DNA of 64,000 nucleotides. Source: Cognatishimia sp. (GTDB taxonomy: Bacteria > Pseudomonadota > Alphaproteobacteria > Rhodobacterales > Rhodobacteraceae). The notes below the pieces were generated by a model that was given only the letters and a program-made list of their open reading frames with translations, ran no database searches and had not been told where the DNA came from. The stretch is from NCBI GenBank assembly GCA_050633405.1, contig JBOEGL010000007.1, positions 184,892-248,891 of the forward strand. The letters are read 5' to 3'. Below are positions 1 to 64,000 of this stretch, one piece after another; position 1 is the stretch's first letter, and each line of letters begins with the position of its first letter. Made by a program: the position numbers and the translations under genes.

Positions 1-142
1 GCTCAAACTCTTGGTGCAATGTGAAATCGGCGTTGGGCAGATTAAACCATTGTGCCACTAGGTCTGCCTTGGTCAAGTAGGACCAGACATGGGCGCGCGG
101 GGCGGCCAGAAAGAGGTGTTTGTTGATTTCAATATCACTCAT
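1..142 (-). CDS. SRPBCC/START-like (AHSA1-type) domain protein, N-terminal part; runs off the window edge
   Basis: ATG at 142 overlaps the ArsR stop (ATGAGTGA). Translates MSDIEINKHLFLAAPRAHVWSYLTKADLVAQWF, a typical AHSA1/SRPBCC N-terminus (A-P-x3-VW-x2-LT-x6-WF). Confidence 0.8.
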   Translation of the reverse strand, partial: MSDIEINKHLFLAAPRAHVWSYLTKADLVAQWFNLPNADFTLHQEFE

Positions 143-470
143 TGGGTGTGCTTTCGGTTGTGCCGGTCTCGACGAGGCTTTTTAAATTTGCGAGCTTCTC
201 ATCCCAGAAACTCTCGAAGGAGCTTAGCCAGTCAAAGGCCGGCTGCATGGCCTTTGGGTTCAACTGGTTCAGTTTTTCGCGGCCGCGGGTTTGCACATGG
301 ATCAAATTGCCCTGTTCCAGAATGGTCAGGTGCTTTTTGACAGCGCCACGGGTCATTTCAAACTGATCCGAAATCTGAGCGATGGTCAGGCTGTCTTTTT
401 TGGACAGCATCACCAAAATATCACGCCGGGTTGGATCAGCCAGGGCGCGAAAAATGGGCTGCATCTGCAT
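135..470 (-). CDS. ArsR/SmtB family transcriptional regulator
   Basis: FRALADPTRRDIL...MTRGAVKKHLTILEQGNLI...GRE motif. Start placed at ATG 470 with AGGAG 5 nt upstream. Confidence 0.9.
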   Translation of the reverse strand: MQMQPIFRALADPTRRDILVMLSKKDSLTIAQISDQFEMTRGAVKKHLTILEQGNLIHVQTRGREKLNQLNPKAMQPAFDWLSSFESFWDEKLANLKSLVETGTTESTPNE

Positions 471-483
471 TGGGGCTCCTGAT

Positions 484-526
484 ATGTTACCAATTGGTGA
501 TGTATTTAATGTTACCATTTGGTGTT
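484..526. promoter_or_regulatory. Tandem palindromic operators (ATGTTACCAATTGGTGAT / ATGTTACCATTTGGTGTT), probable ArsR autoregulatory sites
   Basis: Two near-identical 18-mers with a 25-bp period, centred on ACCAWTTGGT. They lie between a minus-strand TTGACA (533-528) and the ArsR start. Confidence 0.65.
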
Positions 527-571
527 ATGTCAAGTCCTAGCAGCTCACTCTGCTAGGGGGGGTTGATCTTT

Positions 572-586
572 GTTCATGAATTGTTC
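572..586 (+). promoter_or_regulatory. LexA (SOS) box, alphaproteobacterial type GTTC-N7-GTTC
   Basis: GTTC ATGAATT GTTC, 11 nt upstream of the mmcB ATG. Confidence 0.85.
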
Positions 587-597
587 ACGGTGTTGTT

Positions 598-1062
598 ATG
601 ACAGAAAACCCAGCTCTTTCACTGCAACCCGGCCAGCTATTGGCCCGTGGTGTCGGCCGCCATCTGCGCAGCCATGGTTTTGTTTCGATAGAAGAATTTG
701 TGCCTGAACGCGGCAAACGCGTGGATGTGATGGCGCTGGGCCCCAAAGGGGAACTTTGGGTGATCGAGTGTAAATCGAGCCTGGCGGATTTTCAGTCAGA
801 CCACAAATGGCAGGGCTATCTGGAATGGTGTGATCGGTATTTTTGGGCGGTGGATACCGCCTTTCCAACCGAAATTTTGCCAGATGGGACCGGGCTGATC
901 ATCGCTGATTCTTATGATGCAGAACTTATTCGCATGGGGCCCGAAGCCAAACTCGCAGCGGCACGTCGCAAAAAGATCATTCAAAAATTCGCCATGGATG
1001 CAGCTCGGCGGCTGCACAGATTTCGCGACCCTAAATTGCTGCCTTTGCCAGATGAAACCTGA
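598..1062 (+). CDS. mmcB: MmcB family DNA repair putative endonuclease
   Basis: RVDVMAL...IWVIECKSS.ADF.SD.KWQGYLEWCDRYFWAV-type PD-(D/E)XK motif; upstream LexA box. Confidence 0.85.
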   Translation: MTENPALSLQPGQLLARGVGRHLRSHGFVSIEEFVPERGKRVDVMALGPKGELWVIECKSSLADFQSDHKWQGYLEWCDRYFWAVDTAFPTEILPDGTGLIIADSYDAELIRMGPEAKLAAARRKKIIQKFAMDAARRLHRFRDPKLLPLPDET

Positions 1063-1251
1063 CTATTTGCCCATCTGAGCAGCGGTCTGGGCCGCAGCGC
1101 GAATTTCTTCTGCGATCTCTTCGGCCTCATCCGGAGAGAAATCCATCGGAATCTCAAGCGTGCCCGCTTCGATGAAGATGCGCACAAACCCCTGATCAGT
1201 TGGCCCGATTTGCAGATTTGCTTCGACGTCGCGTTCGGTATTAATGCCCAT
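1063..1251 (-). CDS. Small conserved acidic hypothetical protein (62 aa; DUF6324-like)
   Basis: MGINTERDVEANLQIGPT...MDFSPDEAEEIAEEIRAAA; AGGAG RBS upstream of ATG 1251. Confidence 0.7.
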   Translation of the reverse strand: MGINTERDVEANLQIGPTDQGFVRIFIEAGTLEIPMDFSPDEAEEIAEEIRAAAQTAAQMGK

Positions 1252-1399
1252 TTCATCTCTCCTTGCCTGATTTGGGCCTAGCGGTATATGCTGTTTTTTG
1301 CAAGGTGCTGGCCTGAACGACATTCGCAAAGCAAATCCCGATTTTTTGCGATTTTCATGCTTGCATTTGCCACAGGGGAAATGTACATCGCCCCAGCGT

Positions 1400-1476
1400 G
1401 CCGCCTTAGCTCAGTAGGTTAGAGCGCCTGATTGTGGATCAGGAGGTCCCCCGTTCGAGCCGGGGAGGTGGTACCA
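1400..1476 (+). tRNA. tRNA-His (GUG)
   Basis: Cloverleaf: acceptor GCCGCCT/AGGTGGT, D-arm GCTC..GAGC, anticodon arm CCTGA-TTGTGGA-TCAGG, T-loop GTTCGAG, encoded A-CCA end. Confidence 0.97.
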
Positions 1477-1507
1477 TTTCCCAGCTTTAAATTTGATGAA
1501 ATACCTA

Positions 1508-1571
1508 GATTTGTTCTTGACCCAAATACCCTGGGGAGGCTGAAACGTGTTTTCAGCCGGGGCGAAGCTCC
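1508..1571 (+). repeat. Dispersed structured intergenic repeat, copy 1
   Basis: Core TTTGTTCTTGACCCAAATACC (1510-1530), hairpin GGCTGAAA-CGTGT-TTTCAGCC, terminal GGGGC-GAA-GCTCC. The core recurs at 5371-5391 and 14643-14663 on the minus strand. Confidence 0.85.
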
Positions 1572-1580
1572 TCTCAAGAT

Positions 1581-1874
1581 CTAGTCGACCGTGATGGTTT
1601 GCTTCAGACTGCCGGTCAGTGCGTCAAAAATCAGAATGTGATTGTCTGCTGTGACCACGGCATACCAATCCTTGCCACGGGTAAAGGCCGTAGCTTTGGA
1701 CCCGTCCGGCAAGTCGATGGATGTCGGCATTTCTGGACCAGCGCCATAGAAACGGGTGACAAGCAGGCCAACCACCACTACAAGCCCGCCAATCATCACC
1801 ACCGTCAGCACTGTGATCAACTGGCGCAAAAACCGCAAATTTGCCGGTTCTACCGGTTCAGGAGTGTCATCCAT
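1581..1874 (-). CDS. Small membrane protein (DUF6476-like)
   Basis: One TM helix (LITVLTVVMIGGLVVVVGLLV) followed by a LPDG...AFTRG.DWYAVVT domain. Start at 1874 or 1880. Confidence 0.75.
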   Translation of the reverse strand: MDDTPEPVEPANLRFLRQLITVLTVVMIGGLVVVVGLLVTRFYGAGPEMPTSIDLPDGSKATAFTRGKDWYAVVTADNHILIFDALTGSLKQTITVD

Positions 1875-2904
1875 GGCCACCGCTCATGTTACGTTTCAAA
1901 TTGCGGACAACCCGCCTGCGCGTCTTGATAAAGCCTTGGCGCGCGATGTGCCAGCAGAAGCCGCGCTGTCTCGCACCAGAATGGCGCGGTTGATGGCCGA
2001 CGGTCATGTTAAGGTGAACGGCGCGATTGCCACCGACCCGAAAGCAAAGATCGCCGAGGGGGCTGAAGTGGTGATTGTGGTGCCGGTCGCGGATGAAAGC
2101 CATATCGGCCCTGAAAATATTCCCTTGGATGTTATTTTTGAAGATGACGATCTGATTGTGATCAATAAAAGTGCGGGCATGGTGGTGCATCCGGCCCCTG
2201 GCACGCCTAACGGCACTTTGGTGAATGCGTTATTACATCACTGTGGTGACACGCTGTCTGGGGTGGGCGGATCAAAGCGTCCGGGCATTGTTCACCGGAT
2301 TGATAAGGAAACCTCTGGTCTGTTGGTGGTGGCCAAAACCGATCGTGCTCATCATGGATTGGCGGCGCAATTTGAGAAACACACCGTCGAGCGCTATTAC
2401 AATGCAGTGGTCTATGGGGTGCCTGATGCGCATGATCCCAGATTGCGTGGTGTGCGTGGCGTGAATTTTGAGCCCGGTAATATTATGAAGATCACCACGC
2501 ATTTGGCGCGGCATAAGACCGATCGTCAAAGGCAGGCGGTGTTGTTTGAAGGCGGGCGCCATGCGGTCACTCGCTCGCGCATTGTCGAACCCTTTGGAAC
2601 TCCTGAAGTGGCCTCATTGATCGAATGCTGGTTGGAAACCGGTCGCACGCATCAGATCCGGGTGCATATGACCCATGCGGGTCATAGTTTGATTGGCGAT
2701 CCAACTTATGGCGGGCGGCGGAAGTTATCTGAAAAGGCGTTAAGTGTGCAGGGCGTTCAAGCGGCGCGCAATTTTCCACGTCAGGCACTACATGCGGCGG
2801 TTTTAGGATTTGTACATCCGGTCAGTAAAGAAGATTTGCGGTTTGAGGCACCATTGCCAGAGGACATGACAAACTTGATTGCGGCGCTGCGGAAGCCGAC
2901 CTGA
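1873..2904 (+). CDS. rluD: RluA family 23S rRNA pseudouridine synthase (RluD-like)
   Basis: N-terminal S4 domain, catalytic GIVHRIDKETSG, GRTHQIRVH, RQALHA motifs. Confidence 0.92.
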   Translation: MATAHVTFQIADNPPARLDKALARDVPAEAALSRTRMARLMADGHVKVNGAIATDPKAKIAEGAEVVIVVPVADESHIGPENIPLDVIFEDDDLIVINKSAGMVVHPAPGTPNGTLVNALLHHCGDTLSGVGGSKRPGIVHRIDKETSGLLVVAKTDRAHHGLAAQFEKHTVERYYNAVVYGVPDAHDPRLRGVRGVNFEPGNIMKITTHLARHKTDRQRQAVLFEGGRHAVTRSRIVEPFGTPEVASLIECWLETGRTHQIRVHMTHAGHSLIGDPTYGGRRKLSEKALSVQGVQAARNFPRQALHAAVLGFVHPVSKEDLRFEAPLPEDMTNLIAALRKPT

Positions 2905-3221
2905 GCACGCAAAGCTGACAATAAGCGCCGAATATGCTACATTTGGCAGTGAGGCCTTTTGCCCGGGACCTTCAGTCAAATGGACTGATTTAATTTAGTT
3001 TTCTGAGTTTCGGGCCGATATACAAAGGCAGTGTTTGGGTACAGACAGAATTTCCGTCTGTGGAAATATGCGTAAGCGATATGCGTTTTCGCATAGACTC
3101 TGCACTTTCGCACGCTGTTGAAAGATGTCACAAATTGCACAGCGACGTGAGCGCACTACCCTGTGATTGGCATTATGTGAATGCTGCGTTCACAATTAAT
3201 TAAGAAAAAATTGCTAGCCCG

Positions 3222-3250
3222 CTTGAAAGCCTGTTAGCGCCAACCTATCT
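3222..3250 (+). promoter_or_regulatory. RpoH-type promoter upstream of rpoH
   Basis: CTTGAA-N16-CCTATCT, 37 nt upstream of the ATG; matches the alphaproteobacterial RpoH consensus. Confidence 0.7.
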
Positions 3251-3287
3251 GGATGTTAAGCCTTTAAACATTAAGGGGGACGAGAAG

Positions 3288-4184
3288 ATGAGTAATTATA
3301 AAAATCTCCCGGCACCAACGCCGGAAGGCGGTTTGAACCGCTATATGCAAGAAATTCGGAAGTTCCCGCTGTTGGAACCCGAAGAAGAATACATGCTGGG
3401 CAAAGCCTGGGCCGAAAAAGAAGACACGGAAGCCGCTCATAAGATGGTGACAAGCCATCTGCGTTTGGCGGCCAAGATTGCCATGGGGTACCGTGGCTAT
3501 GGTCTGCCGCAGGCCGAAGTGATTTCCGAGGCCAACGTGGGCCTGATGCAGGCCGTGAAACGCTTTGACCCAGAAAAGGGCTTTCGTCTGGCTACCTATG
3601 CTATGTGGTGGATCCGTGCCTCCATTCAGGAATACGTGCTGCGCAGCTGGTCGATGGTCAAGCTTGGTACAACCTCGGCTCAGAAAAAGCTGTTCTTTAA
3701 TCTGCGTAAAGCCAAAGCCCGTATTGGGGCGCTGGAAGAAGGCGACATGCGTCCGGAAAATGTGCAGCGCATTGCTCATGATTTGGGTGTAACCGAAGAC
3801 GAAGTTGTCAGCATGAACCGCCGTTTGTCCGGTGGCGATGCTTCGCTAAACGCGACGGTCGGCTCCGAAGGCGAAGGCACCATGCAATGGCAGGATTGGC
3901 TGGAAGACGAGGATGCGGATCAGGCGGGCGACTATGAAGCCAAAAATGAGTTGGAAGCGCGCCGTGAGCTTTTGGCCGAGGCTATGGATGTGCTGAACGA
4001 CCGCGAAAAGGACATCTTGGTGCAGCGTCGTCTGCAAGACAAAGTGATCACACTCGAAGAATTGAGTGGTCAGTATGATGTCAGCCGTGAGCGTATTCGT
4101 CAAATCGAAGTGCGCGCGTTTGAAAAACTTCAGGTGCGTATGCGCGCCCTGGCCAGCGACAAAGGCATGCTTGCACGCGCCTAA
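3288..4184 (+). CDS. rpoH: RNA polymerase sigma-32 factor
   Basis: Sigma70 regions 2-4, RpoH box QKKLFFNLRKAK, C-terminal VSRERIRQIE. Confidence 0.97.
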   Translation: MSNYKNLPAPTPEGGLNRYMQEIRKFPLLEPEEEYMLGKAWAEKEDTEAAHKMVTSHLRLAAKIAMGYRGYGLPQAEVISEANVGLMQAVKRFDPEKGFRLATYAMWWIRASIQEYVLRSWSMVKLGTTSAQKKLFFNLRKAKARIGALEEGDMRPENVQRIAHDLGVTEDEVVSMNRRLSGGDASLNATVGSEGEGTMQWQDWLEDEDADQAGDYEAKNELEARRELLAEAMDVLNDREKDILVQRRLQDKVITLEELSGQYDVSRERIRQIEVRAFEKLQVRMRALASDKGMLARA

Positions 4185-4222
4185 ACCTCCCTCGGAGCGC
4201 CGATACCTCCAGCGATCCAAGG

Positions 4223-4252
4223 AAAAGCCCCAGCCTTTTGGCCGGGGCTTTT
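4223..4252 (+). terminator. Intrinsic terminator after rpoH (bidirectional-looking)
   Basis: AAAAGCCCC-AGCCTTTTGGC-CGGGGCTTTT. Confidence 0.75.
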
Positions 4253-4325
4253 GTCGTTTTTGTTGGCTTGTGCGGTCATGGCCAGCTGCTAGTGTTTGCG
4301 CAAACGTAAATTTGTGGAGGGCGTT

Positions 4326-5297
4326 ATGGAAACTGTCAAATGGGGCATTTTAGGAGCCAGTAAGTTTGCCAAGGAACATATGGGCCCAGCCATTCACGCC
4401 GCCGATGGGGCTGAGCTTGTGGCGCTCGCAACGTCTTCGGCAGAAAAAGTCGCGCCCTTTCTGGCGTTCTGTCCAAACCTCAAAACCCATGGCAGCTATG
4501 ATGCATTGTTGGCAGATCCGGAAATCGATGCGGTCTATATCCCATTGCCCAATCACATGCATGTGGAATGGGCCCTAAGAGCCATGGCTGCGGGCAAGCA
4601 TGTGCTTTGCGAAAAGCCGATGGCTTTATGCGCAGATGATTTTGCTAAATTGATCGCGGCCCGGGATGCTTCGGGTTTGCTGGCGGCCGAAGCCTATATG
4701 ATCGCCCATCATCCGCAGTGGCAATATGTGCGGCAATTGTTGGCAGATCACGAGATCGGCACGTTGCGGCATGTGACCGGGGCCTTTTCTTTTAACAATC
4801 AGGATCAACCAGAGAATATCCGTAATAAGAGCGACACAGGTGGCGGGGCACTACGTGATATTGGCGTTTACACGCTGGGTTCGGTGCGCTTGGCGACCGG
4901 GCAAGAGCCATGCGAAGTGGCTGCACGTATACGTTGGGAAAACGCTGTTGATGTTTTCTCGGACGTGCAGGCGCAATTTTCCGGGTTCAGCTATTCGGCC
5001 TATGTCAGCACCCGTATGAAGCAACATCAGGATATGGTGTTTCATGGCAGCCGTGGTCTGATCCGGTTGATTGCACCGTTTAATCCAGGCGTATTTGCCG
5101 AGGGGCAGGTGGTTTTACAGCGGGATGGGCAAGACGATGTCATCCGGCGTTTTACCGGGGTGAACCAATATAGATTACAGGTCGAGGCATTTGGGCGCTC
5201 TGTTCGGGATGGCGTGGCGTACCCCTGCGCTTTGGAGTTTTCGCGCGGCACCCAGAAGATGATGGACCAAGTATTTGCGGTGGCGCGAGATCTGTAA
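4326..5297 (+). CDS. Gfo/Idh/MocA family oxidoreductase
   Basis: WGILGAS Rossmann start, DAVYIPLPNHMH, GKHVLCEKP, GGGALRDIGVY. Confidence 0.92.
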   Translation: METVKWGILGASKFAKEHMGPAIHAADGAELVALATSSAEKVAPFLAFCPNLKTHGSYDALLADPEIDAVYIPLPNHMHVEWALRAMAAGKHVLCEKPMALCADDFAKLIAARDASGLLAAEAYMIAHHPQWQYVRQLLADHEIGTLRHVTGAFSFNNQDQPENIRNKSDTGGGALRDIGVYTLGSVRLATGQEPCEVAARIRWENAVDVFSDVQAQFSGFSYSAYVSTRMKQHQDMVFHGSRGLIRLIAPFNPGVFAEGQVVLQRDGQDDVIRRFTGVNQYRLQVEAFGRSVRDGVAYPCALEFSRGTQKMMDQVFAVARDL

Positions 5298-5313
5298 GTG
5301 GGTCTGTCATGTA

Positions 5314-5341
5314 TTCCAGCGACGTCAAGACGTCGCTGGAA
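5314..5341. terminator. Perfect 13-bp hairpin between convergent genes
   Basis: TTCCAGCGACGTC-AA-GACGTCGCTGGAA. Confidence 0.6.
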
Positions 5342-5344
5342 CGT

Positions 5345-5391
5345 GGCCGAAACGCTGTTTCGGCCCTTTGGGTATTTGGGTCAAGAACAAA
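5345..5391 (-). repeat. Dispersed structured intergenic repeat, copy 3
   Basis: Minus strand reads TTTGTTCTTGACCCAAATACCC (22/22 identical to 1510-1531), then hairpin GGCCGAAA-CAGCG-TTTCGGCC. Confidence 0.85.
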
Positions 5392-5399
5392 GCCGCTGT

Positions 5400-7220
5400 C
5401 TAGGCTTCCATCGCCTCAAGCTCATCGATCATGTCAGAAATCATCGACAGGCCTTTGTCCCAGAACTTTGGATCGCTGGCATCAAGGCCAAAGGGGGCCA
5501 GCAGGTCTTTGTGGTGTTTAGAGCCGCCAGCTTTGAGCATATCAAAGTATTTTTCTTCGAAGTCCTCGCCGCCTTCGGCGTAAACCGCATAGAGCGCGTT
5601 TACCAAGCCGTCGCCAAAGGCATAGGCATAGACGTAGAAGGGCGAATGCACGAAGTGGGGGATGTAAGCCCAAAAGGTGTCATAGCCATCCATAAATTCA
5701 AACGCAGGCCCTAGGCTTTCGGCCTGAACTGACATCCAAAGTGCGTTGATGCCTTCAGGGGTCAATTCGCCATCGGCGCGGGCGTCGTGCAATTTGCATT
5801 CGAAGTCATAAAACGCGATTTGACGCACAACCGTGTTGATCATGTCTTCGACTTTTCCAGCCAACAGCACTTTGCGCTGTTCTTGGGTTTCGGCCTTGTC
5901 CAGCATCTTGCGGAAAGTCAGCATTTCGCCAAAGACAGAGGCGGTTTCCGCCAATGTCAGCGGTGTGGAGGACAGCATTTCGCCCTGTTCCGCAGCCAAT
6001 ACCTGGTGCACCCCATGGCCGAGTTCATGCGCCAGAGTCATCACGTCGCGTGGTTTGCCAAGGTAATTTAGCATCACATAGGGATGTACGTTGGTCACCG
6101 TTGGGTGGGCGAATGCGCCCGGGGCTTTGCCGGGTTTGACCTCGGCGTCGATCCAGCCTTTGGTGAAAAACGGCTCTGCTATCTCGGCCATGCGCGGATC
6201 GAAGGCGGCATAGGCTTCCATTACCGTGCTTTGGGCTTCGCTCCATGGTACAATACGGGTGTCTTCCATGGGCAGCGGCGCGTTGCGGTCCCAAACCTGC
6301 ATGACGTCAAGTCCCAGCCATTTGCGTTTGAGTTCATAATATCGGTGGCTGAGCTTGGGGTAGGCGGCGACAACCGCGTTGCGCAGCGCCTCCACCACTT
6401 CCGGCTCTACATCGTTTGACAAATGCCGCCCGGCCTGTGGTGACGGCATTTTGCGCCAACGGTCCATGACTTCTTTTTCTTTGGCCTGGGTGTTGTGCAC
6501 GCGGGCAAAGGTTTTGATGTTTGCCCCCAGCACGCGGGCGATTTCGCGGGATGCGGCTTCGCGTTTGCTGCGGTCTTGTTCAGTCAGGAAATTCAGGGTG
6601 GCTTCGATGTTCAGCTTTTCGCCTTCCATCTCAAATTCCAACCCGGCAATGGTTTCGTCAAACAGGCGCTCCCATGCGTCGCCCACCACGCCCAGATCGT
6701 GCAGGAACTTTTCCAGCTCGTCAGACAGTTGGTGGGGTTTCATGGCGCGGATGCGATCAAAAACAGGTTTGTAACGTGCTAGATCGGAGTTTTGAGCAAA
6801 CATTGCGGTCAGTTTGTCATCGTCAATGCGGTTCAGTTCCAGAGTGAAAAATACCAGCGGAGTCGAGAAATCTGTCAGTGCCTCTTGCATGTTGGACATA
6901 AATTGTGCGCGTTCTGCGTCGACCGTAACCTGATAATAGCGCAGGCCAGCATAAGACATGATACGGCCAGAAATCTGGCTGATTTTTTCGTTGCGCTGCA
7001 CGCAGGTCAAAAGGCCGGCGGCATCCAGATCGGCCAGTTTATCTTCGTAATCGGCCGCAAATGACGCGCATTCGCCCTCGAGCCACTCTAAGTCTTTGTC
7101 TAGTTCAGGCGCATCTGGGGAGGTGTATAGATCAGATAGATCCCATTCTGGCAGGCCCCCCAATCCTTCACCTCCGGCAGTGGCATTGGCGTCGCGGACG
7201 GGGAAGGGCAGGTTCAGCAT
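5400..7220 (-). CDS. pepF: M3 family oligoendopeptidase F
   Basis: HELGHGVH zinc motif, LAETASVFGE, WAYIPHF..PFYVYAY. Confidence 0.93.
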   Translation of the reverse strand: MLNLPFPVRDANATAGGEGLGGLPEWDLSDLYTSPDAPELDKDLEWLEGECASFAADYEDKLADLDAAGLLTCVQRNEKISQISGRIMSYAGLRYYQVTVDAERAQFMSNMQEALTDFSTPLVFFTLELNRIDDDKLTAMFAQNSDLARYKPVFDRIRAMKPHQLSDELEKFLHDLGVVGDAWERLFDETIAGLEFEMEGEKLNIEATLNFLTEQDRSKREAASREIARVLGANIKTFARVHNTQAKEKEVMDRWRKMPSPQAGRHLSNDVEPEVVEALRNAVVAAYPKLSHRYYELKRKWLGLDVMQVWDRNAPLPMEDTRIVPWSEAQSTVMEAYAAFDPRMAEIAEPFFTKGWIDAEVKPGKAPGAFAHPTVTNVHPYVMLNYLGKPRDVMTLAHELGHGVHQVLAAEQGEMLSSTPLTLAETASVFGEMLTFRKMLDKAETQEQRKVLLAGKVEDMINTVVRQIAFYDFECKLHDARADGELTPEGINALWMSVQAESLGPAFEFMDGYDTFWAYIPHFVHSPFYVYAYAFGDGLVNALYAVYAEGGEDFEEKYFDMLKAGGSKHHKDLLAPFGLDASDPKFWDKGLSMISDMIDELEAMEA

Positions 7221-7355
7221 AGGGGCCTCTTGGGTCAGGAATTCTGTTAGGTGTCAGATAGGCAGAGCAGGGGGCAAGGTGCAAGAGGCGGAGTGTTTTA
7301 AACTTGGTTTTGACGGGGCAGCGGTTAAGTTGAAGAGAGAGCAGGAGGCAGTCCT

Positions 7356-8192
7356 TTGAGATTTGTACGATTTGGTGAGATTGGGCAGGAACTACCGGGT
7401 ATTTTGGATGCCCAGGGGCAGGTTCGCAACCTCTCGGGGGTGGTCCCGGATATCGCAGGTGACGTTTTGGGGCACTTGGGGGATATCGACGTTGGTGAAT
7501 TGCCAGTTGTTCCTGGGAATCCGCGTTTGGGGCCCCCGGTGGGCGACACGGGTAAATTCATTTGCATCGGCTTGAATTACCGGGATCATGCCAAAGAGGC
7601 GGGCATGCCCATTCCTGAAGAGCCCATTGTGTTTATGAAGGCGACCAGCGCCATTGGCGGGGCAAATGACCCCATCGTGTTGCCGCTTGGATCAGAGAAA
7701 GGCGACTGGGAAGTTGAGCTGGGGGTGGTGATCGGCAAGACCGCCAAATATGTCAGCGAAGCTGAAGCGTTGGATTATGTGGCGGGCTATTGCGCCGTCA
7801 ACGATGTGTCAGAACGTGGGTTTCAGATAGAACGCGGTGGGCAATGGACCAAGGGCAAAAGCTGTGACAGCTTTGGCCCGCTGGGGCCTTGGTTGGTGAC
7901 GCCCGATGAAATTGGCGATCCGCAGGCCCTGGACATGTCCTTGTGGATCAATGGTGATTTGCGCCAAAGCGGATCGACATCGACAATGATCTTTCCTGTG
8001 GCCTATGTGATTTCCTACCTCAGCCAAATGATGCGCTTGGAGCCGGGTGATGTGATTGCAACCGGGACGCCGCCCGGAGTGGGCATGGGCATGAAACCAC
8101 CGCTATATTTGCAAGCTGGGGACGTGGTCGAACTGGAAATCCAAGGCTTGGGGCGTCAGCGTCAACGCGTCATGCGGGACGAAGTGCTGTAA
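7356..8192 (+). CDS. Fumarylacetoacetate hydrolase family protein
   Basis: GKFICIGLNYRDH, DWEVELGVVIG, NDVSER, GDVIATGTPPGVG. TTG start with GGAGG RBS. Confidence 0.92.
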   Translation: MRFVRFGEIGQELPGILDAQGQVRNLSGVVPDIAGDVLGHLGDIDVGELPVVPGNPRLGPPVGDTGKFICIGLNYRDHAKEAGMPIPEEPIVFMKATSAIGGANDPIVLPLGSEKGDWEVELGVVIGKTAKYVSEAEALDYVAGYCAVNDVSERGFQIERGGQWTKGKSCDSFGPLGPWLVTPDEIGDPQALDMSLWINGDLRQSGSTSTMIFPVAYVISYLSQMMRLEPGDVIATGTPPGVGMGMKPPLYLQAGDVVELEIQGLGRQRQRVMRDEVL

Positions 8193-8198
8193 GATACT

Positions 8199-9152
8199 CT
8201 ATGATCTGGGCGCTAAAAACAGCGCTGCAATCTTGCGGGTCACATCGCCACGTATGGTTGGATTGTCCATCAATACTTCGTGTTCGCCTGCTGGCACCAT
8301 GTCTAATGTGCCATCCTCCCATGATGTCATGCGGCTGGTAATTGCACCTGGGCAAACGATGTTTTCATCGGTGCCAAGAAAGGTAAGACATGGGATTTGA
8401 GGGGCAGGGTGGCGGCGCAGATCGCTGCATTCGCGCAATGCCTGTGACAGCCAGCGCATGGTTGGGCCGCCAATCATCAGCTGTGGCTGAGCGCGCGCAT
8501 GCGATTGCAGCCGGGCATACATGTCCCGGTCTTTGGTCAGTTGGTTGTCTTCAAAGGCGGTGTCCAAAACATAGGTTTCATGTTTGGTGCCGGGGGCCAA
8601 CCAATGACCGATGCCTAAAAGGCTGGCAATTCCGCTGAGTAATACGGCTATCGGGCGCAAAACCTTGTTGAGACCGATGTCCCACATGGGGCCGGTGAAG
8701 GCTGCGGCTTGCACTGGCAGGCCGTCATAAAGCGCGCGCAAACCGATGCAGCCACCCATGGAGTGGCCCATTAGAAAATAGGGTTCTGGCAAATTCAGTG
8801 CTTTGGCGCTGCGCAACATGGCGGCAACATCAAGCTGATAATCTTGGAAATTGACAACATGGCCCGACATCACGTTGCCGGTCAGCCGATCCGCCAAACC
8901 CTGACCGCGCCAGTCGATGGAAAATGTGGCCAGACCTAAATCTGCAAACCGTCCTGCGATTTCTGCATATTTTTCAATATACTCCGTGCGCCCCGGAAAC
9001 AGCAAAACCGTGCCTTTGGTCTTGCCTGCGGCATCGTTGCTTTGCCAAGCGGCCACGCGCAGCCGCACCCCGTCTGTTGCCAAGGTCCAATAGGCCTCGG
9101 CTTCTGGTTCACCTGAAATAACCGGAAAAAACGGCGCGCGGTCCAGACCCAT
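8199..9152 (-). CDS. Alpha/beta hydrolase (lysophospholipase L2-like)
   Basis: PGRTEYIEKY, DWRGQGLA, GHSMGG nucleophile elbow, HEVLM. Confidence 0.9.
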   Translation of the reverse strand: MGLDRAPFFPVISGEPEAEAYWTLATDGVRLRVAAWQSNDAAGKTKGTVLLFPGRTEYIEKYAEIAGRFADLGLATFSIDWRGQGLADRLTGNVMSGHVVNFQDYQLDVAAMLRSAKALNLPEPYFLMGHSMGGCIGLRALYDGLPVQAAAFTGPMWDIGLNKVLRPIAVLLSGIASLLGIGHWLAPGTKHETYVLDTAFEDNQLTKDRDMYARLQSHARAQPQLMIGGPTMRWLSQALRECSDLRRHPAPQIPCLTFLGTDENIVCPGAITSRMTSWEDGTLDMVPAGEHEVLMDNPTIRGDVTRKIAALFLAPRS

Positions 9153-9442
9153 TACGACAGTGCCGACGCAAGTTTCATTGCCATGCCCATGTCACCATCA
9201 ACAGACAGCTTACCGCTCATGAAGGCAGAGGTTGGGTTGATATCCCCTTCAAGGATAGCCTGAAACACATCTGCGTCAGCCGTCAGCGTTACATCTGCAT
9301 CGTCATCGCTGGCTCGCACACCTTCGCCGTCGATGATAAGCGCGCCTTCGCCTTCGATTACAAATTTTGCAGATCCATCTATCCCGGCGTCTCCGAGTTT
9401 GGCTGCCAGTGCGTCTACCGCTGCCGCTACAATATCGCTCAT
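9152..9442 (-). CDS. SCP2 sterol-binding domain protein
   Basis: P..AFMSGKLSVDGDMGMAMKL C-terminal SCP2 signature. Confidence 0.9.
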   Translation of the reverse strand: MSDIVAAAVDALAAKLGDAGIDGSAKFVIEGEGALIIDGEGVRASDDDADVTLTADADVFQAILEGDINPTSAFMSGKLSVDGDMGMAMKLASALS

Positions 9443-9525
9443 TCGTAATCTTCCTTTGAATTGCCGCTTATTTCCCCCGCGCCGGACTAGTAAATCCCGA
9501 TGCGCAGGTTACATTCAAGAGTGTT

Positions 9526-10086
9526 ATGCGCTTGTTATCTATTAATCTCAAACTTGTCGTTGCGGCAGCCTTTGTTACCCTCATGTGCGGTGTGGGCAGC
9601 GTGAATGCAAGCGACCGATTGACGGATCTCTTGGCCGAGCTCAAATCCGCCGAAGCTATTGAAGCGGTGAAAATCACCAAGGAAATTCGTTTGGAGTGGG
9701 AGAAATCCGGATCGGCCGCTGCGGATCTGTTGCTGAGACGTGGGCGGGATGCAGTGGAAACCGGTGATTTTGATGCGGCCATAGAGCATTTTTCAGCTTT
9801 GGTGGATCACGCGCCAGAATTTGCAGAGGGCTGGGTCGCGCGGGCAAGCGCCTTTGTGCAGATTGGGCTTTTGGGGCCGGCGGTGTCGGATTTAGAACAG
9901 GCTTTAGAGCTGAATCCAATGCATTTTGAAGCCATAAACGGTCTTGGCGTGATCTTAGAGATGATTGACCGCCCTGAGGAAGCCTATGAAGCCTATCTGT
10001 TGGTCATGGCTATACATCCGACCCATCCGGTCGTAACACAGGCTTTACAACGTCTAGAGCCCATGGCCAAAGGCCAAAAACTCTGA
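9526..10086 (+). CDS. Exported tetratricopeptide repeat protein
   Basis: Signal peptide; TPR-like A..DLEQALELNP.HFEAINGLG. Confidence 0.85.
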   Translation: MRLLSINLKLVVAAAFVTLMCGVGSVNASDRLTDLLAELKSAEAIEAVKITKEIRLEWEKSGSAAADLLLRRGRDAVETGDFDAAIEHFSALVDHAPEFAEGWVARASAFVQIGLLGPAVSDLEQALELNPMHFEAINGLGVILEMIDRPEEAYEAYLLVMAIHPTHPVVTQALQRLEPMAKGQKL

Positions 10087-10101
10087 AAAATTAAAAGGCG
10101 C

Positions 10102-12903
10102 ATGGACATGTCCTCAGCAGGGCGGATCACAGCGGTTTTGGGGCCGACCAATACAGGTAAAACCCATTTGGCGATTGAGCGGATGCTGGGACATCGCACG
10201 GGGGTCATTGGCCTGCCGCTGCGACTGTTGGCACGCGAAGTCTATGACAAAATCGTTGCGGCGCGGGGGCCAAACGTCGTTGCGCTAATGACCGGCGAAG
10301 AGCGGATTGTGCCGCCGCGGGCGCAATATTGGGTCTGTACGGTCGAATCTATGCCAGAGGGCATGGGTTGTGATTTTCTGGCCGTGGATGAAATCCAGCT
10401 TTGTGCAAACCCGGAACGGGGGCATGTGTTTACCGACCGGTTGTTGCGGGCACGGGGGCTGCATGAAACCATGTTTATGGGCTCTGACACGATGCGCGGG
10501 GCGATTGCGGCGTTGGTGCCCGGCGTGCAATTTGATCGGCGAGAACGCATGTCGACCCTTAGCTATGCAGGCAGTCGCAAGATCAGCCGCATGCAGCCGC
10601 GCAGCGCGATTGTCGGGTTTTCTGTTGATAACGTCTATGCCATCGCAGAATTGCTGAAACGCCAAAAGGGCGGGGCGGCTGTGGTGATGGGTGCGCTAAG
10701 CCCGCGCACCCGGAATAAACAGGTCGAGTTGTATCAGAACGGCGATGTTGACTTTCTGGTGGCCACAGATGCGATCGGCATGGGCCTGAATCTCGACATC
10801 GACCACGTGGCCTTTTCCAGTACCCGTAAATTTGATGGCCGTCGCATGCGCGAAATCATGCCGAACGAGTTGGCGCAGATCGCCGGCCGCGCTGGGCGGG
10901 GCATGAGCCACGGAACCTTTGGCGTCACCGGAGAGGCGCGCCCCTTGGAGGATGAGGTGGCGCAGGCGATCATGGATCATCGCTTTACGCCCCTAAATAA
11001 GCTGAATTGGCGCAACGCCGCGTTGAATTTTGCCACGGTTGAAGCTTTGATCCATTCGCTTCAGGTTGCACCGCAAGACATGTTGCTGATGAAGTCCCGC
11101 GAAGCAGATGACCTGATGGTGCTTAATACATTGGCGCGTGACGCTGAAATTCGCGCCCGCGCAACCGATCCGCAATCTGTGCGCCTGTTATGGGATGTTT
11201 GTCGGGTGCCAGATTTTCGGGGGATCAGCCATAACGAGCATGCCAGCCTCTTGCAGAGCCTCTTTGGGTACCTACATCAACGGGGAACTGTGCCCTTTGA
11301 TTGGTTCGCGCGACAGGTGAAACGAATCGATCGGGTTGACGGAAATATTGATGCGTTGTCAAAAAGATTGGCATTTATCCGCACTTGGACTTATGTGGCG
11401 CAGCGAAATGGTTGGATTGATGACGAAAACCATTGGCGCGGCGAGACGCGCGCTGTAGAAGATCGCCTGTCAGACGCATTACATGCGAAACTGACGGAAA
11501 AATTTGTGGACCGCCGAACGTCTGTTTTACTCCGGCGGCTCAAACAGAAGGAGGCCCTTTTGGCCGATGTGAATGATAAGGGTGAAGTGACCGTCGAAGG
11601 TGAATTCGTAGGTCGCTTGGATGGGTTCCGGTTTCAGGCTGACAAAAGCGCTGAAGGCGCTGAGGCCAAGACGTTGCGTCAGGCAAGCTTGGCAGCTTTG
11701 GCACCGCAATTCCATTTGCGGGCGGATCGCTTTTACAACGCACCCGATACTGAAATTGATTACACCGAACAGGGTGGCCTGATGTGGGGCGAATATGCGG
11801 TTGGCAAATTGGTGGCCGGCGCGGACCCACTGAAACCATCTGTGCAAGTTTTTGTTGATGATGAAGCCGGTCCTGACGTTGCGCAAAAAGTAGAGCGCCG
11901 TTTGCAGCATTTCATTGATCGCAAGATTGCGGCGCTTTTTGAACCGCTGTTGAACCTGTCACGTGACGAAGAACTGTCAGGTTTGGCCCGCGGTTTTGCG
12001 TTTCGCATGGTTGAAGCGCTGGGGGTGATCCCACGCGGTGACGTTGCCGTCGAAGTGAAAGAGTTGGACCAAGATGCCCGTGGCGCATTGCGCAAACATG
12101 GCATTCGCTTTGGTCAGTTCACGATCTTTATGCCCCTGCTTTTGAAGCCAGCACCGACCCGCTTGCGGTTGGTTTTGTGGTCCTTGCACAAAAACCTGGA
12201 TGTGTTTCCAGAATCGCCACCTCCGGGCTTGGTGACCGTGCCTGCGGGTGAACAAACACCGGCAGGATACCACGCGATGGCGGGCTATCGTGCCGCAGGC
12301 GAGCGTGCGATTCGTATTGATATGCTGGAACGCCTTGCAGATATGCTGCGGTCTGAGGACAGCCGTGGGGGCTTTGAAGCCAACCCGGATATGTTGTCGA
12401 TCACCGGCATGACACTAGAGCAATTCGCAGCGCTTATGGATGGGCTGGGATATAAGGCTGAAAAAGGCGAGCGCGCCAAGGTGAAGCCTGTGGTTGCAGC
12501 CACAGCCGAAGCGGATGCTGCAGCCGATGCATCGGCGGAAACGCCAGCCGCTGACGCCGCAGATACTCCACAAGAGGACGCAGCAACGCCCGTTGAAGAG
12601 GTCGAGGCTGGAGAGGCCGATGCCGCACCAGCAGAGCCCGAGGTCGAGGTGTTTTATACCTTTACATGGGGTGGCCGCGCCAACCGCCAGAACAACCGCA
12701 GAGGTGGCCAACAAGGCGCTCGTCGTGACGGCAATGCAGGTCAGAGCAAGCCAGGTGGAAAACCTCGGGGCAAGCCACGTGGGAAAGGCAAGCCCGGTCA
12801 GGACGGTGCTAAGAAATACAGCGCCCGTCCACCCAAAAAAGAAAAGCCAATTGATCCGGACAATCCGTTTGCTGCGGCTTTGATGGGGCTGAAAACCAAG
12901 TGA
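10102..12903 (+). CDS. Suv3-like SF2 helicase (MgpS-like)
   Basis: GPTNTGKT Walker A, VDEIQL, VATDAIGMGLN, QIAGRAGR; acidic linker and basic C-terminal tail. Confidence 0.88.
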   Translation: MDMSSAGRITAVLGPTNTGKTHLAIERMLGHRTGVIGLPLRLLAREVYDKIVAARGPNVVALMTGEERIVPPRAQYWVCTVESMPEGMGCDFLAVDEIQLCANPERGHVFTDRLLRARGLHETMFMGSDTMRGAIAALVPGVQFDRRERMSTLSYAGSRKISRMQPRSAIVGFSVDNVYAIAELLKRQKGGAAVVMGALSPRTRNKQVELYQNGDVDFLVATDAIGMGLNLDIDHVAFSSTRKFDGRRMREIMPNELAQIAGRAGRGMSHGTFGVTGEARPLEDEVAQAIMDHRFTPLNKLNWRNAALNFATVEALIHSLQVAPQDMLLMKSREADDLMVLNTLARDAEIRARATDPQSVRLLWDVCRVPDFRGISHNEHASLLQSLFGYLHQRGTVPFDWFARQVKRIDRVDGNIDALSKRLAFIRTWTYVAQRNGWIDDENHWRGETRAVEDRLSDALHAKLTEKFVDRRTSVLLRRLKQKEALLADVNDKGEVTVEGEFVGRLDGFRFQADKSAEGAEAKTLRQASLAALAPQFHLRADRFYNAPDTEIDYTEQGGLMWGEYAVGKLVAGADPLKPSVQVFVDDEAGPDVAQKVERRLQHFIDRKIAALFEPLLNLSRDEELSGLARGFAFRMVEALGVIPRGDVAVEVKELDQDARGALRKHGIRFGQFTIFMPLLLKPAPTRLRLVLWSLHKNLDVFPESPPPGLVTVPAGEQTPAGYHAMAGYRAAGERAIRIDMLERLADMLRSEDSRGGFEANPDMLSITGMTLEQFAALMDGLGYKAEKGERAKVKPVVAATAEADAAADASAETPAADAADTPQEDAATPVEEVEAGEADAAPAEPEVEVFYTFTWGGRANRQNNRRGGQQGARRDGNAGQSKPGGKPRGKPRGKGKPGQDGAKKYSARPPKKEKPIDPDNPFAAALMGLKTK

Positions 12904-12905
12904 TT

Positions 12906-12942
12906 AAAATGGGGCGTGCAGTTGATGCTGTACGCCCTTTTT
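12906..12942 (+). terminator. Intrinsic terminator after the helicase gene
   Basis: GGGCGTGCAG-TTGATG-CTGTACGCCC-TTTTT. Confidence 0.65.
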
Positions 12943-12970
12943 GTATCCAGAGCTTGGGGATAACTCTCTC

Positions 12971-13348
12971 GTGAACGACGCCCCGCCCAAACTACGGATA
13001 GATAAATGGCTATGGCACGCCCGTTTCTTTAAGACACGCAGCTTGGCTGCCAAAATTGTCACGACTGGCAAGGTGCGGGTGAACGCTCAAAAGATTGCCA
13101 AATCCAGCTTTTTGATCAGCCCAGGCGATGTGCTGACTTTTGCCCAGGCCTCAGAAATCCGAGTCGTGCGCGTCGAAGCCCTGGGAACGCGGCGGGGGCC
13201 TGCCTCAGAAGCACAGCTTTTGTACTTTGATATGAGTGAACCCAAAGAAAAAGTTCCGGATGCACCGCGATTTGAAGGAAAAGGACGTCCAAGCAAGCGA
13301 GATCGTCGCAATCTCACCCTTATGAAAAACAGGCAGCTTGAAGATTAG
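12971..13348 (+). CDS. S4 RNA-binding domain protein (Hsp15/HslR-like)
   Basis: RIDKWLWHARFFKTRSLA...GRPSKRDRR; GTG start assumed. Confidence 0.88.
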   Translation: MNDAPPKLRIDKWLWHARFFKTRSLAAKIVTTGKVRVNAQKIAKSSFLISPGDVLTFAQASEIRVVRVEALGTRRGPASEAQLLYFDMSEPKEKVPDAPRFEGKGRPSKRDRRNLTLMKNRQLED

Positions 13349-13398
13349 CGCGCCTTGAATTAGCTAGGCTCTAACAATTCTGTATATCGAGACGCCCC

Positions 13399-13737
13399 AT
13401 GACCTATGTTGTTACTGACAACTGCATTGCTTGCAAATACACCGACTGCGTTGAAGTCTGCCCGGTGGATTGTTTTTACGAAGGCGAAAATACGCTGGTG
13501 ATTCACCCAGATGAATGCATCGACTGCGGTGTATGTGAGCCAGAATGCCCTGCGGACGCGATCCGCCCGGACACCGAGCCGGATATGGAAAAATGGGTCG
13601 AGTTTAACCGAAAATACGCAGATCAGTGGCCGGTTATTATCTCCAAGAAAGATCCAATGCCTGACGCAGAAGAGCGCGACGGTGAAGCGGGTAAAATGGA
13701 GAAGTATTTCTCTGAAGCACCAGGCGAAGGCGGGTAA
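13399..13737 (+). CDS. fdxA: 7Fe ferredoxin FdxA
   Basis: [19 protein letters not shown]...[12 protein letters not shown]. Confidence 0.95.
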
Positions 13738-14022
13738 ACGCGGCAACGCGTTGGGGGCTTGTCGATTTGTAGTGTAAACTTGGTTTAGCAAGCTGACTTT
13801 AGAGGGAAACACGAGGTTTCCCTTGAGGCGCTTCTATTGTTGCGAATTTTGTGTTATATTTGCGTTACAAATGAATAGAAACACCTGATGCCATCCCGAG
13901 AGCTAAGGCGATTTGCCCGGCCTAGGATGGTTTTTTGCGCCAAAGTGACCTCTGCTGCGGAAATTTGATTCTCCGCGCGCTGGGTTTATCAGCTTTTGGG
14001 GCGCTCTGTTAGGAAGGACGAC

Positions 14023-14532
14023 ATGAGCAAGTCGAAGAAAAATGAGTTTCGCCCGGACGATTTTGTTGTCTACCCAGCGCATGGCGTTGGGCAGATTGTA
14101 TCCATTGAAGAACAGGAAATCGCCGGAATTGAGCTAGAACTTTTTGTTATTTCTTTTGAGAAAGACAAGATGACGTTGCGGGTGCCTACCCACAAAGCCA
14201 CAGAAATTGGCATGCGCGGGCTGAGTTCGCCGGATGTGATTAGTCAGGCGATGAAAACCCTGAAGGGCAAGGCCAAGGTCAAGCGTGCCATGTGGTCGCG
14301 TCGGGCGCAGGAATATGAACAAAAGATCAACTCTGGGGATCTGATAGCGATTGCCGAAGTTGTGCGCGACTTGCACCGCACTGACGATCAGCGCGAGCAA
14401 AGCTATTCTGAGCGTCAGTTGTATGAAGCGGCCCTTGAACGCCTGACACGTGAAGTGGCAGCGGTTGCCGGTGGCGACGAAGTTCTGGCGGCCAAGCAGG
14501 TGGATGAGGTTTTGACCGCCCGCGCTGCCTAA
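14023..14532 (+). CDS. carD: CarD family transcription factor
   Basis: VVYPAHGVG, WSRRAQEYEQKINSG, SYSERQLYEAA; AGGAAGG RBS. Confidence 0.95.
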   Translation: MSKSKKNEFRPDDFVVYPAHGVGQIVSIEEQEIAGIELELFVISFEKDKMTLRVPTHKATEIGMRGLSSPDVISQAMKTLKGKAKVKRAMWSRRAQEYEQKINSGDLIAIAEVVRDLHRTDDQREQSYSERQLYEAALERLTREVAAVAGGDEVLAAKQVDEVLTARAA

Positions 14533-14558
14533 GGGTATTCAGATCTTATAAAATGGAG

Positions 14559-14588
14559 CCGCTCAGATCTGTCTGGGCAGTTTTTTTT
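14559..14588 (+). terminator. Intrinsic terminator after carD
   Basis: GCTCAGA-TCTG-TCTGGGC followed by T8. Confidence 0.7.
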
Positions 14589-14665
14589 GGGGGGGGGGGC
14601 TTTGCCCCCATCGGTGAATCCGAGTTTCACCGCTTCCCCCAGGGTATTGGGATCAAGAACAAATC
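14589..14665 (-). repeat. Dispersed structured intergenic repeat, copy 2
   Basis: Minus strand reads GATTTGTTCTTGATCCCAATACCCTGGGG (27/29 identical to 1508-1536), hairpin CGGTGAA-ACTCGGA-TTCACCG, terminal GGGGGC-AAA-GCCCCC. Confidence 0.85.
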
Positions 14666-14702
14666 CAATTTCAGGGGTCTGAAGCTGGGCGTCAAACCAA
14701 GC

Positions 14703-15251
14703 TTAGCCCGGGCTTTCCATCACCACGGCCAGCACGGCAGTTGTGGTCAGGGCCTCATAGGCGTGTGGCACATCAGCTGGAAAGCGATAGTAATCGCCGG
14801 GCAAAAGCTGTTCCAGTTGGTCAGTCGGTCCGGTCTGGACCTCTCCAGAAATCACATAGACATGTTCGACGGTGCCTTTTGGATGGGCCTCGGCTTTTCG
14901 CGTTGACCCTTGTCGCAGCACAACGCGATAAAGGTCGCGGATGCGGCCAGGGGGGGATTTATCCAGCAATTGGGTCTGATAGTCAGCCATTTCAGAGGCC
15001 ACGCCTTGCCCGTCTTCGGCGCGGATCAGTTTGATCTCGTTTGATGGCATCTCAAATAGATGGCTGAAGGGCACACCCAGAACGTTCGCGATGGCCCAAA
15101 GGGTTTCAATGCTGGGATTGCCCTGACCTGATTCAAGTTGAGACAGTGTGGATTTCGCCAGTCCGGCCTGTGTTGCTAAGGCTGACAGGCTGAGCCCAAC
15201 ACGGTGTCTTTCACGTTGGATCGCGCGGGCAATTAGGACTGACGGGGTCAT
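14703..15251 (-). CDS. XRE-family HTH + cupin transcriptional regulator
   Basis: LSALATQAGLAKSTLSQLESGQGNPSIETLW HTH; H..GTVEH.YV..G...F.AD.PH.Y cupin. Confidence 0.9.
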   Translation of the reverse strand: MTPSVLIARAIQRERHRVGLSLSALATQAGLAKSTLSQLESGQGNPSIETLWAIANVLGVPFSHLFEMPSNEIKLIRAEDGQGVASEMADYQTQLLDKSPPGRIRDLYRVVLRQGSTRKAEAHPKGTVEHVYVISGEVQTGPTDQLEQLLPGDYYRFPADVPHAYEALTTTAVLAVVMESPG

Positions 15252-15269
15252 CTATGGCTTTCTTTGGGC

Positions 15270-15350
15270 GTTCGTTGTAGCGAACATAGTTTGATTTGAC
15301 ATTGATCACAACTCCGTCCATCTTGGCGAACAGTGTTCGATATTTCAGTC
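15270..15350. promoter_or_regulatory. Candidate XRE-cupin operator array (GTTCG-N6-CGAAC)
   Basis: Perfect copy at 15270-15285; imperfect copies at 15316-15331 and 15335-15350 in the divergent intergenic region. Confidence 0.5.
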
Positions 15351-15384
15351 GATGAATGCGAATCACAGTTGGGTATGTGGAGAT

Positions 15385-16137
15385 ATGAGCGGATCAATGT
15401 CAGTCGAAAGCACAAATAATTCCGCGCCTTTGCCCCAAGGATGGGCGAAGGAAGCGAAAGATGGCGGGCGGGACGCCCTGCCAATTATGCTGGCCATCGC
15501 GCCCTATGCTTTGGTGTTTGGTGTATATGGTGTGGATCAGGGTCTGTCTTCGGTCGAAGTGCTGTTGGCTTCGGCCACGATTTTTGCGGTTGCTAGCCAA
15601 TATGTGATGGTCGATTTGATGGGGCAAGATGTTCCAATTTGGTCAATATTGTTGGCTGTTCTGGCGGTAAATTTCCGACATGTGCTATATTCTGCCTCTC
15701 TGACGCCAAGCCTGGGGGCGTTTTCAAGCTGGCAAAAAATTCTGGCATTCTTTGTTCTGACAGATCCGCAATTTGCGAGCAGTGCTGCGCGATCTGCGCG
15801 ACATTCATTGCGCCCCAGCTATTATTTCTCTTATGCCCTGGGGGTCTATTTCATCTGGATCTGCGCCAATATTCTTGGCAGCTTTTTTGGTCGCTGGATG
15901 GGGGATCTAAGCCGTTTTGGATTGGATTTTCTGTTGCCGATGTTCTTTGCCAGCCTGGTGATCGGGTTTCGACACACGCGCGGATTTTCTTGGGTTTTAG
16001 CCGCCAGCGTCAGTGTCTCTTTGGCGGCCTATTTTCTGATTGGAAGCCCGTGGCACATTACACTTGGCGGGCTAGCGGGCATTGCGACAGCCGCGTTGCG
16101 CAGCGCCCCAAAGAGCAGCGGAGGCCTCAATGCCTGA
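15385..16137 (+). CDS. azlC: AzlC family (LIV-E) amino acid exporter subunit; start uncertain (15352/15385/15397)
   Basis: FAVASQY, VNFRHVLYSASL, FVLTDPQFA, FGLDFLLPMFF. Confidence 0.85.
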   Translation: MSGSMSVESTNNSAPLPQGWAKEAKDGGRDALPIMLAIAPYALVFGVYGVDQGLSSVEVLLASATIFAVASQYVMVDLMGQDVPIWSILLAVLAVNFRHVLYSASLTPSLGAFSSWQKILAFFVLTDPQFASSAARSARHSLRPSYYFSYALGVYFIWICANILGSFFGRWMGDLSRFGLDFLLPMFFASLVIGFRHTRGFSWVLAASVSVSLAAYFLIGSPWHITLGGLAGIATAALRSAPKSSGGLNA

Positions 16138-16423
16138 TAGTTTTATTTTGGTTTTGCTTTGTGCGCTGGTCACCTATGCAACGCGCAGCGCTGGCTATGT
16201 TATTATGTCGTTTTTTGGCACAGTTCATTATCGCGTGGCGGCCGGATTAGAGGCGGTGCCGATAGCGGTGCTGTCTGCGCTGGTGGCCCCGTTTTTGGTG
16301 CAGGGCGCATTTTCCGAAGCTTTTGCTTTGATCTTTGTTTGTCTATTGTCTTTGCGATTGCCGATGTTGCCAAGTGTTACACTGGGTGTAGTGACTTTGG
16401 CGGCGTTGCGCGCGTTGTTGTGA
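16130..16423 (+). CDS. azlD: AzlD family small exporter subunit
   Basis: VTYATR.AG...LEAVPIAVLSALVAP; overlaps the azlC stop. Confidence 0.8.
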   Translation: MPDSFILVLLCALVTYATRSAGYVIMSFFGTVHYRVAAGLEAVPIAVLSALVAPFLVQGAFSEAFALIFVCLLSLRLPMLPSVTLGVVTLAALRALL

Positions 16424-16430
16424 CAGGCGA

Positions 16431-17216
16431 TTAGCTGTGGCAGTGGCCGTTGGAATAGCGAAAGAGGGTCTCGCCAAGAGCCTGTGCCACATCCTGTGAC
16501 AAAACCTGAAATTGCAGTTTTTCTGGCATCGTCACCGTGGCAGCGAGCAAGGTATCGCGCTGTGCAGAGTTTCCATTAAAAGCCCGTGTCATATGAAAGG
16601 TCATTGGCTCGGGTATATTCGCGAGGCGTTCAGAGAAATCAAAGTACGCCGGAGCATCCGGATGGGGCGTCGGTTTCGGGGCTTTCTCTTGGAAATTGCT
16701 GACACTGGAACTGATCAATGAGATCGTCAGAGATCGTGTTGGATCGCGCAGCAGATCGCGGATGTTTTCCTTGGAGTCAAATTGGGTGATCTGCTGGTTT
16801 CCTGACGAACCCTGTAGGGTCAATTTGCTGGTTTTCATAGCGAATTGATCAGGGACCTCGGTCAAAATGCGTTGGGCCTGGTCCTCCATTGACAGGGTCA
16901 TTGGCCCACGTTGCAGGATCAGGATAGCCTGATCTTTTTTGGTGGGCAGGATACGTGCTTTGGAAAAGTCAAACAGGCCAAGATCAGCGCGCATGAGCGC
17001 ATGGGTGAAATGGGTTTGATCTGCGTTTTGCTGCGCAACTGATATGGTGAGCTGGCATTTGTGAACTGATACATCGGCTTCTAGCAATCCGGGCACGGCA
17101 GAGCGCAAGACCTGTGTGACATCTTGGTCGGTCGGGGCGGTGTCACGGTATAGAAAGTACCAGGCGGTAAAACCCGCTATTGCCAGACACGCGACGAATG
17201 CAAAAATACGCATCAA
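16431..17216 (-). CDS. Hypothetical membrane-anchored/exported protein
   Basis: 261-aa ORF with an N-terminal hydrophobic helix, directly downstream of and co-oriented with cobS. No family recognised. Confidence 0.6.
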   Translation of the reverse strand: MMRIFAFVACLAIAGFTAWYFLYRDTAPTDQDVTQVLRSAVPGLLEADVSVHKCQLTISVAQQNADQTHFTHALMRADLGLFDFSKARILPTKKDQAILILQRGPMTLSMEDQAQRILTEVPDQFAMKTSKLTLQGSSGNQQITQFDSKENIRDLLRDPTRSLTISLISSSVSNFQEKAPKPTPHPDAPAYFDFSERLANIPEPMTFHMTRAFNGNSAQRDTLLAATVTMPEKLQFQVLSQDVAQALGETLFRYSNGHCHS

Positions 17217-17228
17217 ATCATCCTCAGT

Positions 17229-17975
17229 TTAAGCCAACGCCATTAAAAGCGTGATCATAGTCACTTGCTGGCTCGCGCCAAGTACATCTCCGGTTTGCCC
17301 GCCAATTTTGCGTTTCGCAAGCCATGCGATGCCAAATGCTGCCATTGCAGCAAGCAGCGCCAGCTTTAACCCATCCCACCCGAGCGCAAATAGGGCAAAG
17401 CAAGTCGCGACGGCCAGTCCCAGGATAACTGGGTTAAGGTGCGGGCGCCCCTGCGCATGGCTGAGCCCCGCGTCACGCGCATGGGGCAGGGCCAGCATTA
17501 TTACAGGCATAAAACTGCGTGATAAAACTTCGACCGCAAGCAGGGGCCAAAACCAGGATCCAGCCTCTATCAGGAGCCAGATTGCCAGCCACCTAAGTCC
17601 AAGGGAAAGAAACAGGGCCAAGACGCCATAGCTGCCAATTTGGCTGTCTTTCATGATTTCCAGCCGGCGGTTCGTGCTCCATCCGCCCCAGAAGCCATCG
17701 CAGCAATCTGCGAGCCCGTCTTCATGCATTGCACCGGTTAATAAAATTGTGCTGGTCAGCCAAACGCCTGCGACCAGGGGCGTTGCGATATTTAGCCAAA
17801 GCGCAAACCCGGTCACGCCACCTGCGATCAGCGAAACAATCAGCCCCACAATTGGATAGGCCCACACAGCTTGGGCACTACGGCCGAACTCTGCTTTCAC
17901 GGGCAAGCGTGTCAACAGCGCAATCGCAATTAGAATATCGCCAGGTCTTGCCAGCGACGTGTCGTCCTTTTGCAT
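17229..17975 (-). CDS. cobS: Adenosylcobinamide-GDP ribazoletransferase
   Basis: LLTRLP, LTGAMHEDGLADCCDGF, IMKDSQIGSYG, GGQTGDVLGA. Confidence 0.95.
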   Translation of the reverse strand: MQKDDTSLARPGDILIAIALLTRLPVKAEFGRSAQAVWAYPIVGLIVSLIAGGVTGFALWLNIATPLVAGVWLTSTILLTGAMHEDGLADCCDGFWGGWSTNRRLEIMKDSQIGSYGVLALFLSLGLRWLAIWLLIEAGSWFWPLLAVEVLSRSFMPVIMLALPHARDAGLSHAQGRPHLNPVILGLAVATCFALFALGWDGLKLALLAAMAAFGIAWLAKRKIGGQTGDVLGASQQVTMITLLMALA

Positions 17976-18055
17976 CTGAAAGTCCTTTACTGGCTTGCCC
18001 AAGGCGGTGGGTCAGGTAAACACCGAGCGGACGCGCGAAACAACAGGAGCCTGCT

Positions 18056-19066
18056 ATGACAGCCGCATTTTCCAACCTTAATGAATTTCGCACTCTCCTT
18101 GCAGGGGCAAAAGGCCCAAATGCAAAGGCACAGAATGAGGCCGAAGAGCGCAATGGTCAGCTGACCAAACCTCCGGGTGCATTGGGACGCCTGGAAGATT
18201 TGGCAATTTGGTACGCTGCTTGGCGCGGTACAGCGCGCCCTGAAATCGCCAATCCGCAAGTGATTGTGTTTGCAGGAAACCACGGCATCACGGCACAGGG
18301 TGTTTCGGCGTTTCCTGCGGAGGTTACCGAGCAAATGGTTTTGAACTTTCAGCATGGTGGTGCCGCGATCAACCAATTGTCGCGCGCTGCAGGGGCTAAG
18401 CTTTCTGTACATGCGCTTGCGCTCGAAACGCCAACGGCTGATTTCACGCAAGGCCCCGCGATGAGCGAGGCAGAGGTTGTAGAGGCATTACGCACTGGTT
18501 GGGACGCTGTGGATGGCAACACCGATCTTTTGGTCGTCGGTGAAATGGGCATCGGCAACACAACGTCGGGTGCTGCTATCCTAAACGCGATCTATGGTGG
18601 TGCGGCCGAAGATTGGGTGGGCCGAGGAACAGGGGTTGATGACGCAGGTCTGCGTCTAAAGGCTGAGGTCGTGCAGGCAGGGATCAAAGCCAATGGCGCT
18701 GTGACCGGGCTTGAGGCGCTGCGGTGTCTTGGCGGCCGTGAACTTGCCGCAATGGCAGGCGCAATTGCGCGCGCGCGGGTTGATCATATACCGGTTATTC
18801 TGGATGGCTTTATTTGTACTGCGGCAGCGGTCAGCTTGCTGGACGCACTAGACAGTGCATTGGATCACGCGATTGCGGGCCATGCGTCAGCAGAAGCCGC
18901 GCATTTTAATGTGCTGAAGAAATTGGGAAAAGAACCCTTGTTGGCGATGAATATGCGTTTGGGTGAGGCCTCGGGTGGGGCTTTGGCAATCAACATACTC
19001 AAAAGCGCCATAGCCTGTCATTCTGGCATGGCCACCTTCGCCGAAGCCGGCGTTTCTGACAGCTGA
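18056..19066 (+). CDS. cobT: Nicotinate-nucleotide--dimethylbenzimidazole phosphoribosyltransferase
   Basis: [35 protein letters not shown]. Confidence 0.95.
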
Positions 19067-19233
19067 TTACTTGTTTTTGCGGGGCGATTGCCTTGGCAGG
19101 CTGTCTGCCCCGCATGGTGCTTCATAGCTGAGGTGTCGCGAGAAAGGTTTTGGGCACCGGGGCCGGTCGGACCTGCAATAGTAAAATATGTTTGCTGGCC
19201 AAGTTTGGTCTTCTTCGCGAAGAACTGGCAAAT

Positions 19234-19247
19234 TTTACGCGCGTCAA
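19234..19247. promoter_or_regulatory. Candidate LacI-family operator upstream of the regulator gene
   Basis: TTTACGCGCGTCAA, one mismatch from the perfect palindrome at 20388. Confidence 0.65.
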
Positions 19248-19323
19248 TTAAGGTGGGTCTGAACACGCGGCAGATGTGCGTTTGGACGAGACCCAGGGGT
19301 AGGGCGAAGGAGACAGGCCGGAG

Positions 19324-20355
19324 ATGAGCGACCCAAAAATCAAGAATATGGATGATTTTGCTTCAGTAAGCGGCATTTCACGTCCAACGATTTCAAAGTA
19401 CTTTAACGACCCATCTAGCGTGCGTAAGACCACGCGTGAACGCATCGAACGCGCGCTTGAGCAGTTTGACTATCGCCCAAATATGTATGCGATGAACCAA
19501 AATAGGCGACTGACCAAGAATATCGGCATCGTTGTTCCCTATCTGGCTGACCCATTCTTTGTGGAAATGGCACGTAATATCGAAAATCATGTATTGGAGG
19601 CCGGTTTTCGACCGGTTTTGCTGGGCTCACATGGGGACCCGGAAAGTGAAATAGAAAACCTTGAAAACTTGCGTCTGATGAAACCGGCAGGGGTATTGCT
19701 GGCCCCACTGGGGCGCGGATCAGATCCAGAGCGCATCGAAGCCTTTTGCAAAGATGTTCCAACGGTGCTGTTTGACGCCAATATTGAGGATTTGGGCGCG
19801 GCATTCATCGGCTCTAACAATGATCAAAGCGTGAATTTGATTGTCGAATACTTGTGTCGTACAGGCGAACCTCCGGCATTCTTTGAAATGAAAACACCAG
19901 TAAACCCAAACGCGCTTAAACGTCGTACAGCCTATGTTCAATCGATGGAGCGTCTGGGTCATACGCCGAATTTGATTCAGGCTGACGGCGAAGGATGGGA
20001 TTTCGAAGAAATCGGGTTTCGCGAGGGAACCAGAGTCATTTTGGAACGCAATTTACCGTCTGACACAATCCTATGCAGCAACGACCGTTTGGCGATTGGT
20101 TTTTTGTCGGCGGCGTATCAACAGGGGCTACGTATCGGGATGGCTGACAATTGCGCCTTACGTGTCGCAGGCCACGATGATCACCCGTATTCGCGCTATA
20201 GCTGCCCGACATTAACAACGGTTTCGCAAGATTATGTTGCGATTGCAGCGCAAAGCGCCGCCACGCTTATAGACCTTATCGAGTCGGGCAAAACCGGCGA
20301 AGCCAAGAAGAATACATTATTTGATGGCAACCTTATTATGCGGGGATCCGCTTAA
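19324..20355 (+). CDS. LacI family regulator of the polyol operon (SmoC-like position)
   Basis: MDDFASVSGISRPTISKYFN HTH, YRPN hinge, sugar-binding domain; directly precedes smoE. Confidence 0.9.
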   Translation: MSDPKIKNMDDFASVSGISRPTISKYFNDPSSVRKTTRERIERALEQFDYRPNMYAMNQNRRLTKNIGIVVPYLADPFFVEMARNIENHVLEAGFRPVLLGSHGDPESEIENLENLRLMKPAGVLLAPLGRGSDPERIEAFCKDVPTVLFDANIEDLGAAFIGSNNDQSVNLIVEYLCRTGEPPAFFEMKTPVNPNALKRRTAYVQSMERLGHTPNLIQADGEGWDFEEIGFREGTRVILERNLPSDTILCSNDRLAIGFLSAAYQQGLRIGMADNCALRVAGHDDHPYSRYSCPTLTTVSQDYVAIAAQSAATLIDLIESGKTGEAKKNTLFDGNLIMRGSA

Positions 20356-20387
20356 GTAATTGTATAAATTTGATAAAATATAAAAAC

Positions 20388-20401
20388 TTTACGCGCGTAA
20401 A
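20388..20401. promoter_or_regulatory. Candidate LacI-family operator upstream of smoE
   Basis: Perfect 14-bp palindrome TTTACGCGCGTAAA next to TTGACG (20409-20414). Confidence 0.75.
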
Positions 20402-20471
20402 AAATAAATTGACGCGAGGCAGTGTTTGGCGCTAGCCTTTAGGCACAACATCCAATTATGGGAGGATACGG

Positions 20472-21776
20472 ATGTCTTTGAAGAACACACTTCGTGCGGC
20501 CACCGCCTTGTCGGTGCTTGCCACGACAGCGGCTTTTGCCGACACGATCACAATTGCAACTGTGAACAACGGTGACATGATCCGCATGCAGGGGCTGACC
20601 AGCGATTTTACCGCCAAAACGGGCCACGACGTTGAGTGGGTCACATTGGAAGAAAACATTCTGCGTCAGCGTGTGACACAGGACATCGCGACCAAGGGCG
20701 GACAATTCGACATCATGACCATCGGCATGTACGAAACGCCGATCTGGGGAGCTCAGAACTGGTTGGTTCCACTGAATGATCTGTCTGCAGGTTACGACAT
20801 CGACGATTTGCTTCCTGCAATGCGCAATGGCTTGTCACATGATGGCACCATGTATGCAGCGCCATTTTATGGTGAGTCATCCATGGTGTTTTACCGCACT
20901 GACCTGATGGAAGCAGCGGGCCTTGAAATGCCGGCCTCACCAACTTGGGGCTTTATTCGTGAAGCCGCCTTGGCGATGACAGACAAGGAAAACGAAATCT
21001 ATGGTGCCTGCCTGCGCGGCAAAGCGGGCTGGGGCGACAACATGGCGTTTGTCACATCTATGGCCAATTCTTTTGGCGCGCGTTGGTTTGACGAAGACTG
21101 GAAGCCGCAGTTTGACTCACCAGAGTGGCAAGAAACACTGACGTTCTATCTTGATTTGATGGAGCAAGCAGGCCCTCCAGGATCTTCAGGCAACAGCTTT
21201 AACGAAAACCTGACGCTGTTTAATCAAGGCAAATGTGGCATGTGGATTGACGCCACTGTTGCGGCTTCGAAACTGACCAACCCAGAGGATTCCGTTGTTG
21301 CTGACAAAGTCGGATTTGCGCTGGCACCACATAAAGAGGGTGTGTCCAAAAACGGCAACTGGCTTTGGGCGTGGGCGTTGGCCATTCCCGCTGGAACAAA
21401 GAATGTCGATGCCGCAAAGCAGTTTATCGAATGGTCCACGTCCAAGGACTACATCGAGCTTGTCGCAGCAAACGAAGGCTGGGCAAATGTGCCTCCGGGG
21501 GCGCGGACTTCGCTGTATGAGAACCCTGAGTACCAGAAGGTTCCATTTGCACAAGTGACCCTGGAAAGCATCCTGTCAGCGGATCCAAACCAACCAACTG
21601 TTAAGCCGGTGCCATATATCGGTGTGCAATTCGCTGCGATCCCAGAATTTGCAGGCATTGCAGGTCAGGTTGGCCAAGAATTCTCGGCTGCCGTCGCAGG
21701 ACAACAGACCGCTGAACAGGCATTGGCCAAGGCACAGGCGCTGACAGCAGAAGAAATGGAAGCCGCAGGCTACTAA
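20472..21776 (+). CDS. smoE: Polyol (sorbitol/mannitol) ABC transporter substrate-binding protein
   Basis: Signal peptide, TITIATVNNGDMIRMQ, LRGKAGWGDN, WLWAWALAIP. Confidence 0.9.
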   Translation: MSLKNTLRAATALSVLATTAAFADTITIATVNNGDMIRMQGLTSDFTAKTGHDVEWVTLEENILRQRVTQDIATKGGQFDIMTIGMYETPIWGAQNWLVPLNDLSAGYDIDDLLPAMRNGLSHDGTMYAAPFYGESSMVFYRTDLMEAAGLEMPASPTWGFIREAALAMTDKENEIYGACLRGKAGWGDNMAFVTSMANSFGARWFDEDWKPQFDSPEWQETLTFYLDLMEQAGPPGSSGNSFNENLTLFNQGKCGMWIDATVAASKLTNPEDSVVADKVGFALAPHKEGVSKNGNWLWAWALAIPAGTKNVDAAKQFIEWSTSKDYIELVAANEGWANVPPGARTSLYENPEYQKVPFAQVTLESILSADPNQPTVKPVPYIGVQFAAIPEFAGIAGQVGQEFSAAVAGQQTAEQALAKAQALTAEEMEAAGY

Positions 21777-21794
21777 GCCGCGCGCCTTCCCAAC

Positions 21795-21819
21795 GAGGGC
21801 GGCGCAGGCCGCCGCCCTC
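21795..21819 (+). other. Intercistronic 10-bp stem-loop after smoE
   Basis: GAGGGCGGCG-CAGGC-CGCCGCCCTC; no U-tract. Confidence 0.7.
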
Positions 21820-21891
21820 TAGCCTACTCACCTAGAAAAGCGAATAATCGTCCAAGGCGGCAGTGTGACCGTCAACGGAGGAGATGTACTT

Positions 21892-22758
21892 ATGGCTACT
21901 CAACACTCCAGATCTGCCGCCAGGATTATGATGGCACCTGCTGTCATATTGCTCTTGGGATGGATGCTGGTTCCCCTCACGATGACACTCTACTTTTCAT
22001 TCAAGAAATACCTGCCGCTGCGCGGTGGTGATCTGGGATGGGTGGGTTTTGACAACTACGTCAGATTTGTTTCATCAAGCGCCTTTTGGCCAAGCGTTTT
22101 GACAACTTTGATCGTTGTCGGCGGTGTTTTATTTATTACGATTATTTTTGGCGTGCTTCTGGCACTTCTGCTGAACCAACCCATGTGGGGGCAAGGCATC
22201 GTCAGAATTTTAGTTATTGCTCCATTTTTTGTGATGCCGACCGTTTCTGCCTTGGTCTGGAAAAATATGTTCATGGATCCGGTAAACGGTCTGTTTGCGC
22301 ATCTTTGGAAATTCTTTGGCGCAGAGCCGGTTTCGTGGCTGAGCCAAGCGTCACTTGAATCCATCATTATGATTGTGTCTTGGCAGTGGTTGCCTTTTGC
22401 CACGCTTATTCTGCTGACCGCCATCCAGTCTTTGGACAGTGAACAGTTGGAAGCCGCGGAAATGGATGGCGCGCCACCGGTTAAGCGTTTTGCCTTTATC
22501 ACCCTGCCGCACCTGAGCCGAGCTATCACCGTAGTGGTCCTGATCCAGACGATCTTTTTGCTGTCGATCTTTGCCGAAATCTTCGTGACCACGCAGGGCG
22601 CATTTGGCACCAAAACACTCACCTATTTGATCTTTCAGCGTGTGCTTGAAAGCCAAAACGTGGGCCTTGGATCTGCCGGCGGCGTCTACGCCATCATCCT
22701 TGCCAATATCGTTGCGATCTTCCTGATGCGCATCGTCGGCAAGAACTTGGACAAGTAA
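21892..22758 (+). CDS. smoF: Polyol ABC transporter permease
   Basis: EAAEMDGA EAA loop, multiple TM helices. Confidence 0.9.
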   Translation: MATQHSRSAARIMMAPAVILLLGWMLVPLTMTLYFSFKKYLPLRGGDLGWVGFDNYVRFVSSSAFWPSVLTTLIVVGGVLFITIIFGVLLALLLNQPMWGQGIVRILVIAPFFVMPTVSALVWKNMFMDPVNGLFAHLWKFFGAEPVSWLSQASLESIIMIVSWQWLPFATLILLTAIQSLDSEQLEAAEMDGAPPVKRFAFITLPHLSRAITVVVLIQTIFLLSIFAEIFVTTQGAFGTKTLTYLIFQRVLESQNVGLGSAGGVYAIILANIVAIFLMRIVGKNLDK

Positions 22759-22769
22759 GGAATTTCATC

Positions 22770-23600
22770 ATGGCTCGCTCTGTCACGACACAACGCAAAA
22801 CCATCAATACGGTCTTTGCCTGGAGTTTTGGTCTGCTGATCTTTTTTCCGATCCTGTGGACCATCTTAACCAGCTTCAAAACTGAAGCTCAGGCCATCGC
22901 CGACCCGCCCATATTCTTGGGGTTCAATTGGACGCTGGAAAACTATTCCGCCGTCATGGAACGCTCTAACTATATGCGCTTTCTGTGGAATTCGATCTTT
23001 ATTGCCGGTGGCTCCACCATTCTGGGTATTATCATCGCAGTGCCTGCTGCCTGGTCCATGGCCTTTGTGCCGGGCAAGCGCACAAAGGATATCCTGCTTT
23101 GGATGTTGTCCACCAAAATGTTGCCGGCCGTTGGCGTGCTGTATCCGATCTATCTGATCTTTATTCGCATGGGTCTGCTGGATACGAAAATTGGCCTGAT
23201 GGTGGTTTTGATGCTTATCAACCTGCCGATCATTGTTTGGATGCTCTACACCTACTTCCGCGAAATCCCAGGGGAAATTCTGGAAGCGGCGCGGATGGAT
23301 GGGGCCAGCCTAAAGGAAGAAATCCTTTATGTTCTTACTCCGATGGCCATTCCGGGCATTGCCTCAACCCTTCTGCTCAACGTGATCCTGGCTTGGAACG
23401 AAGCGTTCTGGACCTTGAACTTGACCGCTGCAAAAGCGGCCCCGCTGACGGCCTTTATCGCCAGCTATTCAAGCCCTGAAGGCCTGTTTTACGCCAAGCT
23501 CAGCGCGGCCTCCACCATGGCCATCGCGCCAATCCTCATTCTTGGCTGGTTTAGCCAGAAACAACTTGTCAGCGGCCTGACCTTCGGCGCCGTCAAATAA
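22770..23600 (+). CDS. smoG: Polyol ABC transporter permease
   Basis: EAARMDGA, WFSQKQLVSGLTFGAVK. Confidence 0.9.
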   Translation: MARSVTTQRKTINTVFAWSFGLLIFFPILWTILTSFKTEAQAIADPPIFLGFNWTLENYSAVMERSNYMRFLWNSIFIAGGSTILGIIIAVPAAWSMAFVPGKRTKDILLWMLSTKMLPAVGVLYPIYLIFIRMGLLDTKIGLMVVLMLINLPIIVWMLYTYFREIPGEILEAARMDGASLKEEILYVLTPMAIPGIASTLLLNVILAWNEAFWTLNLTAAKAAPLTAFIASYSSPEGLFYAKLSAASTMAIAPILILGWFSQKQLVSGLTFGAVK

Positions 23601-23612
23601 GGAAATAGACCC

Positions 23613-24617
23613 ATGGGACAAATTCAACTGAACCAAGTGACCAAAAGCTTCGGCGACGTCCAGGTCATTCCACCTCTGGATCTCACCATAGAAGACGGAG
23701 AGTTCACAGTTTTCGTCGGGCCATCAGGCTGCGGGAAATCAACGCTCTTGCGGCTGATTGCGGGCCTCGAAGATATCACCTCGGGCAATATTGCGATTGA
23801 CGGGGGCGATGCCACGGATGTGCCGCCTGCCAAGCGGGGACTGGCCATGGTATTCCAGTCTTACGCATTGTATCCGCATATGTCGGTGCGCAAGAACATT
23901 GCCTTTCCAATGCGGATGGCAAAGATCGCCCAAGACGAACAGGACCGGCGCATCGAAGCGGCAGCAAAAGCGTTGAACCTGACCGACTATTTAGATCGTC
24001 GGCCTGGCCAACTGTCAGGTGGTCAGCGTCAAAGGGTTGCCATCGGCCGCGCCATCGTTCGTGAGCCGGCCGCCTTCTTGTTTGACGAACCGCTTTCCAA
24101 TTTGGATGCCGCTTTGCGTGTCGGGATGCGTCTAGAGATCAGCGAACTGCACGAACGCCTGAAAACCACAATGATCTATGTGACCCATGATCAGGTCGAA
24201 GCTATGACAATGGCGGATAAGATCGTCGTGCTGCGTGCTGGGTTTATCGAGCAGGTTGGTTCGCCTCTCGAATTGTATCACCGCCCCCGCAATGTCTTTG
24301 TAGCAGGCTTTATAGGCTCTCCTAAAATGAACATCATTTCCGGGGATGAAGCCAAAAAACACGGGGCGACCTCTATTGGTATTCGTCCAGAGCATGTTGA
24401 CGTCAGCAAAACCGAGGGCCTTTGGGAGGGCCGTGTTGGTGTCGCGGAACACTTGGGCTCTGACACCTTTATTCATGTTCACAATACAGGCTTGGCAGAG
24501 ATGTTAACGGTGCGCATCACAGGTGACATCGAAGCCCGCCACGGCGACACGATTTACCTGAACCCTCAGATGGATAAGCTGCATAAATTTGATGCCCAAG
24601 GATTGCGGGTCGAATGA
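23613..24617 (+). CDS. smoK: Polyol ABC transporter ATP-binding protein
   Basis: [29 protein letters not shown]. Confidence 0.93.
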
Positions 24618-25387
24618 TGCGCTTGGCTGGAAAATCAGCCCTTGTGACAGGCGGCGCGCGCGGCATAGGGCGCGCATTTGCAAAGGCTTTCATTGAAGAA
24701 GGTGCGCAGGTTGCGATTGCCGATATCAATGGGGCGCAGGCAGAACAAACCGCGCTAAAGCTCGGGCCTAACGCGATTGCGGTTGAAATGGATGTTGCCT
24801 CGCAGGGCAGCATTGAAACTGCGGTCGCACAAACGATCAAGGTGTTTGGTGGCATTGATATTCTGGTGAACAATGCGGCGGTGTTCACCGCTGCACCAAT
24901 CACCGAAATCAGCCGCGCGGATTTTGATCGTGCCTTTGCGATCAACGTCGCAGGCTGTCTTTTCACCATGCAAGCAGTCGCGCGCCAAATGATTGATCGC
25001 GGTAAAGGCGGCAAAATCATCAATATGGCCAGTCAGGCCGGACGCCGCGGTGAAGCTTTGGTTGGCGTTTACTGTGCCTCTAAGGCGGCAGTGATCAGTT
25101 TGACCCAATCCGCAGGTCTGAATTTGATCGCGCATGGGATCAATGTGAATGCCATCGCGCCGGGCGTTGTTGACGGGGATCATTGGGACGAAGTCGACGC
25201 CATTTTCGCAAAATATGAGAATAAGCCCCTTGGCCAAAAGAAGTTGGAAGTGGGCAAGGCTGTTCCATTTGGGCGGATGGGCTGCGCCGAGGATCTGACA
25301 GGCATGGCGGTGTTTCTGGCCAGTCAAGATGCCGACTATGTCGTCGCGCAGACCTACAACGTGGATGGCGGACAATGGATGAGCTGA
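24614..25387 (+). CDS. smoS: Sorbitol (L-iditol) dehydrogenase, SDR family
   Basis: [39 protein letters not shown]. Confidence 0.9.
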
Positions 25388-25412
25388 GAGGCCTTTGCGC
25401 GGAGAAGATACG

Positions 25413-26888
25413 ATGAAGCTAGCGATTGAAACGCTCTCAAGCCTGCCAGATGCAGTGTTGCGCCCGCAGTATATCAGCGCTGCGCTAAAGCCCGGCATAG
25501 TGCATATTGGCTTGGGTAATTTCCACCGAGCACACCAGGCTTGGTATCTGCATCGTTTGATGCAGATGGGCCAAGCGCAAGATTGGGCGATCGTCGGCGC
25601 AAGTGTGCGGACAAACGACATTGCCATACGGGATAAATTGAAAGCTCAGGATTGCCTGACAACATTGATCGCGCTGGATCCGGCGGGCACGTCTGCTGAA
25701 GTCATCGGCTCTATGATAGACTATTTGCCTATCGAGGACGGCAATGGGTCTCTTATCGAAATGCTGGCAAATCCGGCCATTAAAATTGCATCGTTGACCG
25801 TCACCGAAAGCGGGTATTTTGTGGACACGGCCACTGGGAAGTTGGATCTGAGCCATTCAGATTTGCAGTTTGACCTGGCAAACCCCGCTACGCCGCGCAC
25901 CGTGTTTGGTGCGATTGTCGCGGCCCTTAAGCTGCGTCGGGCAGCGAGGGTTGGCCCGTTTACCGTGCAAAGTTGCGACAATCTGCAAGGCAACGGGAAT
26001 ATTGCGCGACAAGCGGTTGTTGGCCTGGCAAACCAGTTAGATCCAGAGCTTGCCCAATGGATTGATCAGGCCGTGTCGTTTCCAAATTCCATGGTGGACT
26101 GCATTGTGCCCGCCACCGGTCCTACAGAAATTGCGCGGGCCTTGGCTATGGGCATAGACGACAAGGTCCCGGTCACCCATGAAAACTATCGGCAATGGGT
26201 GATGGAGGATGATTTTTGCGCTGGGCGTCCAGATTGGGACCTCGTCGGGGCAATTTTCACAGAGGCTGTGCATGACCACGAAAAGATGAAGATGCGCGTT
26301 TTAAATGCGGGGCATCAAGTGATCGCCAATGTGGGCGAACTTCTGTCTATTGAAACGATATCTGATTGTCTGAAACATCCTGTAATCGCGTCCTTTTTTC
26401 GCAAAGTTCAACACGAAGAGATCGCACCCTATGTAAAGCCCGTACCCGGCATGTTGCCCTCGGATTATGTCGATCTGATCGAGGCCCGTTTTTCCAATGC
26501 GTATATTTTGGATACGACGCGTCGCGTCGCATTTGATGGTTCGTCTCGCCATCCTGGTTTTGTGCTGCCCATTCTGCGCGATGCCCTGCGGGCGGGTGGC
26601 ACCATAGAGGGCTTGGCACTTGTCGAGGCGCTTTGGGCGCGGATGTGTGCGGGCACGCGGCAAGATGGCACTCAAATTGCGCCCAATGATCCGCAATGGG
26701 ACAGTTTGGTCACTGTGGCTTTGGCGGCGCGCGATGAGCCGCAATGCTGGCTGAAACAGCGTCAAATCTATGGGGATCTGGCGCAGAATGCCGCGTTTTC
26801 CACTGCATTTGAGATCTGGTTGCGAGAGATCTGGGACAATGGCTGCGAGGCCGCCTTGAGAATCTATACAAGGCCAACGGCGCTCTGA
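25413..26888 (+). CDS. mtlK: Mannitol 2-dehydrogenase
   Basis: HIGLGNFHRAHQA, SCDNLQGNG, FPNSMVDCIVP, KMRVLNAGH. Confidence 0.92.
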   Translation: MKLAIETLSSLPDAVLRPQYISAALKPGIVHIGLGNFHRAHQAWYLHRLMQMGQAQDWAIVGASVRTNDIAIRDKLKAQDCLTTLIALDPAGTSAEVIGSMIDYLPIEDGNGSLIEMLANPAIKIASLTVTESGYFVDTATGKLDLSHSDLQFDLANPATPRTVFGAIVAALKLRRAARVGPFTVQSCDNLQGNGNIARQAVVGLANQLDPELAQWIDQAVSFPNSMVDCIVPATGPTEIARALAMGIDDKVPVTHENYRQWVMEDDFCAGRPDWDLVGAIFTEAVHDHEKMKMRVLNAGHQVIANVGELLSIETISDCLKHPVIASFFRKVQHEEIAPYVKPVPGMLPSDYVDLIEARFSNAYILDTTRRVAFDGSSRHPGFVLPILRDALRAGGTIEGLALVEALWARMCAGTRQDGTQIAPNDPQWDSLVTVALAARDEPQCWLKQRQIYGDLAQNAAFSTAFEIWLREIWDNGCEAALRIYTRPTAL

Positions 26889-26959
26889 ATTGTGCGGGAT
26901 ATGCACAGTTTCAAATTCGGTTTGCGTGAACCCCTGGCATTTAATCAAAGGCTTAAAAG

Positions 26960-27925
26960 ATGATCCTGTGTTGTGGTGAGGCGCTGATCGATATGATTTC
27001 AGAAAAATATCCAAAAGGGCAAGATGGGTTTATGCCTCATGCCGGTGGGGCTGTGTTTAATACAGCAATTGCCCTGGGGCGTTTGGGTGTGCCCACTGGT
27101 ATTCTCAGCGGGATATCCCAAGACCAATTTGGCGCATTTTTGCTCAATAAGCTGCAAGGGAGCCATGTAGACACAAGCTTTGTGGTTCGAGCCGACCGCC
27201 CAACCACATTGGCCTTTGTCAGCCTGGCAGACGGGCATGCATCTTATTCCTTTTTTGACGAAAATTCAGCAGGGCGCATGTTGTCCAGCTCGGATTTTCC
27301 AAATGTGCCGTCTGAGGCGCAGGCTTTGTATTTTGGCGGCATCAGTCTTTCGGTCGAACCAGCCGCCGAAGCCTTTGTCGGGTTGATGGTCGCGCAAAGT
27401 AAACTGCGGGCAATTGTCGTTGATCCAAACATCCGCCCGGAGTTTATCCGTGACCAGCAAGGGTATCGCGCGCGGCTTGCGACGATCTTTAAACATGCTG
27501 ATATAGTCAAAGTTTCAGATGAGGATTTGGATTGGATCTATCCAGAGGCCGCATCGCAAACAGAAAAGGCGCATCGGATTTTGCGTCAGGGCGCAGCGCT
27601 GGTGATCTTGACGCGTGGCAAACGTGGTGCCTGCGCCTATTTCGCAGGTGGCGAGGAAGTGAATACCCCGGCGCAGTTGGTTGATGTTGTTGATACGGTT
27701 GGGGCAGGCGATACATTTAACGCGGGTGTTTTGGCCGATTTAGCGATGTCAGGCCGCTTGACCAAATCTGGCATTCGCCAGCTCTCTGCTAGTGATATGC
27801 ATTCTGCGTTGTTATTTGGTGCAAAGGTAGCCGCCGTGACGGTGTCTCGGGCCGGGGCAAACCCCCCGTGGCTTTCAGAACTAAGCAAGGGGTCAGGCAC
27901 CGTGCCGCCGCCACAACCCAAATAG
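26960..27925 (+). CDS. PfkB family carbohydrate kinase (fructokinase)
   Basis: CCGEALID, GGAVFNTA, DPNIRP, DTVGAGDTFNAG. Confidence 0.9.
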   Translation: MILCCGEALIDMISEKYPKGQDGFMPHAGGAVFNTAIALGRLGVPTGILSGISQDQFGAFLLNKLQGSHVDTSFVVRADRPTTLAFVSLADGHASYSFFDENSAGRMLSSSDFPNVPSEAQALYFGGISLSVEPAAEAFVGLMVAQSKLRAIVVDPNIRPEFIRDQQGYRARLATIFKHADIVKVSDEDLDWIYPEAASQTEKAHRILRQGAALVILTRGKRGACAYFAGGEEVNTPAQLVDVVDTVGAGDTFNAGVLADLAMSGRLTKSGIRQLSASDMHSALLFGAKVAAVTVSRAGANPPWLSELSKGSGTVPPPQPK

Positions 27926-27954
27926 GCTTGGCAGTCGTCACAAGATCAGGGGAC

Positions 27955-27968
27955 TTGCGCTAGCGCAA
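27955..27968. promoter_or_regulatory. NnrR (Crp/Fnr-type) box upstream of nnrS
   Basis: TTGCG-CTAG-CGCAA, perfect inverted repeat ~50 nt before ATG 28019. Confidence 0.8.
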
Positions 27969-28018
27969 AGATCTATATGCTCCGTACATGTTTTATGCGG
28001 GCAAATAGGAGCGCATTG

Positions 28019-29257
28019 ATGACCCAAACAACGGCGGCACGCATGAGAAGCTGGAAAGGCCCAGCCCTGTTCACCTATGGGTTTCGCCCTTTCTTTCTAG
28101 GAGCGGCCATTTGGGCTTTTGTTGCGATGATGCTCTGGATTTTGATGCTGGGTGGCCATCTGCAATTGTCAATGCCACTCGATCTGGTCTCCTGGCACGC
28201 TCATGCCTTTTTGGTGGGGTATATCGGTGCAGTAGTGGCAGGTTTTTTGCTCACAGCTGTGCCAAATTGGACGGGGCGTTTGCCGGTTGCAGGCTGGCCA
28301 TTGTTGGCCTTGTTTGGTCTGTGGATCATGGGTCGCCTCGCGCTGCTTTTCTCTTCAGTGCTGCCGCTTGCGTTTGTCGCCGCTATAGATCTAAGCTTTT
28401 TTCTTGCGTTGATTGCCTTTCTTGCACGCGAGATCATTGCCGGTCGCAATTGGCGCAATCTGATTATTCTGGGTTTGCTGAGCACCTTTACACTTGGTAA
28501 CGCTTTGTTTCACCTGGATATCATGCGTGCCGCGACCCCATCTCAGGGGGTAGGGGTGCGGCTGTTGCTTGGGTCTACGCTGCTGATAGTAACGGTTATC
28601 GGGGGGCGCATTATTCCCTCGTTTACACGCAATTGGTTTGTGGCGCAGGGTGATGCCAAACGACCAGCCGCGCCGATGCAACGATTTGATAAGATTGCCT
28701 TGTTGGCCCTTTTGGCTGCGCTTGTTTTATGGTGCTTTGAATTGGCCTTTGCGGCACAGGCTTTGATGCTGGCCGGCGTGCTGCATCTTGTGCGGCTTGT
28801 CCGATGGAAAGGCTTGGCAACGCACAGCAATGCTTTGCTTTGGGTGTTGCATCTGGCCTATCTTTTTGTGCCGCTTGGGGCCTTGGCAATGGGCTGGGCT
28901 TTGAGCGTTGATCCAACGGCCTCGGCCGCTGCGCAACATTTGTGGATGGCAGGTGCAATTGGATTGATGACCTTGGCTGTAATGGCGCGCGCAACGTTGG
29001 GTCATACCGGTCACCCGCTGGTCGTGGGTCACAGTACAGTTGTCCTGTTTGTCATGTTGTTTGGCTCAGTGATCGCGCGGGTTCTGCCAGCGGTGCTTCC
29101 AGGCGACCCTCATCTTTACCATGTGATATCCGGGCTGTGTTGGTTATTTAGTTTCGGCGGGTTTGCGGTGGTCTATGGTACAAAGTTGGTGCAACCCAAG
29201 CGCGCTAAAAAGGCAGCGTCCCGGGCTGGTCGATCACAAAAAGCGGCGATTCAATAA
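28019..29257 (+). CDS. nnrS: NnrS family heme/copper membrane protein
   Basis: GFRPFFLG, WHAH, GFLLTAVPNWTG, GGRIIPSFTRNW, RATLGHTG; AGGAG RBS. Confidence 0.93.
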   Translation: MTQTTAARMRSWKGPALFTYGFRPFFLGAAIWAFVAMMLWILMLGGHLQLSMPLDLVSWHAHAFLVGYIGAVVAGFLLTAVPNWTGRLPVAGWPLLALFGLWIMGRLALLFSSVLPLAFVAAIDLSFFLALIAFLAREIIAGRNWRNLIILGLLSTFTLGNALFHLDIMRAATPSQGVGVRLLLGSTLLIVTVIGGRIIPSFTRNWFVAQGDAKRPAAPMQRFDKIALLALLAALVLWCFELAFAAQALMLAGVLHLVRLVRWKGLATHSNALLWVLHLAYLFVPLGALAMGWALSVDPTASAAAQHLWMAGAIGLMTLAVMARATLGHTGHPLVVGHSTVVLFVMLFGSVIARVLPAVLPGDPHLYHVISGLCWLFSFGGFAVVYGTKLVQPKRAKKAASRAGRSQKAAIQ

Positions 29258-29512
29258 TTTGCTTGCCTGAACGCCCCAATCCATAGCTTTGGGAACCCGT
29301 CCGCAGGAATGTGGGGAATATAGATTTGCACCCCAATCAGGCAGGCACAGAAAACAATGGGCTAAGGCACCACTATTTCTACTTTTTTAGCGCATGGCGC
29401 GCCTGCGCTGACAGGCCGTCAACCCATAGCGCTATTTCCTCAAATTTCTCGACAAGGCAAAGGTCGAATAGGCTGGAACCATTCCGCAAAAGCTGGCTAT
29501 CATAGACAGTAT

Positions 29513-30238
29513 ATGGGCACCACACCGCTAAACCAAACGCTGCATCGTCTAGATGAAAGCCTGATCGCGCAGTTGCCGCCATTTGCGGCGCTTAAACGCG
29601 AACAAATTCGTGAAATTCTAGATAGGGCCGAAGTACGACGTGTTGCGAAAGGTCAGGTTGTTTTTGATGAAGGGGCCACCGCAGACAGGTTTTTTCTGCT
29701 GTTAGATGGCTATATTCGCGTGGTGCGTATTACCGAAAGCGGCGAGCAGGTCATTGCCTTGCATATACCTATGGGGCAGTTGTTTGGCATCGCGCGCGCT
29801 CTAGAGCGTGATACATATCCCGCTACTGCGGTGGCGGCGTCCGAAGGTCTAGCGCTCAGTTGGCCCATGTCACTCTGGGAGACGTTTTGCGCTGAGTACA
29901 CCGGATTTGCGACCGCCAGCTACAAAACAGTCGGCAATCGCATTGGCGAAATGAATTTGCGCATTGTTGAACTTGCAACCCAGCAGGTTGAGCAACGTGT
30001 GGCAAATGCCTTGCTGCGTTTGGTCAATCAAACTGGGCGTCGCGTTGGCGCTGCCGTCGAAATTGATTTTCCGATCACTCGGCAAGACCTGAGCGAGATG
30101 ACAGGCACGACGCTGCACACGGTTAGCAGGTTGCTAAGCGCTTGGGAAAAAATGGGAATTGTTCAGAGTCGGCGCAAGCATATTTCGGTTCTTAAGCCGC
30201 ATTCTTTGGTGGAATTGACGGTGGCACCGCTGCGTTGA
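29513..30238 (+). CDS. nnrR: Crp/Fnr family NO-responsive regulator NnrR
   Basis: cNMP-like domain, YPATA, FPITRQDLSEMTGTTLHTVSRLLSAW HTH; lies within the nor cluster. Confidence 0.9.
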   Translation: MGTTPLNQTLHRLDESLIAQLPPFAALKREQIREILDRAEVRRVAKGQVVFDEGATADRFFLLLDGYIRVVRITESGEQVIALHIPMGQLFGIARALERDTYPATAVAASEGLALSWPMSLWETFCAEYTGFATASYKTVGNRIGEMNLRIVELATQQVEQRVANALLRLVNQTGRRVGAAVEIDFPITRQDLSEMTGTTLHTVSRLLSAWEKMGIVQSRRKHISVLKPHSLVELTVAPLR

Positions 30239-30434
30239 TCGCTTCGACCAGCGCGCAACGAAAAACATCCGCGTCTAATTTGTATTCTTCGCAAGCATCA
30301 AACACCGTGTGAAATGGGCTGACCATACAGCCCACGCATAGCATTCCGTGCTTGATAAATACCGGGATGGTCATCGGCCAGCGTTTCATCAGTGAATCTA
30401 GTGTCATGTCAGGGTCAAGCGACGATGGGTGCAT
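30192..30434 (-). CDS. DUF1858-domain small protein
   Basis: DMTLDSLMKRWPMTIPVFIKHGMLCVGC..SPFHTV..AC.EY; divergent from norC. Confidence 0.8.
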   Translation of the reverse strand: MHPSSLDPDMTLDSLMKRWPMTIPVFIKHGMLCVGCMVSPFHTVFDACEEYKLDADVFRCALVEAINAAVPPSIPPKNAA

Positions 30435-30485
30435 GGGCCATTCCTTTCGAGTGCTTCCAATCTAAATCAAGATTCCAGCGGAACA

Positions 30486-30499
30486 TTGCGCTGCCGCAA
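30486..30499. promoter_or_regulatory. NnrR box between DUF1858 and norC
   Basis: TTGCG-CTGC-CGCAA. Confidence 0.8.
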
Positions 30500-30564
30500 A
30501 CTTTGTAACCGCCATGCAAGGTAGTGAAACCCCATCCTAGAAACATAAAAGGAGGGGCCCAGAA

Positions 30565-31017
30565 ATGGCAGAAATTCTGACCAAAACGCGGGCGCGGAAT
30601 ATCTTTTACGGAGGCTCAGTGTTCTTCGTCCTGATATTCATTGCGCTGACCGTGCAAAGTCACAACTACATCGTCACCAAATCCACCGCAGGCGCGCCAC
30701 TTACCGAAGAGGTTGTGCATGGCAAGCATGTTTGGGAGGAACATTCCTGCATCAATTGTCATACTCTGCACGGTGAAGGCGCGTATTTCGCACCCGAAGT
30801 TGGCAACGTGATGACCCGCTGGGGTGTGCTCGAGGACAAAGAGGACTCGTTTGAAACCCTCAAATCTTGGATGGAAAGTCAGCCATCTGGGGTCGAAGGC
30901 CGCCGTCAAATGCCGAATTTTGATCTGACAGACGAAGACATTCGCGGTCTGAGCGAATTCCTGCGCTGGGCGGATCAAACCGATCGCCAGGGCTGGCCGC
31001 CAAATGATGCGGGATAA
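30565..31017 (+). CDS. norC: Nitric oxide reductase subunit C (cytochrome c)
   Basis: N-terminal TM helix, CINCH, GEGAYFAPE, RRQMPNF. Confidence 0.96.
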   Translation: MAEILTKTRARNIFYGGSVFFVLIFIALTVQSHNYIVTKSTAGAPLTEEVVHGKHVWEEHSCINCHTLHGEGAYFAPEVGNVMTRWGVLEDKEDSFETLKSWMESQPSGVEGRRQMPNFDLTDEDIRGLSEFLRWADQTDRQGWPPNDAG

Positions 31018-31029
31018 GGAGAAATAATC

Positions 31030-32373
31030 ATGAAATATCAATCCCAAAAAGTTGCCCTGGCGTATTTCGCCTGCGCGCTTGCTCTTTTTGCCATTCAGGT
31101 ACTTGGGGGGCTTCTCGCCGGGTGGATCTATGTCGCACCCAATTTCTTGTCGGAACTCCTGCCGTTTAACATTGTGCGCATGTTGCACACCAACGCTTTG
31201 ATTGTTTGGCTTCTGACCGGCTTTTTTGGCGCTGCTTACTTCCTGCTGCCCGAAGAGGCGGAACGCGAGATCTTTTCGGTCAAATTGGCCTACCTACAGC
31301 TGATCATTCTGATGGTTGGCACGCTTGGCGCCGTTGGTTCTTATTTGATGGGTGTTCACGAAGGACGTGAATTCCTGGAACAACCGCTCTGGGTTAAGTT
31401 TGGCATTCTGGTTGCCGCGGTGATCTTCCTTGTGAATGTCACGCTGACGGTTCTGGCGGGGCGCAAAACTGCGATCACCAATGTGTTGCTTCTGGGGCTG
31501 TGGCTGTTGTCGCTGCTGTGGATCTTTGCCTTCATCAACCCTGATAACCTGAGCCTGGACAAAATGTACTGGTGGTTTGTTGTGCATCTTTGGGTCGAAG
31601 CAACCTGGGAACTTGTGATGGCTGCCATCCTTGCGTTCTTGATGCTGAAGCTGACAGGCGTGGATCGGGAAGTTGTTGAAAAATGGCTTTATGTGATCTG
31701 CGGCACCGCGCTGTTTTCAGGTATTCTGGGCACCGGGCACCATTTCTACTGGATCGGTACCCCGGGTTATTGGCAGTGGATCGGCTCGATCTTTTCGACC
31801 CTCGAAGTCATTCCATTCTTCCTGATGATGAGCTTTGCTTTTGTCATGGTCTGGAAAGGCCGCCGAAACCACCCCAACAAAGCCGCCTTGCTGTGGTCGC
31901 TTGGATCAAGCACGGTTGCGTTCTTTGGCGCGGGGGTTTGGGGCTTTTTGCACACGTTGCATGGTGTGAACTTTTACAGCCACGGTACGCAAATCACTGC
32001 GGCCCACGGTCACCTTGCGTTCTTTGGGGCCTATGTTGCGCTGAACCTTGCGATGTTCTCTTATGCGATGCCCATTCTGCGCAACCGGGATCCCTATAAT
32101 CAGGTGATCAACATGAGCTCGTTCTGGCTGATGACCGGCGGCATGGCCTTCATGACCTTTGTGCTGACATTTGCAGGCACCATTCAAACCCATATGCAAC
32201 GGGTGGTCGGTGACTACTTTATGGATGTGCAAGACGGGTTGTCGGTGTTTTACATGATGCGCTTTGGTGCAGGTGTAGCAGTGGTGCTTGGGGCCTTGAT
32301 GTTCATCTATGGGCTGGCTGTCGTCCGCCGTGAAATCATTGCACCTGGTCCAGAAACTGCACCGGGAGAATAG
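31030..32373 (+). CDS. norB: Nitric oxide reductase subunit B (cNOR)
   Basis: RMLHTN, VVHLWVEATWE, GTGHH, TAAHGHLAF. Confidence 0.96.
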   Translation: MKYQSQKVALAYFACALALFAIQVLGGLLAGWIYVAPNFLSELLPFNIVRMLHTNALIVWLLTGFFGAAYFLLPEEAEREIFSVKLAYLQLIILMVGTLGAVGSYLMGVHEGREFLEQPLWVKFGILVAAVIFLVNVTLTVLAGRKTAITNVLLLGLWLLSLLWIFAFINPDNLSLDKMYWWFVVHLWVEATWELVMAAILAFLMLKLTGVDREVVEKWLYVICGTALFSGILGTGHHFYWIGTPGYWQWIGSIFSTLEVIPFFLMMSFAFVMVWKGRRNHPNKAALLWSLGSSTVAFFGAGVWGFLHTLHGVNFYSHGTQITAAHGHLAFFGAYVALNLAMFSYAMPILRNRDPYNQVINMSSFWLMTGGMAFMTFVLTFAGTIQTHMQRVVGDYFMDVQDGLSVFYMMRFGAGVAVVLGALMFIYGLAVVRREIIAPGPETAPGE

Positions 32374-32375
32374 GC

Positions 32376-33173
32376 ATGAATATGATGACTGACCCCAAAA
32401 ATGTGCCGCATTACGCACCAACCGGCAATGAATGCACGCTGTTTGAAACAGCTTATAACAACGGTTTGCCCCTTCTTTTGAAGGGGCCGACCGGCTGCGG
32501 CAAAACCCGCTTTGTGGAACATATGGCCGCGCGCATGGGCCGCAAGTTGTACACCGTGGCGTGCCATGATGATCTGTCCGCCGCTGACTTGATCGGGCGG
32601 TATTTGCTGCGTGGGGGCGAAACCGAATGGGTGGATGGTCCTTTGGCGCGTGCGGTACGCGAAGGCGCGATCTGCTATCTCGATGAGGTGGTCGAAGCCC
32701 GCAAAGATGTGACTGTGGTCCTGCACCCGCTCACCGACAACCGCCGCACTTTGATGATCGACCGCACCGGCGAAGAGTTGCAAGCCCCCAAAGGTTTTAT
32801 GCTCGTGGCCTCGTATAACCCAGGCTATCAAAATGTCCTCAAGCGGCTTAAGCCATCGACCCGACAACGCTTTCTGTCCGCCAGTTTCGACTTTCCCGAA
32901 GCCCATATCGAAACCGCGATTGTGGTGCAGGAAAGTGGTTTGGATGCAAAACGTGTTGCGCCACTGATCCGCTTGGCCGGGAAAATTCGCGGCTTGTCTG
33001 GCATGGATTTGGAAGAGGGTGTTTCAACCCGGCTATTGATCTATGCGGCCAGCTTGGTGGCAGGTGGCATGCCGTTGCTCCAAGCGCTTGAAGCGGCGGT
33101 CATCGAACCGCTCAGCGACGACGCTGATACCAAAGCAGCATTGCGCGATTTGATTGCGGTTACATACGGATAG
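32376..33173 (+). CDS. norQ: NorQ MoxR-type AAA+ ATPase
   Basis: GPTGCGKT, YLDEVVEARKD, LKPSTRQRF, STRLLIYAA. Confidence 0.95.
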   Translation: MNMMTDPKNVPHYAPTGNECTLFETAYNNGLPLLLKGPTGCGKTRFVEHMAARMGRKLYTVACHDDLSAADLIGRYLLRGGETEWVDGPLARAVREGAICYLDEVVEARKDVTVVLHPLTDNRRTLMIDRTGEELQAPKGFMLVASYNPGYQNVLKRLKPSTRQRFLSASFDFPEAHIETAIVVQESGLDAKRVAPLIRLAGKIRGLSGMDLEEGVSTRLLIYAASLVAGGMPLLQALEAAVIEPLSDDADTKAALRDLIAVTYG

Positions 33174-33178
33174 TAACA

Positions 33179-35062
33179 ATGGAACTTCTGAACCTGTTTG
33201 AACCCGAAGAGACCGTCGGCAATGCCTGGCACGACATTGCCAGCCGTATCGCGTCTGATCAGCGGTTTGAACAGGCCGCAATTCAACTGCCTCAGATCCG
33301 CACCAGCCTGGCAGTCTTGTTTCGCGCTTTGGGCGGGGCTGCGGGGGTTGATATTGCCGAGGCCCCGGCCTCCAAAGCCCTGCATCGCACCCGATTGCGT
33401 CTTGCTTTTGGCTCAGGTGGAGAGACCGTCACAAGCGCCACCTATGACGGTGAACGCCTGCGTTTGCCACCGGTGATCGACTGTTTTGCAGATCCATCCC
33501 TGAACAAAGCTGCCTATATGTGGCTAACTGCCTCTGCGGCTTTGACCGATGTAAGCCAATTGGATTTGCCGATGGCTGACCAAGCCAGAGACTGCGCCCA
33601 GATCAGGGCCAATATCCAGGCCTCTGACCGTGTTTTCAAAAACTGCCCGGGATTGCGTGAGGTTTATGGCCATCTTTGCTCTGGGATATTAGAGCAACGG
33701 GTCACAGCCACTTTGCCACCAGCCGAAGCTGCGATGGAACGGGCCGTGCGCGACCAATTGAATGGCTCTGCGGCACCGATAGAGATTTCGGCGACAAGCC
33801 GTGGATACCGGCCCTTTGCCCCCGTGCCAATCTGGCTCGACTTCCGGCCCACCGTCGCCAGCAAACACAATCCCGATGCAGCGCAAGAAAAATCCTCGGC
33901 CCCTGGGGTACCGACAACAACCCGCAAAATGGGAGAACGCCGCGATCTTGATCAGGCCAACCGCAAAGACAGCTTTATCGTGCACCGCTTTGAATCCATC
34001 CTGTCTTGGGTGGAAAGCATGAACATCAATCGAAGCGTTGATGACGATGACGACGAAAATGCCAAGAAAGCCGCCGAAGATCAGGACAGCGTGACCTTGT
34101 CGCGCCATGATCGCAAAGCTGCGACACGGCTGCGGTTGCATCTTGATTTGTCACCTATCGAGGCCGAACATGAACGGCTTGCCGGTAAATTCACCTATCC
34201 AGAATGGAACCATAGGTCCCGTAGCTATATGCAAGATCACGTGCGGGTGTTGGAAGCCCCTGTGCAGAGCGATGCAAACAATAAATTCACCCCAGATCCG
34301 CGTCGTATTGCAGAGGTCCGGCGGCAGTTTGTTGCACTGCGTCCACGTCGCATTCTGACCCCAAGACAAATTGACGGCCAAGAGCTTGATCTGGATGCGG
34401 TGATAGCTGCGCGCGCAGATCTGCAAGCCACGGGGCGGGGCAGTGACCGGATCTATATGGCCAGCCGTCAAATAGAACGGGACCTATCGGTTGCAGTGTT
34501 GATGGATACATCGCGATCGACCGAAGCGGCCATCGGTGAAACCTGTGTGATCGACGTGGCGCGTGACGCGTTGGCCGCCCTGGCTACGGGCATAGATGCC
34601 AGCGGTGATCGTCTGGGCATTTGGGGATTTTCATCGCTGAAACGAAACCGGGTTTTCCTAAGCAAATGCAAGGGGTTTGACGACCCGATGTCCGCGAAAG
34701 TCACAGAAAACATCTGTGCGCTTCGGCCCGGCCATTACACCCGTTTGGGGGCAGCGATCCGCCATTCGGCGATGCGGTTGGCGGATGAAAGTTCCAGCCG
34801 TCGGCTGCTGCTTGTGTTGACCGACGGCAAACCTAATGACTTGGATCACTACGAAGGCCAGCATGGCATCGAAGACAGCCATATGGCGGTGCGCGAAGCC
34901 CGGCGTATGGGATTAACGGTGCACGGCATCGTCGTAGACGAAGACGGCCAAGATTGGTTTGCGCGCATCTTTGGCAAAGGCGGATTTACGCTGTTGCCAA
35001 ACCCAAACCGCCTGACCCGTGCCTTGCCCGAAATTTACCGCGTTTTGACACAGGAGACATAA
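33179..35062 (+). CDS. norD: NorD VWA-domain protein
   Basis: YPEW motif, MIDAS DTSRST, YTRLGAAIRH, TDGKPNDLDHYEG. Confidence 0.93.
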   Translation: MELLNLFEPEETVGNAWHDIASRIASDQRFEQAAIQLPQIRTSLAVLFRALGGAAGVDIAEAPASKALHRTRLRLAFGSGGETVTSATYDGERLRLPPVIDCFADPSLNKAAYMWLTASAALTDVSQLDLPMADQARDCAQIRANIQASDRVFKNCPGLREVYGHLCSGILEQRVTATLPPAEAAMERAVRDQLNGSAAPIEISATSRGYRPFAPVPIWLDFRPTVASKHNPDAAQEKSSAPGVPTTTRKMGERRDLDQANRKDSFIVHRFESILSWVESMNINRSVDDDDDENAKKAAEDQDSVTLSRHDRKAATRLRLHLDLSPIEAEHERLAGKFTYPEWNHRSRSYMQDHVRVLEAPVQSDANNKFTPDPRRIAEVRRQFVALRPRRILTPRQIDGQELDLDAVIAARADLQATGRGSDRIYMASRQIERDLSVAVLMDTSRSTEAAIGETCVIDVARDALAALATGIDASGDRLGIWGFSSLKRNRVFLSKCKGFDDPMSAKVTENICALRPGHYTRLGAAIRHSAMRLADESSSRRLLLVLTDGKPNDLDHYEGQHGIEDSHMAVREARRMGLTVHGIVVDEDGQDWFARIFGKGGFTLLPNPNRLTRALPEIYRVLTQET

Positions 35063-35063
35063 T

Positions 35064-35231
35064 ATGCGCTTTCTAATTTTACTGCTAATGGCCAGCCCCG
35101 CCGCTGCCAGCGAATTTGACCGGCCGATCCCCAATGCGCAATCTGCCACCGCCGAGTTTTGGTTTGCCCTGGCCTCTATTTTGCTGGTTGTGGCTTTGGT
35201 TGCCGTGGGGCGGGTGGTCGCCAAAAGATGA
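35064..35231 (+). CDS. 55-aa membrane protein (NnrT-like); absent from the ORF track
   Basis: Hand-translated MRFLILLLMASPAAASEFDRPIPNAQSATAEFWFALASILLVVALVAVGRVVAKR; AGGAG RBS; stop overlaps the next ATG (ATGA). Confidence 0.75.
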   Translation: MRFLILLLMASPAAASEFDRPIPNAQSATAEFWFALASILLVVALVAVGRVVAKR

Positions 35232-35446
35232 GCGGCCAGGCAAAACTCATGCTGGTGCTTTATCCCTTTGGGTGTGGTGCCATGGCGGTGAACGCGTTTT
35301 TTGCCTCATTGCTGGGCAGTTGGGTGGGTTTGCCGGTATTATCTATGGCGCAATCCATTGTGCTTGGCGCATTGATTGCGCTGCCTGCCACCTGGTATTT
35401 TTCAAAATACATCTACGGGCTGGCGCAGCAGATCGACGCGCCCTGA
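35228..35446 (+). CDS. 72-aa two-TM protein (NnrT-like)
   Basis: MSGQAKLMLVLYPFGCGAMAVNAFFASLLGSWVGLPVLS...; translationally coupled to the preceding ORF. Confidence 0.75.
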   Translation: MSGQAKLMLVLYPFGCGAMAVNAFFASLLGSWVGLPVLSMAQSIVLGALIALPATWYFSKYIYGLAQQIDAP

Positions 35447-35563
35447 TATCGTGTAAATCTTGGGCAAATCCACATCATAGCCAATGCGCTTTGCTCGTTT
35501 GAGCACCTTTATTCTGAACCCCAAGAATTGCACGAGAATTTGTTGAGCTGCGCCGCTGAATGT

Positions 35564-35580
35564 GGTCTATGGAATAGACC
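35564..35580. promoter_or_regulatory. Perfect inverted repeat abutting the methyltransferase ATG
   Basis: GGTCTAT-GGA-ATAGACC immediately before ATG 35581. Confidence 0.5.
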
Positions 35581-36744
35581 ATGGCACAGAACAAGATAAG
35601 AACATATTACGAATTCTTTGCAGGCGGCGGCATGGCGCGTGCCGGGCTAGGGGACACATGGACTTGTCTTTTGGCCAATGATTTTGATCGCAAGAAAGCC
35701 GGAACCTACCGCTCAAATTGGGGCGGGGATACGCTGATTACCGATGATATTCGTAATATCTCGCCCGATGAAATGCCCGGAAATCCAGATCTGGTTTGGG
35801 GGTCTTTTCCCTGTCAGGACCTGTCTCTTGCGGGCAATGGTGCCGGATTAAAGGGCAACCGATCCGGCACATTCTGGCCGTTCATGTCACATCTAAAAGC
35901 ATTGAAAGACGAAGGCCGTGCCCCGGCCATGATTGCGCTGGAAAACGTACTTGGCACCTTAACCTCACATCAAGGCAAGGATTTCGCCGCCATCTGTCAG
36001 GCCTTCCAACGGCTTGGTTACCGCTTTGGTGCCTTTGTCGTGGATGCCGCGCATTTTGTGCCACAATCTCGCCCGCGTCTGTTCCTGATCGCGGTTGATA
36101 ATACGCTGCCGGTAGACAGCACCTTGCTTGAAACCGGACCCGTTGCGCCCTGGCATTCCGCCGCAATTGTGAAAGCTCACAATGGGTTGTCACGCAAGTT
36201 GCAAAAGGAATGGCTGTGGTGGCATCTACCTACCCCTCCGCAGCGTTTGTCAAAGTTTGCGGATCTGATCGAAGAAAACCCAACCTCCACGAAATGGCAC
36301 AGCAAAGCGGAAACAACCGCGCTCTTGTCGATGATGTCAGAGGTGAATCTGGCTAAAGTCGAAACCGCAATGGCGTCTGAAACCCGCATGGTTGGCGCGA
36401 TTTACAAGCGCACGCGGCATGAACACGGTATCAAAGTACAACGCGCAGAAATTCGGTTTGATGACATCGCCGGTTGTTTGCGTACTCCTGCAGGGGGCTC
36501 GTCGCGACAGTCCATCATGGTGGTCGAAGGCAAAAACATTCGATCCCGGTTGATTTCCACGCGCGAAACCGCGCGCCTAATGGGCCTGCCAGATAGTTAC
36601 ATCTTGCCAGAGCGTTATAACGAGGCCTACCACCTGACAGGCGATGGTGTGGCTGTTCCGGTTGTGCGATTTATCGCCAAGAACCTGCTTGAAAAACTAA
36701 TCGACCGTGTTCCGAACGACAAAAGGCGCTCTTCCATTGTCTGA
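35581..36744 (+). CDS. DNA (cytosine-5)-methyltransferase
   Basis: Motif I EFFAGGG, IV SFPCQDLS, VI ENV, VIII QSRPR, IX RETARLMG, X GDGVAVPV, in canonical order. Confidence 0.95.
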   Translation: MAQNKIRTYYEFFAGGGMARAGLGDTWTCLLANDFDRKKAGTYRSNWGGDTLITDDIRNISPDEMPGNPDLVWGSFPCQDLSLAGNGAGLKGNRSGTFWPFMSHLKALKDEGRAPAMIALENVLGTLTSHQGKDFAAICQAFQRLGYRFGAFVVDAAHFVPQSRPRLFLIAVDNTLPVDSTLLETGPVAPWHSAAIVKAHNGLSRKLQKEWLWWHLPTPPQRLSKFADLIEENPTSTKWHSKAETTALLSMMSEVNLAKVETAMASETRMVGAIYKRTRHEHGIKVQRAEIRFDDIAGCLRTPAGGSSRQSIMVVEGKNIRSRLISTRETARLMGLPDSYILPERYNEAYHLTGDGVAVPVVRFIAKNLLEKLIDRVPNDKRRSSIV

Positions 36745-37651
36745 AATACCCTGCGAAAAAAATGCTGAGCTGCGCCAGAAAATTTTGGAATTCGCCGAGG
36801 TTCTTAAGACCGAAGCCCACAAGCTTGGCGATCACGGTCTTGATGAACAAGATTTTTATCAATCTGGCCTGTTCCGCGGCACCATCGAACGTATTCGCGG
36901 CCAGTTTTCTGCATCAATGAAGGAAAAGCGCAGCTTTGTGGCTTTGGTTTTGACCCATATGCAAGCGCGGGGATTTGTGCGGTCTTGGGGCTCTGCCGGC
37001 GAGGCCAATCGCCACGATTATTTTGTGACCCTAAACAATGGCCGCACGGCGATCATCGAACTTAAGGGCTGTTTGGATGGCAACAACACCAATAGTTTTG
37101 AACGCCCGCCGCATGCGGATGAATTCATTATCTGGAGCGTCTGCAGCAATCCCGGGGCAGATCCGCGTCACAATGTTTGGTCAGGTATTCACACACGACT
37201 CAGTGCTGAGATGATCGACCGGGATCAGCGCATTGATGGTTTGATTGTCTGGGATTGGATATGCGGAACATCTGCGCGGCCCTGTCCAAAACTCGCGCTT
37301 GATCCGGATCGGGCCACGGATATTGGCGACTACAGGTTGCCGCCGCCCTGTATCTATTTGTTTCCTGGCACTGTCCCCAGTCCGCGCAACAACCCCAATC
37401 CGCGGGTGAATACCTTGGCTGATGTGGGCATTCTAGAAGCAATGCATCAATGTTTTGGTGGTTTTGACAGCGAACTCAACGCGGTTTCGGTGGAAGTGGC
37501 GCATCGCGATGCGGACACCGTGCGCACAACCTCGATCATCAGAGAAGGCACCGTGCAAAAGACAACAGAGCCAACACACCCATCCGGCGCAAATAAAGAG
37601 GCACGGCAGCCGCGTTTCTTGCCTAACTCAGGCCTGTTGGCCAAGGGGTAA
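36737..37651 (+). CDS. Putative PD-(D/E)XK restriction endonuclease (TTG start assumed; ORF open from 36707)
   Basis: RHDYFVTLNNGRTAIIELKG (D...E-x-K spacing); 8-nt overlap with the MTase stop; no other family recognised. Confidence 0.6.
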   Translation: MSEIPCEKNAELRQKILEFAEVLKTEAHKLGDHGLDEQDFYQSGLFRGTIERIRGQFSASMKEKRSFVALVLTHMQARGFVRSWGSAGEANRHDYFVTLNNGRTAIIELKGCLDGNNTNSFERPPHADEFIIWSVCSNPGADPRHNVWSGIHTRLSAEMIDRDQRIDGLIVWDWICGTSARPCPKLALDPDRATDIGDYRLPPPCIYLFPGTVPSPRNNPNPRVNTLADVGILEAMHQCFGGFDSELNAVSVEVAHRDADTVRTTSIIREGTVQKTTEPTHPSGANKEARQPRFLPNSGLLAKG

Positions 37652-39010
37652 ATGCAGCGTCAAGCTTGCGCCGATTTCAACCTCGTCTATTTCCAGTCGG
37701 CCACCATGTTTCTCGGCCACCGAATTTGCAATCGCCAACCCCAGACCGCTACCGCTAGAGGGTTCGAGCTGCGAAAAGCGTCTGAAGGCTGCGTCCTGCT
37801 GGCTAGGCGCAAGCCCCTTGCCATCGTCCTGAACCAAGATGCAGACCTCGTTGCCCTGCGTGAATAGGCGCAGGCAAATACTGCTGAGGTCTGGGCCCCC
37901 ATGCGTCAGAGCATTGTCGATCAGGTTCTTCACCGCCTCTGACAAATAAAGCGCATCACCCTGAAACATCACTGGACCCGGGTCTGCATCAAATTCGAAC
38001 GCAATCCCGGCTGATAACAAAACAGAACCTTGCTCTGCACAAAGGTCTTTTATCAAGGCCCGCAGGTCAAACTCGGTGAATTGCTCCATCTCGGTGGCGT
38101 GTCTTAACCGGTCCATAGACAACAGTTGTTCGGTGATCCGCGTTACATTTCTGGCAGCTTTTTCCAAATCTCTTGTGCGCTGCTTGCGGTCTTCTCCTGA
38201 CTGGGCATCCTTCACAGCTTGCGTCATTGATTGCATCGCAGCGACAGGATTTCTCAGCTGGTGTGCAGCATCAGAGATAAAGGCTTGATGAGCTTGCAGG
38301 TTGTTTTCTAGCAATGAAAATAATGAGTTAAGCGTTTTGACAATTCCTTTGGCCTCGGCGGGAACCGGGCGCTTAATCCGGCTAAGATCGTTCGGGGACC
38401 GCTCGGCGATGGCATTGCGCAGATCAATCAAGGGCCAAAGGCCCCACCCAACGCCGAACCAAACCACAAGCGCCAAGGTCAGCAATAATGCCCCCATCAA
38501 ACTTATGGCTCTGATCGCCAATTCATTGGCAAAGGCCTGCCGTTCCGCCAGCCTCTGCCAGACGGTCACCGTGGAATCCCCGCTAAGACCCTCAACCGAT
38601 ATTCGTTCGGTCAGCCGCATAACGCGCACGTTTTCGCCGCGGTAATTTGCTTCAAAAACCTCCGGGCCACCACCAATTTCAGGCGGTGCTATTTTGTCAG
38701 AATTTCCGGGGCTTGGCGGGTAGGCATAACCCGTGACATAGATCCCGCCCGGGCCAGTCGCATGGTAAAAAACCTGCCCGCCGGCCGCGTCGTCAATCAT
38801 CTCGCTGGTCGATGGCAACAGCGCGTCTCCACCTGATACCGCAACATCGCGTGATATGGCCAAAGCAGAGGCCAAAAGGCCCCGATCAAACAGCTCTTGT
38901 GCGGTTTGCTGCGCCACTATGATGCGCCAAATTCCCAGAACCGCAGCCATCAAAACCAAAGGGGTCAATATAAGGGCAAAAAGCCGGATACGTAGCGAGG
39001 CAAATCGCAT
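37628..39010 (-). CDS. tctE: Sensor histidine kinase (TctE-like)
   Basis: Two TM helices, DAAHQLRNP H-box, NLIDNAL, DDGKG, GSGLGLAI. Confidence 0.85.
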   Translation of the reverse strand: MRFASLRIRLFALILTPLVLMAAVLGIWRIIVAQQTAQELFDRGLLASALAISRDVAVSGGDALLPSTSEMIDDAAGGQVFYHATGPGGIYVTGYAYPPSPGNSDKIAPPEIGGGPEVFEANYRGENVRVMRLTERISVEGLSGDSTVTVWQRLAERQAFANELAIRAISLMGALLLTLALVVWFGVGWGLWPLIDLRNAIAERSPNDLSRIKRPVPAEAKGIVKTLNSLFSLLENNLQAHQAFISDAAHQLRNPVAAMQSMTQAVKDAQSGEDRKQRTRDLEKAARNVTRITEQLLSMDRLRHATEMEQFTEFDLRALIKDLCAEQGSVLLSAGIAFEFDADPGPVMFQGDALYLSEAVKNLIDNALTHGGPDLSSICLRLFTQGNEVCILVQDDGKGLAPSQQDAAFRRFSQLEPSSGSGLGLAIANSVAEKHGGRLEIDEVEIGASLTLHLPLGQQA

Positions 39011-39678
39011 TACAAATCCGCCGCCAGCATATAGCCAAGTCCACGCGCAGTTTTGATCGAAATGCCAAATTTTGCCAATCGTTTCCGCAGCCTAGAAACA
39101 TGCGGTTCTACCGCAGTCTCTTCGATATCCGCCCCCACACCATAAACATGATCGGTCAATTGCGCCTTAGACACAATCCGTCCGCGCCGCTCTAGCAAAC
39201 ATTCGAAAACAGCCAGTTCACGACGGGGTATATCCAGCGGTTGCCCCTGTGAAGTCACCTGTCGTGCGGTGCGGTTAAAGGCAAGCTCACCAATGGTTTC
39301 AATGTCGCCATAGTCCAACTCTTTGCGTCGCGACAAAGCTCTGATGCGGGCTTCCAGTTCATCCATTTCAAAGGGTTTGATCAAATAGTCATCTGCCCCA
39401 GCATCCAAGCCCTGCACACGATCTTTGGTCTCTGTGCGCGCGGTCAGCAAAATCACCGGTGTCCCATCATTGCGGCGGCGCATGGCGCGCAAGATCTCCA
39501 AGCCTGTGCGCCCCGGCAGATTTATATCCAAGACCACCAAATCCGCCCCTTCTTGGGTCAGGAACCGATGGGCCAAATCACCATCAACCAGAACATCCGC
39601 TGAATGCCCTCGGTCGCGCAGCCGGTACGCGATGGCATTGGCGAGAGTTTCATTGTCTTCGATGATAGCAATGCGCAT
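39010..39678 (-). CDS. tctD: OmpR-family response regulator (TctD-like)
   Basis: IIEDN, LDINLPG, GLDAGADDYLIKPF, VSRLRKRL...TARGLGY. Confidence 0.88.
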   Translation of the reverse strand: MRIAIIEDNETLANAIAYRLRDRGHSADVLVDGDLAHRFLTQEGADLVVLDINLPGRTGLEILRAMRRRNDGTPVILLTARTETKDRVQGLDAGADDYLIKPFEMDELEARIRALSRRKELDYGDIETIGELAFNRTARQVTSQGQPLDIPRRELAVFECLLERRGRIVSKAQLTDHVYGVGADIEETAVEPHVSRLRKRLAKFGISIKTARGLGYMLAADL

Positions 39679-39688
39679 TCTGTCTCCT

Positions 39689-39708
39689 GCAAGCTTGCCG
39701 CAAGGTTG
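39689..39708. promoter_or_regulatory. 11-bp-period direct repeat, candidate OmpR-family binding site
   Basis: GCAAGCTTG (39689-97) and GCAAGGTTG (39700-08) between the divergent tctD and tctC. Confidence 0.5.
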
Positions 39709-39820
39709 GTCTCCCATGATTGGACGATCGAAAGAGGGAATCAATCCCTCATTTCATATGGACAAACAACTTGGCGAGGAGGACGTTGCCGTGTTTGTCT
39801 GGTCTTAAGGGGAGGAACCA

Positions 39821-40909
39821 ATGACCAAATTTGATTTCACACGTCGTGCTGTATTGAGCGTGATTGCCGCTGCGGGTCTCGCAGCTCCTGCCGCAGCCGA
39901 GGTTGATTTTTCAGGCAAAACCATTGAATGGGTGATCCCATTTTCTGAAACAGGTGGCTCTGCCAAATGGGCCAACTTCTTTGCGCCACTGTTGTCAGAA
40001 GCCTTGCCAGGCGCGCCAACCGTTGTGGTAAAGTTTATGCCGGGGGCCGGGTCTACCAAAGGCGCGAATTGGTTCCAGTCTCAAAAGCATAAAGACGGCA
40101 CCTTGCTGTTTGGCACATCTGGTTCGACCCAATTCCCATATTTGCTGGGCGATCCACGCGTGCGTTATGAATATAACGACTGGAACACCGTAATGGCTTC
40201 GGGCACAGGTGGTGTCGCCTATCTTAATGCCGAAGATGGGGCCAAGTTTGATGGCTCTGCCAATGCATTGAAAGACATAGATTTCATCTATGGATCGCAG
40301 GGTGCAACGCGTTTGGATCTGGTGCCTTTGCTGGCCTGGGAAATGCTGGGCATGAATGTTGAACCGGTGTTTGGCATCAAAGGCCGCGGCGATGGTCGTC
40401 TGATGTTTGAACGTGGCGAGGCCACAATAGATTATCAAACATCCTCCGGATACCTGGGTGGTTCTGCGCCACTTGTCGAAGTCGGCCAAGCAGTTCCCAT
40501 GATGACCTGGGGCGCGCTTGATACGGACGGCAACATCGTGCGCGACCCGACATTTCCCGAGATTGCGACCTTCAAAGAAGTCTGCGAAGCCACAGATGGC
40601 TGCGAAACTTCGGGTGACGCTTGGGACGCTTGGAAAGCCTTCTTCGTAGCAGGGTTCCCTGTACAGAAATTGGCCTTCTTGCCTGCAGGCACACCTCAGG
40701 ACGTGATCGACACCTATACCGAAGCCTTCAACGAGGTTGTCGCGCGGGCTGACTTTGCCGAGATTTCCTCAAAGCGGGTTGGTAAATATCCGGTCTTTAC
40801 AGGTGCAGGGTCACAAGACGCGTTGGCCACAGCGACACAAGTTCCGACATCAGCCAAAGACTTTGTGGTTGGCTGGCTCAAAGACGCATATGGTGTTTCG
40901 CTGAAATAG
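39821..40909 (+). CDS. tctC: Tripartite tricarboxylate transporter substrate-binding protein
   Basis: Signal peptide, FSGKTIEWVIPFSETGGS, MPGAGS; upstream of tctA. Confidence 0.85.
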   Translation: MTKFDFTRRAVLSVIAAAGLAAPAAAEVDFSGKTIEWVIPFSETGGSAKWANFFAPLLSEALPGAPTVVVKFMPGAGSTKGANWFQSQKHKDGTLLFGTSGSTQFPYLLGDPRVRYEYNDWNTVMASGTGGVAYLNAEDGAKFDGSANALKDIDFIYGSQGATRLDLVPLLAWEMLGMNVEPVFGIKGRGDGRLMFERGEATIDYQTSSGYLGGSAPLVEVGQAVPMMTWGALDTDGNIVRDPTFPEIATFKEVCEATDGCETSGDAWDAWKAFFVAGFPVQKLAFLPAGTPQDVIDTYTEAFNEVVARADFAEISSKRVGKYPVFTGAGSQDALATATQVPTSAKDFVVGWLKDAYGVSLK

Positions 40910-40917
40910 CACACCTC

Positions 40918-40948
40918 GGGCAGGGCGACCTTTCGGTTGGCCCTGTCC
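40918..40948 (+). other. Intercistronic stem-loop after tctC
   Basis: GGGCAGGGC-GACC-TTTC-GGTT-G-GCCCTGTCC. Confidence 0.6.
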
Positions 40949-40996
40949 ACTGATCTTTCTATTAACTTTCAATAACTTAGATGAAAGGCGGCTCCC

Positions 40997-43027
40997 ATGG
41001 AGGTTTTCGCCACCGCTCTTCCTGCGCTTGGTGAAGCGTGGGCACTTATCCTGCAACCCATTGTCCTGGGCTATTTGGTGCTTGGGGTTGTAATGGGGCT
41101 TGCCGTTGGTGTGTTCCCCGGTCTTGGTGGGATCGCCGGACTGTCGCTTTTACTACCATTTATGTTCGGCATGGACCCCATTCTAGGCCTGGCCCTGATG
41201 ATTGGCATGGTCGCTGTTGTTCCAACATCTGATACCTTTGCCTCTGTTTTGATGGGCATACCTGGTTCTTCGGCCTCTCAAGCCACGGTGCTTGACGGCT
41301 TTCCAATGGCCAAAAACGGCGAGGCCGCACGCGCCTTGTCTGCTGCTTTTTCATCCTCTCTGTTTGGGGGACTGGTTGGCGCAACCTTCCTGACCATGTT
41401 CATCCTGATTGCGCGGCCAATTGTATTGGCCTTTGGCTTGCCGGAAATGCTGATGATCACGGTGTTGGGCCTGTCGATGGTTGCGGTTCTGGCAGGGCGC
41501 ATCGCGCTCAAGGGTCTGGCTGCGGCCGGGCTTGGCTTGATGATTGGCACCATTGGCGAGGCAGACGCGGGCGGCAGCCTGCGCATGGCTACCTATGACA
41601 TTCCCTATCTTACAGACGGGTTAAAGCTGGTCATTGTGGGTCTCGGTATCTTTGCTATCCCCGAAATCGTTTCCTTGCTGCGCCAAGATCGGTCGATTGC
41701 AAAAGGCGCAAGTCTTGGTGCCGGCTGGCTGGACGGCGTAAAAGACTGGGCCAACAATATTTGGCTGTCAGTACGCTGTTCTATCATCGGTGTTGTGGTT
41801 GGCGTTATTCCGGGCCTTGGCGGCTCTGTGGTCGACTGGATCGCCTATGGCCATTCAGTGCAAACCACCAAAGACAAATCCAAATTCGGCAGCGGTGAAG
41901 TGCGTGGCGTGATCGGGCCAGAAAGCTCCAACAACGCCAAAGAGGGCGGTGGGCTGGTGCCAACATTGTTGTTTGGTATTCCCGGCTCTGGCTCGATGGC
42001 GATCTTTATTGGCGCGGTTGCGCTTTTGGGATCTGGCGAGATTGAAGTTGGGCCAAGCATGCTCAAGGACAACTTGGATATCACCTATTCGATTGTTTGG
42101 TTGCTCGCGCTGGCCAATGTGGTTGGCACCATTCTGTGCATCGGCTTGTCAGGCGGCATCGCGAAACTCACGACCATTCGCTTTACCTATCTGGCCCCAT
42201 TTCTGTTTATGCTGATCAGCTTTGCAGCGTTTCAGTCTGGCCAGAACTTTGAAGATCTCTTGGCGCTGTTTGTCATTGGTTTGATTGGTATCTTCCTGCG
42301 CCGCTTTGATTGGTCGCGCCCGGCCTTCTTGATTGGTTTTGTTCTGTCAAACCCAGTTGAAAAATTCACCAACCAAGCCTTCCAGATCGCCAGCTTCCGT
42401 TTTCGCAAAAGCTTTGAAGAGGGCATCGACTATATCTTCAGCCCGATTGTGATTGTGCTGATCATTATCACAGTGGTGTCGGTGATCCTGGGCATTCGCC
42501 AAGCCAAAACCATCATGGCCGAAGGCGATGTGAAATCTGGATCTAAACGCGCGCCCTTGGTGTTCTTATTGGTGATTTCTGCCTATTTGTTGGTGGCCGT
42601 TATTAACGCGAATATGATCCCAGATTATAACATGACAGACAAAGTCATCCCTCTGGCGATTGGTTCATTTTCGGTGCTTTGCTGCCTTATCCTGATGGTG
42701 CAAATGATGCGCCGTCCCGAGGGCGATGTGATCTTTGCCGACAAAGAAGTGGCGGGCGAAGACGCTGATGCCCCCTATGGTCTGTGGTCAACTTTGGCTT
42801 GGTTTGCCGCCTTGATCGCGGGCACTTGGTTTGTCGGCTTTATCCTGGCTCTGGTTGGCTTTCTTGTGGCCTTTCTGCGGGTGCGCGCAGGTGCGGGTTG
42901 GGGCAAAACCCTGCTGCTAACAGCTTGTGGCATTGGCTTTATGTGCCTGATGGCAGGCGCGTTGAACCGTGATTTTCCTCCGGGACTTTTGCAAGGAGCA
43001 GTGGATCTGCCTTGGCCGCTAAAATGA
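40997..43027 (+). CDS. tctA: Tripartite tricarboxylate transporter permease, TctA with fused C-terminal TctB-like part
   Basis: GVFPGLGG, GIPGSSASQATVLDGFPMA, GPESSNNAKEGG, LFGIPGS, plus ~170 extra residues with 4-5 TM helices. Confidence 0.88.
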   Translation: MEVFATALPALGEAWALILQPIVLGYLVLGVVMGLAVGVFPGLGGIAGLSLLLPFMFGMDPILGLALMIGMVAVVPTSDTFASVLMGIPGSSASQATVLDGFPMAKNGEAARALSAAFSSSLFGGLVGATFLTMFILIARPIVLAFGLPEMLMITVLGLSMVAVLAGRIALKGLAAAGLGLMIGTIGEADAGGSLRMATYDIPYLTDGLKLVIVGLGIFAIPEIVSLLRQDRSIAKGASLGAGWLDGVKDWANNIWLSVRCSIIGVVVGVIPGLGGSVVDWIAYGHSVQTTKDKSKFGSGEVRGVIGPESSNNAKEGGGLVPTLLFGIPGSGSMAIFIGAVALLGSGEIEVGPSMLKDNLDITYSIVWLLALANVVGTILCIGLSGGIAKLTTIRFTYLAPFLFMLISFAAFQSGQNFEDLLALFVIGLIGIFLRRFDWSRPAFLIGFVLSNPVEKFTNQAFQIASFRFRKSFEEGIDYIFSPIVIVLIIITVVSVILGIRQAKTIMAEGDVKSGSKRAPLVFLLVISAYLLVAVINANMIPDYNMTDKVIPLAIGSFSVLCCLILMVQMMRRPEGDVIFADKEVAGEDADAPYGLWSTLAWFAALIAGTWFVGFILALVGFLVAFLRVRAGAGWGKTLLLTACGIGFMCLMAGALNRDFPPGLLQGAVDLPWPLK

Positions 43028-44124
43028 GCCAGACAGCCATTCCATATCTGTTCATGCGGGGCGGGACGTCACGTGGGCCATATTTCCGGCGCGAAGACCT
43101 GCCTGAAAACTTGGACCAACTCGCCGAGGTTCTGATCTCTGTCGTTGGATCCGGGCACGCGCTTAATATCGACGGGATCGGCGGCGGGGCCGCCGTGACC
43201 ACCAAGGTTGCCATGTTGTCTGCAAGCCAAGACGACTGGGCAGATGTCGACTATTTTTTTGCGCAGGTTTCGGTCACCGAAAAGCTTGTCGACTTCAAAC
43301 CAACCTGCGGTAATATCATGTCTGGGGTTGGCCCTGCCGCCCTAGAGATGGGGCTGGTCAGCCCCTCTGGTGACACCACCGAGATCAAAATCCTCTCGGT
43401 CAACACCGGCGCTCGGGTGATCGCCAAAGTGCAAACGCCTGACCGGCAATTGGACTATACGGGCGACACCGAAATCGCGGGCGTGCCTGGCACTGCCGCG
43501 CCGGTTCAGCTGACCTTTATGGGGGTTGTTGGCGCATCTACCGGGGCATTTTTGCCTTCGGGAAATGTGCAAGATACCATCGAGGGCATTGACGTCACCT
43601 GCATGGATGTTGCGATGCCGATGGTGATCGCGCGGGCGCAAGACTTTGGTTTGACCGGCTATGAAAGCGCACAAGAACTGGATGAAAACAAAGATTTCTT
43701 CCGTCAGATGGAGCGCATCCGCATCGCAGCCGGTAAACGCATGGGCATGGGCGATGTGTCAAAATCGGTCACGCCCAAATTTGGCCTCCTGGCCCCTGCA
43801 CAGCAAGGCGGCACTATTGCGGCGCGTTACTTTATGCCGTGGAGCACGCATCCAACCATGGCTGTGACCGGCGCGCAATGCCTTGCCTCTTGTGCCTTAA
43901 CACCCGGTACTGTGGCAGATGGCATGTTGGAACGCGCCAAAGAAAGCCCAACCAATGTGGTGCTTGAACACCCCTCCGGGACCATCGAGGTCCTGGTCGA
44001 TTTTGAGACCAGAAACGGCTTCAGTCTGAATGCCGCTGGTCTGGTCCGCACCGCCCGAAAACTGGCAGACGGTCAGGTTTATGTCCCCGAAACCGTATGG
44101 GGCCAACCAAAGGAAAACGTATGA
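43024..44124 (+). CDS. PrpF family isomerase/tautomerase
   Basis: FMRGGTSRG, IDGIGGG..TTKV, CGN, MDVAMP, EHPSG, RTARKL. Confidence 0.9.
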   Translation: MSQTAIPYLFMRGGTSRGPYFRREDLPENLDQLAEVLISVVGSGHALNIDGIGGGAAVTTKVAMLSASQDDWADVDYFFAQVSVTEKLVDFKPTCGNIMSGVGPAALEMGLVSPSGDTTEIKILSVNTGARVIAKVQTPDRQLDYTGDTEIAGVPGTAAPVQLTFMGVVGASTGAFLPSGNVQDTIEGIDVTCMDVAMPMVIARAQDFGLTGYESAQELDENKDFFRQMERIRIAAGKRMGMGDVSKSVTPKFGLLAPAQQGGTIAARYFMPWSTHPTMAVTGAQCLASCALTPGTVADGMLERAKESPTNVVLEHPSGTIEVLVDFETRNGFSLNAAGLVRTARKLADGQVYVPETVWGQPKENV

Positions 44125-44939
44125 ATCTTCGAAATATTCTGGTTGCCTTTAATGGCTCTGACAGTGCACTGACGGCCCTGCGATATGCGGCGTCTTTGGC
44201 CGGGGATAACGCCCATGTCACCGCCTTGCTGGCCCATTCAACACACGAAGTTGTAAACAGCCAAGCTGCTTGGGTTCCGGCAAAAGCGCGTGAAATTATC
44301 AACCAAGCCAACGCCGATATTCTCAGCGAGATCGAGGCCCGGTTTGCGACGGTAAAGGCCGAGCTCTCGCTTGGGGATCGCCTGCATTTTGAGCGTCGCT
44401 CAGGACGTGTGGACGCGGTGCTTTCAGAAAGTGCCCGCAGCTTTGATATTTTGGTCGTCGGGCAGGATCAGGATGAAAACGTCGATAATCATGTGTCGCT
44501 GCACCCAGATCGCATTGCCTTGATGAGCGGACGGCCAGTATTGATTGTACCCGTTGGTGCCAAGGCTCCAAAAGGCACGGTTGATGCGGCCGTCGCTTGG
44601 GATGGTGGTCGGGCCTCGGCGCGGGCACTTTCAGATTGGTTAACGCTGGTAGATGCGCAAAGTAAGCTCACGGTGTTGACCGTTGGGGACCAAGCCTTGC
44701 CACGTCCCGAAGCAGAGATGATGCTGCATCTTCAGCGCCATGGCGTCGCTGCAACACTTCAAAACATCGCTGCAGATCCTGGTGTCGCGCGGGCGCTTTT
44801 GGCCTATTGTAAATCACATGGTCCCAACCTTTTGGTGATGGGGGCCTATGAGCATTCCAAATTTCGGGAAGACTTCCTGAGTGGGGTGACAGCACGGGTT
44901 ATCCGGGCCACTCCAATTCCAATTCTCTTATCGCATTAA
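44121..44939 (+). CDS. Universal stress protein (two USP domains)
   Basis: ILVAFNGS, AWDGGRASARA, LVMGAYEHSKFRE...GVT. Confidence 0.88.
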   Translation: MNLRNILVAFNGSDSALTALRYAASLAGDNAHVTALLAHSTHEVVNSQAAWVPAKAREIINQANADILSEIEARFATVKAELSLGDRLHFERRSGRVDAVLSESARSFDILVVGQDQDENVDNHVSLHPDRIALMSGRPVLIVPVGAKAPKGTVDAAVAWDGGRASARALSDWLTLVDAQSKLTVLTVGDQALPRPEAEMMLHLQRHGVAATLQNIAADPGVARALLAYCKSHGPNLLVMGAYEHSKFREDFLSGVTARVIRATPIPILLSH

Positions 44940-44951
44940 AGGCGCGAAAAA

Positions 44952-45140
44952 ATGACCTCACAAGAAGCAAGACAAAAACTGAATCAAGCACTTGAACTGC
45001 TAAAATCCGTACAAGACGGGTTGGGCGGTCAAATCTGTGAATCAGAAAAGAGCGGCGTCCATGACGTTGAAGCGCGCAATATTACGGATCTGCACGACCG
45101 GGCGGCGCGGGCCATCAACGCCTATAACAAAGGAAGCTAA
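44952..45140 (+). CDS. 62-aa hypothetical helical protein
   Basis: Fills the gap between USP and the dehydrogenase with 12- and 3-nt spacers; amphipathic sequence. Confidence 0.65.
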   Translation: MTSQEARQKLNQALELLKSVQDGLGGQICESEKSGVHDVEARNITDLHDRAARAINAYNKGS

Positions 45141-45143
45141 ATC

Positions 45144-46118
45144 TTGAAGGTTCACATTCTTGACGATTGGTTTGATACGTTGCGGCAGTTGCCCTGTTTT
45201 GCGCGTTTGTCAGGCCATGATGTCACGGTGTGGACAGATCAGGTGACCGACGAAGCCGTTTTGGCACAACGTCTGCAAGAGGCTGAGTGCCTCGTGCTGT
45301 TTCGCGAACGTACCAAGATCACCCGCAGCCTGCTGCAACAATTGCCAAACCTGCGATTGATCAGCCAGCGCAGTGTCTACCCGCATGTGGATGTGCAGGC
45401 CTGTAGCGATCAAAATGTGTTGCTGTGTTCGAATATGCACGCTGGAACCCCATCGTTTGCAGCCGCTGAATTGACCTGGGCGCTGATCATGTCCGCAATG
45501 CGTGACCTGCCTGCACAAATGGCCTCGGCCAAATCCGGCCATTGGCAAATGGGGGTTGGCAAAACCCTGCGCGGTCGTCAGCTGGGCCTGTTTGGCTATG
45601 GCCGCATCGCCAAAGCTGTTGCCCAATATGCCAAGGCGTTTGGGATGAATACGGTTTGGTGGTCGTCAGAAGAAGGCCGCGCCCGGGCCGACGCCGATGG
45701 GCAAACGGTGGCAGAGAGCCGCAAAGCGTTTTTCAGCCAAAGCGACGTTGTCTCGTTGCATGTGCGGCTCAAACCGAGCACGCATGCGATCATCACCGCG
45801 CAAGATTTCGCTGCGATGAAACCGTCCTCGACCTTTATCAACACGTCGCGCGCCGGATTGATTGCACCGGGGGCCTTGCTATCCGCCTTGCAGGCTGGAC
45901 ACCCCGGCCAAGCTGCGATTGATGTCTTTGATACAGAGCCGATGACGGACCCCAATGACCCATTGTTGTCGCATCCCAAGCTGATTGCGACGCCCCACAT
46001 TGGGTTTGTGACCGAAGATGAATTTGAACTTCAGTTCTCTGATATCTTTGATCAGGTGAATGCCTATGCAGACAAAGCGCCCATTCACATGATCAATCCG
46101 ACGGTTTGGGCAGGCTAA
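45144..46118 (+). CDS. D-isomer-specific 2-hydroxyacid dehydrogenase
   Basis: LGLFGYGRIA, SLHVRL, INTSRAG, DVFDTEP, TPHIG; TTG start. Confidence 0.9.
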   Translation: MKVHILDDWFDTLRQLPCFARLSGHDVTVWTDQVTDEAVLAQRLQEAECLVLFRERTKITRSLLQQLPNLRLISQRSVYPHVDVQACSDQNVLLCSNMHAGTPSFAAAELTWALIMSAMRDLPAQMASAKSGHWQMGVGKTLRGRQLGLFGYGRIAKAVAQYAKAFGMNTVWWSSEEGRARADADGQTVAESRKAFFSQSDVVSLHVRLKPSTHAIITAQDFAAMKPSSTFINTSRAGLIAPGALLSALQAGHPGQAAIDVFDTEPMTDPNDPLLSHPKLIATPHIGFVTEDEFELQFSDIFDQVNAYADKAPIHMINPTVWAG

Positions 46119-47008
46119 ACCATTGTGCGGATCAGTTCCTTTAATGTGATCGCTGCCCTGGTTTCTGATTGACCCAGCCGGGTTACCAGACCAACGGACC
46201 GCGTGATCTTGAGATCGCTGATGGGGCGCATCACAATGCGCGGATCATCGGCCACAGAGTCCGGCAACAGGGCCACACCCACCCCCTGCGCGACCATATC
46301 CAGTGCCGTCGACGAACGACTGGCCTCAAAGGACCAAGGTATTTGCACCTGGGCTTTTGCCATCGCGTCATCAATCAACAGACGGTTTCCAGTGCCTTTG
46401 GCGGGTAAAATGAGCGGTTCAGCTCGAAGGTGCGCAAGAAGCACTTCACCGCCATTGGTCAGGTCATGGCCGCACGGTAGCGCCAGCGAAATGCGCTCTT
46501 GGAACAGCGGGTCAAATAAAACCGAAGGCTCTGAGGGTGGGGTGGGGCAAATGCCAAAATCGGCCAGGCCTTCGCTGACCGCTTCTGCCACTTCGTTGGC
46601 AGAGCCATCCAGCAATCGAACACGTGCCTGCGTGCCACTTGACTGAAACCGTGACAATGCTGGCAGAAAAATCCGTGTCAAAGTGGTTGGCACCAGCGCC
46701 ACCGTCACCACAGCGTTGCGTTGGTGGGCAAAGGCAACGCTGTCATCGCGCATGGATTGGGTGGTCTCCCAGGCGTCCGCCAAAATGGCTTCGGCGCGGC
46801 TTTGTAAGCGTTTTGCCGCTAATGTGGGCCGAACCTGACGGGTACTGCGCTCAAACAACACGGTGCCAAGCGCCTCTTCCAGTTTCTGAATACGGCGCGT
46901 GATGGCGGATTGTGACAGGTTGAGTTTGGCCGCAGCCAAATGAAACGACCCGGTGTCTTTCACCACCAAAAACGCCTGAAGGTCACCAAAGTCATAATTA
47001 ATGTGCAT
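46115..47008 (-). CDS. LysR family regulator (TcuR-like)
   Basis: GSFHLAAAKLNLSQSAITRRIQKLEEALG; divergent from tcuA. Confidence 0.92.
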   Translation of the reverse strand: MHINYDFGDLQAFLVVKDTGSFHLAAAKLNLSQSAITRRIQKLEEALGTVLFERSTRQVRPTLAAKRLQSRAEAILADAWETTQSMRDDSVAFAHQRNAVVTVALVPTTLTRIFLPALSRFQSSGTQARVRLLDGSANEVAEAVSEGLADFGICPTPPSEPSVLFDPLFQERISLALPCGHDLTNGGEVLLAHLRAEPLILPAKGTGNRLLIDDAMAKAQVQIPWSFEASRSSTALDMVAQGVGVALLPDSVADDPRIVMRPISDLKITRSVGLVTRLGQSETRAAITLKELIRTMV

Positions 47009-47015
47009 AGCGCAT
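47001..47015. promoter_or_regulatory. Candidate LysR T-N11-A box overlapping the regulator start
   Basis: ATGTGCATAGCGCAT (ATG-N9-CAT). Confidence 0.45.
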
Positions 47016-47086
47016 CAATATCACACAAACCTGCATTCGTCAAATTAACAGGCATTCTCTACACTGGTTTTATCGTGGAGAAGCAG

Positions 47087-48472
47087 ATGAAATCACAGTA
47101 TGACATAGCAGTTATTGGGGGCGGCAACGCAGGCTTATGCGCGGCGATCACCGCTGCAGAGGCCGGCGCAAAAGTAGTGATACTAGAGGCCGCGCCCAAA
47201 GCCTATCGTGGCGGCAATTCACGCCACACGCGCAATTTTCGCTGTATGCACGCGGGCCCTTTGGGGCCGCTGACCGGCAGCTATAGCCCGCAAGAATACT
47301 TTGAGGACCTGCTGAAAGTCACCGGCGGCAAAACAGATGAAACACTGGCACGGTTAGCCATTCAGCAATCCGAAGAGTGCTTGCCGTGGATGCAAGCCCA
47401 CGGTGTCAGGTTTCAACCTTCATTGTCTGGCACGTTGTCTTTGGCGCAAACCAACGCTTTCTTTCTTGGCGGCGGCAAAGCACTGGTGAATGCGTATTAT
47501 CGCACGGCTCTGTCTCTTGGCGTTGACGTGTTCTACGACACCAAAGTCACGCATCTACAGCAAAATGATGGCCATATCGACTGGGTCGATTTTGAACAAA
47601 ACGGCCATAAGAAACGTCTGACGCCAACGGCTGTCATTGTGGCTTCGGGTGGGTTTCAGGCCGACACAGACTGGCTTGCCCGCGCTTGGGGCCCCGCCGC
47701 CAAAAACTTTCTCATCCGTGGCACGCCCTATAACAAAGGGGTGGTTCTGGCCGATTTGCTAAAGCAAGATGTGACGCAGGTGGGGGACCCAACCCAATGC
47801 CACGCGGTTGCCATTGATGGGCGCGCGCCAAAATTTGATGGCGGTATTGTCACCCGTCTGGACTGTGTGCCGTTTTCCATCGTTGTGAACAACCTGGGTG
47901 ACCGTTTTTATGACGAAGGCGAAGACGTCTGGCCCAAACGCTATGCGATTTGGGGCCGCTTGGTGGCCGCGCAGCCTGATCAGGTGGGGTATGCGATCAT
48001 TGATTCAAAGTCTCTGGATCTGTTTATGCCCTCGGTCTTTCCGCCCATCAAGGCAGAGAGTTTGCCGGAACTGGCCAACAAAATGGGCCTGCCAGCAGAA
48101 CAGCTTTGCAAGACAGTAAAGCACTTCAATGCGGCCTGTGGTGACAGTGGTGGATTTCACCCAAACACATTGGACGGCGTGACAACCACAGGACTTGAAC
48201 CCGCCAAAACCAATTGGGCACGGCCGATCTCTGACCCCCCTTTTTATGGCTATAGCCTGCGCACCGGGGTGACCTTCACCTACCTGGGTTTGCAGGTAGA
48301 CAGCAAAGCGCAATGCGCCACCGCGCAGGGTCCCATTCGAAACCTTTGGGCTGCGGGTGAAACCATGGCCGGGTCCATTCTGGGGCAGGGCTATCTGGCA
48401 GGCTTTGGCATGACCATTGGCACTGTCTTTGGCCGCATCGCAGGTCAGGAGGCCGCAAACTATGCAAACTGA
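47087..48472 (+). CDS. tcuA: FAD-dependent tricarballylate dehydrogenase
   Basis: IGGGNAGLCAA, RGGNSRHTRNFRCMH, TNAFFLGGGKAL, HAVAIDGRAPKFDGGIVTRLD. Confidence 0.92.
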   Translation: MKSQYDIAVIGGGNAGLCAAITAAEAGAKVVILEAAPKAYRGGNSRHTRNFRCMHAGPLGPLTGSYSPQEYFEDLLKVTGGKTDETLARLAIQQSEECLPWMQAHGVRFQPSLSGTLSLAQTNAFFLGGGKALVNAYYRTALSLGVDVFYDTKVTHLQQNDGHIDWVDFEQNGHKKRLTPTAVIVASGGFQADTDWLARAWGPAAKNFLIRGTPYNKGVVLADLLKQDVTQVGDPTQCHAVAIDGRAPKFDGGIVTRLDCVPFSIVVNNLGDRFYDEGEDVWPKRYAIWGRLVAAQPDQVGYAIIDSKSLDLFMPSVFPPIKAESLPELANKMGLPAEQLCKTVKHFNAACGDSGGFHPNTLDGVTTTGLEPAKTNWARPISDPPFYGYSLRTGVTFTYLGLQVDSKAQCATAQGPIRNLWAAGETMAGSILGQGYLAGFGMTIGTVFGRIAGQEAANYAN

Positions 48473-49526
48473 ACATTTGAAGGAAGCCCACAGACAAGTC
48501 GAAATCTGCAACGCCTGCCGCTATTGCGAGGGGTTTTGCGCGGTCTTCCCAGCCATGCATGCGGAACGCGCCTTTTCTGACGGGGATATCACCCAGTTTG
48601 CAAATCTTTGCCACAACTGCCGAGGCTGCTATTACGCCTGTCAGTACACTGCGCCGCATGAATTTGATTTGAATTTGCCGGCCGCCTTGGCCGAAGTGCG
48701 CCGTGAAAGTTGGGAAAACTATGTTTGGCCACAGGTGCTGGCGCGTGGTTTTCAGACCAACGGCTTAAAAATTTGCGCAGCCGTTGCGGCCTGTCTTATC
48801 TTTTTGATCTTGTTTGTGACATTTGTGGCCGGAGAGGGCGATGGATTTTATGCCCATCTGTCTCACAATGCGATGATTGCCTTGTTTATCCCAGCATTCC
48901 TGCTGCCGCTTTTGGGGCTGGGCATGGGGGTGCATCGGTATTGGAAAGATATTGGCGGCACGCGCATCAAATGGGCGCATATCAAGCAGGCCTTTGCCAA
49001 TGTCGCGGCAATGAAAAACCTGTCTGGCGGGCATGGTGACGGCTGTAACTTTGAAGAACAAGACCGCTTCAGTCATCAACGACGTTATGCGCATCACGCC
49101 ATCATGTATGGGTTTCTTTTGTGTTTTGCCGCCACCAGCGCGGGCACCGTTATGCATTATCTGCTGGACCTTCCTGCACCCTATGCTGGGGTGTCTGTGC
49201 CCAAATTGTTCGGCGTGCCGGGGGGCATTCTGCTGACGATAGGATGCGGCTGGATGATGTCGCTCAAATTGCGCTCTGAAAAGGCGCTGGGGGACGTCAA
49301 GGCCTGGGGCGCAGAGATTGGCTTTACGGCGCTGCTGGGCAGCGTGGCCTTTACCGGGCTGTTGCTGTGGATATGGGGAGCGGCCAGAGGGGCAGAAACC
49401 CTATTGGCCATTCATCTGGGGTTTGTTCTGGCGTTTTTCCTGCTGTTACCTTTCACCAAAATGGCACATGGGATCTTTCGCTTGGCGGCTTTGATCTTTG
49501 ACGCACAAAGGCAGCTTAAAGCGTAA
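48462..49526 (+). CDS. tcuB: Tricarballylate utilization 4Fe-4S membrane protein
   Basis: CNACRYCEGFCAVFP, CHNCRGCYYACQY, PFTKMAH. Confidence 0.92.
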   Translation: MQTEHLKEAHRQVEICNACRYCEGFCAVFPAMHAERAFSDGDITQFANLCHNCRGCYYACQYTAPHEFDLNLPAALAEVRRESWENYVWPQVLARGFQTNGLKICAAVAACLIFLILFVTFVAGEGDGFYAHLSHNAMIALFIPAFLLPLLGLGMGVHRYWKDIGGTRIKWAHIKQAFANVAAMKNLSGGHGDGCNFEEQDRFSHQRRYAHHAIMYGFLLCFAATSAGTVMHYLLDLPAPYAGVSVPKLFGVPGGILLTIGCGWMMSLKLRSEKALGDVKAWGAEIGFTALLGSVAFTGLLLWIWGAARGAETLLAIHLGFVLAFFLLLPFTKMAHGIFRLAALIFDAQRQLKA

Positions 49527-49579
49527 ACCAACCTTTAGCTTTGCATTCAAATCCTCTGACAAGCTTGCTAAGCTGGGGT

Positions 49580-50134
49580 ATGACTGGTGAGCTCTCAAAG
49601 TATTTTCCGCTGCGCAAAGGCCGCACCCACGAAGCCTTTGGGGCCAATGCCAAAAGCATGGCCTTTGCTTTGGCCGGGCAATTGCGTGGCCCGGTGCTGT
49701 GGATCAGAGAGGCCTGGTTGACCGATCAGATCAACCCGGCGGGCTTTGCAGACTATGTGGACCCTGCGCAAGTTTTGGTTGTGAAGGGCAAAGAGCAAAG
49801 CGATGTTCTGGCCGCCGCCGAAGAATCCCTGCGCTCCGGCGCGGTGGTTTTGACCGTGATCGAACTCAGCAAGCCGATTGGTTTGACCGCCGGGCGGCGT
49901 TTGCAGCTGGCGGCAGAGGTGGGCAAGTCCACTGGACTGTGTCTGATTGCCGATGGCATGGGCAGCAATGCTGCGGAAACCCGCTGGCAATGTGAACCGC
50001 TTTTTGATCAGAGCGACTCGACTCTGCAGCGCTGGCAGCTTAAAAAGAACAAATCAGGAACATTGACAGGTTGGGATGTCCGTTGGGATGCCAAGACGCA
50101 TCGTATCATTGTGGTTTCCAAGGCTGGCGAGTGA
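49580..50134 (+). CDS. imuA: ImuA (SulA/RecA-like) mutagenesis protein
   Basis: ALAGQLRGPVLW, EESLRSGAV, RRLQLAAE.G, AAETRW; first gene of the cassette. Confidence 0.85.
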   Translation: MTGELSKYFPLRKGRTHEAFGANAKSMAFALAGQLRGPVLWIREAWLTDQINPAGFADYVDPAQVLVVKGKEQSDVLAAAEESLRSGAVVLTVIELSKPIGLTAGRRLQLAAEVGKSTGLCLIADGMGSNAAETRWQCEPLFDQSDSTLQRWQLKKNKSGTLTGWDVRWDAKTHRIIVVSKAGE

Positions 50135-51554
50135 TCGCTTTCTTCGGGTGCGCCCGATGGATGGCCCCTTTGTACTGACTCACCGGCACAGCAATGCAGA
50201 CCGGGTGTATTGCTTGAACGACGCCGCGCTGAAACAGGGGTTGCAGGCGGGCATGGGCTATGCGGATGCCCGCAGCTTTTGCCCTGATTTGCAAAGCGCT
50301 CCAGCCGATCTTGCGGCGGATCAGCACTTTCTGAAAACTCTGGCGCGCTGGGCAAAACGCTATTGTCCCTGGGTGGGGTTAGATGCGCCAGATGGGCTGG
50401 TGCTGGACGTCACCGGGGCCACCCATTTGTTTGGTGGCGAAGAATCCCTGTTGCAAGACATGCACCTGCGTCTGGCCCGTGCCGGGCTGACGGCCCGCAC
50501 CGGGCTGGCCGATACCCGTGGTGCGGCTTGGGCGCTGGCGCATTATGGGCGGGGTATTGCCGCCGCAGGGCATCCGCTACAGGCCATCGGCGCATTGCCC
50601 GTGGCGGCCCTGCGCTTGCCGGAAAAACCCATTGTCGCCCTGCAACGCTTGGGCCTTCGAACCATCGCAGACCTCATCGCAGTGCCCCGCGCCACGCTCA
50701 CCAGACGGTTTGATGCAGATGTGATGCTGCGGCTGGATCAGGCGCTGGGCAAAGTGCCCGAAAGCATCTCGCCGCTGCCGGATCCGCCACGCTATCAAAT
50801 GCGCCTCAGCCTGCCAGAGCCGATTGGGATGGCCGCTGATGTGATGGCGGGCACCGAACGGCTGCTGGTGCAATTATGTGACCGTCTGAAAGCCCATGAG
50901 AAGGGCGCAAGATTGCTAAGCCTGACCCTGCGGCGCGTGGATCAGGCCAGCCAGGTTGTCGAGTTGCGACTGGCGCGGCCCATGCGCAACCCGGCGCGTA
51001 TTCTGCCGCTGTTTGAGCGCGGCATCGCGGCGGCGGATGCGGGATTTGGCATTGATCAGCTGCGGCTGGCTGCCCTGCAGGTCGAACCCCTAGAGGTGCG
51101 GCAAACCACCCATCAGCAAGGGGCCCCAAATGACAAATTGGATGATCTGATCACCCGGATTGGCAACCGTATTGGTCTGGAAAATATCCAGCGATTTTTG
51201 CCGGCAGACAGCCATATCCCGGAACGCAGCTTTCTGATTGCCCCGGCGGCCTGGTCAGACCCTGCCAAATTTGCACCGCCGCAGCGCCAAAGACCGCTGC
51301 AGCTTTTCCCGCCAGAGCCGATCTATGGCCAGGGGGCGCGTCCGCCCAGACAGTTTCGCTGGCGACGTATGGCGCTGACCGCCGGGCGGGTCACCGGCCC
51401 GGAACGCATTGCGCCGGAATGGTGGCTGTCTGACGACAATTGGCGCTCTGGCCTGCGTGACTATTGGAAGGTAGACACCAAACAGGGGCGGCGGCTGTGG
51501 CTGTTTTACACGCCGCAGAAACCCGGCTGGTTTGTGCAGGGGGAATTTGCATGA
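50088..51554 (+). CDS. imuB: ImuB, inactive Y-family polymerase-like protein
   Basis: SLWFPRL (no DxDxF catalytic motif), GMGYADARSFCP, GPERIAPEWW, RDYW. Confidence 0.9.
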   Translation: MPRRIVSLWFPRLASDRFLRVRPMDGPFVLTHRHSNADRVYCLNDAALKQGLQAGMGYADARSFCPDLQSAPADLAADQHFLKTLARWAKRYCPWVGLDAPDGLVLDVTGATHLFGGEESLLQDMHLRLARAGLTARTGLADTRGAAWALAHYGRGIAAAGHPLQAIGALPVAALRLPEKPIVALQRLGLRTIADLIAVPRATLTRRFDADVMLRLDQALGKVPESISPLPDPPRYQMRLSLPEPIGMAADVMAGTERLLVQLCDRLKAHEKGARLLSLTLRRVDQASQVVELRLARPMRNPARILPLFERGIAAADAGFGIDQLRLAALQVEPLEVRQTTHQQGAPNDKLDDLITRIGNRIGLENIQRFLPADSHIPERSFLIAPAAWSDPAKFAPPQRQRPLQLFPPEPIYGQGARPPRQFRWRRMALTAGRVTGPERIAPEWWLSDDNWRSGLRDYWKVDTKQGRRLWLFYTPQKPGWFVQGEFA

Positions 51555-54500
51555 CCCATGATCCTGCGCTTGTCAGCCCCACGGCGGGCTATGCCGAACT
51601 CTGTGTGACCAGCAATTTCACCTTTCTGACCGGGGCCTCTCATCCCGAAGAGCTGGTGACCCGTGCCGCCGAACTAAACCTTGAAGCCATCGCCATCACC
51701 GACCGCAACTCGCTGGCTGGGGTGGTGCGGGCCTATTCGGCGCTGAAGATCCTGAAAGACGAGGCTGCAGAAGACATCCGTATTCGCTCGCAACACCGCA
51801 TCGACAGTTGTTCCCGTCAAGAAGTTGGCCACCCAGAACCGATCTCTCAGCCAGAGATGATAAAGCTGCCCAAGCTGATTGTGGGCTGTCGCCTTTGTCT
51901 GACCGACAGCGCTGTAGACTGGGTGGCCTTGCCCTGTGACCGTGCTGCCTATGCCCGGCTGACCCGGCTTTTGACATTGGGCAAACGCCGCGCCCCCAAA
52001 GGCGCGTGCTATTTGCAGCATGCAGACCTGCTGGATGGCTGTCAGGGCATGATTTTGATCGCCTTGCCCGGCGATCATCTGCGGGCAGGGGCTTTGCATA
52101 TCCAGGCGTTGCAACGCCGCTACCCGGGCTTTGTCTTTGTTGGGGCCGTGCCGCGCTATGATGGCAGCGATCAGGCCTATTTTGATGCCTGCGCCTATCT
52201 GGCCCGCAGAACAGCCGCCCCCATGGTGGCCGCCGGGGATGTCTTGATGCACCGTGGCAGCCGCCGCCAATTGGCTGATGTGCTGACCTGCATGCGCGAC
52301 CATATCACCATCGATGACATCGGCACCCGCGCCTTGCCCAATGCCGAGCGCCGTCTCAAACCCTATGCGGATATGGCGCGGCTGTACCGCAATCACCCGG
52401 CTGCCATACGGCGCAGTATGGATATTGCCGCCCGTTGCAGCTTTTGCCTCAGCGAGCTGTCTTATGAATACCCAGATGAAATAACGGGGGGCGAGACACC
52501 GCAGGCGCGGCTGACACGATTGGCCCACGAAGGCCTGAAGCGGCGCTACCCAAAAGGCCCAACAGAAAAAGCCATTGCGCAGGTCAAAAAGGAATTGATC
52601 CTTGTCGAAAAGCTCAAGTTTCCGGCCTATTTTCTGACCGTGCATGACATTGTGCAATTTGCCCGCTCTCAGGGCATTTTGTGTCAGGGACGTGGCTCTG
52701 CGGCCAACTCTATCCTGTGTTATTTGCTGGGCATCACCGATGTCAGTCCCGAAATCATCGCCATGGTGGTGGAACGCTTTGTGTCAGAACATCGCGGTGA
52801 ACCCCCTGATATCGACGTTGATTTTGAACACGAACGCCGCGAAGAGGTCATCCAACATATATATGAAAAATATGGCCGCCATCGCGCCGGGCTCTGCGCC
52901 ACGGTGATCCATTTTCGTTCGCGCGCGGCCATTCGCGAAGTCGGCAAGGTCATGGGGCTCAGCCAAGATGTCACCGCCAGCTTATCGGGGCAAATCTGGG
53001 GGCAGTCCAACGGCGGCGCAGATCTGGACCGGGTGCGCGAGTTGGGGCTTGATCCCACAGAACGGCGTTTGGGCCAGACCCTCCAGTTGATCGGCGAGAT
53101 TATCGGCTTTCCGCGGCATTTGTCGCAACACGTGGGCGGCTTTGTCATCACCAAGGGCCGCTTGGACGAATTATGCCCCATTGAAAACGCCGCCATGGAG
53201 GATCGCACCATCATCGAATGGGACAAAGACGACATTGATGCACTCAACATCCTCAAGGTCGATGTCTTGGGGCTGGGCATGCTCAGCTGCATTCGCAAGT
53301 CGTTTGATCTGCTCAAGCAGCACGATCACAAGACCCTGTCGATCGCCACGGTGCCACAAGAGGACAAAGCCACCTATGACATGCTGTGTGTGGCCGATGC
53401 CATTGGGGTGTTTCAGGTGGAAAGCCGGGCGCAGATGAACTTTCTGCCGCGCATGAAACCACGTGAATTCTATGATCTGGTGATCGAAGTGGCCATCGTG
53501 CGGCCAGGCCCCATTCAGGGCGGTATGGTGCAACCCTATATCAAACGTCGACAAGGGCTGGAACAGGCAGAACCCTTTGGCTCTGCTTTGGAAGAGGTCA
53601 CCAAAAAGACTCTGGGCGTGCCACTGTTTCAGGAACAGGCCATGCAGATTGCAGTGGTCGGGGCAGGGTTCACCCCTGAAGAGGCCGATCATCTGCGCCG
53701 CTCTCTGGCCTCGTTTCGCCGCATGGGCACCATCGGTACTTTCAAAGAGAAATTCATCACCGGCATGCTTAAAAACGGCTATGACACCGAAGTGGCAGAG
53801 CGGTGTTTCAGCCAGATCGAAGGCTTTGCCGATTACGGTTTCCCCGAAAGCCATGCCGCCGCCTTTGCCATGCTGGCCTATGTCTCTGCCTGGCTGAAGC
53901 GCCATCACCCGGCTGTTTTCGCCTGTGCGCTGCTCAATTCCCAACCCATGGGGTTTTATGCCCCAGCCCAGATCGTGCGCGATGTGCGTGAACATCAGGT
54001 CGAAGTGCGACCGATCTGTGTGAATAACAGCACTTGGGATAATACGCTGGAACGGCGCACAGACGGGGCCTTGGCCCTGCGTCTGGGCTTTCGCCAGATC
54101 AAAGGCTTCAAAGAAGAAGACGCTGGCTGGATTGTGGCGGCCCGGGGCAATGGCTACCCTGATCCCGAAGGCCTGTGGCTGCGCGCTGGCCTGTCTCCGC
54201 CAACCCTTGAACGCCTGGCCGAAGCCGACGCCTTTAACACCATGGGGCTGACGCGGCGTGATGCGCTCTGGCAGGTCAAGGCGATCCGCAGCCAACAGCC
54301 CCTGCCGTTGTTTAATGACCCGATTGACGGCGAAAGCATTCAGGAACCCACGGTGGATTTGCCGCAAATGAACCTGGGCGAAGAGGTGGTCGAAGATTAC
54401 GTCGCCATGCGCCTGACCCTGCGGGCGCATCCGATGGAATTGTTACGCCCCGCCATGCCGGGGCTCACCCCCCATGCTGATCTTGCCGCCGCGCCTTTGG

Positions 54501-54892
54501 CGCGCACCATTGTCTGTGGTCTGGTTATCACCCGCCAACGCCCCGGCACCGCCTCGGGCGTGGTGTTTCTGACGCTCGAGGACGAAACCGGCGTGTCCAA
54601 TGTGGTGGTCTGGCCCAAGGTCTATGAGAAATTCCGGCGGGTGGTGATGGGCGGCCGCTTGCTGCGCGTCACCGGCTATCTGCAACGCGAAGGCATTGTT
54701 GTGCATCTGATTGCCCAGAATATCGAAGATATGTCGCACCGCCTGGCCAGCCTTGGGCACCCAATGGACGAAGTGATTGGCGAAACCTTACCACAGGCCG
54801 ATGACACACCGCGCCCACGCAAACCCGCCCCCAGCGCAAGGCACCCGCGTGAACAGGCCAAACGGCTCTTTCCCAGCCGCGATTTCCACTAG
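51551..54892 (+). CDS. dnaE2: Error-prone DNA polymerase DnaE2 (ImuC)
   Basis: PHP domain, GRGSAANS, PDIDVDFEHERREE, YGFPESHA, C-terminal SRDFH. Confidence 0.96.
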   Translation: MTHDPALVSPTAGYAELCVTSNFTFLTGASHPEELVTRAAELNLEAIAITDRNSLAGVVRAYSALKILKDEAAEDIRIRSQHRIDSCSRQEVGHPEPISQPEMIKLPKLIVGCRLCLTDSAVDWVALPCDRAAYARLTRLLTLGKRRAPKGACYLQHADLLDGCQGMILIALPGDHLRAGALHIQALQRRYPGFVFVGAVPRYDGSDQAYFDACAYLARRTAAPMVAAGDVLMHRGSRRQLADVLTCMRDHITIDDIGTRALPNAERRLKPYADMARLYRNHPAAIRRSMDIAARCSFCLSELSYEYPDEITGGETPQARLTRLAHEGLKRRYPKGPTEKAIAQVKKELILVEKLKFPAYFLTVHDIVQFARSQGILCQGRGSAANSILCYLLGITDVSPEIIAMVVERFVSEHRGEPPDIDVDFEHERREEVIQHIYEKYGRHRAGLCATVIHFRSRAAIREVGKVMGLSQDVTASLSGQIWGQSNGGADLDRVRELGLDPTERRLGQTLQLIGEIIGFPRHLSQHVGGFVITKGRLDELCPIENAAMEDRTIIEWDKDDIDALNILKVDVLGLGMLSCIRKSFDLLKQHDHKTLSIATVPQEDKATYDMLCVADAIGVFQVESRAQMNFLPRMKPREFYDLVIEVAIVRPGPIQGGMVQPYIKRRQGLEQAEPFGSALEEVTKKTLGVPLFQEQAMQIAVVGAGFTPEEADHLRRSLASFRRMGTIGTFKEKFITGMLKNGYDTEVAERCFSQIEGFADYGFPESHAAAFAMLAYVSAWLKRHHPAVFACALLNSQPMGFYAPAQIVRDVREHQVEVRPICVNNSTWDNTLERRTDGALALRLGFRQIKGFKEEDAGWIVAARGNGYPDPEGLWLRAGLSPPTLERLAEADAFNTMGLTRRDALWQVKAIRSQQPLPLFNDPIDGESIQEPTVDLPQMNLGEEVVEDYVAMRLTLRAHPMELLRPAMPGLTPHADLAAAPLARTIVCGLVITRQRPGTASGVVFLTLEDETGVSNVVVWPKVYEKFRRVVMGGRLLRVTGYLQREGIVVHLIAQNIEDMSHRLASLGHPMDEVIGETLPQADDTPRPRKPAPSARHPREQAKRLFPSRDFH

Positions 54893-54993
54893 GCCCCCAT
54901 CCGTCGCTCAGCATCTCCGCCAAGCGCCCCCAAAGGTCACTTTTCCTTGCCTTGAAAATCAGCTAGGTCAGCGCAGCAAAACAGGGGCAGCCC

Positions 54994-56148
54994 ATGCAAT
55001 TTCGTCTCACCGGGGCACAGGTTCTCATGGCAGATGCCTTGCAGGATCACGACCTGAACATCGCCCACGGGCGGATCAGCGACCAGCCGCAATCCCGCGA
55101 GATTGACCTGTCGGGCTTTCAGATCCTACCGGCCATTGTTGACATCCATGGTGATGGGTTTGAACGTCATCTGGCCCCCCGGCGCGGCGCGATGAAAGAT
55201 CTTGGTCAGGGTCTGATATCTGCAGATGCGGAACTGGCCAGCAATGGCATCGCCACCGCCACACTGGCGCAGTTTTACAGCTGGGAAGGCGGCATGCGCG
55301 GTCCGGAATTTGCCGCACGTTTCCTCAAGGCCCACGACAAAGCCAAGCCCCACATGCTGACCGACACGCTGATACAGCTGCGGTTTGAAACCCATATGCT
55401 GGATCACTACGCCGCCTTTGCCGAACTGGTACAGGCCCATCAGGTCCCCTATGTGGTCTTTAACGATCATCTGCCCCACGCTGCTCTGGCCAAAGGCAAA
55501 CGCCCTCCGCGCCTCACCGGTCAGGCCCTCAAAGGCGGTCGCAGCCCCGAAGCGCACCTGGCCCTCTTGCAAGCGCTCTATGCGCGGCGCGATGAGGTGC
55601 CCGCCCAACTGGCCCGGCTTGCGGCAGGCTTTGCACAGAACAATATCCGCATGGGCAGCCACGATGATGCCACCCGCGCCCAACGTCAAAGCTTTCAAAC
55701 CATGGGGCTGACCCTGTCAGAATTCCCCGAAACCTCAGAGGCCGCCACCGCCACACATGACTTTGGCGGCCATATCATTCTGGGCGCGCCAAATGTGGTG
55801 CGCGGCGGCTCCCATTCTGGCAATGTGGCGGCTCAGGATCTGATCGCCGACGGGCTCTGTGACGCGCTGGCCTCTGATTATCACTATCCGGCACTGCGGC
55901 AGGCGGTCTTCAAACTGTCAGACGAAGCTGTGCTGAGTTTTGCCGCGGCCTGGGCGCTGATCTCTAGCGGGTCTGCTAAACTGCTAGGCCTGACCGATCG
56001 CGGCACGCTCAGCAAAGGGCAACGCGCCGACTTCATTGTTCTTGATCCAAATACCCGTCGCATCGAGGCCACATTCAGCAACGGTCATGTCAGTTATTTG
56101 GCCGGCGAAGCGGCGCGACGTTTTTTTGCACTCACGGAAGCCCCATAA
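54994..56148 (+). CDS. phnM: PhnM-like amidohydrolase (alpha-D-ribose 1-methylphosphonate 5-triphosphate diphosphatase paralog)
   Basis: DIHGDGFERH, SHDD, GAPNVVRGGSHSGN, LASDYHYP, RADF. Confidence 0.85.
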   Translation: MQFRLTGAQVLMADALQDHDLNIAHGRISDQPQSREIDLSGFQILPAIVDIHGDGFERHLAPRRGAMKDLGQGLISADAELASNGIATATLAQFYSWEGGMRGPEFAARFLKAHDKAKPHMLTDTLIQLRFETHMLDHYAAFAELVQAHQVPYVVFNDHLPHAALAKGKRPPRLTGQALKGGRSPEAHLALLQALYARRDEVPAQLARLAAGFAQNNIRMGSHDDATRAQRQSFQTMGLTLSEFPETSEAATATHDFGGHIILGAPNVVRGGSHSGNVAAQDLIADGLCDALASDYHYPALRQAVFKLSDEAVLSFAAAWALISSGSAKLLGLTDRGTLSKGQRADFIVLDPNTRRIEATFSNGHVSYLAGEAARRFFALTEAP

Positions 56149-56172
56149 AAAACGCCCGCACAGCGGCGGGCG
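56147..56172 (-). terminator. Intrinsic terminator of purK (between convergent genes)
   Basis: Minus strand CGCCCGC-CGCTGT-GCGGGCG-TTTTTT. Confidence 0.65.
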
Positions 56173-56215
56173 CAGAACTTTACCTGAAATCGCCGCGGTT
56201 CCCCGCCGCACCCTC

Positions 56216-57292
56216 TCATTTGACGCTGGCAATCACCTTATTCACATGGCCCATCTTGCGGCCGGGCTTGGTTTCGGCTTTGCCATAAAGATGCAGGGCT
56301 GCATGGGCTTGCGCCAACAATTCCGGCACCCGATCCATGTCCTCGCCAATCAGATTTTCCATCACCACATCTGAATGACGTTTGCCATCCCCAAGCGGCA
56401 GGCCAACCACCGCCCGGATATGCTGTTCAAACTGATCTACGGCACAGCCATTTTGCGTCCAGTGGCCCGAATTATGCACACGCGGCGCGATTTCATTCAC
56501 CACCAACCCATTTGGTGTGACAAACAGCTCAACCCCCATGACGCCGACATAAGACAGCGCATTCAAGATCTTAGAAGCGATCAGCACCGCATCCATGCGC
56601 ATCATGCCCGGCAGGTTTGCTGGCACAGTCGTGGTGCGCAAAATGCCGCCAATATGCACATTCTCGCCGGGGTCAAAACAGGCGACTTCGCCCGTTGCAC
56701 CGCGCGCAGCAATCACCGACACCTCATGGGTGAAATTCACAAAGCCTTCCAGCACCGACGGTGCCCCCGCCATATCTGCTAGGGCCGCCTTGGCGTCCGC
56801 CGCAGAATTCAACCGGGCCTGACCTTTGCCATCATAGCCAAACCGGCGGGTTTTTAGGATCGACGGCGTGCCAATCTCGGCCAGCGCGGCCTCAAGCTCA
56901 TCGGCGGTTTCCACTTCAGCAAAGGGCGCAACATTCAGGCCAAGATCTGCCAAAAACTTCTTTTCGGTGATCCGGTCCTGGCTGATACGCAGGGCCTCCC
57001 GGCCCGGGCGAATGTCACAATGGGCTTCTAAAGCATCCAACGCAGAGGTCGGGACGTTTTCAAATTCATAGGTGATCACATCCACGGTTTTGGCGAATGC
57101 CAACAGCGCAGCAGTATCTTCATAGGCAGCCGTGGTGACCTGATGGGCCACATCCGCTGCGGGCGGGTTGGCTCCGGGTTCAAAAATATGGGTTTTATAG
57201 CCCAGTCGCGCTGCGGCAACAGACAACATGCGGCCCAATTGGCCACCGCCTAAAATCCCGATGGTGCTGCCGGGTTTCAAAGTCTCAGTCAT
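56216..57292 (-). CDS. purK: N5-carboxyaminoimidazole ribonucleotide synthase
   Basis: [47 protein letters not shown]. Confidence 0.96.
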
Positions 57293-57773
57293 CTACTGGT
57301 TCATCCGCAATCGAGTCCGAAAGGGCGGTGCGCCAAGCATCCAGCCGCGCCGCAAGGTCTGTGTCCTGCAAGGCCAGAATGCCCGCAGCCATCAGGCCGC
57401 CGTTCTTGGCTCCGGCCGCGCCAATCGCCATGGTGGCCACCGGAAAGCCACGCGGCATTTGCACGATGGAATACAGACTGTCCACACCCGACAGGGCGCG
57501 GGTTTGCACTGGAATGCCCACGACGGGCACGCGGGTTTTGCTGGCCATCATGCCGGGCAGGTGGGCCGCACCGCCAGCGCCAGCGATGATCACTTGCAAG
57601 CCACGCTCAACCGCTGTTTTGCCATAGGTCCACAGACGGTCAGGCGTGCGGTGCGCCGAAACGATTTTGGTTTCGTAAGGAACGCCCAATTCGTCCAAAA
57701 CATCTGCTGCTTCTTTCATGGTTGGCCAATCAGATTGGCTCCCCATGATTATGCCCACTTTGATATCCGTCAT
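57285..57773 (-). CDS. purE: N5-CAIR mutase
   Basis: [37 protein letters not shown]. Confidence 0.97.
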
Positions 57774-57818
57774 AACCTGCCTCTAAATAGGAGCGCGCAC
57801 TATAGCCGGATTGCCTGC

Positions 57819-58055
57819 CTAGGCAATGATATCTGGGGTCAATCGGTCTTCGATATGGGCGATTTTGTCTTTTAGTCGCAGTTTCTGCTTTTTCAGCCGC
57901 TGGATTGTCAGCTGGTCGCCTGTGGCACGTTCCACCAAAGCGTGAATCGCGTCATCCAGATCTCGATGCTCTTGGCGAAAAACCTCCAGTTCCACCCGCA
58001 AAACATCATCTGTCTTCATTGATAAATCAGCTTTGGGATCACTGGGCGCGTTCAT
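57819..58055 (-). CDS. DUF465/YdcH family small coiled-coil protein
   Basis: EHRDLDDAI...RLKKQKLRLKDKI. Confidence 0.88.
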   Translation of the reverse strand: MNAPSDPKADLSMKTDDVLRVELEVFRQEHRDLDDAIHALVERATGDQLTIQRLKKQKLRLKDKIAHIEDRLTPDIIA

Positions 58056-58115
58056 AGTAATTTCCTGGGTCGTTCACCGTTGCACATTACCGAATTCGGG
58101 ACACGAAGCAAAGCC

Positions 58116-58144
58116 CTTGCACTCTGATGTTACGCCGCCCATAT
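58116..58144 (+). promoter_or_regulatory. RpoH-type promoter of the Hsp20 gene
   Basis: CTTGCA-N16-CCCATAT. Confidence 0.75.
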
Positions 58145-58155
58145 TAATAAGGAAC

Positions 58156-58215
58156 GGGTCGCCAAAACGGGGCCCTAAAACCTGACTGTCGCTTTACGTA
58201 AAGGACGTGTCGATG
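58156..58215 (+). ncRNA. ROSE-like RNA thermometer in the Hsp20 5' UTR
   Basis: First hairpin GGGTCGCC-AAAAC-GGGGCCC; 3' hairpin GTCGCTTT-ACGT-AAAGGAC places the U(U/C)GCU motif with a bulged G opposite the AGGA SD. Confidence 0.7.
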
Positions 58216-58626
58216 AGTAAATTGACCTTGGGGTCCTATCCCCACATGCTCGGATTTGAGCAATTGGAACGCCTCTTGGAACGCACCGCAAAGGGCGGAA
58301 ACGAGGGCTATCCGCCTTTTAATATCGAACAAACCTCAGATTTTTCCTATCGCATCACGCTGGCCGTGGCCGGTTTTGCCGAAGATGACCTGTCCCTGAC
58401 TGTAGAAGACAAGCAGTTGGTGGTGCGCGGGCGGCAAAGTGAAGACATCGCCGAACGGGTGTTCTTGCACCGCGGCATCGCGGCACGGCAGTTTCAGCGC
58501 TCTTTTGTGCTGGCCGACGGCGTAGAAGTGGGCGAAGCCTCTATGGAAAACGGCTTGCTGCATGTGGATCTCACGCGTTCCAAACCCGAAACCATTGTAC
58601 AAACCATCCAGATAAAGAAGGCTTAA
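58213..58626 (+). CDS. Hsp20 family small heat shock protein (IbpA-like)
   Basis: YPPFNIE, ITLAVAGF, LHRGIAARQF.RSF.LAD, NGLLHVDL. Confidence 0.93.
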   Translation: MSKLTLGSYPHMLGFEQLERLLERTAKGGNEGYPPFNIEQTSDFSYRITLAVAGFAEDDLSLTVEDKQLVVRGRQSEDIAERVFLHRGIAARQFQRSFVLADGVEVGEASMENGLLHVDLTRSKPETIVQTIQIKKA

Positions 58627-58628
58627 AA

Positions 58629-58856
58629 ATGCATAGCAAATTTAACTTCCAAGACCTGATGGATGACCGGATGGTCTATGTCACCCAAGTGGATGCCGCA
58701 GACTTGCCTGAAGAGATGCAAGAGCAGGTCGAAGGGGCCGACACCCTGTTTGCCGTCTGCGCCACCGATGGCCAACGCCTTGCTGTGGTCAAAGACCGCC
58801 AGCTCGCGTTTGTTCTGGCGCGCCAGAATGATTATGCGCCGGTGACCGTCCACTGA
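58629..58856 (+). CDS. DUF1150 family protein
   Basis: VYV...LFAV...GQRLAVV.DR.LAFVLARQNDYAPVTVH. Confidence 0.85.
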   Translation: MHSKFNFQDLMDDRMVYVTQVDAADLPEEMQEQVEGADTLFAVCATDGQRLAVVKDRQLAFVLARQNDYAPVTVH

Positions 58857-58923
58857 ACTCGCACGCACCGGTTGGTCCAAGCGCAGGGGCAATTGGTTTT
58901 CGATTTTGCAATCGCCTCACACA

Positions 58924-58951
58924 AAAACGCGGCCCGTTATGGCCGCGTTTT
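58924..58951. terminator. Bidirectional intrinsic terminator
   Basis: AAAACGCGGCC-CGTTAT-GGCCGCGTTTT. Confidence 0.8.
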
Positions 58952-58973
58952 CTTTGTATTATACCTTCAAAAC

Positions 58974-61049
58974 TTACGCTTTGATCAGGCCCATGCTTTC
59001 CAGTTTCAGCAGAACCTGGTGTGCGCAGTTGTCGACTTCGGAATTCTCAGTCTCGATGCTCAGCTCTGGGTTTGCAGGCACATCATATGGGTCAGAGATA
59101 CCTGTGAACTCTTTGATTTTGCCTGCGCGCGCCAGCTTATACAGGCCTTTGCGATCCCGACGTTCACATTCTTCGATGCTGGTGGCGACGTGTACTTCGA
59201 CAAAGGCACCAAAGGCTTCGATGTCTTCACGCACCGCACGACGGGTTGTCGCATAAGGCGCGATAGGCGCACAGATCGCGATACCGCCGTTTTTGGTGAT
59301 TTCAGACGCAACATAGCCGATACGACGGATGTTCAGGTCGCGGTGTTCTTTAGAGAAGCCCAGCTCTGACGACAGGTTCTTACGCACGATGTCACCATCC
59401 AGCAACGTCACCGGACGACCACCCATTTCCATCAATTTCACCATCAACGCGTTGGCGATGGTGGATTTGCCGGAACCTGAGAAACCGGTGAAGAACACGG
59501 TGAAACCCTGATCTGAACGCGGTGGCTTGGTGCGGCGCAGTTCTTTCACAACTTCCGGGAATGAGAACCACTCAGGAATTTCCAGACCTTCAGCCAAACG
59601 ACGACGCAATTCTGTACCAGAGATGTTCAGAATGGTGACGTTGTCACGATCTTCGATCTCATCGTTAGGCTCGTATTGGGCGCGCTCTTGCACATAAACC
59701 ATGTGCTTAAAGTCGACCATTTCAATGCCCATTTCTTCGGCGTTCTCGCGGAAGAGTTCCTGCGCGTCATACGGACCATAGAAATCTTCGCCTTGGCTGT
59801 TTTTGCCTGGGCCAGCGTGGTCGCGACCGATGATGATGTGGGTACAGCCGTGGTTCTTACGAATCAGGCCATGCCAAACCGCCTCACGTGGGCCGGCCAT
59901 ACGCATCGCCAGGTTCAGCAAAGACATGGTGGTTGTCGCCGCTGGATACTTGTCCAGAACCGCCTCATAGCAACGCACACGGGTAAAGTGATCAACGTCA
60001 CCCGGCTTGGTCATGCCGACAACAGGGTGAATCAGCAGGTTGGCTTGCGCTTCTTTTGCTGCGCGGAAGGTCAGTTCCTGGTGTGCGCGGTGCAATGGGT
60101 TGCGTGTTTGGAACGCAACAATTTTGCGCCAGCCCAATTTGCGGAAATAGGCGCGCAATTCGTTTGGCGTGTCGCGGCGGGCACGGAAATCATAATGCAC
60201 AGGCTGTTGCAGACCAGTGATTGGACCACCCAAATAGACTTTGCCCATGCTGTTGTGCAGATAGTTCACAGCAGGGTGCGCATCGTCATCCGCGCCAAAG
60301 ACTTTTTCAGCTTCGCGCGCTTTGTTTGGTACCCAGTTATCTGTAACCGTCATGGTCGCCAGAATAACGCCCTCTTGGTCGCGCAGCGCGATATCTTGGC
60401 CGATTTCCAGCTGTGCGGCGAATTCTTCGGACACATCCAGGTTGATCGGCATTGGCCAAAGCTGACCATCTGCCAAACGCATGTTTTCAACAACGCCATT
60501 ATAGTCGGCCTCGCTCAGAAAGCCCTTCAGTGGGTTGAAACCACCGTTCATCAACAGCTCCAGATCACAGATCTGGCGCGGTGTCAGGTCGTGGCTAACC
60601 AGATCAGCGGCTTCAACCTTCAGTTTCTGCGCGCTCTCATAAGAGACATACAGCTCGGGGATAGGTGCAAAACTGTTTTGCATGTTTTTCGTCCTATATT
60701 TTATGGGAAATTGGGGGCTGGAAGACCCGGTTAGCTCTGCGTGTAACGCATCATATTCTGCAAACTTCCGGGCAAGGAACTGGTCAGTCAGGCGCGTCTT
60801 TTCCGTCGCACCTTTCAGTGTCAGCCCATAGGCAAATCTTTGACGATTATCAGGCCCAGGGCGGTCGCTTTTGTTAACAAGCTTTGCGTCTGTTGCTGAC
60901 CGCAACAAAGCATTCAAGCGGCCAAGCGAAATGCCAAGGGCCTCGGCGGTGGCACGCTGCGGTGCCCCCGGTGCCAGATCAAGCTGACGCAAAAGTCGGA
61001 AGAGCAGGTCTTCGTCTTGCAGGCTTATTTTAGCAGTTGAGGTTGGCAT
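58974..61049 (-). CDS. sat: Bifunctional sulfate adenylyltransferase/APS kinase with an N-terminal MarR-like winged HTH
   Basis: QTRNPLHRAH, GRDHAG, FTGFSGSGKST, LDGD, RDRKGLY; residues ~1-110 are HTH-like; second start with an SD at 60683. Confidence 0.92.
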   Translation of the reverse strand: MPTSTAKISLQDEDLLFRLLRQLDLAPGAPQRATAEALGISLGRLNALLRSATDAKLVNKSDRPGPDNRQRFAYGLTLKGATEKTRLTDQFLARKFAEYDALHAELTGSSSPQFPIKYRTKNMQNSFAPIPELYVSYESAQKLKVEAADLVSHDLTPRQICDLELLMNGGFNPLKGFLSEADYNGVVENMRLADGQLWPMPINLDVSEEFAAQLEIGQDIALRDQEGVILATMTVTDNWVPNKAREAEKVFGADDDAHPAVNYLHNSMGKVYLGGPITGLQQPVHYDFRARRDTPNELRAYFRKLGWRKIVAFQTRNPLHRAHQELTFRAAKEAQANLLIHPVVGMTKPGDVDHFTRVRCYEAVLDKYPAATTTMSLLNLAMRMAGPREAVWHGLIRKNHGCTHIIIGRDHAGPGKNSQGEDFYGPYDAQELFRENAEEMGIEMVDFKHMVYVQERAQYEPNDEIEDRDNVTILNISGTELRRRLAEGLEIPEWFSFPEVVKELRRTKPPRSDQGFTVFFTGFSGSGKSTIANALMVKLMEMGGRPVTLLDGDIVRKNLSSELGFSKEHRDLNIRRIGYVASEITKNGGIAICAPIAPYATTRRAVREDIEAFGAFVEVHVATSIEECERRDRKGLYKLARAGKIKEFTGISDPYDVPANPELSIETENSEVDNCAHQVLLKLESMGLIKA

Positions 61050-61065
61050 TCAATTTGTCTCAAAG

Positions 61066-61085
61066 TGTGTTCATGCGTGAACACA
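61066..61085. promoter_or_regulatory. Perfect 8-bp inverted repeat upstream of the HTH-sat start
   Basis: TGTGTTCA-TGCG-TGAACACA, 16 nt before ATG 61049. Confidence 0.55.
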
Positions 61086-61250
61086 TTACATAGTTTGCAC
61101 GTGCAGCAAAGGAAAAATTTCACTTCGCAGGCGAAATACACCCTCGTGGTCAAAAAACAACGAAAGGGCCGTTTACTGCGTCGAAACGCGAAACAAAGCC
61201 CTGCTAATCGGCAATTTTGTTCAGTTTTAGGCGAAGAATGGTCAAAAACA

Positions 61251-61282
61251 AAAAAATCCAGACCCAAATGAATGGGCCTGGA
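61251..61282 (-). terminator. Intrinsic terminator after trxB
   Basis: TCCAG-ACCCA-AATGAA-TGGGC-CTGGA preceded by an A-run (U-tract on the minus strand). Confidence 0.6.
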
Positions 61283-61316
61283 TCTTGCCGCTTACGCGGG
61301 CGATTCTATGGATGAA

Positions 61317-62258
61317 CTATTCTTGCTCGGCAATAAACCGTTCTGCGTCCAACGCGGCCATACAGCCCATGCCGGCCGATGTCACAGCCTGGCGATAGAC
61401 ATGGTCTGTCAGATCGCCAGCCGCAAACACACCAGGGATCGAGGTCTTGGTGCTGCCCAGCTCTACTTTGACGTACCCGCCATTGTGGGTTTCCAGTTTG
61501 TCTTTCACCAATTCGTTGGCAGGGGCGTGGCCAATGGCAACAAAAACACCTGCGCATGGGATTTCGCTGACCTCACCGGTCTTGGTGTGTTTCACTTTTA
61601 CACCGGTCACGCCCAATGGTGCTTCGGTGCCCAGAACTTCTTCCAATTCGTGGAACCACAGGGTCTCAATCTTCTCGTTTTTCTCCAGACGATTTTGCAA
61701 AATCTTTTCAGCCCGCAATTCATCGCGCCGGTGGATCAAGGTGACCTTCGAGGCAAAGTTCGTCAGAAACAGGGCTTCTTCAACCGCGGTGTTGCCGCCG
61801 CCAATCACCACAATTTCCGCGCCGCGATAGAAAAAACCATCGCAGGTGGCGCAAGCAGAGACACCAAAGCCTTTGAATTTCTCTTCGCTTTCCAGGCCCA
61901 GCCACTTTGCACGTGCACCGGTCGCCAAAATCACCGCATCCGCCGTATAGAGCGTGCCGCTGTCGCCTTTGGCCACAAAGGGGCGGCTTTCGGTATCAAG
62001 TTCGGTGATAATGTCGCCAATGATCTCACAGCCCATCGCTTGCGCGTGTTCCTGCATCTTGATCATCAAATCCGGGCCCTGAACTTCGGTAAAGCCCGGG
62101 TAATTCTCGACCTCGGTTGTGGTGGTCAATTGACCGCCAGGTTCGATGCCTTGCACAAGAATTGGGCTTAACATCGCGCGGCTCGCATAGACGCCCGCAG
62201 TATAGCCCGCAGGCCCCGATCCGATAATCAGAACCTTCGTGTGTTTCGTGTCGCCCAT
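61317..62258 (-). CDS. trxB: Thioredoxin-disulfide reductase
   Basis: [47 protein letters not shown]. Confidence 0.96.
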
Positions 62259-62465
62259 ATCCCACCCATGTGCTTGCAGTTTGCTGTCAGACGCGAGATA
62301 TAGCCTTCCCGACGGTTCCGTTAAACCCCTGACATAAACGGATTGCGCCTGGCGCATATCAAAGGGATTGCAGTTACTGAAAAGCCTCGGTGCGTGTAAC
62401 GAAATATTATTGCGTATAAGCAACTTGGTGCTATAAGAACTGAAAATCTCACGGAGAATTCCTGA

Positions 62466-62966
62466 ATGCCCGGCACCCGGCTTGATCCCATCGACCGAAA
62501 AATTCTTGCTGAATTGCAAGCGGATGGTCGGATGACAAACGTAGAGCTGGCAAAACGAGTCGGTATTTCAGCCCCGCCATGTCTGCGCCGCGTGCGCACG
62601 TTGGAAGACGCCGGATTTATCCGCGGTTACCACGCTGATGTCGATTCGCGTGAACTGGGTTTTGAGGTGCAGGTCTTTGCCATGGTGGGCTTGGTCAGTC
62701 AGGCAGAATCAGACCTTTCTGCCTTTGAACAACGCTGCCGCGAATGGTCGCTTGTGCGCGAGTGTCATATGTTGAACGGCGAGGTGGATTTCATCCTCAA
62801 ATGTGTGGCCCCAGACCTGTCGACCTTCCAGAACTTTCTGACCAATGATTTGCTGAAAGCCGACAATGTGGCCAGTGTGAAAACTTCGCTGGTGATCCGC
62901 GACGCCAAGGATGAACCCGGCGTGCCCTTTGATGTTCTGGAAGAGCGGGTTGGTCGCACGGCCTAG
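62466..62966 (+). CDS. Lrp/AsnC family regulator
   Basis: [39 protein letters not shown]. Confidence 0.93.
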
Positions 62967-62976
62967 CAAGGCATCC

Positions 62977-63555
62977 CTACATTTTGGGCAGCAACCACGC
63001 GGTCAAATAGCGCTCCAGCAGGTTGCGTAGGGGCTCTTCATTGTGCAGCGCGCAGAAATGCAGCGCCATCGCCTGGATCAAAAATGCCCCAACCCCATCC
63101 GCCAAAAGCGCCGCCGAGATGTCTTTGCGAAACGGCCCCTGTGCCAGCCAAGGGCCCATAACAGTGCCCATGCGCCAAAATGTTTGGGCAATATCGCCAA
63201 TCTCTTCTTTGGCCGCCGCGCCAGAATGTCGTAATATCACGTCAAATACGTAACGCTCGGTGGTCATAAAGCCGATCAATGGCATCAATGCGTCGATCAG
63301 CGCATCGACATTTTGTGGCGGCTCTAAGGCCTCGATGTCATCCAGATGCCCGTTGATCCGCGCGCCCAGAAGCTGCTCCATCAGCGCATCTTTGTCGCGA
63401 AAATGCGCAAAGAATGTCCCCTTGGCCACACCCGCGCGCGCAACGACCTCTTCCACGCGCAACGCTTCATAGCCTGCCTCCGCGACAATCGCTTCTGAGG
63501 CACCAATCATGCGACCTCGGGTTTTCAAAGTACGTTGTTGAACTGCTTTCACCAT
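62977..63555 (-). CDS. TetR/AcrR family regulator
   Basis: GYEALRVEEVVARAGVAKGTFFAHFRDKDAL. Confidence 0.92.
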   Translation of the reverse strand: MVKAVQQRTLKTRGRMIGASEAIVAEAGYEALRVEEVVARAGVAKGTFFAHFRDKDALMEQLLGARINGHLDDIEALEPPQNVDALIDALMPLIGFMTTERYVFDVILRHSGAAAKEEIGDIAQTFWRMGTVMGPWLAQGPFRKDISAALLADGVGAFLIQAMALHFCALHNEEPLRNLLERYLTAWLLPKM

Positions 63556-63575
63556 AGGTCTTCTTCTCATCTTTT

Positions 63576-63643
63576 TTGACCGTGGTCAACTTTAGTAATT
63601 GACCGCGGTCATTTTTTGCGTCTAGAAAAGTGACCATGGTCAA
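63576..63643. promoter_or_regulatory. Three palindromic operators TGACC-NN-GGTCA (TetR candidate)
   Basis: TTGACCGTGGTCAA (63576-89), TTGACCGCGGTCAT (63599-612), GTGACCATGGTCAA (63630-43). Confidence 0.8.
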
Positions 63644-63657
63644 TATTGGAGCGACTC

Positions 63658-64000
63658 ATGGAACCTAAACGCATTTTTGTCCTCAATGGGCATCCCGCAG
63701 AAACCTCTCTGTCCCGCACTTTCGCCGACGCCTATGCCGAGGCCGCGCGCGCGGCCGGGCATCAGGTGCGCGTCACCCATGTCAGGGATCTTTCCTTTGA
63801 TATGGATTATGGATTTGGCGGCTATAAACACAGCAAACCGCTTGAACCCAATCTCGAAGAATTTATTCAAAATATAGAATGGTCCCAGCATATGGTGCTT
63901 GCCACCCCAATGTGGTGGGGCGGGCTGCCTGCGAAACTCAAGGGTCTGATTGACCGTTCTTTCCTGCCCGGCCGCACCTTTGACACACGCGGTAAAATGC
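63658..64000 (+). CDS. NAD(P)H-dependent quinone oxidoreductase (flavodoxin fold), N-terminal part
   Basis: Hand-translated MEPKRIFVLNGHPAETSLS...MVLATPMWWGGLPAKLKGLIDRSFLPG; open at the window edge. Confidence 0.9.
   Translation, partial: MEPKRIFVLNGHPAETSLSRTFADAYAEAARAAGHQVRVTHVRDLSFDMDYGFGGYKHSKPLEPNLEEFIQNIEWSQHMVLATPMWWGGLPAKLKGLIDRSFLPGRTFDTRGKM

Follow-up and report, generated by a model that had tools for sequence, protein, structure and literature searches.

Among described bacterial repeats, the closest in kind are the REP/BIME elements of Enterobacteriaceae and Pseudomonas, associated with RAYT (TnpA_REP): short extragenic repeats with GC-rich hairpins, present in tens to hundreds of copies per genome, mosaic in their modules, preferring gene ends and having a species-specific consensus, i.e. 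undergoing concerted evolution. Concerted evolution towards a species-specific consensus was reportedly noted for palindromic units by Gilson et al. 1987. The repeats that we describe here, from a Cognatishimia genome (G000), share these features. They also persist vertically at orthologous sites, as reported for REPINs (10.1101/2024.10.14.618302). We show that they are of the general REP/BIME kind, being short, multi-copy, extragenic (90 of 94 copies), hairpin-forming, mosaic (two cores combined with three tails) and enriched at convergent genes, and that no RAYT/Y1 gene drives them. They differ from REP/BIME in lacking both that gene and a GTAG or CGTC head, in that conservation peaks outside the hairpin, in an AT-rich core of 21 nt that is not palindromic and whose central 3 nt are free, and in having two to three core subfamilies with common hairpin tails.

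In layout the closest analogy is BIME-1/RIP of E. coli, REPs flanking an IHF site, by virtue of the asymmetric, AT-rich module resembling a protein site beside REP-type hairpins. The core, however, misfits the IHF consensus WATCAANNNNTTR on both strands, and here a protein binder is only putative; the best alignment, GATCAAGAACAAA (reverse strand, TCC variant), lacks TTR and places a T within the variable N3. Head-to-head inverted doublets with a short spacer recall REPINs (REP doublets; Bertels and Rainey 2011, PMC3116915), but the doublet is not the predominant unit: three were found among the 94 units of G000 (about 6% of units) and at least four close ones in G001. These doublets, often of mixed family and without a cognate RAYT, are predicted to fold into a long hairpin. 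One copy translated as an in-frame linker of a conserved enzyme, in xdhB, resembles Rickettsia palindromic elements (RPE) and intragenic REPs, although only 2 of 94 copies are intragenic and the units, otherwise extragenic, are much shorter. Neisseria Correia and pneumococcal BOX/RUP elements are likewise small, structured, modular intergenic repeats without their own transposase, but measure 100-200 nt against 25-85 nt here, where terminal inverted repeats and TA or other target duplications are lacking.

The superfamily core is 21 nt long, AT-rich and asymmetric, and consists of a 10-nt pyrimidine-rich half, three free positions (N3) and the octamer AAATAYYC. Its bipartite form is TTGTKCTTGA-N3-AAATACCC in family 1 and TTCAYYTTTC-N3-AAATACTC in the sister family (family 2); each genome has two to three subfamilies, within which the 5' decamer is linked to the 3' octamer. 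The tails are fixed to one side of the core and fall into the same three classes in both families: class a (G-run, GAAAC/GTTTC hairpin, GGGGC-loop-GCCCC hairpin; 45 copies in G000), class b (the mini-hairpin CGCCGNAGGC; 19 copies) and class c (CAAAW, then locus-specific sequence; 30 copies for c/other). Units stand alone or in head-to-head pairs separated by 5-12 nt. Hairpin 1 has nine pairs, eight of them with compensatory double changes among 26 paralogues, and such changes are also seen between orthologues; in the tail b mini-hairpin N1:N2 is complementary in every case (T:A, G:C or C:G). The flank upstream of the core is unconserved, so the units carry no promoter of their own. Alignments of all copies revealed no conserved upstream sequence or inverted terminal match, and filled and empty orthologous sites, whose spacers are poorly alignable, revealed no target duplication. 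The elements are therefore not classical MITEs, as the sequence-only reading had judged, and its description of the core as non-palindromic also holds.

The window, i.e. the whole 64,000-nucleotide stretch analysed, has the following features:

1400-1476 (+): tRNA-His(GTG) (ARAGORN and Rfam RF00005), upstream of copy 1
1486-1506 (+): possible degenerate core-like 21-mer TTTAAATTTGATGAAATACCT, in tandem 4 nt ahead of copy 1; uncertain
about 1510-1531 (+): copy 1 core, family 1, TTGTTCTTGA-CCC-AAATACCC
1532-1573 (+): copy 1 tail, class a: G-run, hairpin 1, second G-run with imperfect hairpin 2
1538-1558 (+): copy 1 hairpin 1, GGCTGAAAC-GTG-TTTTCAGCC, with the same stem in the orthologue of the sister species (G005)
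1581-1880 (-): DUF6476 gene, facing tRNA-His across the copy 1 spacer
4296-5297 (+): MocA-type oxidoreductase gene, facing pepF across the copy 2 spacer
5314-5341 (-): locus-specific 12-bp hairpin TTCCAGCGACGTC-TT-GACGTCGCTGGAA, between copy 2 and the end of the MocA-type gene
5345-5366 (-): copy 2 GAAAC/GTTTC hairpin, GGGCCGAAAC-AGC-GTTTCGGCC, after CAAA
about 5370-5391 (-): copy 2 core, family 1, TTGTTCTTGA-CCC-AAATACCC
5400-5402: stop codon of pepF, the gene preceding copy 2
13996-14532 (+): carD, facing the XRE/cupin gene across the copy 3 spacer
14589-14641 (-): copy 3 tail, class a: G-run, hairpin 1, hairpin 2, running into a C11/A8 homopolymer
14595-14609 (-): copy 3 hairpin 2, GGGGGCAAAGCCCCC
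14611-14633 (-): copy 3 hairpin 1
about 14642-14663 (-): copy 3 core, family 1 with one deviation, TTGTTCTTGA-TCC-CAATACCC
14703-14705: stop codon of the XRE/cupin gene, which precedes copy 3
54994-56148: PhnM-like amidohydrolase gene, whose 3' end holds copy 4, translated (F)IVLDPNT(R)
about 56035-56056 (+): copy 4 core, exact family-1 consensus, TTGTTCTTGA-TCC-AAATACCC, within the PhnM-like gene

Four core matches thus stand against 0.01 expected from shuffles. The 21-mer on which the sequence-only reading was built lies exactly where it had been placed, at 1510-1530 (+), 5371-5391 (-) and 14643-14663 (-), and copy 4 differs from it by one mismatch. The convergent gene ends around these three copies also agree with that reading, the core following the gene end by 33-34 nt (copy 1; given as 33), 8-9 nt (copy 2; given as 8) and 39 nt (copy 3). 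Its pairing of the copies has to be changed: it is copies 1 and 2, rather than 1 and 3, that share 22 identical nt (TTTGTTCTTGACCCAAATACCC), and in place of 27/29 for copies 1 and 2 there is a match of 28/30 between copies 1 and 3. A remnant proposed at 14532-14545 is not supported, since it agrees with the whole core at only 14/21 positions, extends into the stop codon of carD and scores within the background range. The 21-mer at 1486-1506 matches 13 of 16 fixed positions (background 99th percentile, 12); the family does not generally show a tandem degenerate core of this sort. The hairpin at 5314-5341, which has no repeat elsewhere and is missing from the orthologous spacer of relatives, is probably the terminator of its own locus, outside the repeat unit. 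Around copy 4, G000 and G005 are identical over 46 nt. PhnM proteins throughout the genus carry the amino-acid motif natively, but the relatives' DNA matches the core at only 14-16 of 21 nt.

Genome-wide counts confirm that these short structured repeats between genes form a real and unannotated family, far larger than the "three copies in 13 kb" first recognised: these copies are real, and the genome has 46-49 of family 1 (46 exact; none with a reversed-pattern control) and about 45 of family 2 with the same three tails. Across the genus, 13 of 14 species carry the superfamily at 25-125 copies each, G013 having zero, and relatives have empty as well as differently filled orthologous sites. 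The case that would have refuted the sequence-only reading, three copies alone and no empty sites in relatives, does not apply. The pattern occurs in 62 of 151 Rhodobacteraceae genera, with as many as about 100 copies in each and controls near 0, whereas about 165 other alphaproteobacterial families show no more of it than chance; by this sequence pattern the superfamily is restricted to Rhodobacteraceae. Rfam and full-text literature searches returned no description of the superfamily, apparently a large and undescribed repeat family across marine Rhodobacteraceae. Absence from named RNA families is borne out by Rfam 15, for which the tRNA is the sole match in the window at the gathering threshold and the best sub-threshold match, on copy 3, reaches 18 bits against a cut-off of 70.

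The copies are vertically inherited and persist at orthologous sites, with a near-invariant core while N3 and flanks drift. When 49 copies ascertained in G005 only were compared with their orthologous sites in G000, 43 had all 17 fixed positions intact and three more were near-exact; in ungapped comparison of shared sites, N3 has an identity of 0.71 and the upstream flank one of 0.60, and at 0.71 per site only about 0.15 of 49 sites would be fully intact by chance. The G005 orthologues of the window copies have N3 = AAC (copy 1), TTGTGCTTGA-TCC-AAATACCC (copy 2) and the canonical TTGTTCTTGA-TCA-AAATACCC (copy 3). Over the genus, the state of the pepF and tRNA-His sites varies: a site may be empty, filled, inverted or doubled. 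The site at C14:51.2 kb holds family 1 in G005 versus family 2 in G000, and that at C1:139976 differs by tail b versus tail a. Whole-element replacement at some orthologous sites fits mobile-element turnover, a counterpoint to the reading preferred below.

The xdhB copy is retained across genera, and its idiosyncratic hairpin-2 loop GGGGGGCTGTCTGCCCCCC, common to different genera, marks it as one ancient insertion. Its core is of family 1 in G000 and G005, of the Y type in G001 and G009, TTTTTCCTGA..ACCT in G010, TTCACCTTTT..ACTC in G003 and TTCTTCTTTG..ACTC in G011, in each case the version of that genome's own subfamily. N3 is CAG in G001, G009, G011 and G004, so that N3 and hairpin loop are kept while both half-sites have changed. 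Because this single copy bears each lineage's signature, the core evolves in concert in situ; the tRNA-His site has the same lineage-matching core pattern. Gene conversion alone, without host function, could also give conservation and lineage-specific cores, a further counterpoint to the preferred reading.

Four of the 94 G000 copies were called coding, two of them in spurious ORFs. By crude longest-ORF gene calls, convergent regions hold 34% of copies (19% background) and divergent regions 14% (13 copies; 25% background), and in tandem regions 23 copies are co-oriented with transcription and 23 opposed to it. The rule that each copy has the sense of the preceding gene is thus true of the three window copies but does not extend to the 94. 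The lack of orientation bias, the convergent enrichment and the lack of an own promoter point to the DNA level rather than to an oriented RNA, and the same counts oppose the mobile 3'-UTR RNA element suggested earlier. Neighbouring genes are functionally unrelated (tRNA-His, pepF, carD, bc1 complex, valS, argG), and neither a gene consistently flanked by copies nor a trans-acting factor was found. On the replication strands of G000, family 2 is biased towards the G-poor strand (28/36, p = 0.001) and family 1 is unbiased (20/39); the complete G001 chromosome has no strand flip along its length. The family 2 bias would hint at a single-strand mechanism, and is set against a family 1 without bias.

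A fixed motif adjoining hairpins, together with the family 2 bias, is what a substrate of an HUH single-strand transposase (REP/RAYT or IS200/IS605-type PATE) would offer, and the sequence-only reading had proposed it. This explanation is largely refuted and we consider it hardly tenable: Pfam Y1_Tnp (PF01797) is absent from 14 of 14 genus genomes, G000 and G005 included, and among 19 high-copy genomes from other genera it is lacking in 17 (two have matches), while control genomes scored positive; neither core family has a GTAG or CGTC head; and family 1 is unbiased, with no strand flip in G001. RAYT-associated REPs, for want of a cognate RAYT/Y1 or a palindrome with such a head, and IS200/IS605 PATEs, given one-sided hairpins and inconsistent strand bias, were rejected on the same grounds. 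No parent IS was found, nor a reverse-transcriptase motif in a crude test. The elements could instead act in RNA at gene ends, as hairpins that stabilise mRNA 3' ends or, on the reverse strand, as intrinsic terminators of hairpin plus GRGUAUUU(U), the core being the U-rich tract. Convergent enrichment and hairpin covariation suit this, as do a reverse strand reading GC hairpin then U-rich tract (class c, copy 2: GGCCGAAAC..GTTTCGGCC-CUUUGGGUAUUUGG) and head-to-head dimers that would terminate both convergent genes. We nevertheless regard it as quite unlikely. Of the 90 intergenic copies, 36 (23 tandem and co-oriented, 13 divergent) are not read by any gene in the terminator direction, and a consensus terminator scan does not call the repeats. 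Nor does a U-tract require 17 positions to be invariant. In about half of the genera the xdhB copy, pointing in the terminator direction, sits within a reading frame that looks essential, and lineage-specific core switching is left unexplained.

A bipartite site that is strongly conserved apart from a free 3-nt spacer and stays at orthologous positions would also be expected of operators of an ordinary transcription-factor regulon, a very improbable explanation given depletion from divergent (promoter) regions, enrichment at convergent gene ends, unrelated neighbouring genes, a copy within xdhB and a motif that differs among species of one genus. A selfish repeat without host function is the remaining alternative: relics of bursts of a non-autonomous element, kept alike by gene conversion or hot-spot re-insertion. 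Subfamilies with linked diagnostic positions, like those of transposons, the variable pepF and tRNA-His sites, the whole-element swaps and the zero count in G013 all speak for it. We still think it unlikely, because gain and loss between G000 and G005 are almost nil (43-46 of 49 sites common), ordinary homologous conversion needs a longer match than a 21-nt core flanked upstream by unique sequence can offer, the change of both half-sites around a kept CAG and loop in xdhB resembles stepwise tracking rather than patch replacement, and neither transposase nor parent element was found.

With about even confidence we favour a REP/BIME-like mosaic repeat whose core is the putative DNA-level recognition site of a co-evolving factor. 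The core would act on DNA rather than as an oriented RNA signal, recognised by a putative lineage-specific trans factor, which would be a protein that binds or nicks DNA or, possibly, a guide RNA. Either every site would co-evolve with the factor's specificity, or the factor would homogenise the sites through short-patch templated repair. The adjoining hairpins may form a structural module under selection to pair, whether as cruciform or single-stranded DNA or as RNA. Only tentatively do we go further and propose that the core is the cis-site of a putative Rhodobacteraceae-specific recognition system (a protein with two reading heads or a guide RNA) that keeps about 50-125 dispersed sites per genome in step with itself. 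If so, a shift in its specificity, or a duplication of the system into two to three specificities, would be followed in place by every site, xdhB included. This would amount to RAYT-independent concerted evolution of dispersed short repeats, and would imply either a genome-wide function (e.g. in organising the chromosome or its supercoiling at the ends of genes) or a new activity that rewrites sequence in short patches.

The 21-mer TTTGTTCTTGAYCCMAATACC occurs in the window at 1510–1530 (+), 5371–5391 (−) and 14643–14663 (−), as the sequence-only reading claimed, and a fourth match with one mismatch lies at 56035–56055 (+); four matches compare with 0.01 expected from dinucleotide shuffles. 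Re-checking of the adjoining genes confirmed the local context first described for the three intergenic copies. The 22-nt identity ascribed to copies 1 and 3 is instead found between copies 1 and 2, and a supposed remnant copy at 14532–14545 is no different from background.

Copies of family 1 in the window and their surroundings
Copy 1 (+), 33 nt past tRNA-His, facing the DUF6476 gene
Copy 2 (−), 8 nt past the pepF stop codon, facing a MocA-type oxidoreductase gene
Copy 3 (−), 39 nt past an XRE/cupin regulator gene, facing carD
Copy 4 (+), 56036–56056, in a PhnM-like amidohydrolase gene (54994–56148), encoding (F)IVLDPNT(R) near the C-terminus

Ahead of copy 1 by 4 nt, and in tandem with it, window 1486–1506 carries TTTAAATTTGATGAAATACCT, a degenerate 21-mer resembling the core that may be an older, decayed core; stacked tandem cores as a trace of repeated addition were considered and rejected, this being a single weak case. 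The tail of copy 3 passes into a C11 A8 homopolymer (G11/T8 on the + strand, window 14570–14600), of which the T8 run, together with a hairpin at 14561–14578, looks like the carD terminator, so that repeat and terminator would overlap in sequence. Two outward-facing family-1 units, at C7:183822 (−) and window 1511 (+) (G000:C7:183822–186421), bracket an MmcB-like PD-(D/E)XK nuclease gene (window 598–1062, +), ArsR, SRPBCC-like and DUF6324 genes, and tRNA-His.

Genome-wide alignment within the genome holding the window (G000, a 3.6-Mb draft assembly of 53.7% GC, with the window at C7:184892–248891) revealed that the family-1 core is bipartite, with the decamer TTGTKCTTGA and the octamer AAATACCC separated by three unconstrained bases (N3), and that no conservation extends upstream of this core. 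The exact pattern is present in 46 copies (22 +, 24 −), the reversed control pattern in none; the proposed repeat family is real and larger than its three copies had suggested. A second core type, family 2 (TTCAYYTTTC-N3-AAATACTC, ~45 copies), has tails that are exactly the three types of family 1. Over both families together, tail a was counted 45 times, tail b 19 times and tail c or other 30 times.

Tail types of the repeat unit
Tail a: YGGGG-(T)GA, a 9-bp hairpin topped GAAAC...GTTTC, then GA-GGGGC-loop-GCCCC
Tail b: N1-CGCCG-N2-AGGC, with N1 and N2 complementary in every case (T:A, G:C or C:G)
Tail c: CAAAW, then locus-specific sequence

Across 26 paralogues, compensatory double changes affect eight of the nine pairs in hairpin 1 of tail a, and orthologues show compensatory changes too. 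Inspection of the listed copies revealed no covariation between N3 and tail positions. Head-to-head dimers with spacers of 5–12 nt account for a few units and often join one of family 1 to one of family 2.

The positions of family-1 units were compared using 49 copies ascertained in the sister species (G005) only, whose flanks were mapped onto G000. The orthologous place holds an exact-pattern copy for 43 of the 49 and a near-exact one for three more; one of the remaining sites has been replaced by a family-2 unit and two lie in rearranged spacers. Between the two species, N3 has an ungapped identity of 0.71, compared with 0.60 for the sequence preceding the core and 0.64 for the tail past position +13. 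All 17 fixed positions are intact at 88% of sites, against ~0.3% expected at 0.71 per site, which implies that strong constraint, homogenisation, or both maintain the core. The copies are positionally stable, with a constraint of roughly 100-fold.

Among the 14 species of the genus Cognatishimia, to which G000 belongs, the exact family-1 pattern was found only in G000, G005 (49 copies) and G010 (5 copies). A generalised pattern was identified in 13 of the 14 (25–125 copies each). Across the GTDB family that includes this genus, 62 of 151 genera carry it, with ~100 copies each at most and controls near 0, and in ~165 other alphaproteobacterial families it stays at chance level. Each genome carries two to three subfamilies in which the 5′ decamer is linked to the 3′ octamer.

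Core subfamilies in other species of the genus (decamer..octamer)
G001, G002 and G009: TTCATCTTGC..AAATACTC and TTTCTCTTGC..AAATATCC
G011: TTCACCTTTG and TTCTTCTTTG, each ..ACTC, and TTCTTTTTGG..ATCC
G010: TTTTTCTTGA..AAATACCT

The remaining species, G013, is 99% complete and lacks every subfamily; it also gives no match to an xdhB C-terminal query and lacks synteny around pepF. A scan of public genome contigs with the 17-base pattern, in which chance matches dominate, placed the motif also on NZ_JAUORX010000002 of Cognatishimia sp. 1_MG-2023. The repeat has no match in Rfam 15 under gathering or permissive scans, the consensus unit has none in a plasmid collection, and a full-text literature search that included the motif strings returned no description of it.

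A unit that lies inside a gene allows the core to be followed at one orthologous site.

Coding unit in xdhB
G000:C14:53047–55395 (−), xdhB, with a reverse-oriented family-1 unit in frame at C14:54176–54265

This unit sits between RRLNFY and TPYGQ and is translated as the linker AEGGPSAPPGEAKLPHPPEGILLKNN. Of 86 genera, about half have an insert at the same point of xdhB, in some cases of another type, GTGRRFGAAHSP. Because the idiosyncratic hairpin-2 sequence GGGGGGCTGTCTGCCCCCC is common to the xdhB inserts, both across genera and within the genus, these descend from one ancient insertion. The core at this site nevertheless varies by lineage.

Core of the xdhB unit by lineage
G000 and G005: TTGTTCTTGA..AAATACCC
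G010: TTTTTCCTGA..AAATACCT
G001 and G009: TTTCTCTTGC..AAAT(G/A)TCC
G003: TTCACCTTTT..AAATACTC
G011: TTCTTCTTTG..AAATACTC

In G000/G005, G001/G009 and G011 the xdhB core is that of the genome's own abundant intergenic subfamily; the corresponding match rests on two other observed copies in G010 and on one in G003. The tRNA-His site displays the same lineage-specific behaviour. Both half-sites have changed at xdhB while N3, which is CAG in four lineages, has been retained together with the hairpin loop; this tips the comparison towards sites that follow a changing specificity step by step and away from wholesale patch replacement. Whole-unit swaps were found at other sites.

The peptide ADL(I/V)(I/V)LDPxTRRIEAT, which includes the region of copy 4, is native to the PhnM-like protein in all species of the genus, and the DNA of the relatives matches the core at just 14–16 of 21 positions. 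The exact 21-mer in this gene is limited to G000 and G005, with 46 identical bases common to both. Either the repeat family captured or converted a coding sequence that happened to be similar, or the likeness would be a coincidence with odds of ~1e-4.

Placement relative to genes was classified for 94 units using crude longest-ORF gene calls. Convergent spacers contain 31 units (34% vs. 19% background) and divergent spacers 13 (14% vs. 25%); four units were called coding, of which those in xdhB and in the window's PhnM-like gene are real and the other two fall in spurious ORFs. The 46 units in tandem spacers comprise 23 co-oriented with the genes and 23 opposite, so that the agreement in sense between a copy and the preceding gene, noted earlier, holds locally by coincidence. 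It is unlikely that the core has an RNA role dependent on its orientation. The alternative that the units are efficient terminators is opposed by the xdhB mRNA, which reads its unit in the hairpin-then-U-rich direction, and a terminator scan did not pick up the elements; a module acting as gene-end RNA or as terminator is a doubtful explanation. The mechanism offered by the sequence-only reading, in which the repeats would be substrates of an HUH nuclease of the REP/IS200-605 kind, is hardly credible: Pfam Y1_Tnp (PF01797), searched in the genus and 30 selected genomes, is absent from 14/14 genomes of the genus and from 17/19 high-copy genomes of other genera, with positive controls in E. coli, Caulobacter, Deinococcus and others, and a RAYT/IS200-605 origin was rejected on these searches.

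Self-BLAST of G000 returned almost no repeats of at least 400 bp and none of IS size that could represent a parent element, and only housekeeping genes, nothing transposase-like, lie between closely spaced copies. DGR-like rewriting was rejected after a crude, weak six-frame scan found no PQG..SP/YxDD reverse-transcriptase motif. Compared by eye, none of the sigma-70, sigma-54, IHF, CtrA, LexA, DnaA, parS/Noc and Irr consensus sequences fits the core.

A replication-strand bias of family 2 is possible: 28 of 36 family-2 cores in G000 are on the G-poor (lagging) strand (p = 0.001), a bias not repeated by family 1 (20 of 39), and the G001 counterpart of family 2 (41 +, 22 −) shows no flip along the complete chromosome. 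Contig C5 of G000 has a GC-skew switch near 760 kb, probably the terminus. Copy-free stretches of 200–400 kb occur at 316–521 kb and 868–1131 kb of G001:C1 and at 0–421 kb of G005:C1; outside these, clustering is modest, with 20 adjacent pairs <5 kb apart in G000 against 11 expected.

The repeats constitute a mosaic, hairpin-bearing extragenic superfamily specific to Rhodobacteraceae, of the REP/BIME kind but without RAYT, which is positionally stable and has an AT-rich core that is near-invariant within a lineage and lineage-specific between lineages. Unlike in REP-type repeats, conservation is strongest in an asymmetric AT-rich site, not in the hairpin. We give an even chance to the proposal that the core, as double- or single-stranded DNA, is recognized by a putative factor with which the sites would co-evolve or by which they would be homogenised, the hairpins being a structural module presumably under separate selection. 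Purely selfish repeats homogenised by conversion are unlikely, and a regulon of a transcription factor is very improbable.

REP-type repeats are understood mainly via RAYT enzymes, and Rhodobacteraceae are one of the ocean's dominant bacterial families; here, such a family bears an abundant repeat system without RAYT, whose cores change jointly while staying at their sites, a copy within a gene included. Annotation is at present missing for the ~100 loci of each genome, which can lead gene callers astray, for example with over-extended ORFs, the in-frame xdhB linker and the core-like C-terminus of PhnM. Natural controls are at hand in a zero-copy species (G013, the natural negative control for finding a trans-acting factor), in the two to three subfamilies per genome and in the orthologous “fossil” copy in xdhB. 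What recognizes the core, and by what means ~100 sites in a genome change jointly, can be tested directly in this system, which also lets one ask how dispersed short repeats stay alike and whether the host benefits.

Follow-up and report, generated by a model that had tools for sequence, protein, structure and literature searches.

The 64,000-nucleotide stretch of DNA analysed here (the window) holds three copies of a short repeat, each followed by a hairpin whose sequence differs from copy to copy, and the question arises of whether these hairpins are a fold maintained on a single strand, as the first-pass annotation had proposed, or the residue of a decaying duplication. Its three hairpin strings were each recovered as a single occurrence, those of copies 1 and 2 at the hairpin 1 coordinates of Table 1 and that of copy 3 at 5345-5365 (-), with a chance expectation of none. 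The T-A to C-G difference that it had read between copies 1 and 3 is present in the sequence, as is the second hairpin closing copies 1 and 2, which in copy 2 is GGGGGCAAAGCCCCC at 14609-14595. A 22-nt head lies 3-9 nt 5' of every window hairpin. All three copies are located between converging genes: copy 1 lies 33 nt 3' of the tRNA-His gene and on the same strand, the copy 3 head begins 8 nt past the stop codon of an M3 oligopeptidase gene (5400-7220, -) and the copy 2 head 39 nt past that of an HTH-cupin regulator gene (14703-15251, -). The first-pass annotation had missed that copy 3 differs from copies 1 and 2 in its tail type (head, AAA and hairpin) and that all three are part of a family numbering about 90. 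The 13-bp hairpin 3' of copy 3 is specific to this locus, falls outside the family consensus and is missing in the orthologue of the congener G005.

Table 1. Coordinates of the repeat copies and associated features in the window.
Feature	Coordinates	Strand	Composition or basis
tRNA-His gene	1400..1476	+	ARAGORN and Rfam RF00005
Copy 1 head, H1 type	1510..1531	+	TTTGTTCTTGA-CCC-AAATACCC
Copy 1 G-run 1	1532..1537	+	T, GGGG, linker A
Copy 1 hairpin 1	1538..1558	+	GGCTGAAA-CGTGT-TTTCAGCC
Copy 1 hairpin 2	1559..1571	+	GGGGCGAAGCTCC; GGGGC-GAA-GCTCC, one G.T pair
Extra 13-bp hairpin 3' of copy 3	5313..5342	-	GTTCCAGCGACGT-CTTG-ACGTCGCTGGAAT
Copy 3 hairpin	5345..5366	-	GGCCGAAAC-AGC-GTTTCGGCC; AAA in front, without G-runs
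Copy 3 head, H1	5370..5391	-	
Copy 2 hairpin 2	14589..14609	-	GGGGGC-AAA-GCCCCC; C-run extended to 11 C, then A8
Copy 2 hairpin 1	14612..14632	-	CGGTGAA-ACTCGGA-TTCACCG
Copy 2 G-run 1	14633..14641	-	T, GGGGG, linker AAG
Copy 2 head, H1, two mismatches	14642..14663	-	TTTGTTCTTGATCCCAATACCC
Head-like 22-mer in amidohydrolase gene (54994-56148)	56035..56056	+	

The source genome (G000) contains about 90 of these short modular repeats at gene ends. The 22-nt AT-rich H1 head, NTTGTKCTTGA-N3-AAATACCC, is found in 47-51 copies depending on the scan (49 by pattern, 51 with nhmmer and 47 in a stricter rescan), and a second head, H2, TTCAYCTTTYC-N2-AAAATACTC, in about 40; the stricter rescan gave 87 elements, 47 H1 and 40 H2. 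Both heads draw on common, interchangeable tails: tail A, a G-run followed by hairpin 1 (at times absent) and a GGGGC-loop-GCCCC hairpin 2; tail B, a GCC-GNA-GGC mini-hairpin; and tail C, AAA without a fixed hairpin. Heads and tails assort independently (H1, 20 A, 12 B and 13 C; H2, 17 A, 8 B and 9 C), and stem alleles such as CGTCGAAAC/GTTTCGACG and GCGGTGAAA/TTTCACCGC are repeated at unrelated loci behind both heads. Most copies are singletons. Head-to-head doublets, with hairpins pointing outwards, occur at C4:150839/150867, C3:9609/9644 and C1:20011/20044 in the source genome, where four gaps are below 200 nt, and roughly ten pairs are found in G096. A search against Rfam returned tRNA-His alone at the gathering threshold and no overlap with the elements at E values up to 5. 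The hairpins are tail modules of mosaic extragenic repeats with a non-palindromic, AT-rich 22-nt head, and we hold with high confidence that this mosaic family is under constraint.

Covariation across many copies, proposed by the first-pass annotation as the check on its reading, proved strong. In 34 copies taken genome-wide and from the congener, the stems outperformed their shuffled controls: 92.5% of cells were paired compared to 80.4% in shuffles, double-change cells numbered 59 against 18, and none of the 500 shuffles reached any measure. Controls in which the stems were slid gave at most 50.5% paired cells, and 8 of the 10 pairs of hairpin 1 have changed on both sides. Folding energy was modest for copy 1 (z of -1.4 to -1.7 as RNA and -2.4 as DNA) and lower for copies 2 and 3 (z of -2.9 to -4.1; -3.8 for the copy 3 hairpin); covariation, rather than folding energy, is the decisive support for the hairpins. 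It should be noted that the presence of the same stem alleles at unrelated loci implies that part of the apparent compensation may reflect module swapping, gene conversion or quasi-palindrome correction in place of stepwise selection. Once misaligned rows were dropped, the non-Watson-Crick stem pairs read on the head-to-tail strand comprised six G.T against no A.C and eight G.A against three T.C, regardless of gene direction. This bias points to the head-to-tail strand as DNA, or else to the element being transcribed in its own right, and not to any mRNA that happens to cross it; it speaks against a role on transcripts.

Comparison with G005, which is about 82% identical to the source genome over the 5-kb stretch compared, showed 47 of the 49 H1 copies at the same sites. 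Between orthologues, the fixed head positions are 96.1% identical, as compared with 70.9% for the head-internal N3 spacer, 72% for non-coding flanks and 80% for distal, mostly coding flanks. Stems are about 88% and loops about 82% identical (a manual calculation from the orthologous-pair counts). The unstructured head, not the hairpin, is the most constrained part. Among 21 orthologous pairs, double stem substitutions kept pairing in eight cases and broke it in one; one-sided changes kept it in 6 and broke it in 15. The window copies illustrate these trends. In G005, copy 1 has a head identical apart from the N3 spacer, an unchanged hairpin 1 stem with a different loop, and GGGGC-AAA-GCCCC as hairpin 2; copy 3 retains its GCC.AAACAGCGTTTCGGC core within a longer stem; and copy 2 hairpin 1 reads GGTGAAAC-CCT-GTTTCGCC, a T-A pair having become T.G. 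One head-to-head partner has decayed in the source genome and is intact in G005. These results show that the elements are old and vertically inherited at fixed intergenic sites, with head sequence and stem pairing conserved well above the neutral level. Since eight of nine double stem changes preserve pairing, sites are retained and heads remain 96% identical, the copies are not a decaying duplication, and the maintained single-strand fold of the first-pass annotation is supported by covariation, by orthologous retention and by compensatory changes in situ.

Regarding genomic context, 80 of the 87 elements are intergenic, with 27 in convergent, 47 in co-directional and 6 in divergent spacers; as the baseline, these three classes account for 18%, 57% and 25% of intergenic length, respectively. 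Convergent gene ends are enriched and divergent promoter regions depleted. In 15 of 50 cases the head starts at most 10 nt past a same-sense stop codon. Orientation showed no bias relative to flanking transcription (23 sense and 24 antisense in co-directional spacers) or to GC skew (32/79). Such lack of bias counts against a role in one RNA sense, which predicts one. On the forward strand the tails end without a U-tract, and the terminator scan called none of the three window elements; tails without U-tracts, passed over by that scan, likewise sit poorly with action on transcripts. The only nearby call was the separate hairpin at 14561-14588 that ends the carD transcript and is followed, on the + strand flanking copy 2 hairpin 2, by T8. 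Many copies have such a separate canonical terminator on their 3' side.

To assess breadth, the pattern CTTG-N4-AAATAYCY-N-GGGG was searched in 201 genera of the Roseobacteraceae, with reversed-pattern controls all giving zero. Versions of the element were found in at least 48 of them, at up to 85 copies per genome, including plasmid matches in Leisingera, Tritonibacter and Marinibacterium; that of Leisingera, the sole match whose annotation was read, is unannotated and lies between converging genes. H1 is limited to G000, G005 and G010. Where the source genome has an H1 element in the pepF-side spacer, G009 and G002 have an H2-like dimer and G012 has a plain hairpin. Such lineage-specific head variants imply past multiplication or homogenisation within genomes. 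No match to PF01797 (Y1_Tnp) was obtained in the source genome, the assembly of which is about 91% complete. Across the 201 genera, Y1_Tnp was present in 5 of the 48 genomes that carry the element and in 17 of the 153 that do not; of the 12 genomes with at least 20 element copies, one has it and 11 lack it. Carriage of the element is independent of Y1 (RAYT) transposases.

As about 90 modular repeats located at gene ends, with lineage-specific versions across the Roseobacteraceae, the element resembles by analogy the REP/BIME repeats of Enterobacteriaceae. Both comprise short repeats outside genes, numbering tens to hundreds of copies and assembled as mosaics of hairpin units and non-palindromic motifs; both occur between converging genes and at the 3' ends of genes, occupy sites kept between related species and have co-varying stems. 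Two heads combined with three tails, extragenic and at gene ends, correspond to a BIME-like class. REP sequences protect mRNA and bind gyrase, IHF and Pol I. By contrast, the roseobacter element has neither a GTAG-type tetranucleotide nor a RAYT, hairpin 1 being preceded by a G-run, a TGA/A linker and the 22-nt head; its best-conserved part is this non-palindromic head, its tails are interchangeable and may lack the hairpin, and the length rule linking its two G-runs and C-run has no REP counterpart. The REPIN-RAYT systems of Pseudomonas and Enterobacteria (PMC3116915, PMC3337134) likewise consist of repeat populations that have persisted for long by vertical descent, with lineage-specific variants and some inverted doublets, but the elements described here are mostly singletons and carried independently of Y1 transposases. 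BoxC and TMECO, potential intrastrand triplex repeats (Holder et al. 2015, PMC4666352), are likewise extragenic and G/C-rich, and a single strand carries two G-blocks and a C-block matched in length, in the purine-motif layout. They differ in order (class I here, class II in TMECO) and block length (3-7 nt here, 9 nt there), and the roseobacter element, which carries an AT-rich head, usually accommodates a 20-30 nt hairpin in the first loop and does not contain the TMECO consensus CCCTCNCCC..GGGNGAGGG. Small non-coding repeats of the MITE kind (Correia/NEMIS, RUP, ERIC) also lie near genes and may affect transcripts, but here head and tail ends differ, without terminal inverted repeats; no target-site duplications were seen at the copies inspected, and the 47 of 49 common sites revealed no insertion polymorphism between G000 and G005. 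RIMEs, reportedly described by Osteras and colleagues in 1995 as Rhizobium-specific intergenic mosaic elements of Rhizobiaceae, are said to be alphaproteobacterial mosaics of palindromes and conserved linear segments as well. They belong to another bacterial family and are likened here by description only; we know of no sequence similarity.

On balance, and by a little better than an even chance, we favour REP/BIME-like mosaic extragenic repeats found Roseobacteraceae-wide and acting as stable folds where transcription units end. By analogy with enterobacterial REP/BIME, the hairpins would form stable single-strand folds there, the head may be the recognition site of a putative factor, protein or nucleic acid, and the folds could shield the 3' ends of mRNAs against exonucleases and hinder read-through from one gene into a converging or adjacent one; that the element has such a REP-like role on transcripts is at or a little short of an even call. 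The elements might instead be the inert remains of a non-autonomous selfish element, their apparent compensation arising from gene conversion of modules or template-switch correction of quasi-palindromes. Identical stem alleles at unrelated loci behind both head types, free head/tail assortment, lineage-specific heads indicating past bursts or homogenisation, the partner decayed in G000 and intact in G005, and one-sided stem changes that show no enrichment for pairing (6 keep, 15 break) all agree with this reading, but heads at 96% identity against 80% in distal flanks and 71% in the neutral N3 spacer are difficult to explain unless by selection or very frequent conversion. Moreover, 47 of 49 sites have been kept since the species split, imperfect G.T and G.A stems persist that quasi-palindrome correction would erase, and neither the genome search nor the Y1 survey of 201 genera yielded a transposase candidate; we consider inert remnants rather unlikely. 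That the elements are a REP/REPIN population mobilised by a RAYT is hardly credible, even with extragenic hairpin repeats, some inverted doublets and long vertical persistence in its favour, given the absence of PF01797 from the source genome, carriage unlinked to Y1_Tnp, the lack of a GTAG tetranucleotide and a conserved part that is not the palindrome. Ordinary Rho-independent terminators sharing sequence by chance would account for gene 3' ends, converging-gene enrichment, GC-rich hairpins and, on the reverse strand, a head-derived UAUUU(UU) after the hairpins. This explanation is improbable: a gap of 4-5 nt precedes UAUUU, the forward strand lacks a U-tract, the consensus scan calls none, many copies have their own canonical terminator 3', and terminators do not come with a 22-nt head conserved at 96%. 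Although a conserved, covarying fold on one strand would also suit an independent small-RNA gene or a cis-regulatory RNA (riboswitch or attenuator), this is very improbable for about 90 copies with swappable tails, some without any hairpin, that lack an Rfam match even at E 5 and a conserved promoter or terminator, neighbour unrelated genes and are depleted from gene 5' regions.

A plain hairpin model leaves the lengths of the G-runs unaccounted for. G-run 1 equals G-run 2 in 29 of 32 cases in G000, 21 of 23 in G005 and 24 of 29 in G096 (13, 11 and 15 expected), and in 35 of 40 against 18 expected in ten further genera, where single genomes hold 4/4/4, 5/5/5 and 6/6/6 sets. Copy 1 obeys this rule, and in one orthologous pair all three runs changed together, from 4/4/7 to 3/3/3. 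The linkers often prolong the mirror symmetry (GGGG-TG ... GA-GGGG with CCCC-T). An unpaired 5' G-run matched to the G-arm of hairpin 2 has the layout of an intrastrand DNA triplex and is unexplained by the REP/BIME-like reading. PMC4666352, which searched for 6-15 nt stems and 1-6 nt loops, defines class I as a third strand followed by the purine arm and then the pyrimidine arm. Judging from sequence, tail A could form a class I purine-motif intrastrand triplex with hairpin 1 in the connecting loop, G-run 1 being the reverse-Hoogsteen third strand on the G-run 2/C-run duplex, and would work on DNA in replication, recombination or recognition by DNA enzymes. The length match across several genera, the block order, the joint run change, the extended mirror symmetry and the stem mismatches that favour the G-rich strand whatever the transcription are consistent with it. 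Triloops of the GNA type with a closing C:G pair, such as that of tail B, form very stable DNA mini-hairpins, in line with this reading. On the other hand, runs of 3-7 nt fall mostly under the published stem range, tails B and C carry the same conserved head without G-runs, the same length rule would follow from Watson-Crick pairing of the C-run with either G-run, and strand bias relative to replication is absent. The 4/4 and 5/5 classes also partly follow linker subfamilies, so that shared ancestry accounts for part of the correlation. We therefore regard the triplex as distinctly unlikely, and slightly more doubtful still that tail A represents a new Roseobacteraceae-wide triplex class, whose first loop houses a covarying hairpin and which bears an AT-rich head for recognition, serving as a DNA-level signal at about 40-85 fixed sites per genome. 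If true, the element would be a structural signal in single-stranded DNA (replication, recombination, transfer) and not an RNA element.

The head-like 22-mer within the amidohydrolase gene was considered as an inserted element and rejected, as it is native coding sequence (..IVLDPNT..). Homologues from eight congeners align at the 22-mer without insertion; seven have other codons and residues and that of G005 is identical.

The first-pass annotation described, in three copies of a repeat in the window, a hairpin 3' of the repeat core whose stem covaries, and read it as a functional ssDNA or RNA fold rather than a decaying duplication. The three hairpins lie at the positions it gave, a few bases 3' of each 22-nt core, and each hairpin string occurs only once in the window, the chance expectation for each being none. 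The T-A to C-G difference between the stems of copies 1 and 3 was recovered from the sequence, as were the second hairpins of copies 1 and 2 (GGGGCGAAGCTCC and GGGGGCAAAGCCCCC). Folding energies were better for copies 2 and 3 (z of -2.9 to -4.1) than for copy 1, where they were unremarkable (z about -1.5 as RNA and -2.4 as DNA), so that energy by itself is insufficient for a claim of structure.

Coordinates of repeat copies and associated features (positions in the window unless a contig, C3, C5 or C7, of the same genome is named)
Feature	Position	Strand	Context
Copy 1, 22-nt core	1510-1531	+	converging tRNA-His and DUF6476 genes
Copy 1, hairpin	1538-1558	+	
DUF6476 gene	1581-1880	-	
Pseudouridine synthase gene, longest ORF	1756-2904	+	
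Hairpin behind copy 3	5313-5342	-	
Copy 3, hairpin	5345-5365	-	
Copy 3, 22-nt core	5370-5391	-	converging GFO/IDH/MocA oxidoreductase and M3 oligopeptidase genes
Homopolymer pair closing copy 2	14581-14599	-	
Copy 2, hairpin	14612-14632	-	
Copy 2, 22-nt core	14642-14663	-	converging carD and HTH-cupin regulator genes
Amidohydrolase CDS	54994-56148		
Head-like 22-mer	56035-56056	+	inside the amidohydrolase CDS
H2 examples outside the window	C5:237111/237270, C7:472225, C3:217790		

Examination of the draft genome (3.6 Mb, 53.7% G+C; the window is C7:184892-248891) revealed that the elements form a modular repeat family in which one of two AT-rich heads precedes one of three tails. The H1 head, NTTGTKCTTGA-N3-AAATACCC, gave 49 pattern matches genome-wide (51 by nhmmer), and the H2 head, (C)TTCAYCTTTYC-N2-AAAATACTC, is present in about 40 copies followed by the identical set of three tail types. 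Tail A opens with a single base and G-run 1, continues through a short linker (TGA, TGAA or A) to hairpin 1, and passes via a second linker (GA, AGA or none) into hairpin 2, itself made of G-run 2 and C, a loop of 3-5 nt, and G with the C-run; short forms are devoid of hairpin 1. Tail B is a GCC-GNA-GGC mini-hairpin (CCGCCGGAGGC, TCGCCGAAGGC or GCGCCGCAGGC) and tail C is AAA, then sequence particular to each locus. A stricter rescan yielded 87 elements, 47 with H1 and 40 with H2, in which heads and tails combine freely (20 A, 12 B and 13 C behind H1; 17 A, 8 B and 9 C behind H2), and a few elements form inverted head-to-head doublets. The family was classed among mosaic extragenic repeats. An H1 head is joined to tail A in copies 1 and 2, and to tail C in copy 3, where a hairpin of the same GAAAC-N3-GTTTC kind follows. 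Immediately behind copy 3 lies a 13-bp near-perfect hairpin (GTTCCAGCGACGT-CTTG-ACGTCGCTGGAAT) that is missing from its orthologue in the congener G005, in which an 11-bp outer stem lengthens the family hairpin. Copy 2 is closed by C11 then A8, tracts of a type liable to slippage and assembly error, the A8 being read on the + strand as the T8 that serves the carD-end hairpin; its G005 orthologue has just CCCC then AAAACAAAA.

Covariation was measured on a plain MAFFT alignment of 34 tail-A copies, comprising both tail-A copies of the window, other H1 and H2 copies of the genome, G005 orthologues and one copy from a second congener, G010. The base pairs of both helices were counted and compared with 500 shuffles. 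Standard pairs were formed in 92.5% of the cells versus 80.4% after shuffling, 59 cells were changed on both sides versus 18, and 27 further standard pair types were recorded versus 17; none of the shuffles reached any of the three observed values. Sliding the 3' partner by 1-3 columns reduced pairing to 50.5% or less. Both-side changes affect 8 of the 10 pairs of hairpin 1, with column pair 35-53, for example, occurring as UA 14 times, GC 10, CG 3 and AU once, and the inner A-U pairs and hairpin 2 are near-invariant. The covariation noticed on three copies thus holds over many. Chance or local duplication as the source of the repeats was rejected from genome-wide counts and separate shuffles.

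G005, whose identity of about 82% was measured over one 5-kb stretch, contains 52 H1 copies, and a flank-matched counterpart was found there for 47 of the 49 H1 copies. Identity between these orthologues reached 96.1% at the fixed head positions, compared to 70.9% in the N3 spacer, 72% in the non-coding 40-nt flanks and 80% in distal, mostly coding flanks; in the tails it was about 88% at paired and 82% at unpaired positions, as calculated from pair counts. In 21 orthologous tail-A pairs, 246 base pairs were unchanged, changes on both sides left 8 pairs formed versus 1 broken, and one-sided changes left 6 pairing via G.U versus 15 broken. These results show that head sequence and stem pairing are both constrained and that the elements have long kept their positions. 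They are thus old and their sites fixed, constraint is strongest in the head, and a decaying duplication is ruled out, as the first reading had held. At one site (C1:139975, locus L118 in G005), a doublet partner intact in G005 has decayed past recognition in the present genome; not all copies are therefore maintained. Within the genus, the spacer adjoining pepF varies in content: this genome and G005 share an H1 element there, G009 and G002 carry an H2-like doublet arranged head-to-head, G012 has a plain hairpin, and in G010 no element is recognisable. Turnover of the family is therefore slow, and the H1 type has been expanded or homogenised in one sub-lineage.

Searching 185,579 species genomes, a set that possibly lacks the present genome and its nearest relatives, for the exact H1 core returned only about 55 single matches, which is the chance number estimated by hand; among 60 relatives it was found in G005 and G010 only, the latter with the variant ..AAATACCT. 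The looser pattern CTTG-N4-AAATAYCY-N-GGGG occurs in 48 of 201 genera of the same family, with up to 85 matches per genome, and the reversed-pattern control gave 0 in all genomes. The head variant differs from genome to genome (e.g. CTTTCATCTTGCC-NN-AAATACCT or CTTCTTCTTGGC-NN-AAATATCC), H2-like heads being the form in G009, G002 and Leisingera. Copies also reside on replicons recorded as plasmids or chromids in Leisingera, Tritonibacter mobilis and Marinibacterium; in the Leisingera record, the sole one inspected for annotation, the element is unannotated and lies between two converging genes. A genome of another genus, G096, bears 85 tail-A copies (loci L148-L177), with about ten doublets arranged head-to-head and a number of almost identical tails, suggestive of a more recent multiplication than in the present genome. 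No description of the family was found in the literature searched, and a systematic stem-loop survey (PMC2267715) makes no mention of the Rhodobacterales genera looked for.

Gene calls from our own crude codon-usage caller (3,163 genes, 86% coding) placed 80 of the 87 elements in intergenic regions, with 27 in convergent, 47 in co-directional and 6 in divergent spacers. As intergenic length predicts 18%, 57% and 25%, respectively, convergent spacers are about 2-fold enriched and divergent ones about 3-fold depleted. Co-directional spacers hold 23 sense and 24 antisense copies, and in 15 of 50 cases a same-sense stop codon lies no more than 10 nt before the start of the head. Copies thus prefer gene ends and avoid promoter regions. 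No replication-strand polarity was detected (GC-skew agreement 32/79). The tails lack a U-tract and the terminator scan called none; at the carD end, a separate hairpin then T8 (+ strand) adjoins copy 2.

Several known identities were rejected. No element matched Rfam at the gathering threshold or at E up to 5, which rules out a known RNA family. REP/RAYT elements were dismissed because the genome has no Y1/RAYT transposase and because Y1_Tnp shows no association across the 201 genera (5 of 48 carriers, 17 of 153 non-carriers, and only 1 of the 12 genomes richest in copies); the family has no link to RAYT. Neighbouring element pairs bracket unrelated gene sets, contrary to a RAYT-like gene between inverted elements. 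Terminal inverted repeats, target duplications and insertion polymorphisms were absent from the copies and sites compared, and a composite transposon with copies 1 and 3 as its ends was discarded since the genes between them (DUF6476, pseudouridine synthase, an RpoH-like sigma factor and an oxidoreductase) are syntenic in congeners without the H1 head. Compared by eye with consensus sequences, the head fits no IHF, LexA (GTTC-N7-GTTC), FNR, sigma-70, sigma-54, RpoH, boxA (UGYUCUUUAACAA), parS or dif site; its weak likeness to boxA (UGUUCUUGA) is contradicted by its location at gene 3' ends in both orientations.

The amidohydrolase gene of the window contains a 22-mer that matches the degenerate H1 head perfectly (..ADFIVLDPNTRRIEA..). 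Homologues from eight congeners align without insertion at this place, seven with other codons and residues and G005 identical, and the 22-mer is therefore native coding sequence. The head as a coding remnant (FVLDPNT in one frame) was rejected accordingly, the N3 spacer being moreover off codon alignment and the other frames containing TGA or TAA. A chance match is unlikely (about 1e-4 genome-wide, estimated by hand); the 22-mer may result from gene conversion from H1 elements, or the H1 head may derive from the amidohydrolase gene.

The maintained fold proposed by the first-pass annotation is supported, stem pairing being constrained according to both covariation and orthologues, but part of the compensation may have another origin. 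The same stem alleles were found again at unrelated loci behind both H1 and H2 heads, and some orthologous differences resemble a swap to a common allele (CGCCGAAAC..GTTTCGGCG at C1:308793, GCGGTGAAATC..GATTTCACCGT in G005). Module swapping, gene conversion or templated quasi-palindrome correction could therefore account for some of the compensation with no need of stepwise selection. Largely inert selfish remnants, with palindromes kept by conversion, are on balance an unlikely account. A purely mutational origin is at odds with the persistence of G.T and G.A pairs in the stems and with the 96% conservation of the unstructured head, whose inner spacer drifts. We tentatively favour, at somewhat below an even chance, a behaviour analogous to that of REP/BIME elements, in which stable folds closing transcription units would shield 3' ends and restrict read-through, and some factor would recognise the head, as its conservation between species, above that of mostly coding flanks, suggests.

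A DNA-level structure such as a triplex is a still less probable rival, and it bears on a length rule within tail A. No minimum-energy fold pairs G-run 1, but its length equals that of G-run 2, the 5' arm of hairpin 2, in 29 of 32 tails of the present genome (13 expected by permutation), 21 of 23 in G005 (11 expected), 24 of 29 in G096 (15 expected) and 35 of 40 in ten further genera (18 expected). Single genomes contain 4/4/4, 5/5/5 and 6/6/6 run sets, and in one orthologous pair the three runs were altered together, from 4/4/7 to 3/3/3. In the present genome, the two G-runs are more strongly correlated (rho 0.94) than G-run 2 with its Watson-Crick partner (rho 0.74). The block order of tail A is the layout of the class I purine-motif intrastrand triplex, a third, a purine and a pyrimidine block, described by Holder et al. 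2015 (PMC4666352), according to whom RNA does not form purine-motif triplexes. The equality may otherwise be explained by either G-run pairing alternatively with the C-run in Watson-Crick fashion, or by common subfamily ancestry. A stack of tandem sheared G.A pairs on hairpin 1 would also be compatible with the linkers TGA..GA and TGAA..AGA. Non-Watson-Crick pairs in the stems favour the head-to-tail strand (G.T 6 versus A.C 0; G.A 8 versus T.C 3), counts that are small and were obtained after dropping misaligned rows; together with the lack of transcriptional orientation bias, they lean towards a fold belonging to the head-to-tail DNA strand.

Among marine bacteria, Roseobacteraceae rank high in both abundance and depth of study, and the repeat family numbers tens to about 100 copies per genome. 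Its stems and three matched G/C runs make clear structural predictions. Were the elements to shape mRNA 3' ends, they would be relevant to the interpretation of roseobacter transcriptomes and to engineering; were the triplex reading true, they would represent a second and independent bacterial example of conserved intrastrand triplex repeats. They also make useful markers for strain typing and synteny. Beside copy 1, the DUF6476 gene and the longest ORF of the pseudouridine synthase gene share about 125 nt at the start of the latter, whose true start is probably further downstream.

What the first reader, a model, noticed from the sequence alone, without database searches (positions are those of the whole stretch)
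35581..37651. C5-methyltransferase coupled to an unclassified Cys-rich PD-(D/E)XK protein: candidate uncharacterised type II R-M system
An intact m5C MTase with a long variable region overlaps by 8 nt a ~300-aa ORF carrying HDY-x12-ELKG catalytic spacing and 7 cysteines (including WICGTSARPCPK). The ORF resembles no REase family I can name. The pair is wedged between the nor and tct modules, with no Vsr, controller or mobility gene in the window. From memory, the MTase N-terminus (YEFFAGGGMARAGLG) resembles alphaproteobacterial MTases usually described as solitary, such as Caulobacter ScmA; this needs a BLAST check. If so, this locus would show the cognate nuclease of that family, possibly a rare cutter with a metal-Cys site.
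Basis: partly seen in the sequence, partly recalled or inferred. Interest (0 to 1): 0.7.

Follow-up and report, generated by a model that had tools for sequence, protein, structure and literature searches.

The report
GGCGCC-type restriction-modification gene pair
A cytosine methylase and the nuclease gene behind it form a common, widely exchanged bacterial restriction-modification system that most likely targets GGCGCC. It is an ordinary defence module, although its nuclease family has no solved structure and this copy has a frameshifted tail.

Summary
An intact C5-methyltransferase gene (35581-36744) overlaps by 8 nt a 304-codon ORF (36737-37651) that carries D94...E108-x-K110 and seven cysteines.

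The ORF is not an unclassified orphan:
- It matches the PADLOC (REBASE-derived) model REase_II PDLC03501 at E 2e-130.
- It belongs to a family of more than 3000 proteins of about 285 aa.
- In 44 of 44 loci with upstream DNA, the same methylase family sits directly in front of it. These include small plasmids and Burkholderia phages.

The target is most likely GGCGCC:
- A homologous pair on Rhizobium RCAM1026 plasmid pRL11 is the published GGCGCC cluster, and GGCGCC is about 98% methylated in that strain.
- GGCGCC is the most under-represented of all 4096 hexamers in this genome (O/E 0.26).

A sister species, Cognatishimia sp. WU-CL00825, carries the pair at the same site, under strong purifying selection (dN/dS 0.04-0.05).

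This copy of the nuclease gene has a 2-bp insertion five codons before the native stop. It replaces the conserved C-terminal tail, so the enzyme may be weakened or dead.

No solved structure resembles the nuclease beyond weak PD-(D/E)XK hits. Six cysteines are invariant.

Verdict: an ordinary type II R-M system, a new member of a known kind. I could not test identity with R.KasI.

The parts
35447..35580 (+). Intergenic leader upstream of the MTase and left edge of the R-M insert. No controller (C-protein) gene.
   Evidence: The 95-aa ORF 35159-35446 belongs to the nor cluster. It is conserved after norD in G005 (79%) and in G012, which lacks the R-M pair (43%). DNA similarity to other R-M loci starts at about 35587. 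No convincing promoter or operator repeat was found.
35581..36744 (+). C5-cytosine DNA methyltransferase (387 aa), predicted target GGCGCC.
   Evidence: PF00145 E 2.8e-51; TIGR00675 E 2e-47. PADLOC MTase_II PDLC03243 E 1.6e-105 and DruM2 PDLC00028 E 2.8e-168. 62% identical over the full length, variable region included, to the MTase of the published GGCGCC cluster of RCAM1026 pRL11. dN/dS 0.051 against the G005 ortholog.
36737..37651 (+). Restriction endonuclease gene as it stands in the assembly (304 aa from TTG 36737). PD-(D/E)XK-type, with catalytic candidates D94, E108 and K110, and six family-invariant cysteines.
   Evidence: PADLOC REase_II PDLC03501 E 1.9e-130; phrog_31486 E 5.4e-131. 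3165 homologues. Conservation. AF2 pLDDT 82.5 and 87.6. dN/dS 0.038.
37574..37594 (+). Site of a 2-bp insertion (extra AC in GCCAACACACCC against GCCA--ACCCCC in G005) and the native, now out-of-frame stop TAA at 37592-37594.
   Evidence: Pairwise DNA alignment with the syntenic ortholog of G005. The family C-terminus ...PTPIRR(S/K)* is replaced by HPSGANKEARQPRFLPNSGLLAKG*. In the family, I282 and R284 are at least 90% conserved.
37596..37654 (.). Junction where 2.3 kb (nhaA + lysR-type regulator) present in G005 is absent here. The frameshifted R ORF runs through it into the 3' end of the convergent histidine-kinase gene (37628-39010, minus strand).
   Evidence: blastn window against G005: 33000-37595 and 37655-40000 align, with 2315 bp extra in G005. 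Pfam of the two G005 ORFs gives Na_H_antiport_1 E 7e-148 and LysR.

Best explanation
This is a classical two-gene type II restriction-modification module.

How it works (inferred): the methyltransferase puts 5-methylcytosine on GGCGCC sites of the host DNA. The downstream, translationally coupled gene encodes a PD-(D/E)XK endonuclease (D94/E108/K110) that cuts unmethylated GGCGCC in incoming phage or plasmid DNA. The cleavage chemistry and cut position are inferred, not shown.

Origin: the pair belongs to a very large, highly conserved, horizontally mobile family found on small plasmids, phages and chromosomes. In this lineage (genus Cognatishimia) it was acquired before the split from Cognatishimia sp. 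WU-CL00825. It has since been inherited vertically between norD and the tctE-like kinase, under strong purifying selection.

This strain: the nuclease gene has a recent 2-bp insertion that replaces the conserved five-residue C-terminal tail with 24 unrelated residues. Methylation is probably intact. Restriction may be intact, weakened or lost.
For: Shown here:
- Gene pair and motifs.
- R matches the REBASE-derived REase_II model PDLC03501 at E 1.9e-130.
- An MTase of the same family lies directly upstream of R in 44/44 loci that have upstream DNA. These include the 6-kb mobilizable plasmid pP14_g, R. denitrificans pTB3 and Burkholderia phages Menos and AH2. Vsr is attached in about ten of them.
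- DNA similarity between loci is limited to the two ORFs.
- The family is patchy among relatives, 4 of 61 genomes.
- D94, K110 and six Cys are invariant and E108 is at least 90% conserved.
- The predicted core has beta-beta-beta-alpha-beta topology, and the weak Foldseek hits are mostly PD-(D/E)XK nucleases (SfsA prob 0.94, EcoO109I, AvaII, Hjc, NucS).

Specificity:
- The pRL11 pair of R. ruizarguesonis RCAM1026 (M 62%, R 66% identical) is the cluster assigned to GGCGCC in PMC8709438. GGCGCC is about 98% methylated in that strain.
- In this genome GGCGCC is the most under-represented of all 4096 hexamers (515 observed, 1964 expected, O/E 0.26).
- Carriers G000, G005 and G024 have the three lowest GGCGCC/CCGCGG ratios of 19 related genomes (one-sided Mann-Whitney p 0.007, not corrected for phylogeny).
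- The one-step neighbours of GGCGCC show no C-to-T-specific excess. This fits selection against the site better than deamination decay.

History:
- Same synteny in G005. dS of R (0.98) equals that of norD (0.985). dN/dS is 0.038 for R and 0.051 for M.
Against:
- The GGCGCC assignment rests on a 62-66% identical homologue plus word statistics.
- Two other, unrelated C5-MTases exist in the genome and could in principle cause the GGCGCC depletion.
- One carrier (G030) shows no depletion.
- Pooled flanks of 42 carrier loci show GGCGCC only marginally lowest (O/E 0.57 against 0.59-0.61 for the next words).
- The frameshift removes residues conserved in at least 90% of the family, so the nuclease may be inactive.
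- No solved structure matches with E < 1e-3, so the fold assignment is by motif, topology and weak hits only.
Confidence: 0.75

Rival explanations
1. The module is now effectively a solitary methyltransferase with a decaying nuclease gene. The 2-bp insertion destroyed the conserved C-terminal tail, restriction is lost, and only GGCGCC methylation persists.
For: The frameshift replaces ...PIRR(K/S)*. I282 and R284 are at least 90% conserved across two clades. In the native-type model the tail is partly ordered (pLDDT 67, strand at 280-281). A 2.3-kb deletion lies within 20 bp of the insertion, which suggests a local rearrangement. Loss of R with retention of M is the usual decay route, and Caulobacter keeps a solitary MTase of this family.
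Against: 280 of 285 native residues, including every catalytic candidate and every invariant cysteine, are intact. There is no other lesion. dN/dS of 0.038 shows R was maintained until very recently. The strong GGCGCC avoidance implies long-term restriction pressure.
Confidence: 0.35
2. It is a working type II R-M system but recognises something other than GGCGCC. The GGCGCC depletion is then caused by another system or by a lineage-wide bias.
For: Specificity is transferred from a 62%-identical MTase. Two other C5-MTases of unknown specificity are in the genome. Non-carrier G008 is also fairly depleted (ratio 0.54) and carrier G030 is not (1.10).
Against: The variable (target-recognition) region is conserved between the window and pRL11 MTases. 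R is 60-85% identical across phyla, which argues for a single specificity. Within the genus the two carriers have the lowest GGCGCC densities, about 140 per Mb against 235-499 per Mb.
Confidence: 0.12
3. ORF2 is not a nuclease but an accessory or regulatory partner of the methyltransferase.
For: No significant structural or sequence match to any solved nuclease. The profile search gave a weak MarR-like hit to the helical N-terminus (E 0.025).
Against: Conserved D...ExK triad on the expected strands. REBASE-derived REase model hit. Presence as an M-R pair on 6-kb plasmids, typical of addiction-type R-M. Vsr association. Target-word avoidance in carriers. UniRef names one clade member 'Restriction endonuclease'.
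Confidence: 0.04
4. The MTase is a remnant of a type II Druantia system (DruM).
For: The best PADLOC hit of the MTase is DruM2 PDLC00028, E 2.8e-168.
Against: No DruE, DruF or DruG-like genes adjoin it. The neighbours are norD and its small ORF, R, and a two-component system. The same model also hits the G005 ortholog and a Caulobacter solitary MTase, so it simply covers this MTase family.
Confidence: 0.01

Closest known systems
GGCGCC restriction-modification cluster of Rhizobium ruizarguesonis (leguminosarum) RCAM1026 plasmid pRL11 (PMC8709438; NZ_CP084698.1 128128-130154)
   Same: Same gene order and overlap (M then R). M is 62% and R 66% identical over the full length. GGCGCC is about 98% methylated in that strain, and REBASE-based annotation lists both genes as GGCGCC.
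   Different: pRL11 has Vsr genes beside the pair and an intact 288-aa R. The window has no Vsr in the whole genome and a frameshifted R tail. The pRL11 enzymes have not been purified either.
Characterised GGCGCC enzymes: KasI (G^GCGCC), NarI, SfoI, BbeI, EheI and PluTI, with their m5C methylases
   Same: Same predicted recognition sequence and a type II m5C-based organisation. An earlier AI note of this scan (e1-730900) places this nuclease family with R.KasI. PMC2875022 states that R.KasI and R.SfoI sequences are public.
   Different: I could not obtain any of these sequences, so membership is untested. No hit in two searches or in the cluster look-ups carries such a name. R.PluTI is described as a different, longer family. 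The cut position is unknown here.
Solitary C5-MTases of Caulobacter crescentus: M.CcrNAIV (CCNA_03741) and ScmA = M.CcrNAV (CCNA_01085, YGCCGGCR)
   Same: The Caulobacter control genome holds a close member of this MTase family (PDLC00028 at E <= 1e-60) and no member of the nuclease family. So the same MTase lineage occurs both coupled and solitary.
   Different: The literature links the GGCGCC MTases to M.CcrNAIV, not ScmA. ScmA recognises an 8-bp site and works with an unlinked Vsr-like protein. I could not align the Caulobacter proteins directly.
PD-(D/E)XK nucleases with solved structures: SfsA (4dap), EcoO109I (1wtd), AvaII (6g3b/6s58), Hjc, NucS
   Same: The D...ExK triad lies on the second and third core strands. 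These are the top Foldseek hits (SfsA E 5e-3, prob 0.94).
   Different: TM-scores are only 0.16-0.27 and no hit reaches E < 1e-3. The helical N-terminal region (about 1-77), the all-beta C-terminal region (about 190-280) and the six invariant cysteines have no counterpart among the hits.

Membership tests
Type II (orthodox) restriction-modification system | Separate, adjacent methyltransferase and endonuclease genes that travel together | tested here: met
   8-nt overlap in the window. A same-family MTase lies directly upstream of R in 44/44 loci with upstream DNA, on chromosomes, plasmids and phages.
Type II (orthodox) restriction-modification system | Intact DNA methyltransferase with all catalytic motifs | tested here: met
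   PF00145 E 2.8e-51 covering 4-323 of 324; TIGR00675 above cut-off. Motifs I, IV (PCQ), VI (ENV), VIII and X are readable.
Type II (orthodox) restriction-modification system | Endonuclease that cleaves the unmethylated recognition site | not testable with these tools
   Indirect only: conserved D94/E108/K110 and GGCGCC avoidance in carrier genomes.
PD-(D/E)XK nuclease superfamily | Catalytic D ... (D/E)-x-K on consecutive beta strands of an alpha-beta-beta-beta-alpha-beta core | tested here: met
   D94 is at the start of strand 95-98 and E108-L-K110 at the end of strand 104-110. These are followed by strand 129-136, helix 143-161 and strand 168-173. D94 and K110 are invariant and E108 at least 90% conserved.
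PD-(D/E)XK nuclease superfamily | Significant structural similarity to a solved member | tested here: inconclusive
   Best hit is SfsA, E 5e-3, prob 0.94, TM 0.23-0.27. EcoO109I, AvaII, Hjc and NucS follow at E 0.07-1.4. Nothing is below 1e-3.
REBASE/PADLOC type II REase family PDLC03501 (GGCGCC-assigned family) | Full-length match to the family profile | tested here: met
   E 1.9e-130, residues 12-290 of the 314-aa form against positions 2-280 of 285. The only position lost is the frameshifted tail.
REBASE/PADLOC type II REase family PDLC03501 (GGCGCC-assigned family) | Recognition of GGCGCC | tested here: inconclusive
   Published methylome of a strain with a 62%/66% identical pair. GGCGCC is the lowest of 4096 hexamers here, O/E 0.26. 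Carriers are depleted. Pooled carrier flanks give only a weak signal.
KasI restriction endonuclease family | Sequence homology to R.KasI of Kluyvera ascorbata | not testable with these tools
   No R.KasI sequence or named cluster could be retrieved. No E. coli-collection match. The claim comes only from an earlier AI note.
Solitary ScmA-type C5-MTase | No linked endonuclease gene | tested here: not met
   An R gene overlaps the MTase stop. ScmA is defined as solitary with target YGCCGGCR (PMC12907096).
Druantia type II | DruM accompanied by DruF, DruG and DruE | tested here: not met
   The DruM2 model hits the MTase, but the neighbours are nor genes, R and a two-component system.
Iron-staple Fe-S PD-(D/E)XK nucleases (AddB/Cas4/Exo5 type) | One N-terminal Cys plus a C-terminal CX2CX5C triad | tested here: not met
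   The invariant cysteines are C6, C112, C136, C176-x6-C183 and C205. No CX2C is present. Cas4 and Exo5 appear only at E 0.4-1.5.

The most novel reading that the evidence does not exclude
The nuclease family (more than 3000 members, no Pfam or NCBIfam model, no solved relative) may be a structurally new PD-(D/E)XK restriction-enzyme architecture. Its six invariant cysteines (C6, C112, C136, C176, C183, C205) would form one or two metal centres (Zn or Fe). They are better conserved than the catalytic residues: a 24%-identical, Vsr-linked paralogue keeps them although it lacks the catalytic Glu. The conserved C-terminal ...IRR tail may also be essential. In that case this strain would be a natural, very recent R-minus/M-plus derivative of an anciently resident system.
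Probability: 0.3. Interest if true: 0.45.

Novelty: new member of a known kind. Interest (0 to 1): 0.25.

Why it matters
Mostly as annotation. Thousands of 'hypothetical proteins' that follow a Dcm-type methylase in Proteobacteria and other phyla, on plasmids and in phages can be read as the nuclease of a GGCGCC-type R-M system.

Three minor points may deserve a specialist's look:
- The family has no solved structure and carries six invariant cysteines.
- It is unusually conserved for a restriction enzyme: 60-85% identity across phyla, dN/dS 0.04.
- This Cognatishimia lineage shows a clean case of long vertical residence with strong GGCGCC avoidance, followed by a fresh C-terminal frameshift. 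That could serve as a natural test of whether the tail is needed.

For anyone transforming these roseobacters, GGCGCC methylation of incoming DNA is the practical consequence.

Tried and rejected
Naming and family searches that gave nothing:
- Pfam, NCBIfam and PDB sequence and profile searches of ORF2 found nothing significant.
- I tried to name the prototype enzyme (KasI, SfoI or NarI). Two large homology searches and two cluster look-ups returned almost only 'hypothetical protein'.
- Paper searches for R.KasI gave only the PluTI paper.
- Orlowski and Bujnicki 2008 does not mention KasI in its text, and its supplements are not held.
- Kozdon 2013 is not held.
- The E. coli genome collection has no DNA match.
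- The PADLOC papers do not say whether the REase_II models derive from characterised or putative REBASE entries.

I could not check the 2-bp insertion against reads or look for expression.

Ideas considered and rejected:
- Druantia reading: rejected for lack of partner genes.
- Iron-staple Fe-S reading: rejected on cysteine spacing.
- Deamination as the cause of GGCGCC depletion (m5C without Vsr): disfavoured, because GGTGCC/GGCACC are not enriched (O/E 1.03). Not excluded.

Other negative or weak results:
- Pooled-flank word statistics of 42 carrier loci were too weak to be decisive.
- No terminal repeats, controller gene or convincing promoter were found around the pair.
Full report
**1. Observation.**

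The region holds two same-strand ORFs.
- The first (35581-36744, 387 aa) is an intact C5-cytosine methyltransferase. Pfam PF00145 scores E 2.8e-51 over 4-323 of 324 profile positions. TIGR00675 scores E 2e-47, above its cut-off.
- The second runs to 37651.
- The HDY-x12-ELKG spacing, the seven cysteines and WICGTSARPCPK are all present.
- ORF2 has no Pfam, NCBIfam or PDB sequence match.
- The genome has no Vsr.

**2. What ORF2 is.**

It is not an orphan.
- It matches PADLOC model PDLC03501 'REase_II' at E 1.9e-130 over essentially the whole 285-position profile. It also matches phrog_31486 at E 5.4e-131.
- A word-indexed search found 3165 homologues, nearly all 285 aa and 65-84% identical in the top 120. 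They span Rhodobacterales, Hyphomicrobiales, Gammaproteobacteria and more.
- An exhaustive search of 50%-identity representatives found 261 clusters.
- A second clade of about 290 aa (45-50% identical) has another 2700 or so members. One is named 'Restriction endonuclease' by UniRef.

**3. Co-distribution and mobility.**

- tblastn found the gene on 19 plasmids and 4 phage records, always beside a 'DNA cytosine methyltransferase'.
- Examples: the 6-kb MOBV plasmid pP14_g of Phaeobacter piscinae, where M-R is the only cargo; R. denitrificans pTB3; and Burkholderia phage Menos, where a Vsr follows.
- In 43 genome loci plus these records, an MTase 57-74% identical (one at 40%) lies immediately upstream on the same strand in 44 of 44 loci that include upstream DNA. 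Vsr is attached in about ten.
- DNA similarity between the window and all other loci is confined to 35587-37589, the two ORFs.
- Among 61 relatives only 4 carry the nuclease.

This is the behaviour of a selfish, mobile R-M pair.

**4. Nuclease features.**

- Across 58 sequences from both clades the invariant residues include D94, K110, C6, C112, C136, C176, C183 and C205. E108 is at least 90% conserved.
- AF2 models are confident. The window allele has pLDDT 82.5 and pTM 0.76. A native-type homologue with a deeper alignment has pLDDT 87.6 and pTM 0.83.
- The models show a helical N-terminal part (10-77), then strands 83-86, 95-98, 104-110 and 129-136, helix 143-161 and strand 168-173. This is the PD-(D/E)XK core, with D94 and E108-x-K110 in the canonical places. 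A beta-rich C-terminal part follows.
- Foldseek against the PDB gives no hit below E 1e-3. The best hits are SfsA (E 5e-3, prob 0.94), EcoO109I, AvaII, Hjc, NucS, VRR-NUC and Cas4-like proteins, which are PD-(D/E)XK nucleases. TM-scores stay below 0.3.

So the fold class is supported, but the architecture has no solved relative.

**5. Specificity.**

- One plasmid hit is pRL11 (655,637 bp) of Rhizobium ruizarguesonis RCAM1026. Its M and R are 62% and 66% identical to the window proteins over the full length, including the MTase variable region.
- PMC8709438 studied exactly this strain by nanopore sequencing. GGCGCC cytosines are about 98% methylated, and the pRL11 M-R pair is listed, via REBASE, as a GGCGCC methyltransferase and restriction enzyme.
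- Independent test 1: I scored all hexamers in the window's own 3.6-Mb genome against a maximal-order Markov expectation. GGCGCC is the most under-represented of all 4096 words (515 observed, 1964 expected, O/E 0.26). The next lowest are ATCGAT at 0.40 and AACGTT at 0.41.
- Independent test 2: in 19 related genomes, carriers G000, G005 and G024 have the three lowest GGCGCC/CCGCGG ratios (0.49, 0.44, 0.16). Non-carriers range from 0.54 to 2.37. The fourth carrier, G030, is not depleted (1.10). A one-sided Mann-Whitney test gives p 0.007, without phylogenetic correction.
- The deamination products GGTGCC/GGCACC are not enriched (O/E 1.03). The depletion therefore looks like selection against the site rather than m5C decay.
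- Pooled flanks of 42 carrier loci give only a marginal signal (0.57).
- Two other C5-MTases in the genome are unrelated (about 25% identity) and of unknown specificity.

Overall I consider GGCGCC likely, not proven.

**6. History of this copy.**

- G005 is identifiable as Cognatishimia sp. WU-CL00825 through its protein record. It has norD, the small ORF, M and R at the same site.
- Synonymous divergence of R (dS 0.98) and M (1.21) equals that of norD (0.985). dN/dS is 0.038 for R and 0.051 for M, as low as for the neighbouring housekeeping genes.
- The pair was therefore already present in the common ancestor and kept functional.
- G012 has norD and the small ORF but no R-M pair. This places the left edge of the insert between 35446 and 35581.
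- Downstream, G005 has a 2.3-kb nhaA-lysR segment that the window lacks.

**7. The frameshift.**

- Aligned with G005, the window has two extra bases in GCCAACACACCC (about 37577). This is five codons before the native stop, which survives out of frame at 37592-37594.
- The family-wide C-terminus ...PTPIRR(S/K) is replaced by 24 unrelated residues, and the ORF now runs into the 3' end of the convergent kinase gene. In the family, I282 and R284 are at least 90% conserved and 'IRR' is kept in both clades.
- All catalytic candidates and all invariant cysteines are untouched.
- Whether the enzyme still works cannot be decided here.

**8.

- The MTase's strongest PADLOC hit is a Druantia DruM2 model (E 2.8e-168). 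No Druantia partners are present. The same model, at E <= 1e-60, also picks one gene in the Caulobacter control genome, and the nuclease model finds none there. Caulobacter therefore has a solitary member of this MTase lineage.
- According to PMC12907096, ScmA (CCNA_01085, M.CcrNAV) methylates YGCCGGCR, and the other enzyme is CCNA_03741 = M.CcrNAIV. PMC8709438 relates the Rhizobium GGCGCC MTases to M.CcrNAIV.
- An earlier AI note of this scan (e1-730900) calls the family 'KasI-type'. I confirmed its size and its association with Vsr and Dcm. I could not obtain R.KasI to test the name.

**9. Verdict.**

This is an ordinary, widespread type II R-M system, most likely GGCGCC-specific, resident for a long time in this Cognatishimia lineage. 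It has a fresh C-terminal frameshift in the nuclease gene. It is a new member of a known kind.

The residual interest lies in the unsolved architecture, the six invariant cysteines and the natural tail mutant.

Noticed in passing
window 37596-37654, compared with L056 (G005:C1:1659500-1669500): Relative to Cognatishimia sp. WU-CL00825, a 2.3-kb segment encoding an NhaA Na+/H+ antiporter and a LysR regulator is missing, directly after the R gene and within 20 bp of the 2-bp insertion. The two lesions may be one rearrangement.
   Followed up: partly
L047 9204-10070 (pRL11 of R. ruizarguesonis RCAM1026); also plasmid hits H18 and H19: A 24-28% identical paralogue of the nuclease sits behind a second vsr gene and before parB, with no MTase of its own. 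It keeps K110 and all six invariant cysteines (CGTPLRPCPK, PPPC) but has Q in place of the catalytic E108, and D94 is not aligned. It may be an inactive or repurposed relative.
   Followed up: partly
own genome, C7:144986-146041 and C6:1836-3035 (outside the window): Two further intact C5-cytosine methyltransferase genes, about 25% identical to the one studied. ATCGAT (O/E 0.40) and AACGTT (O/E 0.41) are the next most avoided palindromes, which hints at other R-M systems.
   Followed up: partly
window 35581-36744 and PADLOC model PDLC00028: The PADLOC 'DruM2' (Druantia type II methylase) model scores this ordinary type II MTase far higher (558 bits) than the matching MTase_II model (351 bits). 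It also hits a solitary Caulobacter MTase. It is not specific for Druantia.
   Followed up: partly
window 35159-35446: A 95-aa hydrophobic ORF after norD is conserved in G005 (79%) and G012 (43%) but has no Pfam or NCBIfam match. It is probably an unannotated small membrane protein of the nor cluster.
   Followed up: partly
L035 4883-5917 (Sulfuricella MAG): Here the nuclease (62% identical) is paired with a much more diverged MTase (40% identical, though the variable-region motifs are still recognisable). This may be a case of methylase replacement within the family.
   Followed up: no
L047 5930-7765 (pRL11): An OLD/Gabija/PARIS-like AAA ATPase gene (NsnB, AriA and GajA models at E 1e-31 to 1e-20) lies directly behind the pRL11 R-M pair, forming a small defence island.
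   Followed up: no
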